Positions 1 to 24,000 of a DNA stretch of 24,000 nt are shown piece by piece. The stretch is taken from assembly GCA_964247805.1 (NCBI GenBank), contig CAXTWC010000014.1, positions 30,343-54,342 of the forward strand. Direction: 5' to 3'. Position 1 is the stretch's first letter. Each line of letters starts with the position of its first letter. The position numbers were made by a program, and so were the translations under genes. Source of the stretch: an uncultured Acetobacteraceae bacterium. GTDB taxonomy: Bacteria; Pseudomonadota; Alphaproteobacteria; Acetobacterales; Acetobacteraceae. The notes beneath the pieces are model-generated. The model searched no databases and was not told where the DNA came from. It worked only from the letters and a program-made list of their open reading frames with translations.

Positions 1-1
1 G

Positions 2-1003
2 CTGGCGCCTGCGATTCTCCTTCTATTGCGAATTCTGCAGGGCTGCGCGGTCGGCGGTGAGCTTCCGGGCGCGTCGGTGTTCATCAGCGAACATGCACCT
101 AGCCAGCGGCTGGGTCTATCGAGCGGCACGTTCCAAGGTGTGGTGAATTGCGGATTGCTCCTGGGTGCGGCAGCCGCGGCCCTGGCCAGCCTCGTCGCAA
201 GCCTGGACCCCGCGCTCGCATCACTGTCCTGGCGAATGCCGTTCGTACTCGGCGGTCTGTTCGGCCTGATGGCAGCGTACCTACGACGCCATCTAGCGGA
301 GAGTCCGATGTTCGAGAGCATCAAGCAGGAGCGTGGGCTTTCGAGGCAGACACCGATCATCGTCGTGCTGCAGCACTATCGCCTTCAATGCGCACTAGCC
401 TTGGCGCTGGTCTTTGTGTTCTCGACGACGAGCGGCGTGTATTTTCAATACCTGCCGACCTTCCTGGTCACACAGCTGCATTTCGCCCCGCGTATCGTGT
501 TCACCTCCAACATCGTCGGCGTGATCGCCTTCGTGCTGGGAATGCCGCTGTGGGGGATGGTGCGGGATCGCTGGGGTTGGTCAAGGACAATCGCAATGAG
601 CGCAGTGTTGAATGCGGCAATCTGCGTGTGGTTTTTCCATTTTGTCCCGACCCTGGGCCCGTCAAACGCCAGGCTGGTCTATGCCTTCGCCGCCGTGGGT
701 CTCGGCGCAGGCTGCGTGCATGCCATGGTGCCGGGTCTGATCTCCTCGCTGTTCCCAACGGCCATCCGGCAGAGCGGCTTCGCCCTGCCCTACAGTATCG
801 GCACGGCCGTGTTCACCGGACTGACGCCGCTGTTCCTGGCGTGGCTGGTGCGCGACTACGGGCTGGCTGCGCCGATGTTCCAATACCTCGCGGCTTGCGC
901 GGTTGCGCTAGTGATCGCGTATGCGATCACGGCTGTACCGCACTTTCTGGGACTGGCAGAGCCTGGCGTCATTGCCGCCGAAACCCTGGGCGAAAGCATC
1001 TGA
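2..1003 (+). CDS. MFS transporter, metabolite:H+ symporter (MHS; ProP/KgtP-like) family, 5'-partial (continues upstream of the window)
   Basis: The frame is open from base 2 (LAPAILLLLRILQG...), so the TTG at 26 in the track is not the true start. Stop is TGA 1001-1003. RILQGCAVGGELPGASVFISEHAP matches the MHS-family R-x-x-Q-G-x-x-x-G-G-E region. About eight further hydrophobic helices follow. Codon position 3 is G/C-rich. Confidence 0.85.
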   Translation: MAPAILLLLRILQGCAVGGELPGASVFISEHAPSQRLGLSSGTFQGVVNCGLLLGAAAAALASLVASLDPALASLSWRMPFVLGGLFGLMAAYLRRHLAESPMFESIKQERGLSRQTPIIVVLQHYRLQCALALALVFVFSTTSGVYFQYLPTFLVTQLHFAPRIVFTSNIVGVIAFVLGMPLWGMVRDRWGWSRTIAMSAVLNAAICVWFFHFVPTLGPSNARLVYAFAAVGLGAGCVHAMVPGLISSLFPTAIRQSGFALPYSIGTAVFTGLTPLFLAWLVRDYGLAAPMFQYLAACAVALVIAYAITAVPHFLGLAEPGVIAAETLGESI

Positions 1004-1301
1004 CGGAACGCAGGCAAACGTGGCGCGCAAGCTGCCGCTCCTGGAATTGTCATGGCGGCCAGACCGAACCGGTGATGCGGGCGGGCGACCTCGGCTCCGA
1101 TGCCCGGCAAACGTGCCATGAATCGATGGACAGCATTTTCGCGTCATCCGCAGCTCCAGGACACGGCAGAGCACCCCTGCAGGACATGGACGGGAAGTGG
1201 CTTCTCCCTCCGCGCCGGAAATAGCTCGAGGCTTGCCGGTCCGCTTAGCGTTCGGCACTGGCCCGAAGCCTGAAACGGCGGGTCAGACAGGTGGACGATG
1301 G

Positions 1302-1329
1302 CAAAGAAGCCGGATGTTTCCCGTCCGGC
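1302..1329. terminator. GC-rich stem-loop with T-runs on both strands; candidate bidirectional intrinsic terminator
   Basis: GCCGGATG (1309-1316) pairs with CGTCCGGC (1322-1329); one position is G.U on the plus transcript and a mismatch on the minus transcript. Loop is tttcc. It is followed by gtctttctc on the + strand and by ttctttg (complement of 1302-1308) on the - strand. It starts 7 nt after the stop of minus-strand ORF 1337..1696. Confidence 0.4.
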
Positions 1330-1336
1330 GTCTTTC

Positions 1337-1696
1337 TCAACCAGCCTCTACGGGCACGTCGACCGGCTTGGCAGGCATGGTCGAGCGACGCTTTACGGGC
1401 GGCGCTTTGCTCGCAGAAAGATCCGTCGGGGATTTTGGGCCCGGCTTGGACGAGACCGGCTTTTCCGCGACTGGCTTCCTCGCTCTAGCTTTTGCGGCAG
1501 CAGCCTTCTCCTTCATCGCGACAGCTTTGACCTTCTCATGCTCTGTCTTGATCTGGTCGCGGATCATGGCTAATGCCGCCTTGGTGACGGCGGGCCGCGT
1601 CGCTTCGGGAATCGACTTCAGTGCCGTGAAAAAGGCTTGGCGTACTGGTTTGGCTCCCCTTGGCGAGCGCGCCGTTGTAGTGTCTTTCTTGGCCAA
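1337..1696 (-). CDS. small basic Lys/Ala/Pro-rich protein (histone-H1-like low-complexity tail), function unknown
   Basis: Start placed at TTG 1696-1694 because GGAG (complement of 1706-1709) lies 9 nt upstream. The track start at 1750 adds 18 odd residues. Product: MAKKDTTTARSPRGAKPVRQAFF...KEKAAAAKARARKPVAEKPVSSKPGPK...KRRS. A hairpin plus T-run lies immediately downstream. Local GC is lower than in the neighbours. Confidence 0.5.
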   Translation of the reverse strand: MAKKDTTTARSPRGAKPVRQAFFTALKSIPEATRPAVTKAALAMIRDQIKTEHEKVKAVAMKEKAAAAKARARKPVAEKPVSSKPGPKSPTDLSASKAPPVKRRSTMPAKPVDVPVEAG

Positions 1697-1771
1697 TTGA
1701 AGAGACTCCTGTCCGGTCACAACGACCGTGATGGTGTCGTGTCGACACAACTTCTATTTGGACCGTAGCTG

Positions 1772-2233
1772 TCAGATCGAACGGCGCCCTTTGGCCGGGC
1801 GCGGCAGTCCGGGCGGGAAGATGGTCTTCACTGAGACGCAGCCACCCGGTAAGCTGTCCTTGATGCAGACGTACGTTCCGTGACCGCCCTTGTCCGTAAT
1901 GATTTCGTGATAGGCGCAGTAGCCGTAACTGCGGGCTGCCAGAAGCGCTTGCAGCGCGTAGTTCGTCCCAATCCCTAGCGCTGCCGTGAGCGGAATGCAG
2001 AGCACAGCGCCATAGACTGCGGCTTGCCAGGCAATTCGTTCGGGTACTTCGCCAGGAGGCCATGAGACACCAGCGTAAGCGGCACCAATTAGATTCGAAT
2101 GCGCCCTTGGCCGCACGCGCAACGGCCTTGACGGCTGCTGACCTCCCCGTTCACGCTGGACGAAAATGGGCAGTGCGACCCTGGCTGTTTGGTATTTGGG
2201 CGGCTTCACGCTGCTGTTCGTGGGTGCATTCAT
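1772..2233 (-). CDS. hypothetical protein (one hydrophobic segment, several Cys); weak call
   Basis: ATG 2233 to TGA 1772. It is the only non-Arg-rich reading of this stretch (…AWQAAVYGAVLCIPLTAALGIG…YGYCAYHEIITDKGGHGTYVCIKD…). Third-position GC is only moderate. No family recognised and the start is uncertain. Confidence 0.3.
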   Translation of the reverse strand: MNAPTNSSVKPPKYQTARVALPIFVQRERGGQQPSRPLRVRPRAHSNLIGAAYAGVSWPPGEVPERIAWQAAVYGAVLCIPLTAALGIGTNYALQALLAARSYGYCAYHEIITDKGGHGTYVCIKDSLPGGCVSVKTIFPPGLPRPAKGRRSI

Positions 2234-2425
2234 GCAGGTAGGACCGTTTGCCTGGGCCGCGGCGTGGCAAGTTCGGCATTGGGGGGACCGGATGCAACAC
2301 CTTGCAGCGCGCGCACTCGCATGAGAACGAGGGCTTGGGTGGCCGTGGTAGGCCGCTCAGGATGGGCAGTGCTGCGTCGTCTTCTGGCACTCGGGCCAGC
2401 ACCGCCGCGACCTCCCACCTTGCGG

Positions 2426-2650
2426 ATGGATGAGGACGAAGTGCGGGAACTCGCCACCGCTGCGTTCCTTGCTGCCGGTGTCGGACGCCACGGGTCGCAA
2501 CCTTACGGCACGATCGTCTCGCTGCCGCTTCGCGGTGATACCCCTCCCGTTTGGATGGTCAACACCGCAACTATCGGCAGTGGCTGGCGGGTAAGCGTGG
2601 ACGATGCCACGGGAGAGGTTGGGCCGGTGAAGCGGTGGGGGCTCAGGTAG
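2426..2650 (+). CDS. hypothetical small protein (74 aa)
   Basis: ATG 2426 (MDEDEVRELATAAF…WMVNTATIGSGWRVSVDDATGEVGPVKRW) to TAG 2648-2650. The 79 Arg-rich residues upstream in track ORF 2189..2650 look non-coding. A strong hairpin (2695-2718) lies about 45 nt downstream. No clear Shine-Dalgarno and no family recognised. Confidence 0.35.
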   Translation: MDEDEVRELATAAFLAAGVGRHGSQPYGTIVSLPLRGDTPPVWMVNTATIGSGWRVSVDDATGEVGPVKRWGLR

Positions 2651-2694
2651 GGCACGGTAGCTCAAACCAGGACCATCAAATCGTAAGCAGACGT

Positions 2695-2718
2695 GGCCGA
2701 ACCCGCTTCGGGTCGGCC
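2695..2718. terminator. GC-rich hairpin between convergent ORFs; candidate bidirectional terminator
   Basis: GGCCGAACCCG (2695-2705) pairs with CGGGTCGGCC (2709-2718): 10 bp with one bulged A, loop ctt. It is followed by ccccatttcg on + and by acgtctgcttacgatttg on -. It sits between the 3' ends of 2426..2650 (+) and 2819..3337 (-). Confidence 0.4.
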
Positions 2719-2818
2719 CCCATTTCGCATCGATGAGAAACAGGCTCGGAGACAATCTGCGGAGCCGCCTGTACTCACCTTTCGGACGCCCTCGTCAATG
2801 AGTTCTGGAAAGGACGTC

Positions 2819-3337
2819 CTAACCAGGATTTCGCACGGGCACGAATGACGCCTCGATGGCACTGAGCGTAGCTACGAGGCGATCCAGCCGAGCCCGGTCC
2901 AGCGGCGTGTCCGGCCTGTCGGGTGGTGGGGCGGCATACTCCATTACTGTGGCGCCAAGGCTTCGGTTCTCGATCACCAGCGTGCACGCATAGGGTCCGT
3001 TCACGTTCAGGCCGTTCCCGGAAGCGTTCACGGCGAGCTGGTGCCAGCAACCGACCGCGAAGCGCTGTCCGCCGCTGGTCCCGGTCAGCGATTGTTCCAC
3101 CGCGGCCTGCTCCAAAGGCGGGCCGCTCGGCGGACGCTGGTCCGCCCCGATCCGCGCCTCGAACCGTACGTGAGCGAAGCGGTCCTGCTCGAACACCATC
3201 TCCACATCCAGACGCTGATCATACTCGGTCGATGGCGTGGCGAGGCGTCCCGTGCGCTCATTCAGGTAGAAGCTGCATCCGGCATAGGTGTTGGCAGGGC
3301 TCGGGTCGATGCACGACACGTCCCGGCTGTCCGGCAC
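2819..3337 (-). CDS. hypothetical exported / lipoprotein-like protein; true 5' end probably lies upstream (near 3478-3482), see findings
   Basis: Strong G/C at codon position 3. Stop is TAG 2821-2819. GTG 3337 is the first canonical in-frame start. However, the same frame stays open up to the TAG at 3487-3485 and encodes …CLLFACTALLPASCGDDPGPEYAKPLAQW…, a signal/lipobox-like segment with no ATG/GTG/TTG. Confidence 0.7.
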   Translation of the reverse strand: MPDSRDVSCIDPSPANTYAGCSFYLNERTGRLATPSTEYDQRLDVEMVFEQDRFAHVRFEARIGADQRPPSGPPLEQAAVEQSLTGTSGGQRFAVGCWHQLAVNASGNGLNVNGPYACTLVIENRSLGATVMEYAAPPPDRPDTPLDRARLDRLVATLSAIEASFVPVRNPG

Positions 3338-3489
3338 CTGGAGTGTCGGCCCGCCCGCCGTCGGAAGGGCGCGTATAGCAACCTTCGTCTCGCGCCATTG
3401 AGCAAGCGGCTTGGCATATTCAGGCCCTGGGTCGTCGCCGCAACTGGCTGGCAGCAGCGCGGTGCAGGCGAACAGCAGGCATCGCTAAC

Positions 3490-4017
3490 TCATGGCGCCG
3501 CACCGTCCTGTTCAGCCGGGCGTGTGGCCTCGATTGCCGCGGCGATCCTGCTTGCATAATCTTCGAGGCTCATGCCTCGGGGCCGCGGACCGCGGATGGA
3601 GAGCTGCGCGCGGCGGCGGGACACTTGGACGTTGGCGCGGCTGTGGTCACGGACCGGCAACATCGCTTCGGGTCTGAAGAAGAAGTCGGTGCAGACGATA
3701 GGATTGTCGGACACCCTGGCATGGTCGATCGCCGACCAAGGCACCAGCGGGTCGGCGAGACCCGGGCAACGGAACCCGGCGGGAGTGATGACCAGGAACG
3801 GCGTGCGGCGGCGCAGGAAGCGGGGTAGAAATTGCAGCACCAGTCCGCCGCCGACCACCAGGAATGTCACCACCAGCAGCCAGGCTGCCCAGTAGTAGAT
3901 TGCGTTGACCAGCAGCACTGGCAGCATGACTGCGCCAGCCAGGAAGAATGCGCCGCCCAACGAAGCCTGCTTAGCCGAGGCGCGGACGTCGTCCAGAACG
4001 GCGCATTCCTCACTCAT
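3490..4017 (-). CDS. membrane protein: 2-TM hairpin plus ~90-aa soluble domain (bacterial PH-like architecture?); paralogue of the C-terminal module of the upstream M48 protein
   Basis: ATG 4017-4015 overlaps the upstream stop (ATGAGTGA, 8-nt overlap). Two long hydrophobic helices (GGAFFLAGAVMLPVLLVNAIYYW / AAWLLVVTFLVVGGGLVLQFL) are followed by RRRTPFLVITPAGFRCPGLADPLVPW…VSRRRAQLSIRGPRPRGMS. Stop is TGA 3492-3490. Confidence 0.8.
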   Translation of the reverse strand: MSEECAVLDDVRASAKQASLGGAFFLAGAVMLPVLLVNAIYYWAAWLLVVTFLVVGGGLVLQFLPRFLRRRTPFLVITPAGFRCPGLADPLVPWSAIDHARVSDNPIVCTDFFFRPEAMLPVRDHSRANVQVSRRRAQLSIRGPRPRGMSLEDYASRIAAAIEATRPAEQDGAAP

Positions 4018-6259
4018 TGGACGGGCTCGTGGAGGGCGGCACGATGTCGGCAGTTTCGTCCGTTGCCAGAAGCGCGTGCAACTCCCTTTCCGAGAGGATC
4101 ATGCTGTAGCCAGGTTCGGCCTCCCCGACCAACGCGGCCCGGGCGCAGGCGGCCGTCCAGTAACGGTTTATGAGTTGGACGAACGCGTCTGGGGATAGGC
4201 CGCGCGGGCGCACGCCGAGCATCGTGACGACGCGACGACGCGCGCTCACCAGCACGCCCCAGCCGGACACGCGCCTCGGCAGCTTCGTTGTGTCCTTCAG
4301 GCGAATGAACACGTGGGTGGAGCGTTGCCGGGTCATGCTCACCCGCTCCACCCCGATCCAAGGCACCATCCGGTCCAATCCGCGGCAGGCGAAGCCGTCG
4401 GGATGTAGCGTGATCAGCGGCGCATTGCGCCCCCGCCACACCATCAAGCCACGCAGGATAGCGGCTGCGCCGACCGTGGCCAAACCGGCTACGACGAGCC
4501 ACATGGTGGGAATCTGCGACGGGTCGTTGATCGTGGCAAACGTCACCGAGTAGGCGAGCAGAAGCCCAGCCGCGAGGAACACCGCCGCCACGATGCCCCA
4601 GACCGCCGCCGGTCTGCGCCAGTCGCCGAGGATCTCGACAACGGTCTCGGTCGGCTGTTCGGCAGCTTCGCGTAGCTGCGCGACGCGTTTCGCGTGGCTG
4701 GACGCGGCCAGTCCGGCTGCGTCGGCGCTGACCGCCGCACAGAGGCTGGCCCAGTCATCGAACAGGCCCCGTGCGAACTCGCTCGCATCGGACCGCACGG
4801 GCCGGGATGCCGCCGCCAGCAACGGCGCCGTCATGACAAGCCCGAGCGCGCCCAAGCGTTGGCTGGTTGGGGGATGGCTATCGGTGGGATGCGGTTGACG
4901 ATCCTCCAGAGCGGCGGCGGCATTGCCCAGGCCCGCCGCCTCGGCGTGGGCGACGATGGCGGCAACCAGGTCGGGGGAGGCAGTCGCGGGCTTGCGCCAG
5001 GTTTCGTCGAGCACGTGGCCGATCACAGGTTGCAGCAAGGCGGTGCGGACCAGGGCGCGTGCCGCCATCTCCGCCCCACTGTGCTGAGCGCCAGCCCGGT
5101 CGGCCTCGATTTCGCGCAGGCGGCTCCAATGCTTCACCGCGCCATCGAACACCGCCATCATGTGCGTCCCGAGCGTGATGGCGGGTCCCTGGGTCCACGA
5201 CGCGGTCGAAGCGCCGCGGACGGAACGCAACGCTTGCAGGTTGCGCTCGATGCCGGTGTAGATCGGCATGAACCGCACACTGTATGCGGTGTCGGTGGCG
5301 AAATGCGCCAGTTCGTGGCCGATGATGGCGGCGGTCTCGCCCGCATCCAGCATGGCGAGCATAGGCAGCGAAATATGCAGCGTGCGGCCGCTCAGCAAAG
5401 TATGGCCGGGCTCCAGCGCAACATTCGCCGAGGTCACGAAGAAGCCGTCAACCAGGCCCGCCGCCACGTGGTCCGGCACTGCCGTTCCCTGCTCGGCCGC
5501 GCGCTCTGCCAGGAATCGCCACAGCCCTGGTGCCTCGTCGGACGTGACTTCACGCCCGAGCAACGGCAGCGGTGCCGGTGTAAACGCGGCAAGCGAGCGG
5601 CGGAGCTGGCGTATGGTGAGCCAGCCAAGCCAGAGCGCCACGCCCGCCACTGCGAGGCCCGGCGTCAGGATCTGGATCTCCGTTCGCCCATCCGACGTGC
5701 CGAACAGCCATCCCAGGATCTCGAACAACACCGCCGCGCTGCAAGCCAGCGCGAGGCCGCCGACCAGGCTGCCGAGTAGGAGCGGCAACAGGGAGCGCAC
5801 TCGGGAGAATGCCGCCTCAAGCGCATCGCGCGATTGCAGGCTCCGTCGCGCGGCCCAGGCGGCGGCGGTCAAGCCCGCGGATCCGGCGAGCAAACTCGTG
5901 ATGCCGCCGAGCATCGTTGCAAGCGCCAGTCCAACGCGGACCCGGGCAGTCATCGCCTCCCATCGTAGAACCCCAACGCCGTCATGCATCATCTTCGCGG
6001 CGAGCTGCGCCCCGTAGGCCTGAGGGTCGCCCTGGAAATGAACGATCCGGTACGGAGTGACCGCGGCGGCCGCATCCATCTGGTTCGCTTGCGCTGCTAG
6101 TTGCGTCGCCTCCTGCGTCAGGCTGGCGAAGCTGGACCATCCGAGTTGCGACTCCCACGCCCCGAGCGCAACGAACAGGAATGGCAGGCCGAGAACGACC
6201 AGACGGCGGCGCCAGGGCAGGTCAGGCAAGCTGGTTTGCTCCGAGGGATGGGCTGCCAC
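4010..6259 (-). CDS. polytopic M48-family (HtpX/Ste24-like) zinc metallopeptidase with C-terminal 2-TM + PH-like(?) extension
   Basis: GTG 6259 is the first start after an in-frame TGA. HExxH is present in AAIIGHELAHFATD. The downstream Glu motif is REIEADRAGA, followed by HPTDSHPPTSQRL; this is the arrangement typical of peptidase M48. There are at least four N-terminal TM helices plus two C-terminal ones. Position-3 GC is high throughout. Confidence 0.85.
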   Translation of the reverse strand: MAAHPSEQTSLPDLPWRRRLVVLGLPFLFVALGAWESQLGWSSFASLTQEATQLAAQANQMDAAAAVTPYRIVHFQGDPQAYGAQLAAKMMHDGVGVLRWEAMTARVRVGLALATMLGGITSLLAGSAGLTAAAWAARRSLQSRDALEAAFSRVRSLLPLLLGSLVGGLALACSAAVLFEILGWLFGTSDGRTEIQILTPGLAVAGVALWLGWLTIRQLRRSLAAFTPAPLPLLGREVTSDEAPGLWRFLAERAAEQGTAVPDHVAAGLVDGFFVTSANVALEPGHTLLSGRTLHISLPMLAMLDAGETAAIIGHELAHFATDTAYSVRFMPIYTGIERNLQALRSVRGASTASWTQGPAITLGTHMMAVFDGAVKHWSRLREIEADRAGAQHSGAEMAARALVRTALLQPVIGHVLDETWRKPATASPDLVAAIVAHAEAAGLGNAAAALEDRQPHPTDSHPPTSQRLGALGLVMTAPLLAAASRPVRSDASEFARGLFDDWASLCAAVSADAAGLAASSHAKRVAQLREAAEQPTETVVEILGDWRRPAAVWGIVAAVFLAAGLLLAYSVTFATINDPSQIPTMWLVVAGLATVGAAAILRGLMVWRGRNAPLITLHPDGFACRGLDRMVPWIGVERVSMTRQRSTHVFIRLKDTTKLPRRVSGWGVLVSARRRVVTMLGVRPRGLSPDAFVQLINRYWTAACARAALVGEAEPGYSMILSERELHALLATDETADIVPPSTSPSNE

Positions 6260-6294
6260 CTGCGTCGCACCCGCTCACCGCCGTGGTCACCGGG

Positions 6295-7014
6295 TCACTC
6301 CGCGGTCGCGGCAAGCGCGCGGACGGCGGCTTCGCATGCATCGGCGACCGCGATGGTGCCAGCGCGATCGGTCGCAGCGTCGTTGAACTGCAGGGCCGGA
6401 CCGATGGTGAGGTGCAAGCGTCCCAGCCGTGGCAGGCGCCGGTCGGGCGGCCAGGCGGCATGGGCGCCGGAGAGGAAGCAGGGCACGACGGGGACCGGAT
6501 GGCCCGCAACCAACGTGCCGATACCGGGCCGGAAGCGTGCCATCGCGCCGGTGCGGCTGCGGGTGCCTTCTGGGAACAGGATCAGCACCGCACCATCCTC
6601 CAGCAGTCGCGCGCGCCACAGGTCGATGTCGGCGTGGGTGGTGTCCTTGCGCCAGACTGGCAGGGCGTTGATGGCATAGGCGGCGAAGGCGGCGCCGGGC
6701 AGAGACGTGAAGAAGGTGTCCCCTGCGGCCAGCGCGAAGGCCCGGCGCGCCAGCCTGTGCGGCAACGCAGCCGCGAGCGTAAGCGCATCCAGATGGCTCG
6801 AGTGGTTCGCCACCAGCACGAAAGGCGGGCTGGGCAAGTGCTGATACCCCGTGACCTTCAACCGGTGCACTGCGAGCAGATAACCCCGCACCAGCGCGCG
6901 CCAGAGAAACCCGAGCAGGTGACCACCCAAGCCGGGCTCGCGGCCGGAGCTGCGCAGACGCTGCTGCAGCGTCAGACCGTGGTCGCGCGCCGGGCGAAGC
7001 TGCCAGTCGGTCAT
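6295..7014 (-). CDS. lysophospholipid (1-acyl-sn-glycerol-3-phosphate) acyltransferase, PlsC family
   Basis: ATG 7014-7012 forms an ATGA overlap with the stop of the upstream gene (7013-7011). Acyltransferase block I is VANHSSHLDA (N-H-x4-D) and block III is LFPEGTRSRTG. The 276 extra N-terminal residues in track ORF 6295..7845 are Arg/Pro-rich and overlap cdsA out of frame. Confidence 0.85.
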   Translation of the reverse strand: MTDWQLRPARDHGLTLQQRLRSSGREPGLGGHLLGFLWRALVRGYLLAVHRLKVTGYQHLPSPPFVLVANHSSHLDALTLAAALPHRLARRAFALAAGDTFFTSLPGAAFAAYAINALPVWRKDTTHADIDLWRARLLEDGAVLILFPEGTRSRTGAMARFRPGIGTLVAGHPVPVVPCFLSGAHAAWPPDRRLPRLGRLHLTIGPALQFNDAATDRAGTIAVADACEAAVRALAATAE

Positions 7015-7979
7015 CCCGTGTAGATCCGCATGGGTTGGTCCAGCCCGACGCCGACGTAGTATTTGAGGTAGTGGAACACGGCCGGGGCCACGAGCAGAAG
7101 CGAGTTGTAGCGATCCAGTAGCCCGCCATGGCCGGGTATAGCGACTCCCATGTCCTTGATGCCGAGGTCGCGCTTGATGCTCGAGAGCATCAGGTCGCCC
7201 GCCTGCCCGCCGATGCTGATGATGGCACCCAAGCCGAGGAGCAGGACCCAGTGGTCGAGCACGGTGTCGGCGAAGATGGTGGAGGCGATCAACGCCACCA
7301 GCACCGACGTTGACACGAGCGCGCCCACCGCTCCAGACACCGTTTTGTTGGGGCTGGTCGCGGGTAGCAGCTTGCGCCCGCCGATCAGTTTGCCGAAGGT
7401 GAAGGCGAATACGTCGTTCAGCGCCACCGTGGTCAGCAACATGAGCACGATGGGCCGGTAGTTCCGGTCGTTGGCCATGTAGCCCAGATGTGCCAGACCG
7501 GCGCCGAACAGCATGAAGGCAAAAATTGCGAGCCCGGTCCGCTGCACGTAGCCCGTAGGCCGGTCCAGCGGGATGGAGACGATCGACAGCACGCCGACGG
7601 TGAGCGGGATCAGCGCCATGAACAGCCCGTACCAAGCATCTAGCGCGGCCGCATTCATCGCCAGCACGCCGAGCATGACGGTTGCGGTGATCAAGGTCTC
7701 GCGGAACAGCCCGGTCGCCCGGTCGTATTCGCGCAGGCAGAGCAGGCCTAGAACGGTGACCATGCCGATCGTCCAGACCCGTCCCAGTAGCACCGGCCCC
7801 AGCATCAGCGGCAGCAGCACCCCCCACGACCCGGTGCGCAGCCACAGCTCCCGTATCAGCGCGGGCGAGGCCCGGCGCGTGATGGCCAACGCGGTGATGA
7901 TGAGGACGGCGAGCAGCAGCACTGCAGTCGCCGCAATGACGATTCCCTGCGTCGCCGGGTGAGCAAAGGCGCCCGTCAC
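7011..7979 (-). CDS. cdsA: phosphatidate cytidylyltransferase (CDP-diacylglycerol synthase) family
   Basis: GTG 7979-7977 forms a GTGA overlap with the upstream stop (7978-7976). The protein is multi-TM. The C-terminal signature is SSIKRDLGIKDMGVAIPGHGGLLDRYNS (compare E. coli S-x-L-K-R-x4-K-D-x-G-x2-I-P-G-H-G-G-I-L-D-R-I-D). The rest of the 601-aa track ORF is an artefactual extension. Confidence 0.85.
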   Translation of the reverse strand: MTGAFAHPATQGIVIAATAVLLLAVLIITALAITRRASPALIRELWLRTGSWGVLLPLMLGPVLLGRVWTIGMVTVLGLLCLREYDRATGLFRETLITATVMLGVLAMNAAALDAWYGLFMALIPLTVGVLSIVSIPLDRPTGYVQRTGLAIFAFMLFGAGLAHLGYMANDRNYRPIVLMLLTTVALNDVFAFTFGKLIGGRKLLPATSPNKTVSGAVGALVSTSVLVALIASTIFADTVLDHWVLLLGLGAIISIGGQAGDLMLSSIKRDLGIKDMGVAIPGHGGLLDRYNSLLLVAPAVFHYLKYYVGVGLDQPMRIYTG

Positions 7980-8617
7980 TGCCGCAGCGCCCGGGCGATG
8001 TGCGCGAGCCGCCGCGCCGCGGTGAGCAGCGCGCCCAGCGTCACGAGCCAGAGTGCAATCTGCGGCCACCCCGCGATCCACCCGGCAGGCAACACGGCGC
8101 AGACGACGGCGAGGAAGGTGACCAACGCCATGCGCTGCTGCTTGGCCATCGGGCCGGAGAAGTCGCTCGGCTGTCCCAACCCCTTGCCGATTGCCCGGAT
8201 GTAGGCGGTCGCCATCGCGGCCAGGGCGGCTGCGAAACCGAGGGCAAGCTGCCCCGCCGCCCAGCCGAGCCCCACAAGCACGGCGGTATCCGACACTCGG
8301 TCCGGCACCTCGTTGAACAGCTCGCCGGTGGCGGACGCGACGCCGCGGCCGATGGCCACCATGCCGTCGAGCAAATTGGCCATAAGCCGGGCCTGCACCA
8401 GCGCGGCCCCGAGCAGCCAGAGCGGACGCGCAGCGCCCGGCACCTGTCGGGTAAGGGCGAACGCGACGCCCGCAAGACAGGCCGCGATGGCACCGGCGAC
8501 AGAAATCCCGTTCGGCGACGCCCCCCGGCGAACCAGCCAGTCGGCCGCAGCCATCACCGGACGTAGACCGCGCGCCGCGATCGGTCGCCGGTCGCCAGCG
8601 ATCCCATTCGCTGCCAT
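7976..8617 (-). CDS. CDP-alcohol phosphatidyltransferase family protein (head-group specificity not inferable)
   Basis: Motif NLLDGMVAIGRGVASATGELFNEVPDRVSD (8377-8300) aligns with D-x2-D-G-x2-A-R-x8-G-x3-D-x3-D. The protein has about 6 TM helices. Start chosen at ATG 8617 (MAANGIAGDRRPIAARG…), as is usual for the family. In-frame alternatives are ATG 8698 and TTG 8710. Confidence 0.8.
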   Translation of the reverse strand: MAANGIAGDRRPIAARGLRPVMAAADWLVRRGASPNGISVAGAIAACLAGVAFALTRQVPGAARPLWLLGAALVQARLMANLLDGMVAIGRGVASATGELFNEVPDRVSDTAVLVGLGWAAGQLALGFAAALAAMATAYIRAIGKGLGQPSDFSGPMAKQQRMALVTFLAVVCAVLPAGWIAGWPQIALWLVTLGALLTAARRLAHIARALRQ

Positions 8618-8664
8618 GTTTATGGCCAATGCCTCCCCACTCGCCCTTGGCTTGCACGCTGCTC

Positions 8665-8695
8665 CGTCGGGGCAGAGTCGCAGCCTGCCCCGGCG
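8665..8695. promoter_or_regulatory. inverted repeat / potential hairpin in the divergent control region
   Basis: CGGGGCAG (8668-8675) and CTGCCCCG (8685-8692) are perfect complements around a 9-nt spacer. Pairing is extendable to 8665-8695 with one T/G position. It lies upstream of the ATG-8617 start, or inside the N-terminal extension if TTG 8710 is used. Confidence 0.3.
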
Positions 8696-8839
8696 CATGA
8701 GAATGCTCAACCCAGCAGGACCAAAGCAGGGCGGGCCAGGCGGCGCGGGCGGCCCGACGAATGCGCCTTCCCTTCCCCGCTCTACAACGACCGCGAGACG
8801 GTCTATCCTCTAGCAAGAACGATCCACCACGGAACCGCC

Positions 8840-9820
8840 ATGAGCCTGAAGAGCCTGATCTCCAGCCAGTTCCTCGATGTGTTGCAGTGGACGGAGGACG
8901 GCCCCGGGGTACTCGCCTGGCGCTACCCCACCGCGGGTCACGCGATCCAAACCGGGTCGTCCTTAACGGTGCGCGAGAGCCAGGCCGCGATGTTCGTCAA
9001 TGAGGGCCGAGTAGCGGACATCTTCGCCCCGGGCCGCTACACGCTGAACACGCAGACGCTGCCAGTGATGACGTCGATCGAGAACTGGGACAAAGGCTTC
9101 CAGTCGCCGTTCAAGTCCGACCTGGTGTTCTTCAGCACCCGTGACCAGACGGACCAGCGCTGGGGCACGGCGCAGCCGATCACGGTGCGCGACAAGGAGC
9201 TCGGCCCGCTGCGCATCCGCGCCAACGGGGTCTACTCGTATCGCGTCCACGACGTGGCGACATTCTACGCCCGGCTGAGCGGGACGACGCCGCGCTACAC
9301 CGTGGATGATGCGGCCGGGCAACTGCGCGCCGGGATCTTGACCGCGATCGCCTCCGGGCTCGGCGCCAGCGCCATCCCGTTCCTCGACATGGCCGCCAAC
9401 CAGCAGCTCCTGTCGGATCGGCTGCACGAAGCAATCGACCCGGTGTTCCTCAACTACGGCCTACAACTGACCGGCTTCTTCATTCAAAGCTTGTCCTTGC
9501 CCGACGAGGTGGCCGAGCATCTGGATCGCCGCTCCTCGATGCAGATCGTCGGCGACATGGGCCAGTACACCCGGTTCGAGGCGGCGGAGAGCTTGCGGGA
9601 CGCAGCCGTCAACGGGGGCGGCGCAGCCGGTGCGGGCGCCGGGCTGGGCGCGGGTCTGGCGTTGGGGCAGGTGATGGGGCAGGCGCTCACACAAGCGGCG
9701 GCCCCCGCATCGGACCCGATCGCCGCCATCGAGCGGCTGGGCGAGCTGTTCAAGCGTGGTGTCCTGACGGAGGCAGAATTCGCCGCGAAGAAAGCCGAGC
9801 TGCTGCAACAGATCCGCTGA
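8840..9820 (+). CDS. SPFH (band-7/flotillin-like; YdjI / COG4260-type) protein with C-terminal SHOCT domain
   Basis: ATG 8840. The N-terminus MSLKSLISSQFLDVLQWTEDGPGVLAWRYP… is as I remember for the YdjI-type SPFH clade. A Gly/Ala linker follows. The C-terminus DPIAAIERLGELFKRGVLTEAEFAAKKAELLQQIR is a textbook SHOCT motif. Stop is TGA 9818-9820. Confidence 0.85.
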   Translation: MSLKSLISSQFLDVLQWTEDGPGVLAWRYPTAGHAIQTGSSLTVRESQAAMFVNEGRVADIFAPGRYTLNTQTLPVMTSIENWDKGFQSPFKSDLVFFSTRDQTDQRWGTAQPITVRDKELGPLRIRANGVYSYRVHDVATFYARLSGTTPRYTVDDAAGQLRAGILTAIASGLGASAIPFLDMAANQQLLSDRLHEAIDPVFLNYGLQLTGFFIQSLSLPDEVAEHLDRRSSMQIVGDMGQYTRFEAAESLRDAAVNGGGAAGAGAGLGAGLALGQVMGQALTQAAAPASDPIAAIERLGELFKRGVLTEAEFAAKKAELLQQIR

Positions 9821-9822
9821 GC

Positions 9823-10524
9823 GTGGGAGCTGCTTCGCAGTCCACGCCGAGCGTGAACATCGCGTGCCCGTCCTGCGGGGCCGCCATTCCGTTCCGCTCG
9901 TCGTTCTCCGTCTACGCCGTCTGCTCGTACTGCGGCAGCACGGTCGTCCGCAACGACCGGGACGTTCGCGCCATCGGCAGCGTGGCCGACCTGCCGCCGG
10001 AGATGACGCCGTTGCAAGTGGGAACCGAGCTTGATTGGCAGGGCGTGCGCTACACCCTGGCTGGCCGACTCCGTGTGTCCTGGCAGGATGGCGCGTGGAA
10101 CGAGTGGTTCATGGCGGCCGGGGACGCGACCGGCTGGCTGGCCGACGCGCAGGGTTTCCTGTCCGTCGCCTTCGCGCAGCCGATCGATCAGGCGCCGGAC
10201 CTCGCAACCGGTGCGCTGCCCGCATTCGGCGACACCCTGACGATTGCGGGACGCCCGTTCCGGGTCACGGACGTCAAGGACGCGGTGTGCGTGGGCAGCG
10301 AGGGCGAGCTGCCGTTCCGCGCGGCCATGGGTCAACGCACGACCTATCTCGACATGGTGGACCCCACGGGCGGCTTCGCCAGCGTCGAGAGCACGGCGGA
10401 CGGCGTGGAATTGTACCGCGGCGAGTACGTCGGGTTCGACGCGCTCGGCCTACGCAACCTGCGCAAGCTCGAAGGGTGGGCGCCGCCGACCAATCGCCCG
10501 GGGGCCGACGACCCGCTCGCATGA
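9823..10524 (+). CDS. zinc-ribbon + DUF4178-like protein (soluble)
   Basis: GTG 9823 lies 2 nt after the upstream stop. N-terminal ribbon is CPSCG-x17-CSYCG. Trp-rich beta repeats follow (WQGVRYTLAGRLRVSWQDGAWNEWFM…GWLADAQG; CVGSEGELPFRAAMGQ), matching my memory of DUF4178. The start could alternatively be GTG 9853. Confidence 0.8.
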   Translation: MGAASQSTPSVNIACPSCGAAIPFRSSFSVYAVCSYCGSTVVRNDRDVRAIGSVADLPPEMTPLQVGTELDWQGVRYTLAGRLRVSWQDGAWNEWFMAAGDATGWLADAQGFLSVAFAQPIDQAPDLATGALPAFGDTLTIAGRPFRVTDVKDAVCVGSEGELPFRAAMGQRTTYLDMVDPTGGFASVESTADGVELYRGEYVGFDALGLRNLRKLEGWAPPTNRPGADDPLA

Positions 10525-11789
10525 CCAACCGCGACATCCCCGGCGACCCGGCGCCCAAGGAGCGGCCCGGCCGTGCCCGCACCCTGTCCTGCCCTCGATG
10601 CGGCAGCCCGGTGACCATCCGCGCGAACGGGCTCAGCATCACCGCCATCTGCGGCGCGTGCGGCGCGGCGCTGGACGTTGCTAATGACGCGGTTCGGCAG
10701 ATCGCCGAGGCGCAGGCGCGCACGCGGCAGCCCCCGATTTCGATCGGGACCCGCGGCACATTGGGCGGCACGGAGTGGGAGGTGCTGGGCTATCAGCTCC
10801 GCAGCAGCGGCGCCGGGTCGTGGCAGTGGGAGGAATACCTGCTGTTCAACCCGTATCGCGGGTTCCGCTTCCTGGGCCAGGACCACGGCCACTGGACGCT
10901 CTACGGCATGCTCCGCCGCGACGTGGAGGACCCGCTGGTCGATGGCGGCGACGGCCTGCGTTACCAGACCAGCGACGCGGTGCTCGCCCGGACCGACTAC
11001 GTGCTGGGCGAGTTCTACTGGCGCGTCCGCGTCGGCGACACGGTCGATGTGCGAGAGTTCGTGCATCCGCCGTTCGTGTTGTCGGAGGAGCGGGCGGACG
11101 ACGAAGTCACCTGGTCGCGCGGTCGATATCTGGAACCGAGCGTCGTGCAGGCCGCGTTCAAGCTGGGCCGTATGCCGCAGCGAGTTGGCCGGACTGGGGG
11201 CCAGACCGAACCGAGGCGGCTGACGCTGTGGCCGGTCGCAGTGATCAGCCTGGTCGCCTTGGTGGTGTTGAACGAGGCGCCTTTCGGGCAGGGGCTCGAT
11301 ACGCTCGTGCTGCGCCAGAACTTCACGATCACAGCCTCCGACCAGGATCGCAGCCTGCCTGCCGTGCCGCTCTCCATCCCGTATGCAGGGGGCAACCTGC
11401 AGATCGAGGCGAGCACGGCGGCGGAGTTGGGGTTGCTCCAACTGAATGTCTCGTTGGCACTGCAAGCCGGGTTCAATCGGCGGGATGCGGTTTTTACCCT
11501 GGGCTCGCTGATGCAGAATGGGTCCGCGACGCAGACCGCCTTGTTCAGCTCGGTTGCGGGAGGCAGCGCCACCTTGCTGATCACCCCGCATAGCAGCGCC
11601 TTCCCGGACATCACGCAGCCGGGGAGCCCGTCGCAGACGCCGCCCGCGGAGTCACTCTCGTTTAGCCTTACTGTGCGGCGGCACGTGCACGACCCGGTCA
11701 GCTTCTTCCTGGCGGCGCTTGCCATCCTATGCTGGCCGGTTTTCTCGACCCTGCGCCGGTGGTTCCGCAGACTCGGGCACACCGCATGA
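10521..11789 (+). CDS. zinc-ribbon + DUF4178-like protein with C-terminal TM-bracketed extracytoplasmic domain
   Basis: ATG 10521 forms an ATGA overlap with the upstream stop. Ribbon is CPRCG-x16-CGACG. DUF4178-like repeats are TEWEVLGYQLRSSGAGSWQWEEYLLFNP…GHWTLY and YVLGEFYWRVRVGD. Then TM helix LTLWPVAVISLVALVVL, a ~170-aa Ser/Thr/Leu-rich domain, and TM helix VSFFLAALAILCWPVFSTL. The 162 Arg-rich residues upstream in the track ORF are artefact. Confidence 0.8.
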   Translation: MTNRDIPGDPAPKERPGRARTLSCPRCGSPVTIRANGLSITAICGACGAALDVANDAVRQIAEAQARTRQPPISIGTRGTLGGTEWEVLGYQLRSSGAGSWQWEEYLLFNPYRGFRFLGQDHGHWTLYGMLRRDVEDPLVDGGDGLRYQTSDAVLARTDYVLGEFYWRVRVGDTVDVREFVHPPFVLSEERADDEVTWSRGRYLEPSVVQAAFKLGRMPQRVGRTGGQTEPRRLTLWPVAVISLVALVVLNEAPFGQGLDTLVLRQNFTITASDQDRSLPAVPLSIPYAGGNLQIEASTAAELGLLQLNVSLALQAGFNRRDAVFTLGSLMQNGSATQTALFSSVAGGSATLLITPHSSAFPDITQPGSPSQTPPAESLSFSLTVRRHVHDPVSFFLAALAILCWPVFSTLRRWFRRLGHTA

Positions 11790-11971
11790 GGCGCTTGGCC
11801 GCCTACACGTTGTGCTGCGCCGTCGTGCTTGGCCTGTTCACCTATGGCCACTTCTACGGTCGGTCCCTGTTCGACGACATGCCAGACAAGCCCGGGAGCG
11901 GGTCGAGCGGCGGCGGCAGCGGCGGCAGCGGGTTCTTCTACACCGGCGCTTCCGGCGGCTCTCACAAATAG
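11786..11971 (+). CDS. 61-aa single-pass membrane mini-protein with Gly/Ser-rich tail
   Basis: ATG 11786 forms an ATGA overlap with the upstream stop. Product: MRRLAAYTLCCAVVLGLFTYGHFYGRSLFDDMPDKPGSGSSGGGSGGSGFFYTGASGGSHK. Stop TAG 11969-11971 overlaps the Shine-Dalgarno of the next gene. Its position in the coupled chain supports translation. Confidence 0.6.
   Translation: MRRLAAYTLCCAVVLGLFTYGHFYGRSLFDDMPDKPGSGSSGGGSGGSGFFYTGASGGSHK
11912..11929 (+). repeat. perfect 9-bp tandem duplication (ggcggcagc x2) inside the mini-protein gene
   Basis: 11912-11920 and 11921-11929 are identical. They are in frame (GGS-GGS) and preceded by the related agcggc. Confidence 0.6.
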
Positions 11972-11980
11972 GAGTCCAAC

Positions 11981-12205
11981 ATGCAAACCGACCTGATCAA
12001 CTGGCACGGCATCGCCTCCGCGCTGATCTTCTCCACCATCGGGCTTGTGGTATACGCCGTCGGCTTCTTCCTGCTCGACCGGTTGACCCCGCAGGTGCAC
12101 ATCTGGCGCGAGATCAACCAGGAGAAGAACGTGGCGGTCGCCGTGGTGATCGGCTCCGTCGCGATCGGCATCGCCCTGATCATCGCCGCCGCAGTGCGCG
12201 GATGA
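11981..12205 (+). CDS. DUF350 (YjfL-like) small integral membrane protein
   Basis: GGAG (11971-11974) lies 6 nt before ATG 11981. The 74-aa product has the DUF350 pattern …LDRLTPQVHIWREINQEKNVAVAVVIGSVAIGIALIIAAAV. Stop is TGA 12203-12205. Confidence 0.85.
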   Translation: MQTDLINWHGIASALIFSTIGLVVYAVGFFLLDRLTPQVHIWREINQEKNVAVAVVIGSVAIGIALIIAAAVRG

Positions 12206-13731
12206 CAACGCGGTCGCAGCCAATGACGGTGCTGCTGTTCACATCGGTCTTCGCCATCGCGACCTGCGGGCTGGTGTACGAGCTGATCGCGGGAACGCTC
12301 GCGTCCTACCTGCTGGGGGACTCGGTGACGCAGTTTTCGACCGTGATCGGCGCCTACCTGTTCGCCATGGGCGTGGGCTCCTTCCTGTCCGGCCGCATCG
12401 AACGCGACCTGCTGGCGGTGTTCGTGCGCACGGAGATCCTGATCGGACTGGTCGGCGGCTTCTCCGCGGCCGTTCTGTTCCTGCTGTTCGGCAGCGTCGC
12501 CGCGTTCCGCATCCCGCTCTACGCCATCGTGGGCGTGGTCGGCGTGCTGGTGGGGGTGGAGGTTCCATTGCTGCTGCGCATCCTGCACGGCCAATTTGCC
12601 TTCAAGGACTTGGTCGCCCGGGTATTCTCCTTCGACTATATCGGCGCGCTGTTCGCCTCTTTGCTGTTCCCGCTGGTACTAGTGCCGCATCTCGGGCTGG
12701 TGCGGTCCTCCTTCATGTTCGGCATGATCAATGTCGGCGTTGCCCTTTGGCTGCTGTGGAGCTTCGGCGCCGACATCCGCGGTGCGGCGCTGCACCGAGC
12801 AGCCGGGTTGATCGCATTGGCGGCTTTGGCGACCGGGTTCGTGGAAGCGGACCGCATCATGCGCCAGGCGGAGGCCTGGGTGTTCCCCGACCCGGTGGTC
12901 TACGCCGAGAGCACACCCTACCAGCGCATCGTGCTCACCGCCTCCTCGCGCGACGTCAGGCTGTTCCTCAACAACAACCTGCAGTTCAGCAGCCGCGACG
13001 AATACCGCTACCATGAGGCGCTGGTGCATCCAGGGCTCACCGCCGTGGCGCATCCCGCCCGCGTGCTGATTTTCGGCGGCGGTGACGGTCTGGCGACCCG
13101 CGAGATCCTGAAGCACCCGGAGGTGGAGAGCATCACCCAGGTCGAGCTCGACCCGGCGATGGTGCGGCTGTTCTCCGGCAACGCCGCTCTGGCCCGCATG
13201 AACGACGGCGCCTTCGCCTCCCCCAAGCTGCACGTCGTGAACGCGGACGCCTTCGTCTGGCTGAAAGAGAATGCTGGGCAGGCGCAGTTCGACTACGTCG
13301 TAATAGATTTCCCGGACCCATCCAACTTCTCGGTCGGCAAACTTTACTCGCTGACCTTCTATCGCCTGCTAAGGCAGATGCTGGCGCCGGGTGCTGCAAT
13401 GGTCGTGCAGAGCACGTCGCCCTACATTGCTCGCCAGGCCTATTGGTGCGTGGTGAGCACGCTCGAGGCGGCCGGACTTTCCACCGTGCCATACCACGTG
13501 TTCGTGCCATCCTTCGGCGAATGGGGATTCGTGTTGGCCGGGGTGCAACCGCTGCAATTGCGCGACGCCTACCCGCCCGGGCTGCGTTTCGCCTCCGCCG
13601 CCACGATGGCGGACATGCGCCATTTCCCGCCGGACATGAGCCGTGTGCCGACCGACATCAACCGGCTCGATAGCCAGGCGCTGGTGCGCTACTTCGATGC
13701 CGAATGGGGCGCCTACGGGATCAACGGATGA
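12202..13731 (+). CDS. speE: membrane-anchored polyamine aminopropyltransferase (spermidine/spermine-synthase-like) with ~7-TM N-terminal domain
   Basis: ATG 12202 forms an ATGA overlap with the upstream stop. About 7 hydrophobic helices are followed by a SpeE-like domain: YQRIVLT…LFLNNNLQFSSRDEYRYHEALVHP, the AdoMet-type glycine motif VLIFGGGDGLATRE, and VVIDFPDPSN. The upstream 161 residues of the 670-aa track ORF are artefact. Confidence 0.85.
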   Translation: MTTRSQPMTVLLFTSVFAIATCGLVYELIAGTLASYLLGDSVTQFSTVIGAYLFAMGVGSFLSGRIERDLLAVFVRTEILIGLVGGFSAAVLFLLFGSVAAFRIPLYAIVGVVGVLVGVEVPLLLRILHGQFAFKDLVARVFSFDYIGALFASLLFPLVLVPHLGLVRSSFMFGMINVGVALWLLWSFGADIRGAALHRAAGLIALAALATGFVEADRIMRQAEAWVFPDPVVYAESTPYQRIVLTASSRDVRLFLNNNLQFSSRDEYRYHEALVHPGLTAVAHPARVLIFGGGDGLATREILKHPEVESITQVELDPAMVRLFSGNAALARMNDGAFASPKLHVVNADAFVWLKENAGQAQFDYVVIDFPDPSNFSVGKLYSLTFYRLLRQMLAPGAAMVVQSTSPYIARQAYWCVVSTLEAAGLSTVPYHVFVPSFGEWGFVLAGVQPLQLRDAYPPGLRFASAATMADMRHFPPDMSRVPTDINRLDSQALVRYFDAEWGAYGING

Positions 13732-15338
13732 CCCTGGACCGACCGTTGGGCCGACCCCTGGGCCGACGCGACGCGCTGATCGCCGCGGGGGCTGCCTGCG
13801 TCGTCATACCGGCAGGGTCCAGTGCTGCCTCCCCCATGCCGGGCCAGTTGCTAGGCGCCGACGCAGCGCTTGGTCACCGCTTGCGCAGTGGCAGCCTGCC
13901 CGAGCCGACGCAGACGGAACAGGCGGAGGTGGTGGTGATTGGCGGCGGTGTCGCAGGCCTCTCGGCGGCTTGGTGGCTGCGGCGCACCGGCGTTGAAGAT
14001 GTGCGCGTCGTCGAGCTGGAGCGCGACGTGGGGGGCAACGCCGCAAGTGGCCGGAACGACGTTTCCGCCTACCCGTGGGGCGCGCATTACGTCCCGCTGC
14101 TAACGGCGGAATCGGTTCATGCGGCGGCGCTGTTCACCGATCTCGGCATCATCACCGGTCGTGATGCGGCAGGGCTGCCGATCTACGATCCATTTGCTCT
14201 CTGCGCCGACCCGCGCGAGCGGCTGTTTCGCAATGGTGCCTGGCAGGAGGACCTGCTGCCCGACGAAGGCGTCTCCGAGACCGACCGCGCGCAATACGCC
14301 GTCTTTTTCGCCGCCATGGACTCCTTCCGCGCCGCACGAGGAACGGACGGGCGCAAGGCCTTCGCGATCCCGATCGACCAGAGTTCGGCCGACGAGCAAT
14401 TCCGGGCGCTCGACCGCATCAGCATGGCAGATTGGATGCAGGCGCGCGGTTGGGACAGCGCACCGCTGATGTGGTACGTCAACTACGGCTGCCGGGACGA
14501 TTACGGCGCCGCCGCGACCGATGTGTCCGCGTGGGCTGGCATCCACTATCACGCATCCCGCGATGGCCGGGCCGGTGACGGCGTCAGCCCGCAGACGGTG
14601 CTCACCTGGCCGGACGGCAACGGCCATATCATCCACCGCATGAAGGCGATGCTGGGCCCGGCGCTATGCTCGGCGCTGGCCTGGCGCGTGCAGCCTACCC
14701 CCGAGGGCGTGGCCGTAGATGTGTTCGAACCCAGGCGCAATGCCGCGCGACGGATCGTGGCGCGAGCCGCCGTGCTCGCCGTTCCGCGTTTCGTGGCCAA
14801 CCGGCTGCTCGGTCGCGTCCCGAACCTTGAGCAGAGCTACGCTCCCTGGATGGTCGCGAACGTCACCGTCGGTCGCATGCCAGGCGGTCGAGGCGCCCCC
14901 TTGTGTTGGGACAACGTGATCTACGGCAGCCGATCACTGGGCTACGTGGTGGCGACCCACCAATCCCTGAGGCAAGAGCAACGAGGCACGGTGCTGACCT
15001 ATTACTGGCCGCTGTCCGATCAGTCGCCCGAGGACGCACGGCGCGCCGCCCTCGCCCGCACGCTGTCCGAGTGGCAAGCCATGGTCATGGAAGAATTGCT
15101 GGCAATACATCCGGAGCTGGACGGCGCGGTGGAGCGCATCGACGTTTGGCTCTGGGGCCACGGCATGATCCGCCCTACGCCGGGCGCGATTTGGGGGTCG
15201 GCGCGTGCCGCCACCTGCGTCCATGCGCCGCCGGTGTTCTTCGCCCATTCCGATATGAGCGGCATTTCCATCTTCGAGGAAGCAAACGAACGCGGCGTGC
15301 AAGCGGCCGACGCAGCAAGGGCATACCTGCAGGGCTGA
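13728..15338 (+). CDS. FAD-dependent amine-oxidase-family oxidoreductase with Tat-type signal peptide
   Basis: ATG 13728 forms an ATGA overlap with the upstream stop. The N-terminus MTLDRPLGRPLGRRDALIAAGAACVVIPAGSSAASP has a twin-Arg, an h-region and an A-x-A-like site. The dinucleotide fold is VVVIGGGVAGLSAAWWL…VVELERDVGGNA, which is the flavin amine oxidase/desaturase style. Stop is TGA 15336-15338. Confidence 0.8.
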   Translation: MTLDRPLGRPLGRRDALIAAGAACVVIPAGSSAASPMPGQLLGADAALGHRLRSGSLPEPTQTEQAEVVVIGGGVAGLSAAWWLRRTGVEDVRVVELERDVGGNAASGRNDVSAYPWGAHYVPLLTAESVHAAALFTDLGIITGRDAAGLPIYDPFALCADPRERLFRNGAWQEDLLPDEGVSETDRAQYAVFFAAMDSFRAARGTDGRKAFAIPIDQSSADEQFRALDRISMADWMQARGWDSAPLMWYVNYGCRDDYGAAATDVSAWAGIHYHASRDGRAGDGVSPQTVLTWPDGNGHIIHRMKAMLGPALCSALAWRVQPTPEGVAVDVFEPRRNAARRIVARAAVLAVPRFVANRLLGRVPNLEQSYAPWMVANVTVGRMPGGRGAPLCWDNVIYGSRSLGYVVATHQSLRQEQRGTVLTYYWPLSDQSPEDARRAALARTLSEWQAMVMEELLAIHPELDGAVERIDVWLWGHGMIRPTPGAIWGSARAATCVHAPPVFFAHSDMSGISIFEEANERGVQAADAARAYLQG

Positions 15339-15361
15339 CCGCGTACAACAGCGCAAGCTCG

Positions 15362-15823
15362 TCAGGTCGTCCAGGGCTTGGTGGATTGCGGGCAGGACCG
15401 CTCCTCGGCAAGCGCCACGGTGCGCAGAAAGACCAGCAATGCCGCCTGGTCGGAGCGCGCCAGCCACCTTCCACCGAGCGTCAGGACGACCCCGAAGAGC
15501 AACATGCCCGTGATGCCAAGCGCCAGCACGCCGACATCGGTCGTGCCGTGCTGTAGCAACTCGCCGACAGCCTGAACGCCGGTTTCGAGCGCGAGTGGCC
15601 CCAGCATGAGCACCCAGAATGCCAGGAAGGCCCAAACAGCCGGGCTCATGCCGACGCTGACCTCGAAGCAGGTTCCATCTTGGCAATCCCGCATCCGGCC
15701 GACCAGGCGGGGTTGAAAGGAATTCCGATAGGCGATGCGGCGCTCCACCCGCACCCGGTCTGAACGAACCCGGCCGCGCATCTCGGACGATGGGGCAGCC
15801 AACGCGTCCGCCAATCGACGCAC
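15362..15823 (-). CDS. hypothetical membrane protein (Arg-rich N-terminal region + ~3 hydrophobic helices)
   Basis: GTG 15823 to TGA 15362. Position-3 GC is high. Helices: SPAVWAFLAFWVLMLGPLAL, VGVLALGITGMLLFGVVLTLGG. It is convergent with the end of the polyamine operon (23-nt gap). The start is uncertain; an ATG at 15781 is also possible. Confidence 0.5.
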   Translation of the reverse strand: MRRLADALAAPSSEMRGRVRSDRVRVERRIAYRNSFQPRLVGRMRDCQDGTCFEVSVGMSPAVWAFLAFWVLMLGPLALETGVQAVGELLQHGTTDVGVLALGITGMLLFGVVLTLGGRWLARSDQAALLVFLRTVALAEERSCPQSTKPWTT

Positions 15824-15993
15824 GCAGTCCGCCCGTGGCAGCGGCGAGAACAGGTCCAGGATCTATCTCCTGCATACTATGAAGGCTTGATCTAAACCTG
15901 ACATACCAGCCACCCAAGTGATCGGAGCGGCGACCTGATGCCCTCTGCCGAGATGCAAGGTTCATCTCTCACGCACTGCAACGGTGGACGGCC

Positions 15994-17568
15994 CTAGGCG
16001 TGCGGCAGGTCGACGCGGAAGGCGGCTCCTCTAGTTGCGGGCAGCAGCGTCACCTGGCCACCTGCTCCTGTCACCAGAGCGCGCACGATCGGTAACCCTA
16101 GACCCGTGCCGCCCCGGTCGCGGGCCGTGGTGAAGAACGGCTCAAAGACGTCCGCACGGTACGAGTCGGGGATCCCCGGTCCGTCATCCGCGACGGTGAT
16201 CTGCACCCACGGTGGCGCGCTCCGTATCGCGATGTCCACCGCTGCACCCGGCGCATGGGTTTTTGCATTGTCCAGCAAGCTGGTCAGCACCGCATCCAAC
16301 GCGTCGGGCGCGATCGCCACCCGGCCATCGCCGTCGCACGCCACGACCAAGCCGCCTGCCCTGAACCGATCGGCCACTTGGAGGATGGTCGGGGCGACCG
16401 CGATGCCGAGCCTGTCCTGCGGCATGGCCCCGGCAACATCGGCGCGCGCCAGTTCCACTAGGCGCCGCACCAAGTGGTCCAGCCGGTCGGCTCCTTCGCC
16501 AACGAGCCGCAGCAAGCGGGCGCGTTCGGCAGGAGCCAGGGTGTCGGCGTGATCCTCGAGCAGCTCTCCAGCACCGCGGATGGCCGCCAGCGGCGTCTTG
16601 AACTCGTGCGACACGCCCGCAGCGAGCCCGGCCACCGTGCCCGCCCGCCTTGCCAGGGTGTCCGCCATCCGAGTGAGCGCGGTGGACAGGGCAGCGATCT
16701 CCCGTGTGCCGGGCCGGGCCAAAGGCGCCATGCTGCCACCTGCCGCGACGATACCGGCTTGGGCGACCACCTGCCCCAGCGGCCTGGTAACCAGGCGGGA
16801 GATCGCCGCCGCCAGCCCAAGGCCACCCGCCAGCAGCAGTGCCAGCAGAGCCGCGAGCGCCTCACGCTTGCCCCAGAGCGCGCTGCCCAGCGTGTTGGGC
16901 GTGCGCGACAGCACGACGGCACCTAACACGCCGCCAGACTCATTGGTGACCGGCAAGGCCACGAACACGCGAAGCCTGGCCACCCGGCTGATACCACCGG
17001 GCACGATGCGCGCCGGTTCTCGCCGGTGCATGCCGGTTGCCACGGGCGCGCCAGCCAGGACGGCAGCGACTTCCGGCCAAGCCGCCAGACTACGGCCACC
17101 GTCGCTGCCCGTGCTGGCAACGATCACGCCGTTGCGGTCGGTGATCCGCAGGCTGGATAGGGTCACGCCCTGGGCGTCATGCAGCACGGGCGCGATCGCT
17201 GTCCCGGCTGCCTGCACGGCCGGGTCAGGCGGGCTGCCTGGGGCGTCGTCGGGCTGGGGTGGGAGCACGGGGTCGCTGGCCAGATCCAGTCCCGGGCGGC
17301 GCGCAAGGTGCAGCGCGGCTTCGGTCGGTTGCGCCGGGCCATCCAAAGATTGCGGGACGGTTGCCGGGCGCAACCGCTCCCGCATGTCCCCAGCCAACAC
17401 GGCGGCCTGCGCGACCAGCTCCGACTCGGTTTGCCTGACCAGGGCGCTCTCATACAGGCGCAAGGCCCATAGACCCCCGACGGGCAGGGCCAACACCGCC
17501 AAATTGCTGAGCAGCAGCACCGTCCGCAGCCGGGGCGGCCGCTTGCGGTCAAGGCGCCCCCAACTCAT
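15994..17568 (-). CDS. two-component sensor histidine kinase (2-TM, periplasmic sensing domain; possibly CreC-like)
   Basis: ATG 17568 forms an ATGA overlap with the response-regulator stop. H-box is VSHEFKTPLAAIRGAGELL, N-box is LLDNAKTHAP, G-boxes are VADDGPGIP and GGTGLGLPIVRAL. TM helices are near residues 17-37 and ~240-262. Confidence 0.9.
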   Translation of the reverse strand: MSWGRLDRKRPPRLRTVLLLSNLAVLALPVGGLWALRLYESALVRQTESELVAQAAVLAGDMRERLRPATVPQSLDGPAQPTEAALHLARRPGLDLASDPVLPPQPDDAPGSPPDPAVQAAGTAIAPVLHDAQGVTLSSLRITDRNGVIVASTGSDGGRSLAAWPEVAAVLAGAPVATGMHRREPARIVPGGISRVARLRVFVALPVTNESGGVLGAVVLSRTPNTLGSALWGKREALAALLALLLAGGLGLAAAISRLVTRPLGQVVAQAGIVAAGGSMAPLARPGTREIAALSTALTRMADTLARRAGTVAGLAAGVSHEFKTPLAAIRGAGELLEDHADTLAPAERARLLRLVGEGADRLDHLVRRLVELARADVAGAMPQDRLGIAVAPTILQVADRFRAGGLVVACDGDGRVAIAPDALDAVLTSLLDNAKTHAPGAAVDIAIRSAPPWVQITVADDGPGIPDSYRADVFEPFFTTARDRGGTGLGLPIVRALVTGAGGQVTLLPATRGAAFRVDLPHA

Positions 17569-18251
17569 TCACATGGCCCTAAACGGTAGCCGAAACCGGG
17601 CAGCGTCTCGATTGGTGCGGCGCCCAGGGCGGCGAACTTGGCGCGCACGCCTCGCACGTGGCTGTCCACGGTCCGATCGCTCACCACCCGGTCGGTGGCA
17701 TAGGCGCGGTCCATCAGTTCGTCGCGGGAGAACACCCGGCCGGGGCGAGCCAGCAACGCGCGTACCAACCCCAATTCGGTAGCCGTCAAGGCAACTTCCG
17801 TCCCGTTCCAGGTGACACGGAGCGTGTCCTCATCCAACGCCAGCCTGCCCCGTCGGCGGATGGGCGTGGCGGGCGCTGCCGGTGCACCGACCCGGCGCAG
17901 CACGGCGCGGACACGCGCGACCAGTTCGCGCGGACTGAACGGCTTGGCGATATAGTCGTCGCCGCCGACCTCCAGCCCCACGATACGGTCAACCTCCTCG
18001 TCACGGGACGACAGGAACAGGATCGGCACCACGCTGGTGCGGCGCAAGGCCCGGCAAACGTCGATGCCGTCCAGCCCGGGCATGGTCACATCCAGCACCA
18101 ACAAATCGGCCCCGCTGGAGGCAAAGTGGTCCAGCGCCGCTTGGCCATCGACGGCTTCCGCGGTGGCGAACCCGGCCCGGTCCAGGGCGAAGCGCACCAC
18201 TTCGCGGATGGCCGGGTCATCGTCGACTATCAAGATTCGGGGCGTGGTCAT
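17565..18251 (-). CDS. OmpR/PhoB-family DNA-binding response regulator (possibly CreB-like)
   Basis: ATG 18251 (MTTPRILIVDDDPAIRE…). The phospho-acceptor context is LLVLDVTMPGLDG, then SSRDEEVDRIVGLEVGGDDYIAKPFSPRELVARVRAVLRR, then a winged-helix C-terminus …GFGYRL. The 54 residues upstream in the track ORF are unlikely to be coding. Confidence 0.9.
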   Translation of the reverse strand: MTTPRILIVDDDPAIREVVRFALDRAGFATAEAVDGQAALDHFASSGADLLVLDVTMPGLDGIDVCRALRRTSVVPILFLSSRDEEVDRIVGLEVGGDDYIAKPFSPRELVARVRAVLRRVGAPAAPATPIRRRGRLALDEDTLRVTWNGTEVALTATELGLVRALLARPGRVFSRDELMDRAYATDRVVSDRTVDSHVRGVRAKFAALGAAPIETLPGFGYRLGPCE

Positions 18252-18261
18252 GAGACGTATT

Positions 18262-18321
18262 TGCACGCGATCTGCACAGGAACGCCACGGGATCCGCACG
18301 GCCGCCGCATACCGCCTGCAT
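18262..18321. promoter_or_regulatory. array of six nGCAy pentamers at exact 11-bp phasing (candidate response-regulator binding sites, cre-tag-like)
   Basis: TGCAC 18262-66, TGCAC 18273-77, GCCAC 18284-88, CGCAC 18295-99, CGCAT 18306-10, TGCAT 18317-21. The array fills the 86-bp gap between the divergent regulator (ATG 18251) and creD (GTG 18338). Confidence 0.5.
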
Positions 18322-18337
18322 CCTGGAGGCCCATCGA

Positions 18338-19717
18338 GTGGTCTCCACGACAGGATCTCCGCCCATGAGCGACACTCAAGCTGCCCCGGCCCGCTACGAC
18401 TGGCTTGCCTCACCGATAGCGAAGCTGGGCCTCATCCTGCTCCTGACTCTGCTGCTGCAGATCCCATTGCTGGCCGTGTCCAGCTTGATCGGCGAGCGGC
18501 AGGACCGGCAGGACCAGGTCACCGCCAGTATCGGCCGAAGCTGGGGTCCGCCCCAGACCATCACGGCACCCACCCTTGCTGTCCCATATACCTGGACCGA
18601 GCCAGCCACCAATCTGGCGCCAGCGCAACGCCGCCGGGGTTGGGTCCAAGTGCCACCACACGATGTCACGCTCAAGGTGCAACTTTTGCCAGAAACGCGC
18701 CGCCGCGGCCTGTTCCGGGCTACGGTGTATACTGGCACGGTGCAGGTCGAGGGCACGCTGGTCATACCGCCTGTCGAGTTGAAGGACATGCCCGGTGCTG
18801 AGTTGCTGTGGAGCGAGGCTGTGATTGCCGTGGGCGCCAGCGACCTGCGCGGACAGCCGCCTGGCGGCACGATGAGCGTGAGCGGACGTGCGCTGCCGCT
18901 CTCCGTCAGCAGCAGCGGTGAGGTGTGCGGCGCCACGGCCATGGTATCTGCTGGGTTGGCCGGACCGCCATCGCCCGGCACGGCGATCTCATTCGCCACC
19001 AAGCTGTCGCTGCGCGGCACGCAATCCTTCGCGGTCGCACCCTGGAGCAACCGCACCGACCTCACCGTTGAGGCGCCGTGGCAGACGCCCAGTTTCGGTG
19101 GCGCCGCCCTTCCACTGTCCTATGGGATCGAGGCCGCGGGCTTCCACGCCGACTGGCAAATCGAGGGCGACGCCATGGCAAGCAACTGGCGCACCGGCCC
19201 CGCCCCGTTGCCGACCTGCTCGGTGGCCGGAAGCGGCGCTGACGTCAGTGTGGACTTGCTGGAAGCGGTACCGACCTACCTGATGGTCACCCGGGCGGCC
19301 AAATACGGCACGCTGTTCCTGGTACTATGCTTCCTGACCTATTTTCTGATCGAGCAAGGGGCAGCCTTGCGCATCCATCTGGCGCAGTACGGTCTGCTCG
19401 GGCTTTCGGTGGCCTTGTTCCCGCTCCTGCTCCTCGCTGTGGCGGAGCCTCTGGGCTTCACCGTCGGCTATGGGGCCAGTACGGCGGCGGTCATGGCGCA
19501 GGCTTCGCTCTATACCTTGTCCGTGACCGGCCGCACTCGCCCGGCGCTGCTGTTCGCCGGGGTTTTGGGGACGTTGTTCGCGGTGCTGTTCGTGATCCTG
19601 CAGCTGGAGACCTACGCCCTGCTCACCGGCACGGTAGTACTGTTCCTGGTGCTGTCCGTGATCATGGCGACGACCCGCCGCCTGGATTGGAGCGGCCCGA
19701 CCACGCGGCGTGCTTGA
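18338..19717 (+). CDS. creD: cell envelope integrity / inner membrane protein CreD
   Basis: GGAGG (18325-18329) lies 8 nt before GTG 18338; ATG 18365 is an alternative. The N-terminal TM is followed by LIGERQDRQDQVTASIGRSWGPPQTITAPTLAVPY, which parallels the E. coli CreD N-terminus as I recall it. A large periplasmic domain and ~5 C-terminal TM helices follow. Confidence 0.85.
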   Translation: MVSTTGSPPMSDTQAAPARYDWLASPIAKLGLILLLTLLLQIPLLAVSSLIGERQDRQDQVTASIGRSWGPPQTITAPTLAVPYTWTEPATNLAPAQRRRGWVQVPPHDVTLKVQLLPETRRRGLFRATVYTGTVQVEGTLVIPPVELKDMPGAELLWSEAVIAVGASDLRGQPPGGTMSVSGRALPLSVSSSGEVCGATAMVSAGLAGPPSPGTAISFATKLSLRGTQSFAVAPWSNRTDLTVEAPWQTPSFGGAALPLSYGIEAAGFHADWQIEGDAMASNWRTGPAPLPTCSVAGSGADVSVDLLEAVPTYLMVTRAAKYGTLFLVLCFLTYFLIEQGAALRIHLAQYGLLGLSVALFPLLLLAVAEPLGFTVGYGASTAAVMAQASLYTLSVTGRTRPALLFAGVLGTLFAVLFVILQLETYALLTGTVVLFLVLSVIMATTRRLDWSGPTTRRA

Positions 19718-19810
19718 TTTCAACGCAGAGGCGGCCAGCGTGTCCCCTGGGTTCTCGCCAGTCATGCGGGCCGTCTCCTGTGGTAGAACTCGGGAAGGAG
19801 GCGAACTCAC

Positions 19811-20518
19811 ATGACCAGCGGTGTCGGCGTGGATGCGAACCGCAAGGCGAAGATGACGCGCGCCTTATCCTTTCCCGTGAGCTCATCCGCCACGCTCCTG
19901 AAGCGCGCAGCAGCATATCTCGCCGCAGCCCTGGTGATGGTCCAGCCCGGGGTGCTGGCGCAAGCCCAGCCGACAACCAGCAGCACGAATGAGGACGCGC
20001 ACCCGGTCTGGCCCACTGATGCTTGCAGCTATTGGGAAAACCAGGGTGTGCTGCTGTTCTTTCAACCGGGCAGCGCCGTTCCGCTGCGTCAGGACCGCGC
20101 CAATGTTCTGCTGGACCATATCGCCGCCGGTTGGCGGGAGGACCGCGGTTTCGTGCTGATCGAGGGCCATTCCAGCACGCTGGAGTCGCCATCGCAGACA
20201 GCGATGGTTGACCGCCGCCGGGCCGAGGCCGTGCGTGACGGCTTGGTCGCCCGAGGCATCCCCGCGAGGCTGATCTGGGTCAAACCCATTGGTGCCGCCA
20301 TGCCGCTCGTGCCCGGCGCAACGGCGGAGGGAGACGACCGGCAGAACCGGCGTGCGGTGGTGTTCAATACGCGCCGCGGCGAGGCCTGCCAGGCGCACAG
20401 GCGCTATCTGCGCCTGGCCTGGTTCGGCACCCACTGCATGCCGGTTCCTCCATCTGCCTCCGACGTTGCCGCTGCCAGTTGCGCCCGTGCGCTGGACGAG
20501 GCGGAGCAAGGTGATTGA
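19811..20518 (+). CDS. OmpA-like peptidoglycan-binding domain protein with signal peptide
   Basis: GGAGG lies 9 nt before ATG 19811. The signal h-region is AAAYLAAALVMVQPGVLAQA. The OmpA_C-like core is IEGHSS…MVDRRRAEAVRDGLVARGIPARLIWVKPIGAAMPLVPGATAEGDDRQNRRAVV. Confidence 0.8.
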   Translation: MTSGVGVDANRKAKMTRALSFPVSSSATLLKRAAAYLAAALVMVQPGVLAQAQPTTSSTNEDAHPVWPTDACSYWENQGVLLFFQPGSAVPLRQDRANVLLDHIAAGWREDRGFVLIEGHSSTLESPSQTAMVDRRRAEAVRDGLVARGIPARLIWVKPIGAAMPLVPGATAEGDDRQNRRAVVFNTRRGEACQAHRRYLRLAWFGTHCMPVPPSASDVAAASCARALDEAEQGD

Positions 20519-21075
20519 CCTGGCGTCTCCTGACTGCTGCGCTGGCGCTAGCCTGCATCGCCGCCGCCCCGGCCAACCGGGTCGCCGGTCCGATTGCCGC
20601 CGCGGTGGCTGCGGGGGCTCAGACGATCAGCACGGTCGCCGAGGGCGCTCCTGGCGGAACACTGACCTGGGCGAGCTGGGCGGAGCAGGTACCACCAATC
20701 GGGGTGGCGCAGAGATGGACGACCCATTTGGTTCTGCTGCGCCAGACGGGCGTCAGGGTTCGGCCGGTGTGGCATTCCCGGCGCCCTGACGGTTACGAGC
20801 CGGTGCTGCGGGTCTTGCCCTGGGTGATGCATAGCCACCCTGTGTTGCTGCTGCAGTTCCAGTACGGCGCGGCCTTTATGCGTATGGAGTTGTATGCCGT
20901 GCAGCCGGACGGCCTTCCGGCCATGCGGGGCAGCGTGGAGGGTTCGTGGATCGACCTCTCCCATAATGGTCCGGATTTGATCCTGATGGCGCACTCGTCG
21001 TCCGATCTACAGGATCCACCACGGTGCTACGGATGGGAAGGCGCGGCCGCCAAGCTGTCGGCGCACCCGTGCTGA
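20515..21075 (+). CDS. hypothetical exported protein, possible lipoprotein
   Basis: GGAG (20503-20506) lies 8 nt before TTG 20515, which overlaps the upstream stop (TTGA). The N-terminus is MTWRLLTAALALAC-IAAAP, where LALAC fits the permissive lipobox pattern. No family recognised. Confidence 0.6.
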   Translation: MTWRLLTAALALACIAAAPANRVAGPIAAAVAAGAQTISTVAEGAPGGTLTWASWAEQVPPIGVAQRWTTHLVLLRQTGVRVRPVWHSRRPDGYEPVLRVLPWVMHSHPVLLLQFQYGAAFMRMELYAVQPDGLPAMRGSVEGSWIDLSHNGPDLILMAHSSSDLQDPPRCYGWEGAAAKLSAHPC

Positions 21076-21153
21076 GGCCGTCGGTCACGGCGTTCCTGGC
21101 CGTTACGTCGCTCCTTCCTGTGCCGTTCGCGGTGATATGAGGCTCGAGACAGC

Positions 21154-21573
21154 ATGTTTGACTCGTCCTCTCCTGGCGTCGTGATTGCTGACGAGCGTTC
21201 CGGCGTCCGCCTGAGCCGCTTAGGCGAAGCCAACGAGCTTGGCACCCCGACTCTGATCGAAGTGCGCGCCGGACCATTCGTCGGGGAGATCCGGGATGAC
21301 ACGGTTTGCAATTACGCTGCGTTCCTAGAGCAGCTTGTATTACTGTATGATCGTCTCGTCGGGACGGCGTCATTGGGCAGTTACGAGGGTTTCAGCCTAT
21401 CTCTGGTCGGAGGCGGCGGTGGCGGGATCGAAGTTTCTGCCGTGGTAATCGGAGAGCATGTCCCGTCGATCCGGCTGGCGTTCGAGTTCTCGCTGGATCA
21501 GAGTTACCTGCCTCCGATCATCCGCGGTATTCGCCGCGAGTTCCCTGCTCCAAACCGTTTACGCGACACGTGA
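21154..21573 (+). CDS. hypothetical cytoplasmic protein (139 aa) in a locally lower-GC patch; tentatively immunity-protein-like
   Basis: ATG 21154 to TGA 21573. There are no hydrophobic helices. Contains a G6 run and …LVGTASLGSYEGFSLSLVGGGGGGIEVSAVVIGEHVPSIRLAFEFSLDQSYLPPIIRGI…. Base composition is visibly more A/T-rich than in the flanks. Confidence 0.55.
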   Translation: MFDSSSPGVVIADERSGVRLSRLGEANELGTPTLIEVRAGPFVGEIRDDTVCNYAAFLEQLVLLYDRLVGTASLGSYEGFSLSLVGGGGGGIEVSAVVIGEHVPSIRLAFEFSLDQSYLPPIIRGIRREFPAPNRLRDT

Positions 21574-21819
21574 ACTCGGCGGCAAGGTATGCCGCGCCCT
21601 GCATCGCGTGGACTCGCGCACGGGACAGGACCGCTATCAGCCCGGTGAGACTGGGCGGAGCACATACAGCAGGCTCGATCCCGAGTCGGGCTGGCCCCGC
21701 GTTCCCAGGACACGCCGAGGACGAGGGTGTCGGACCCGCTCTGCCATCGCTCGAAGCCACCATAAAAAGTTCGGTTCCCGTCTCAGTGGTTCCCTGGATC
21801 ACCGGGTAGCACGACTGCA

Positions 21820-22665
21820 ATGCCTGGTCCGGCTCTGCGCGACCATTTCGCCCTGACCAGGGTCGCATCGAATGTGGGCCACGTCATTGGTCCGGCGTTC
21901 GGCGCACTGCTGGTCCAGCACTCGCTGGGGCTGGTGTTTGCCGGATCCGCCGTGGAGCTGCTGGCCGGTGCAGCCGCCGTGGCACTCTTCCTGCCTGAAA
22001 CCCGGCCTTCCAGCCTCACGGCCGGTGATGACGATGCGGACGAGATCACGGCCATCTTCACCGTGTTCCGCGACCGGCGTCTTGCCACTCTGCTGGTGCC
22101 GATCGCCCTGACCGGCATCGTGGCAAGCTGGATGGAAACGGTTCTGCCGCTCTTCGCTACGGATGGCGGCGTCCTGACCGCGGCCAGTGTTGGCCTCCTG
22201 TTTACCTACGCCGCCCTCTTGGGCGTGGTCTTTCAGCTGCCGTTGACACGGGCCTCGGCCCACATCCCTTCGGACCGGCTTATCTTGGCAAGCGGCGCGG
22301 CCTTGGCGGTGGCTTTCGGCAGCCTGCTTGTCTCCTCGCAGCTTCCCTTGCTGGTCCTTGCCGTGAGCCTTCTGACGCTGTCCCAGATGCTCGCCGGGCC
22401 GGTGACGCAGGCCATGTCGTCCGACCTTGCCCCGGCCCACGCCCGGGCAACCTACATGGCCGCCTACAGCGCCGTGAACGACGTCAGGGATGCGGCAGGC
22501 CCGGCGATCGGGACCGGTCTCTACGCAGTGGCCGCAAGCCTGCCATGGCTCGTCGGCGTCCCCGTCACTCTGCTCACCACGCTCATTCTGGCGCGAACTG
22601 CGAGGGGTGAACGAGTGACAAAGGCATGCCCCGTTCTGAAACACGCAAACATCGTTGAGGATTGA
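21820..22665 (+). CDS. MFS transporter, apparently 5'-truncated (lacks about TM1-TM4); possible gene remnant
   Basis: The 281-aa product starts in the TM4/5 region (RDHFALTRVASNVGHVIGPAFGALLV). It has the central loop PETRPSSLTAGDDDADE followed by six more helices, about 8 TM in total against the usual 12. None of the three frames in 21574-21819 encodes hydrophobic helices. Confidence 0.7.
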   Translation: MPGPALRDHFALTRVASNVGHVIGPAFGALLVQHSLGLVFAGSAVELLAGAAAVALFLPETRPSSLTAGDDDADEITAIFTVFRDRRLATLLVPIALTGIVASWMETVLPLFATDGGVLTAASVGLLFTYAALLGVVFQLPLTRASAHIPSDRLILASGAALAVAFGSLLVSSQLPLLVLAVSLLTLSQMLAGPVTQAMSSDLAPAHARATYMAAYSAVNDVRDAAGPAIGTGLYAVAASLPWLVGVPVTLLTTLILARTARGERVTKACPVLKHANIVED

Positions 22666-22668
22666 CCA

Positions 22669-23469
22669 ATGATCATGATCGACACCCTGACCTCTGGCGT
22701 CCCGGCTCAAGCGAAACATGGCATCCTGCGCACGCGGCAGGAAACCCGCCGTCGCAAGATCTTTGTGGCCAAGGTCGAGCGCGTGACGCCCGCCATGGCC
22801 CGGATCACGTTCAACGCGCCCGACTTGGCTGACTTCTCCAGTCCAGCCCACGATGACCATGTGAAGCTGTTCTTCCCCGGTGCGACCACTGCGGGTGAAC
22901 CGCTGAAGCGTGACTACACGCCACGTCGGTTCGATGCCGCCCGGCAACAGCTCGTCATCGATTTCGTATTACACGACGGCGGTCCGGCAACGAGCTGGGC
23001 AAAGAGTGCGGCCATCGGCGATGTGCTCGAGATCGGAGGACCGCGCGGCTCGACGCTCGTGCCGGATGATTTCGACTGGTACCTGTTGATTGGAGACGAG
23101 ACCGCGCTGCCCGCAATCGGACGCCGGGTCGAGGAGCTCCGGCCGGGTGTGTCGGTGACGACCTTGATCGTCGTCAACGATGGTTTCGAAGTGCAGGACC
23201 TCTTAACGCAGGCCGACTTACGTGCGCTCTGGGTCGAGCGACAGACCACGGGAAAAAGCGACGCCACATCCCTGCTCAAGGTTCTGGAAGGGTTGCGCAT
23301 GCCCGACGGTGAAGGGTTCGTCTGGATTGCCGCAGAGGCGGACGCAGCGAGGATTCTTCGCCGTCACATGCTCGAGGTGCGGGGCCACACGCCCGCCTGG
23401 GTCAAAGCGGCAGGCTATTGGGTCCGTGGCCGGGATGGCGCGCACGAAGGGTTTAAGGGAGAAAAGTAG
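22669..23469 (+). CDS. siderophore-interacting protein (SIP/ViuB-type FAD-binding ferric-siderophore reductase)
   Basis: GAGGA lies 7 nt before ATG 22669. Motifs: RDYTPRRFD (R-x-Y-T-x-R), GPATSWAKSAAIGDVLEIGGPRG, YLLIGDETALPAIGRRVEEL, WIAAEADAARILRRHM. It lies 3 nt downstream of the MFS stop. Confidence 0.85.
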   Translation: MIMIDTLTSGVPAQAKHGILRTRQETRRRKIFVAKVERVTPAMARITFNAPDLADFSSPAHDDHVKLFFPGATTAGEPLKRDYTPRRFDAARQQLVIDFVLHDGGPATSWAKSAAIGDVLEIGGPRGSTLVPDDFDWYLLIGDETALPAIGRRVEELRPGVSVTTLIVVNDGFEVQDLLTQADLRALWVERQTTGKSDATSLLKVLEGLRMPDGEGFVWIAAEADAARILRRHMLEVRGHTPAWVKAAGYWVRGRDGAHEGFKGEK

Positions 23470-23555
23470 CACGGCGCGGTGGCGCAACTTCGCCCGTCGG
23501 GTGGCCGGGTCGAGCCCAATGAATGGCGGAACTTAGGCGAATGTGGCGGACAGGT

Positions 23556-23582
23556 TCTGGGAACCAGGAGCACCCAGATTTT
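23556..23582 (+). terminator. weak candidate intrinsic terminator
   Basis: TCTGGG (23556-61) pairs with CCCAGA (23573-78) and is followed directly by TTTT (23579-82). The stem is only 6 bp, the loop is 11 nt, and a competing TTCTGG/CCAGGA hairpin exists. Confidence 0.25.
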
Positions 23583-23631
23583 CGAATGAAGCACTGGCAC
23601 CGACCGGCCTTCCGAACGTAAGGTGCACCTC

Positions 23632-24000
23632 ATGCAGACCTCCTCGCCACCGGGCCTCGCTGCGGCTGCCTTTCTCCGCGCGGAGTGCGAGCGGGTTGCC
23701 AGCCTGTGCACTGCATGCGGCAAATGCGTGAGCGCCTGCCCAATGACGGATTATGCCCCTGAGCTGCAGGGAGCCGATCCGACGCAGACCGTGCGCGGCG
23801 TTCTGAATATCCTTCGTGGCGGCCCGTCGTCACCGCAAGGGTTGAGCTGGGTCACCGTCTGCTCCCGAAGTGCCCTGTGCACCGATGCCTGCGGTGAAGA
23901 GGGTATCGACCCGGCGTTCATGATGCGTCTGGCCAAGATGCGGGCTTCGGGCGCCCTGGGTGAGCCAGCCCGCATCGTGGTGAAGGAGGATGCGCAGTTC
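23632..24000 (+). CDS. (Fe-S)-binding oxidoreductase subunit with ferredoxin-type 4Fe-4S motif (GlpC/HdrD-like), 3'-partial; absent from the ORF track because it runs off the window
   Basis: AGGTG (23621-25) lies 6 nt before ATG 23632. The frame is open for all 123 codons to base 24000. Product: MQTSSPPGLAAAAFLRAECERVASLCTACGKCVSACPMTDY… (C-x2-C-x2-C-x3-C-P), then …VCSRSALCTDACGEEGIDP, a second and less canonical Cys cluster. Confidence 0.7.
   Translation, partial: MQTSSPPGLAAAAFLRAECERVASLCTACGKCVSACPMTDYAPELQGADPTQTVRGVLNILRGGPSSPQGLSWVTVCSRSALCTDACGEEGIDPAFMMRLAKMRASGALGEPARIVVKEDAQF

What the first reader, a model, noticed from the sequence alone, without database searches (positions are those of the whole stretch)
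2819..8617. Second-copy-style phospholipid triad (CDP-alcohol PT, CdsA, PlsC) fused transcriptionally to an M48 protease, its module paralogue and an exported protein
Seen:
- Six minus-strand genes are linked by GTGA (7979/7976), ATGA (7014/7011), a 35-nt gap, ATGAGTGA (4017/4010) and a ~10-nt gap.
- The first three supply acylation of lyso-PA, activation to CDP-DAG and head-group transfer, that is, a complete short pathway to a phospholipid.

Known: M48 enzymes such as HtpX act in membrane-protein quality control.

Inference: this is a dedicated lipid-remodelling plus proteolysis unit rather than housekeeping lipid synthesis. Housekeeping cdsA normally sits in the uppS-cdsA-dxr-rseP context. 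The head group made by the transferase cannot be read from the sequence.
Basis: partly seen in the sequence, partly recalled or inferred. Interest (0 to 1): 0.6.

Follow-up and report, generated by a model that had tools for sequence, protein, structure and literature searches.

The report
Accessory ynb-type lipid cassette beside protease
The three lipid genes are a real, widely conserved extra copy of a phospholipid pathway (the still-uncharacterised ynb/arc1 kind), but their link to the neighbouring M48 protease is seen intact only in this genome, so nothing shows a conserved lipid-plus-protease machine.

Summary
Observation: confirmed. Six minus-strand genes lie at 2819-8617 with the stated junctions. 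The exception is the last gene: its ATG overlaps the upstream stop and codon 3 is an in-frame TAG.

The triad is a YnbA-like CDP-alcohol transferase, a YnbB-like CdsA paralogue and a PlsC-type acyltransferase. It is additional to the housekeeping cdsA (uppS-cdsA-dxr-rseP, contig C215) and pgsA (C16). It was not found in two complete congeners. As a unit it recurs in Acetobacteraceae, Planctomycetota, Verrucomicrobiota and Acidobacteriota: 51 of 65 informative loci. In Photorhabdus and Aureimonas the transferase and acyltransferase are one fused protein.

This is the same kind of cassette as E. coli ynbAB and, by published description only, Pseudomonas arc1. Its lipid product is unknown. This scan has reported such cassettes before on other DNA.

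The M48 linkage is not conserved. None of about 90 triad loci carries the protease. None of 13 M48-homologue loci carries the triad (one further class-level homologue's locus was not fetched). The closest relative loses synteny at the end of the acyltransferase gene. The M48 protein, its stand-alone TM-hairpin paralogue and a rare lipoprotein form a separate accessory unit.

One relic elsewhere, a transferase fragment just upstream of the paralogue, hints the junction is older than this genome.

First reading: partly supported. Interest: low to moderate.

The parts
7976..8617 (-). Gene A: YnbA-like CDP-alcohol phosphatidyltransferase, 213 aa. Motif N-x2-D-G-x2-A-x9-G-x3-N-x3-D-x3-D.
   Evidence: PF01066 scores 17 bits, below the cut-off. 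NCBIfam AIPS 69.5 and PIPS 51.7 bits, both far below their cut-offs. 25% identical to E. coli YnbA. N81, D84, G85, A88, G98, N102, D106 and D110 are invariant in alignment A1, which includes YnbA. The closest solved structure is M. tuberculosis PIP synthase 6h53, E 1e-13.
7011..7979 (-). Gene B: CdsA paralogue of the YnbB-like kind, 322 aa, about 8 TM segments. GTG start overlaps A's stop.
   Evidence: PF01148 scores 170 bits. It aligns with E. coli YnbB over residues 52-307 (29%, E 7e-29). It aligns with the genome's own housekeeping CdsA only over the C-terminal 118 aa. The tree places it in a starred 'triad-B' group, separate from housekeeping CdsA and from YnbB-type.
6295..7014 (-). Gene C: PlsC/AGPAT-family acyltransferase, 239 aa, with HX4D (NHSSHLD) and FPEGTRS. 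ATG overlaps B's stop.
   Evidence: PF01553 scores 84 bits. TIGR00530 scores 48.5 bits, below the cut-off of 103. The domain is fused to the A-type transferase in Photorhabdus L103 and Aureimonas L113.
6260..6294 (-). Gap between C and D: 35 nt, or 65 nt if D starts at TTG 6229.
   Evidence: No terminator-like site. Fold z-score 0.18. GGAG lies 9 nt before TTG 6229. DNA homology with the closest relative, L036, ends at 6314.
4010..6259 (-). Gene D: 749-aa membrane M48 metalloprotease. HELAH at residue 315, EIEAD at 383. C-terminal TM hairpin (about 551-607) plus a soluble module.
   Evidence: PF01435 scores 47 bits. Motifs and TM segments. Homologues occur in 8 of 150 family genomes and 1 of 400 class genomes; the 8 family loci fetched are not next to the triad, and the class genome with a homologue has no transferase match.
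3490..4017 (-). Gene E: 175-aa stand-alone paralogue of D's C-terminal module. TM hairpin plus a beta-sandwich with a C-terminal helix. 8-nt overlap with D.
   Evidence: 36% identity over 115 aa with D's C-terminus, E 1e-13. 24 stand-alone homologues. AlphaFold model pLDDT 90.4. Only weak PH/PTB-like fold matches, E >= 0.19. STM3941_fam 17.6 bits against a cut-off of 40.
2819..3493 (-). Gene F: lipoprotein-like gene (lipobox LPAS-C). ATG 3493 overlaps E's stop. Interrupted by TAG at codon 3 (3487-3485).
   Evidence: Sequence read. The intact 222-aa homologue in L120 begins MIGRSLLFICVVLLPTGC with the same ATGA overlap and has GGG at the TAG position. The family is rare: 14 representative clusters among 1.84 billion proteins.

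Best explanation
Two separate accessory units lie head-to-tail on one strand.

Unit 1 (A-B-C, 6295-8617) is a self-contained, translationally coupled phospholipid side pathway of the ynb/arc1 kind.
- A PlsC-type acyltransferase supplies or re-acylates a phosphatidate-type lipid (inferred).
- A YnbB-like CdsA paralogue activates it with CTP to CDP-diacylglycerol (inferred from family; shown for E. coli YnbB in the literature).
- A YnbA-like transferase, with Asn at two of the four canonical Asp positions, passes the phosphatidyl group to an unidentified acceptor. The acceptor is probably a phosphorylated polyol or sugar, because the nearest characterised relatives are PIP/AIP synthases.
- The cassette works beside the housekeeping cdsA and pgsA, not instead of them.

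Unit 2 (D-E-F, 2819-6259) is a rare membrane M48 protease. Its C-terminal TM-hairpin module is duplicated as a stand-alone protein, which is coupled to a small lipoprotein gene carrying a nonsense codon here.

The adjacency of the two units is lineage-specific. They may be read through on one transcript in this genome, but the data give no evidence that protease and lipid enzymes form a conserved functional system.
For: Second copy:
- Housekeeping cdsA lies in uppS-cdsA-dxr-rseP on C215.
- A pgsA equivalog lies on C16 (133 bits against a cut-off of 109).
- Five of five complete triad-bearing relatives have two CdsA genes and higher-scoring AGPAT copies elsewhere.
- The transferase and the protease both have no match in two complete same-genus genomes.

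Triad as a unit:
- A-B-C is present in all 11 family genomes that have A; the most distant, L035, has the order A-C-B.
- It is present in 51 of 65 loci with enough downstream sequence, across several phyla.
- A and the PlsC domain are fused in Photorhabdus and Aureimonas, followed by a YnbB-like gene.
- YnbC/YnbD homologues lie beside the triad in L079 and L089.

Ynb relation.

Literature:
- YnbB makes CDP-DAG and supports MPIase but not bulk phospholipid synthesis (PMC6362211, PMC7018664).
- arc1 (PA2536-41) is a specialised phospholipid-gene cluster that protects against T6SS attack, including lipases (PMC8926400, PMC12663445).

Separate unit 2:
- D homologues sit in unrelated contexts.
- D and E-type genes recur near each other in L116, L120 and L131.
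- The E-F pair with the same ATGA overlap occurs in L120; E and F are also adjacent in L123.
- Synteny with the closest triad relative ends at the 3' end of C.
Against: - The C/D gap is short (35-65 nt), on the same strand, and has no terminator-like feature. Co-transcription here is therefore plausible.
- In L122/L133 a relic of A (codons about 7-41, 82% identity) lies about 70 nt upstream of an E homologue. This is what a deletion of A'-B-C-D from a window-like arrangement would leave.
- Within the family sample, 5 of 8 M48-bearing genomes also carry the triad, against 11 of 150 overall. The genes are far apart in those genomes, and relatedness is not controlled.
- No enzymatic step or lipid product is shown for this cassette.
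- The window's genome is only 74% complete, and its housekeeping plsC was not identified with certainty.
Confidence: 0.72

Rival explanations
1. The six genes are one functional operon in this lineage. On this view it is an envelope-damage response in which the lipid cassette rebuilds phospholipid while the M48 protease, with its PH-like partner and lipoprotein, clears or senses damaged membrane proteins.
For: - The genes share a strand, with a 35-65 nt gap that has no terminator-like site.
- A relic of A lies directly upstream of an E homologue in L122/L133.
- In the family sample, the M48 gene and the triad co-occur in 5 of 8 M48-bearing genomes.
- arc1-type cassettes act in defence against membrane-damaging effectors (PMC8926400, PMC12663445).
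Against: - 0 of about 93 triad loci carry D, E or F.
- 0 of 13 D-homologue loci carry the triad. The one further D homologue found in the class sample was not fetched, but its genome has no transferase match.
- Where both occur in one genome they lie on different contigs or about 1.8 Mb apart.
- Synteny with the closest relative breaks exactly between C and D.
- In the class-wide sample D (1 of 400) and A (7 of 400) never coincide.
- F carries a nonsense codon here.
Confidence: 0.13
2. The triad makes an inositol phospholipid, with A acting as a PIP-synthase-type enzyme that uses inositol-1-phosphate.
For: The best NCBIfam and PDB relatives of A are archaetidylinositol-phosphate and phosphatidylinositol-phosphate synthases. 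The shared 'DRxSD' tail of the motif is visible in the alignment with 6h53.
Against: - Scores are far below the equivalog cut-offs: 69.5 against 180 and 51.7 against 170.
- Two metal-ligand Asp positions are invariantly Asn.
- No inositol-1-phosphate synthase (PF07994) was found in the window's genome. None was found in 3 of 5 complete triad-bearing relatives.
Confidence: 0.1
3. The triad makes a pyrophosphate-linked glycolipid anchor of the MPIase type (sugar-PP-diacylglycerol). B would act like YnbB, and A would transfer phosphatidyl to a sugar-1-phosphate.
For: - B aligns over its full length with YnbB, including the N-terminal half that distinguishes YnbB from CdsA (PMC7018664).
- YnbB supports MPIase but not bulk phospholipid synthesis (PMC6362211).
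- The altered metal site of A is shared with YnbA.
Against: - B belongs to a group separate from the YnbB type.
- In the E. coli papers read, the sugar-phosphate transfer is attributed to CdsA/YnbB themselves and YnbA is not mentioned.
- No glycosyltransferase is consistently linked to the triad.
Confidence: 0.12
4. These are the organism's housekeeping phospholipid genes.
For: In this 74%-complete genome no unambiguous housekeeping plsC was identified.
Against: - Housekeeping cdsA and pgsA are present elsewhere.
- The transferase was not found in two complete congeners, nor in 139 of the 150 family genomes searched.
- Relatives carry better AGPAT copies elsewhere.
Confidence: 0.02

Closest known systems
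Escherichia coli K-12 ynbA-ynbB-ynbC-ynbD operon (b1408-b1411)
   Same: - A small CDP-alcohol transferase with Asn at two Asp positions is followed immediately by, and overlaps, a CdsA paralogue whose N-terminal half is unlike CdsA.
- It is non-essential and additional to housekeeping cdsA (PMC6362211).
- The product of the operon is unknown.
   Different: - Identity is only 25% (A) and 29% (B), and B falls in a separate clade from the YnbB type.
- The third gene here is a PlsC-type acyltransferase, not the hydrolase/methyltransferase YnbC.
- No YnbC or YnbD homologue was found in this genome, which is 74% complete.
Pseudomonas aeruginosa arc1A-F (PA2541-PA2536) and the equivalent P. protegens cluster
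   Same: - It is described as a specialised cluster of phospholipid-synthesis homologues additional to the core machinery (PMC8926400).
- The P. protegens version lists a CDP-alcohol transferase, a PlsC and a CdsA together (PMC13541209).
   Different: - arc1 has six genes, including an alpha/beta-hydrolase/methyltransferase and a PAP2 phosphatase that are absent here.
- It is Gac/Rsm-regulated and has a defence phenotype against T6SS attack, including lipases (PMC8926400, PMC12663445). Neither property is testable here.
Phosphatidylinositol-phosphate synthases (M. tuberculosis PgsA1, PDB 6h53/6h59) and archaetidylinositol-phosphate synthase
   Same: These are the closest characterised relatives of A by profile. 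Length, six-TM-type layout and motif spacing are the same.
   Different: - A has Asn at D1 and D3, and Ile instead of the motif Arg.
- Scores are far below the equivalog cut-offs.
- There is no consistent inositol-1-phosphate synthase partner.
HtpX/Ste24-type M48 membrane metalloproteases
   Same: D has HExxH and a downstream ExxAD glutamate, sits in the membrane, and passes the Pfam M48 threshold.
   Different: - D is 749 aa with extra N-terminal TM segments and a C-terminal TM hairpin plus PH-like module.
- HtpX equivalog scores are negligible, about 16 bits against cut-offs of 245-275.
- The family is rare: 81 proteins were found by the word-indexed search.

Membership tests
YnbA-type CDP-alcohol phosphatidyltransferase | CDP-alcohol transferase motif with Asn replacing the first and third Asp (N-x2-DG-x2-A...G-x3-N-x3-D-x3-D) | tested here: met
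   N81 and N102 are invariant across 20 relatives and E. coli YnbA in alignment A1. Pairwise alignment with YnbA.
YnbA-type CDP-alcohol phosphatidyltransferase | Immediately followed by, and coupled to, a CdsA paralogue | tested here: met
   GTGA overlap at 7979/7976. The same order occurs in 62 of 65 informative loci.
YnbB-type CdsA paralogue | Catalytic C-terminal half homologous to CdsA; N-terminal half not homologous to CdsA but alignable with YnbB | tested here: met
   Aligns with YnbB over residues 52-307. Aligns with the genome's own CdsA only over residues 178-295. Definition taken from PMC7018664.
YnbB-type CdsA paralogue | Falls inside the YnbB clade in a tree | tested here: not met
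   Three starred groups were recovered. Window B lies in 'triad-B', next to the YnbB type only under midpoint rooting, which was used for drawing only.
YnbB-type CdsA paralogue | Supports MPIase (GlcNAc-PP-DAG) but not bulk phospholipid synthesis | not testable with these tools
   Needs complementation or in vitro assays as in PMC6362211.
ynbABCD operon | YnbC (hydrolase/methyltransferase) and YnbD (phosphatase) partners | tested here: not met
   No tblastn hit for YnbC or YnbD in the window's genome at E <= 1e-5. They do lie next to the triad in L079 and L089.
arc1 antagonism-resistance cluster | Six-gene cluster with transferase, CdsA, PlsC, hydrolase/methyltransferase and PAP2; Gac/Rsm control; defence phenotype | not tested
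   Only the published descriptions were compared (PMC8926400, PMC13541209, PMC12663445). No Pseudomonas sequence was available to align. Three of the listed enzyme types are present here.
Phosphatidylinositol-phosphate synthase (NF045883) / archaetidylinositol-phosphate synthase (NF040950) | Score above the equivalog cut-off, and four Asp in the motif | tested here: not met
   51.7 against 170 bits and 69.5 against 180 bits. D1 and D3 are Asn.
PgsA (TIGR00560) | Score above the cut-off | tested here: not met
   A has no TIGR00560 hit. The genome's pgsA is on C16, with 133 bits against a cut-off of 109.
Housekeeping CdsA | uppS-cdsA-dxr-rseP context | tested here: not met
   That context is on contig C215. 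Window B is flanked by A and C.
Peptidase M48 | HExxH plus a downstream Glu ligand; Pfam gathering score | tested here: met
   HELAH at 315 and EIEAD at 383. PF01435 scores 46.9 against 20.3 bits.
HtpX (NF003965/NF002322) | Equivalog score | tested here: not met
   About 16 bits against cut-offs of 245-275.
STM3941 family / bacterial PH-like membrane module (gene E) | Family score; TM hairpin followed by a PH-like sandwich capped by a C-terminal helix | tested here: inconclusive
   17.6 against 40 bits. The confident model shows a TM hairpin, strands and a terminal helix. Foldseek gives only weak PH/PTB-like matches, E >= 0.19.
Bacterial lipoprotein (gene F) | Signal peptide with lipobox Cys and a usable start codon | tested here: inconclusive
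   The lipobox LPAS-C is present. ATG 3493 is followed by TAG at codon 3, whereas the intact homologue L120 has MIGRS...LPTGC.

The most novel reading that the evidence does not exclude
In this lineage the ynb-type lipid cassette became part of a six-gene envelope unit with the M48 protease and its PH-like partner. On this reading the protease or its module senses or acts on the cassette's unknown lipid. The transferase relic fused upstream of an E homologue in another organism would then be the remains of the same unit. It would be a first functional link between a ynb/arc1-type lipid and membrane proteolysis.
Probability: 0.1. Interest if true: 0.6.

Novelty: new variant of a known kind. Interest (0 to 1): 0.3.

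Why it matters
The ynb/arc1-type cassettes are widespread. One version is linked to membrane-protein integration in E. coli (YnbB and MPIase). Another is linked to defence against interbacterial attack in Pseudomonas (arc1). No lipid product has been identified for any of them.

The minimal three-gene form seen here, and the natural transferase-acyltransferase fusion found in Photorhabdus and Aureimonas, define the smallest set of enzymes to express together for finding that product.

The protease linkage, which drove the original interest, is a local juxtaposition and should not be used to infer function.

Tried and rejected
1. Inositol head group. I looked for inositol-1-phosphate synthase (PF07994). 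It was not found in the window's genome or in 3 of 5 complete triad-bearing relatives. The idea is weakened but not excluded.

2. Conserved extra partners of the triad. All-against-all clustering of flanking ORFs in 13 triad loci and 8 M48 loci found nothing shared beyond the triad, or the M48 gene, and their shadow frames.

3. Terminator or promoter in the C/D gap. No site was found and the fold is unremarkable. These are consensus scans only.

5. Fold identification of E. The model is confident, but Foldseek matches against the PDB are all non-significant. The PH-like label therefore stays tentative.

6. Co-occurrence of the M48 gene and the triad. It looks enriched in the family sample (5 of 8) but vanishes in the class sample. 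Relatedness is not controlled, so I do not count it as evidence of function.

8. Direct comparison with the arc1 proteins.

Full report
**The genes and their junctions**

The region holds six minus-strand ORFs.
- A: 7976-8617, 213 aa.
- B: 7011-7979, 322 aa.
- C: 6295-7014, 239 aa.
- D: 4010-6259, 749 aa.
- E: 3490-4017, 175 aa.
- F: 2819 to about 3493.

Read from the sequence, the junctions are:
- A/B: GTGA overlap.
- B/C: ATGA overlap.
- C/D: a 35-nt gap.
- D/E: ATGAGTGA overlap.

D may instead start at TTG 6229, which has GGAG 9 nt upstream and gives a 65-nt gap. The database copy of this protein is 739 aa, which fits that start.

The E/F junction differs from the finding. ATG 3493 overlaps E's stop, codon 2 is AGT and codon 3 is TAG (3487-3485). 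The frame then continues into a lipobox signal peptide. An intact homologue in L120 has the same ATGA overlap, begins MIGRSLLFICVVLLPTGC, and reads GGG where the window reads TAG. F is therefore interrupted by a nonsense codon, or the assembly is wrong at that base.

No terminator-like site or unusual fold lies in the C/D gap.

**Family assignments**

- B: CTP_transf_1, 170 bits.
- C: Acyltransferase, 84 bits, with HX4D and FPEGTRS.
- D: Peptidase_M48, 47 bits, with HELAH at residue 315 and EIEAD at 383.
- A: below the Pfam threshold for PF01066 (17 against 22 bits). It matches archaetidylinositol-phosphate synthase (69.5 bits) and PIP synthase (51.7 bits), both far below the equivalog cut-offs. 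A profile of its family finds M. tuberculosis PIP synthase at E 1e-13.
- D's C-terminal 200 residues and E are homologous: 36% over 115 aa, E 1e-13.

**Is the triad a second copy? Yes.**

The window lies in a 74%-complete, 328-contig assembly.
- A second CdsA gene lies on contig C215 within pyrH-frr-uppS-cdsA-dxr-rseP.
- A pgsA equivalog lies on C16, with 133 bits against a cut-off of 109 and the canonical four-Asp motif.
- A third, PIPS-like transferase lies on C21.
- No paralogue of A, C, D, E or F exists elsewhere in the assembly.
- A housekeeping plsC was not identified with certainty here.
- All five complete triad-bearing relatives tested have two CdsA genes and AGPAT copies scoring 82-99 bits elsewhere. 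The triad's own copy scores 48-55 bits.
- Two complete same-genus genomes have no match to A or to D.

**What kind of cassette is it?**

B aligns with E. coli YnbB over almost its whole length (residues 52-307, E 7e-29). It aligns with the genome's own CdsA only in the catalytic C-terminal half. That is how the literature distinguishes YnbB from CdsA (PMC7018664).

A aligns with YnbA. In an alignment of 20 relatives plus YnbA the signature N-x2-D-G-x2-A...G-x3-N-x3-D-x3-D is invariant. Two of the four canonical Asp are therefore Asn throughout the family, which makes this a family trait rather than decay.

A maximum-likelihood tree gives three well-supported groups: housekeeping CdsA, YnbB-type and 'triad-B'. 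The window's B is in triad-B. It is a relative of YnbB, not an orthologue.

The Asp-to-Asn change in B's PGHGG-x2-DR-x-D motif is confined to the alphaproteobacterial, acidobacterial and one Phycisphaerales member sampled. Other triad-B proteins keep Asp.

**Conservation of the triad**

In 150 sampled genomes of the family, 11 have A. All 11 have B and C beside it; the most distant has the order A-C-B.

A scan of species-representative genomes returned 80 loci. They come from Acetobacteraceae, Planctomycetota, Verrucomicrobiota, Acidobacteriota, Hydrogenedentota, Dormibacterota, Photorhabdus, Proteus and Rhizobiales. Of the 65 with at least 2.4 kb downstream:
- 51 show A-B-C.
- 11 show A followed by a CdsA paralogue.
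- 3 show A alone.

In Photorhabdus kayaii and Aureimonas jatrophae, A is fused to a PlsC-type acyltransferase domain (484 and 418 aa) and is followed by a YnbB-type gene. This natural fusion argues that transferase and acyltransferase work together.

YnbC and YnbD homologues lie next to the triad in two planctomycete loci. This bridges the triad to the E. coli operon.

Published descriptions of Pseudomonas arc1 and a P. protegens cluster list the same enzyme types plus a hydrolase/methyltransferase and a PAP2 phosphatase (PMC8926400, PMC13541209). arc1 contributes to resistance against T6SS attack, including lipase effectors (PMC8926400, PMC12663445). I did not align the window's proteins with arc1 proteins. 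No paper I read names the lipid product.

**The M48 linkage**

- D homologues occur in 8 of 150 family genomes. In the five that also have the triad, the two loci are on different contigs or 1.8 Mb apart.
- The four closest D homologues (64-75% identity) sit in four unrelated contexts without triad, E or F.
- None of the 80 + 13 triad loci has D, E or F.
- In a class-wide sample D occurs in 1 of 400 genomes and A in 7 of 400, never together.
- The closest relative of the triad, L036, has 86% DNA identity and the same divergent SPFH gene. It loses homology at window 6314, about 20 nt before C's stop.

**What D-E-F is**

E has 24 stand-alone homologues. Its AlphaFold model (pLDDT 90.4) is a TM hairpin followed by a beta-sandwich and a terminal helix. 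Foldseek finds only non-significant PH/PTB-like matches.

D-type and E-type genes recur near each other:
- L116 has D followed by fragments of E.
- L120 has a transposase-like gene, a relic of D's C-terminus, a DUF4153 gene, then E and F.
- L131 has D and E 5 kb apart.

F is rare, with 14 representative clusters in 1.84 billion proteins. It follows E in L120 and L123. D-E-F is therefore a small accessory unit of its own.

**A complication**

In L122, and in the similar record L133, a fragment matching A codons about 7-41 (82% identity, without a start codon) lies about 70 nt upstream of an E homologue. A single deletion of A'-B-C-D from a window-like arrangement would leave exactly this. The junction may therefore be older than this genome, or the block may have moved as a unit. 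This is one case and does not show a shared function. It is why I keep a 0.10-0.13 probability for the six-gene reading.

**Head group**

The PIPS-like affinity suggests a phosphorylated polyol or sugar acceptor. Inositol-1-phosphate synthase was not found in the window's genome or in 3 of 5 complete triad-bearing relatives. The YnbB literature suggests a pyrophosphate-linked sugar lipid as another option. Neither can be decided from sequence.

**Limits**

- The assembly is incomplete.
- Kinship among the sampled genomes is not controlled.
- arc1 was compared only by published description.
- This scan has already reported ynb-type cassettes several times on other DNA. I re-tested the shared claims here: the Asn motif, the YnbB-like alignment and the second-copy status.

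**Verdict**

The lipid-plus-protease unit is not supported as a conserved system.

Noticed in passing
window 3485-3493: Gene F has ATG 3493 overlapping E's stop, then AGT, then an in-frame TAG. The intact homologue in L120 reads ATG ATC GGG at the same place. This is either a nonsense mutation or an assembly error. In L123 the F homologue matches in two overlapping segments.
   Followed up: yes
L122:6881-6982 and L133:6494-6592: A start-less fragment of an A-type transferase (codons about 7-41, 82% identity) lies about 70 nt upstream of an E homologue. This is as expected if A'-B-C-D had been deleted from a window-like arrangement.
   Followed up: partly
L103:6980-8434 (Photorhabdus kayaii); L113:6970-8226 (Aureimonas jatrophae): The YnbA-like transferase is fused to a PlsC-type acyltransferase domain in one protein and is followed by a YnbB-type CdsA paralogue. 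L105, L107, L108, L091 and L093 have the same spacing and are probably fused too.
   Followed up: partly
L120:3890-8232: The order is: transposase-like HTH_33 gene, an 81%-identical relic of the last ~105 residues of the M48 protein, a 581-aa DUF4153 membrane protein, then E and F homologues. It looks like a disrupted and rebuilt version of the D-E-F block.
   Followed up: partly
L013:8001-8630 (Deinococcus sp.): An A-type transferase 68% identical to the window's stands alone, without B or C, inside a fatty-acid beta-oxidation gene cluster. The high identity across phyla suggests horizontal transfer.
   Followed up: no
window 7104-7130 (B residues about 284-292): B reads PGHGGLLDRYNS. The last Asp of the CdsA signature is Asn only in the alphaproteobacterial, acidobacterial and one Phycisphaerales triad-B protein sampled. 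Verrucomicrobial, planctomycete and other members keep Asp.
   Followed up: yes
window 6229-6259: An alternative start for the M48 gene is TTG 6229, with GGAG 9 nt upstream. It gives 739 aa, the length of the database copy, and widens the C/D gap to 65 nt.
   Followed up: partly
G000 contig C21:3672-4310 (L011): This is a third CDP-alcohol transferase in the genome, with all four Asp and weak PIPS/AIPS-like scores. It is neither pgsA nor the ynbA-like gene, and its role is unknown.
   Followed up: no
window 8618-9820 and L036:1-960: The divergent arrangement of the SPFH-operon start and gene A is shared with the closest relative, L036. It was not seen in the other 79 triad loci.
   Followed up: partly

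Follow-up and report, generated by a model that had tools for sequence, protein, structure and literature searches.

Positions 8840 to 15338 of the window, the whole stretch of 24,000 nucleotides that was analysed, contain a seven-gene operon that is real and widely conserved. Judged from its protein families, the operon belongs to a widespread and already catalogued envelope module. We tentatively propose, at a little under even chances, that this module combines extracytoplasmic aminopropylation with amine oxidation, and that the terminal lysine of a small exported peptide is a candidate acceptor. The features are given below, with domain positions as residue numbers.

8711-8839, no strand: divergent intergenic region and presumed operon promoter region, 129 nt between a minus-strand PIP-synthase-like gene and g1
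8840-9820, plus strand: g1, SPFH-SHOCT protein with Band_7_1 (27-235), a Gly/Ala-rich hydrophobic segment (~255-288) and a C-terminal SHOCT helix pair (295-322)
9823-10524, plus strand: g2, soluble zinc ribbon and DUF4178 protein of 233 aa (DUF4178 E 3.9e-20; CPSC...CSYC upstream of the domain)
10521-11789, plus strand: g3, zinc ribbon (20-62), DUF4178 (75-206), TM helix (236-252), predicted periplasmic beta-sandwich (261-387) and TM helix (392-419)
11786-11971, plus strand: g4, 61-aa pre-peptide with predicted signal peptide 1-21 (nt 11786-11848) and a Gly/Ser-rich mature part of ~40 aa
11981-12205, plus strand: g5, DUF350 membrane protein of 74 aa with two TM helices and one DUF350 repeat
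12202-13731, plus strand: g6, seven-TM domain 9-216 (nt 12226-12849) and polyamine aminopropyltransferase domain ~230-450 (nt 12889-13551)
13728-15338, plus strand: g7, Tat-signal flavoprotein with a flavin amine oxidase fold, signal ~1-35 (nt 13728-13832), twin arginines 13-14

The seven ORFs encode products of 326, 233, 422, 61, 74, 509 and 536 aa, which are identical in independent gene calls taken from the source contig (ENA ERZ22921148 NODE_308, 66.7 kb). All junctions of the original prediction were recovered exactly: a 2-nt gap between TGA 9818-9820 and GTG 9823, four ATGA overlaps (10521-10524, 11786-11789, 12202-12205 and 13728-13731), and a TAGGAG sequence in which one G is shared by TAG 11969-11971 and GGAG 11971-11974, with ATG 11981 located 6 nt downstream. 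Stop/start overlaps by themselves are frequent in GC-rich operons, and therefore it is the conservation of gene order, not the overlaps alone, that decisively marks this operon as more than chance. Searches of the divergent intergenic region for a sigma-70 consensus site and for Rfam families yielded neither. Promoter-like and terminator-like sites in the operon interior did not exceed shuffled expectation, which is weak evidence. The composition of the operon is ordinary.

Matches to the long SpeE protein (g6) occur at no fewer than 590 loci among GTDB species representatives. Gene order was surveyed in the best 80 of these at least 590 loci, 56 of which had enough flanking sequence on both sides, and g1, g2, g3, g5 and g7 occur in the same order as here in 22 of the 56. 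The order recurs in at least six phyla and is kept in Alpha-, Beta- and Gammaproteobacteria, Chlorobi, Vampirovibrio, Oligoflexia, Verrucomicrobiota, Bacteroidota and Leptospiraceae, while close relatives carry the identical seven-gene set in differing flanking contexts. The proposal of a self-contained, conserved membrane-associated operon whose gene order extends beyond close relatives thus holds. The shifting flanks, together with a phage-type integrase fragment that one relative (L089) carries ~9 kb downstream of its operon, are what might be expected of an anti-phage defence system or mobile-element cargo. However, PADLOC matched no system and gave only weak matches of g6 to mad2 and g7 to C3a186, and inheritance across whole phyla and the ordinary composition also make this reading extremely improbable.

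Individual genes differ in how regularly they occur. The amine oxidase g7 is present in 57 of 62 sampled loci and g1 in 23 of 66, and two genes that usually follow are missing from the source contig and its close relatives, namely those for S-adenosylmethionine (AdoMet) decarboxylase (40/56 loci) and a ~360-aa membrane protein encoded by an eighth gene (40/62). The unusual trait of this clade is therefore the loss of these two genes rather than the gain of an oxidase. The window lacks PspA and AdoMet decarboxylase, as originally noted, but the combination of a PspA-less form with an added Tat oxidase is not special. A form without PspA that combines a band-7/SHOCT protein with a polyamine oxidase has already been described in a comparative genomics study that reports no experiments (Ravi, Anantharaman, Aravind, Gennaro, mSystems 2024, PMC11237479). 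In its 'band-7 + 2TM + SHOCT' variant, a band-7/SHOCT protein replaces the CesT/Tir-PspA dyad, and the variant shares with our operon the 7TM spermine-synthase-like protein, DUF350, DUF4178 and the polyamine oxidase, whereas the decarboxylase listed there is absent here. A Shewanella entry ('LipoSIG+Ctha_1186+Low-comp') likewise places a small exported low-complexity protein upstream of DUF350. The passages searched in its text and supplement make no mention of the C-terminal His-Lys, Tat signal or outward orientation presented below. The paper agrees with the Psp-polyamine links given in the original prediction and also cites earlier work on related enzymes (Li, Kurihara, Kim, Liang, Michael, Biochem J 2019).

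Profile searches upheld the predicted assignments of the Band_7/SHOCT protein, both DUF4178 proteins, DUF350 and the aminopropyltransferase; that of the oxidase was borne out by fold and by orthologues carrying PF01593, but not by its own Pfam score. For g1, Pfam gives Band_7_1 (E 2.8e-71) and SHOCT (E 4e-9), and the NPGGxAGAGAGLGAG segment and SHOCT domain are kept in 29 orthologues. Both g2 and g3 have a CxxC...CxxC zinc ribbon N-terminal to DUF4178. The g2 protein has no hydrophobic segment, and its homologue is fused to that of g3 in Verrucomicrobia, Nitrospirae and others (606-682 aa). The AlphaFold2 model of g3 (DUF4178 E 1.1e-14; mean pLDDT 85.8) shows the domain order listed above, with Arg-rich segments bordering the cytoplasmic ends of both helices and only generic jelly-roll or beta-sandwich matches in Foldseek. 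The g5 protein matches DUF350 (E 1.3e-13) over profile positions 3-66 of 133, and its orthologues, 72-74 aa long, are conserved from locus to locus.

The g6 protein scores 656 bits against NCBIfam PRK03612 polyamine aminopropyltransferase (cut-off 472) and falls below the threshold for 'fused MFS/spermidine synthase' NF037959 (33.5 bits versus 40). Its nearest solved chains are 7xif, 6qmm, 1uir and 6bq2. Catalytic motifs are intact by alignment, with Y270-H271-E272, GGGDG 292-296, E/D315, D349 and D369-x-P-D372-P invariant in 84 homologues. Loops on the even side of the membrane carry on average ~2, 4 and 3.1 K+R, compared with 0, 1 and 0.9 on the opposite side. Helix 7 matches helices 5 and 6 in hydrophobicity (mean Kyte-Doolittle 2.07), with an uncharged run of 18.5 residues, a basic N flank (3.1 K+R) and an acidic C flank (2.8 D+E versus 1.1 K+R). 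By the positive-inside rule only, this charge distribution newly predicts an N-terminus inside and a catalytic domain outside the cytoplasm. To our knowledge, no export of decarboxylated S-adenosylmethionine has been found, so a periplasmic aminopropyltransferase would be without precedent, which counts against our preferred model.

The peptide g4 had been described as a Gly/Ser mini-protein, which is correct for its composition but misses what defines it, namely its export and a C-terminal His-Lys that is conserved (CAC AAA at nt 11963-11968, followed by the stop codon at 11969-11971). An ORF of 45-70 aa ending in HK directly precedes DUF350 in 77 of 85 sequences, which is every one that has the upstream genes, compared with a background of 0.5% among ORFs of at least 40 aa. 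The His, Lys and stop codons each vary synonymously within the family, and the linker between the signal peptide and the His-Lys end is variable. The terminal Lys is retained in a 42%-identical SpeE variant despite replacement of the His (..NRVK). The signal has a hydrophobic core of ~15 residues, and 77 of 79 sequences have small, aromatic and small residues at positions -3, -2 and -1, a signal-peptidase-type -3/-1 pattern; one copy has a lipobox. Pfam and NCBIfam searches returned no family match for g4, and the peptide is universal among sampled loci that have both DUF4178 and DUF350. We predict that g4 represents an overlooked family of exported peptides with a lysine end, and a testable candidate for what g6 modifies. 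Should the signal remain uncleaved, the basic distal tail (mean 3.8 K+R) would favour a cytoplasmic location for the tail, which counts against this model.

Pfam matches of g7, NAD_binding_8 and DAO, cover only the N-terminal FAD Rossmann region, and Amino_oxidase PF01593 was not matched at E<=0.1. Its AlphaFold2 model (pLDDT 84) most closely resembles a bacterial monoamine oxidase with putrescine (8p84/9h5p, E 1e-22), spermidine dehydrogenase SpdH, putrescine oxidase and MAO A/B. With the first three of these it has in common the two domains of the flavin amine oxidase fold (TM-score 0.6-0.7, Foldseek E 1e-19 to 1e-22), although identity is just 14-19% and the sequence-level match is confined to the Rossmann segment. 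Modelled fold and orthology, not Pfam score, thus indicate an amine oxidase. The Tat signal, newly recognised here, is conserved: 58 of 69 orthologues have the twin-arginine motif and the remainder RK-type variants, and many of the copies from Bacteroidota and Verrucomicrobia carry a lipobox cysteine. One could suppose a structural membrane-stress module whose enzyme-like domains are inactive relics, given the SPFH protein, the kinship to PspA-linked operons and the missing decarboxylase in the source clade. This is very unlikely, since the g6 catalytic residues are all invariant, as are the FAD-binding and C-terminal flavin motifs in 32 homologues of g7.

In the model that we favour, g6 would be an inner-membrane enzyme whose aminopropyltransferase domain faces the periplasm and uses decarboxylated S-adenosylmethionine to aminopropylate an extracytoplasmic amine. 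The seven-helix domain, which is strongly conserved, would pass this cytoplasmically made donor across the membrane. As acceptor, the best candidate is the epsilon-amine of the g4 C-terminal lysine, which would leave a spermidine-like group borne on the peptide, and the Tat-exported g7 could then oxidise or remove this amine. Presumably, g5 and g3 form the membrane core, and g2 and g1 might assist its assembly or regulation from the cytoplasmic face, in parallel with the recruitment of the SPFH protein SamI by SamG/SamH in Bacillus subtilis. Two observations count against this model. The source contig has no AdoMet decarboxylase gene within reach, and no pairing is obligatory because Ralstonia megaplasmids carry a SpeE-oxidase pair without adjacent peptide, DUF350 or DUF4178, Tritonibacter has peptide and SpeE without oxidase, and some Verrucomicrobiaceae have SpeE alone.

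The Ralstonia pairs would also fit a free polyamine-like compound that is made and then oxidised, as originally envisaged; the sensor role and the stoichiometric coupling in that original view are conjectural. Under this scheme, g6 aminopropylates a small soluble non-putrescine amine at the membrane, and the resulting compound, which crosses the membrane or acts on it, is broken down by g7 for homeostasis. The peptide and the DUF350, DUF4178 and SPFH proteins would then be regulators or scaffolds rather than substrates. The D369/D372 pair, which binds diamines in canonical enzymes, is conserved, the nearest g7 structures act on small amines (putrescine, spermidine, cyclohexylamine), and most loci have a dedicated decarboxylase. 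However, the scheme leaves unexplained a universally co-encoded exported peptide whose terminal Lys is the sole strictly conserved residue, and a g6 and g7 that both seem to be oriented towards the periplasm; the topology predicted from sequence puts the catalytic domain, oxidase and peptide all outside the cytoplasm. In 2019, Li and colleagues reportedly found membrane-protein/SpdSyn-like fusions clustered with AdoMetDC and DUF350, proposed a non-putrescine substrate, and saw that such fusions neither make spermidine nor complement an E. coli speE mutant. These are membrane-anchored SpeE-like enzymes near DUF350, as here, while our operon differs in lacking the decarboxylase and in a g6 that passes PRK03612 and misses the NF037959 threshold. 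We regard free-amine metabolism as one option only, and a less likely one than the favoured model.

The predicted extracytoplasmic catalytic domain would also suit transfer to the head group of a lipid, for instance an amino- or inositol-type phospholipid, or to a macromolecule of the envelope such as peptidoglycan, with the g4 Lys serving another purpose such as covalent peptidoglycan attachment. Braun's lipoprotein (Lpp), which is covalently attached to peptidoglycan, ends in ..YRK, and g4 has a similar aromatic-basic-Lys terminus. A PIP-synthase-like CDP-alcohol phosphatidyltransferase gene divergently adjoins the operon, and homologues of 37% identity adjoin orphan SpeE genes at three Verrucomicrobiaceae loci. 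Most loci, the close relative L088 among them, do not show this adjacency, the operon has no L,D-transpeptidase gene, and we know of no aminopropylated lipid or peptidoglycan, which together render such an acceptor improbable.

Modification of g4 by g6 has a possible precedent, by analogy, in the envelope-associated E. coli yjfIJKLMC and tolC-ygiBC operons, where DUF350 (YjfL) likewise has as neighbours a polyamine-type enzyme and a small exported protein of low complexity. The yjfIJKLMC background given in the original prediction was borne out. DUF1190 proteins follow DUF350 (yjfL), YjfM ends in ..HWGG and YgiB in ..SMGG, and after each lies a gene annotated as peptide--spermidine ligase. The physiological peptide substrate of such ligases is reported as unknown (PMC11762307, citing Pederick 2023). 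The systems differ in that the enzyme of E. coli is an ATP-grasp ligase located in the cytoplasm rather than an aminopropyltransferase, and its small partner is a DUF1190 protein with a Gly-Gly rather than His-Lys end. The E. coli operon also has the PspA-like YjfJ and CesT/Tir-like YjfI and lacks the DUF4178, SPFH and oxidase components. In B. subtilis pspA-ydjGHI (samGHI), an SPFH protein is co-encoded with a zinc-ribbon membrane protein, as here, and membrane proteins recruit the SPFH protein (PMC8581546; bioRxiv 10.64898/2026.02.06.704340), in agreement with the role of YdjI given in the original prediction. PspA, the TPM-domain YdjH and the enzymes of the B. subtilis system are all absent from our operon, and its zinc-ribbon proteins carry DUF4178 in place of an NTF2-like domain.

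The operon consists of seven same-strand genes, designated g1 to g7, whose junctions comprise four ATGA overlaps, one 2-nt gap (TGAGCGTG), and one TAGGAG junction. An ORF check of the window returned exactly the coordinates and junctions that the original prediction had read from the sequence. The source is a metagenome contig of 66.7 kb (ENA ERZ22921148 NODE_308), on which genes called independently yield the same seven products. The GC content of the window is 63-71%, and neither a promoter and terminator scan nor a whole-window Rfam scan gave anything above background.

ORF coordinates of the operon genes
8840-9820, plus strand: g1, Band_7_1 and SHOCT domains
9823-10524, plus strand: g2, zinc ribbon and DUF4178
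10521-11789, plus strand: g3, zinc ribbon and DUF4178
11786-11971, plus strand: g4, matching neither Pfam nor NCBIfam families
11981-12205, plus strand: g5, DUF350
12202-13731, plus strand: g6, PRK03612 long polyamine aminopropyltransferase
13728-15338, plus strand: g7, FAD Rossmann families by sequence and amine oxidase by predicted fold

The families proposed for g1, g2, g3, g5, and g6 were recovered in Pfam and NCBIfam profile searches. The g1 protein carries Band_7_1 (E 2.8e-71) and a C-terminal SHOCT domain (E 4e-9, both Pfam) and keeps a Gly/Ala-rich hydrophobic segment. The g6 protein scores 656 bits against the curated cut-off of 472 for PRK03612 (NCBIfam) and matches Spermine_synth (Pfam, E 3.7e-32). 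Its aminopropyltransferase domain aligns to structures 7xif and 6qmm, and its nearest named relative, at 76% identity, is from Acidisphaera sp. L21, which points to a probable origin of the window in an Acetobacteraceae-like alphaproteobacterium. The dcAdoMet-binding and catalytic motifs of this domain are intact, with the GGGDG sequence, the ribose-binding acid, the D-x-x-D gatekeeper loop, and Y-x-E all invariant across 84 homologues. It is very unlikely that the enzyme domains of the operon are inactive relics. In the 2019 work of Li et al., related membrane SpeE-like fusions were reportedly negative for spermidine synthesis.

For g7, the case for an amine oxidase comes from orthologues and the predicted fold. 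The window protein has no PF01593 match at E<=0.1, and its sole sequence-level matches are to FAD Rossmann families. PF01593 is carried by many g7 orthologues of 50-70% identity, and the AlphaFold2 model of g7 (pLDDT 84, pTM 0.84) gives Foldseek matches to 8p84, 7d9h, 2yg3, and 1o5w with E values of 1e-19 to 1e-22. The matched enzymes are a bacterial monoamine oxidase (with putrescine), the spermidine dehydrogenase SpdH, cyclohexylamine oxidase, putrescine oxidase, and MAO A/B. On the basis of these orthologues and this model, the designation as a flavin amine oxidase holds at the level of the predicted fold, which is the two-domain MAO/PAO type. At the N-terminus of g7, GRRDALIAAGAACVVIPAGSSAAS, twin arginines are followed by a hydrophobic stretch and a site of the A-x-A type. 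Of 69 orthologues, 58 keep the RR motif and the others have RK-type variants, and many copies have a lipobox. This conserved Tat signal predicts that g7 is exported.

The AlphaFold2 model of g3 (pLDDT 85.8) consists of the zinc ribbon and DUF4178, a helix, a 125-residue beta-sandwich, a second helix, and an Arg-rich tail. Because the sandwich sits between two helices, with the DUF4178 side cytoplasmic and the Arg-rich tail following the second helix, it is predicted to be periplasmic, with the zinc ribbon and DUF4178 in the cytoplasm. Single proteins of 606-682 aa with two DUF4178 domains (proteins P0304-P0360; for example, at 7107-9086 of L003, one of the homologous loci compared, which are numbered with the prefix L) correspond to fused g2 and g3. 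Such fusions occur in Verrucomicrobia, Nitrospirae, Competibacteraceae, and others, which suggests that g2 and g3 of the window act together.

The g4 gene encodes a small protein whose C-terminal sequence in the window is ...FFYTGASGGSHK. An ORF of 45-70 aa that ends in His-Lys-stop is located directly upstream of DUF350 in 77 of 85 sequences, compared with a background of 0.5% of ORFs of at least 40 aa in the same DNA, a figure that includes the true cases. Three more loci agree with the peptide pattern. The pattern is missing from eight sequences: five are orphan SpeE loci, two are contigs cut off on the upstream side, and one is a Nitrospinota locus that lacks the upstream genes. The His codon (CAT or CAC) and the Lys codon (AAA or AAG) vary, all three stop codons are used, and the distance to DUF350 ranges from -12 to 122 nt. 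This variation indicates that the constraint acts on the protein, and it rules out that the ending is a by-product of a conserved ribosome-binding sequence for DUF350.

The g4 alignment opens with a basic N-terminal stretch and a hydrophobic core, about 15 residues long. Residues 19-21 of the window's g4 then show a small/aromatic/small pattern, and position 21 is small in 77 of 79 sequences. A near-invariant Gly lies four residues further on, followed by a linker that varies in length and composition and by a terminal [FYS]-H-K. In the column statistics for the 79 sequences, positions -3 and -1 are occupied by small residues. Together, these features are those of a Sec signal peptide that has a predicted signal-peptidase I cleavage site. 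The Novosphingobium copy has the lipobox MVMAGC in place of this site, in agreement with the label 'LipoSIG+Ctha_1186+Low-comp' that Ravi et al. give, in their 2024 catalogue of these neighbourhoods, to a Shewanella gene upstream of DUF350 (PMC11237479). Two other arrangements were considered, namely a single-span membrane anchor and, as the tail is basic, a cytoplasmic tail. The short core, the -3/-1 pattern, and the lipobox variant favour a cleaved signal over both. The peptide of a distant variant, that of Tritonibacter (SpeE identity 42%), has ..NRVK at its C-terminus, making Lys the most conserved residue of g4. A phmmer search against 1.84 billion representatives found just four relatives of g4, every one ending in [SY]HK. 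The family is too short and too divergent for sequence searches, and its spread is therefore established by the neighbourhood census.

The g6 protein has seven hydrophobic helices ahead of its catalytic domain. Over 84 homologues, the mean number of K+R per loop is about 1.3 at the N-terminus and then 0, 2, 1, 4, 0.9, and 3.1. Helix 7 matches helices 5 and 6 in hydrophobicity, has an uncharged run of 18.5 residues, and is flanked by a basic N-terminal and an acidic C-terminal side. By the positive-inside rule, the alternating loop charge and the flanks of helix 7 predict that the N-terminus is inside and the catalytic domain outside. A cytoplasmic enzyme, with helix 7 as an amphipathic linker, was rejected as the leading reading because all 84 homologues keep this helix hydrophobic throughout. 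Conservation is higher in helices 1 and 2 and the loop between them, where E27 and D40 are invariant, than in the catalytic domain.

Genes for long membrane-anchored SpeE-like proteins are common: a scan of GTDB species representatives with motifs from the long-SpeE alignment found at least 590 loci. The best 80 loci were retrieved and searched by tblastn with the window proteins, an AdoMet decarboxylase from Labrys, and g8, an eighth gene. They come from Alpha-, Beta-, and Gammaproteobacteria, Chlorobaculum, Vampirovibrio, Oligoflexia, Verrucomicrobiota, Bacteroidota, and Leptospiraceae.

Components found among the best 80 loci, counted where enough flank was present
DUF4178: 62 of 66 loci
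Oxidase g7: 57 of 62 loci
g8, a polytopic membrane protein of about 360 aa 3' of the oxidase: 40 of 62 loci
AdoMet decarboxylase: 40 of 56 loci
SPFH-SHOCT g1: 23 of 66 loci
g1, g2, g3, g5, and g7 in the order of the window: 22 of 56 loci

The gene order, whose conservation the original prediction had left to a census, thus recurs in 22 of 56 flanked loci among the best 80. The oxidase had been regarded as an addition that sets the window's version apart, and its presence in 57 of 62 flanked loci removes that distinction. In Verrucomicrobiota, g1 is absent and g2 and g3 are fused, and in Bacteroidota the decarboxylase comes first and g1 is absent. The g8 gene (L007:13110-14201; also in L005, L006, L040, and some 40 further loci) matches no family in Pfam or NCBIfam, encodes the His-containing motifs HVYST, FHFVRQQYG, AHGIPYM, and PQITHYxLDAxIWR, and is usually followed by the AdoMet decarboxylase. 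It is absent from the window. Two other Acetobacteraceae loci (L005, L006) keep g8 and have no decarboxylase within 10 kb.

As had been proposed, neither PspA nor an AdoMet decarboxylase was seen among the flanking genes. No PspA/IM30 domain was found among 27 window ORFs scanned, the window has no tblastn match to the class 1b enzyme of Labrys, and its flanking genes have no AdoMet_dc Pfam match. The decarboxylase is also missing from the close relatives L088 and L089. Close relatives with g7 proteins 83-85% identical have the same seven genes, with the oxidase last, in unrelated flanks, indicating that the short form is a stable clade variant and that the operon is the conserved unit.

In the account by Ravi et al., operons of this kind combine a 7TM spermine-synthase-like protein, DUF350, a small lipoprotein, and DUF4178 with a CesT/Tir-PspA dyad, and variants without the dyad are also given (PMC11237479). 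They cite Li et al. 2019 to the effect that such enzymes aminopropylate an acceptor other than putrescine. The window matches their PspA-free operon in having band-7, a hydrophobic segment, and SHOCT, in placing the 7TM-spermine/spermidine-synthase-like protein, DUF350, and DUF4178 in one operon, and, judging from the predicted fold and the PF01593 of orthologues, in having an oxidase gene. However, it lacks the AdoMet decarboxylase of that operon. The operon is therefore a member of a catalogued gene neighbourhood, in a short form without two of the usual genes, and as such is not new. What is new is the lysine-ended peptide with its predicted secretion signal and the predicted periplasmic chemistry.

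Psp systems have PspA/IM30 in or beside the operon, unlike the window ORFs scanned. The SPFH protein YdjI is needed to recruit PspA in B. subtilis, as originally stated and in agreement with PMC8581546. The SPFH and zinc-ribbon membrane proteins of that system (SamGHI/YdjGHI) have counterparts in the window, whereas the TPM domain of YdjH does not. The E. coli yjfIJKLMC locus bears out the originally stated combination of a PspA paralogue, DUF350, and a glutathionylspermidine-synthetase-like enzyme. Its ATP-grasp peptide--spermidine ligase, DUF1190 lipoprotein, and PspA-like YjfJ are all absent from the window, and DUF350 alone is common to both. The module is one recurrent partner of PspA/SPFH envelope systems. 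An anti-phage defence function is scarcely credible, as a PADLOC scan gave no system match.

We tentatively favour a model of extracytoplasmic aminopropylation and oxidation, with the terminal Lys of g4 as the leading candidate acceptor. Decarboxylated AdoMet would cross the membrane by way of the seven-helix domain of g6, whose periplasm-facing enzyme would aminopropylate the C-terminal Lys of the secreted g4 peptide. The Tat-exported flavoprotein g7 would then oxidise the aminopropylated product. Among the remaining proteins, for which (g5 included) we infer a part in the process, g1, g2, and g3 would be assembly or regulatory components at the cytoplasmic face.

The proposed acceptor is supported by analogy with E. 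coli. There, DUF350 (yjfL) is followed by the gene for DUF1190 protein YjfM, which ends in ..RGHWGG, and the paralogue YgiB ends in ..SRSMGG (L086:11980-14192, L087:2745-4582, both K-12). A gene annotated as a peptide--spermidine ligase lies directly 3' of both DUF1190 genes. The natural peptide substrate of such ligases is described as unknown in a passage of PMC11762307, and the DUF1190 C-terminus may be the substrate of the E. coli enzyme. A terminal carboxylate fits an ATP-grasp ligase as a terminal amine fits an aminopropyltransferase. A bolder reading, which we consider unlikely, is that both systems build their polyamine-like group onto a protein instead of making a free polyamine. The product here would be peptidyl N6-(3-aminopropyl)lysine, a tethered analogue of spermidine. 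The ATP-grasp counterpart would be YjfM-YjfC and YgiB-YgiC, with a terminal Gly carboxylate joined to spermidine. If true, this would give DUF350-linked 'polyamine' operons a common logic.

Several observations count against extracytoplasmic modification of the peptide. The peptide is missing from Ralstonia, which has SpeE and the oxidase, and the oxidase from Tritonibacter, which has the peptide. The decarboxylase is not nearby in the clade of the window. Also, we know of no export of decarboxylated AdoMet. Synthesis and degradation of a free amine is a possible though somewhat unlikely alternative. It is quite improbable that a lipid or peptidoglycan is modified and that the peptide Lys serves as in Braun's lipoprotein. 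For the favoured model, the Lys-ended peptide, the predicted outward catalytic domain, and the Tat signal make the enzyme-substrate question directly testable. Should the g4 peptide prove to be the acceptor, it would carry a new kind of post-translational modification, and a donor derived from AdoMet would have a new use outside the cytoplasm. Otherwise, the operon is an ordinary member of the catalogued neighbourhood.

Some loci carry reduced sets of these genes. On Ralstonia solanacearum megaplasmids (L090; L091, about 6971-10184), a branched-chain-type ABC transporter is followed by just a long SpeE and oxidase pair, and DUF4178, DUF350, and the peptide are all absent from the adjacent DNA. 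This pair is a genetically tractable minimal form. Plasmid p2 of Tritonibacter mobilis (L093:5566-9527) has two DUF4178 genes, the peptide (ending ..NSNRVK), DUF350, and SpeE, and the oxidase is missing downstream. Orphan long-SpeE genes of Verrucomicrobiaceae (L018, L019, L028, L031, L038), 62-63% identical to g6, have no other components within reach.

Neighbours of the operon in the window
6295-8710, minus strand: PIP-synthase-like CDP-alcohol phosphatidyltransferase, CdsA-like protein, and acyltransferase, divergent and upstream
15994-19717: CreC-like kinase, CreB-like response regulator, and CreD, downstream

An M48 peptidase gene also lies upstream on the opposite strand. Downstream, a hydrophobic ORF of 153 aa (15362-15823, minus strand) is convergent with g7 and lies 23 nt from the g7 stop codon. 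It has no family and no homologue in any census locus, and the source record calls just 95 aa of it. Homologues (37% identity) of the PIP-synthase-like protein, at L018:9217-10038 and in L019 and L031, adjoin, divergently, the orphan long-SpeE genes of these three Verrucomicrobiaceae loci, an adjacency that may be a lipid link or a coincidence. The CreC-like, CreB-like, and CreD genes also adjoin the operon in a Vampirovibrio MAG and a Thiobacillus MAG (L033:2197-6101; L040:17897-21370), and a regulatory tie to an envelope two-component system is possible.
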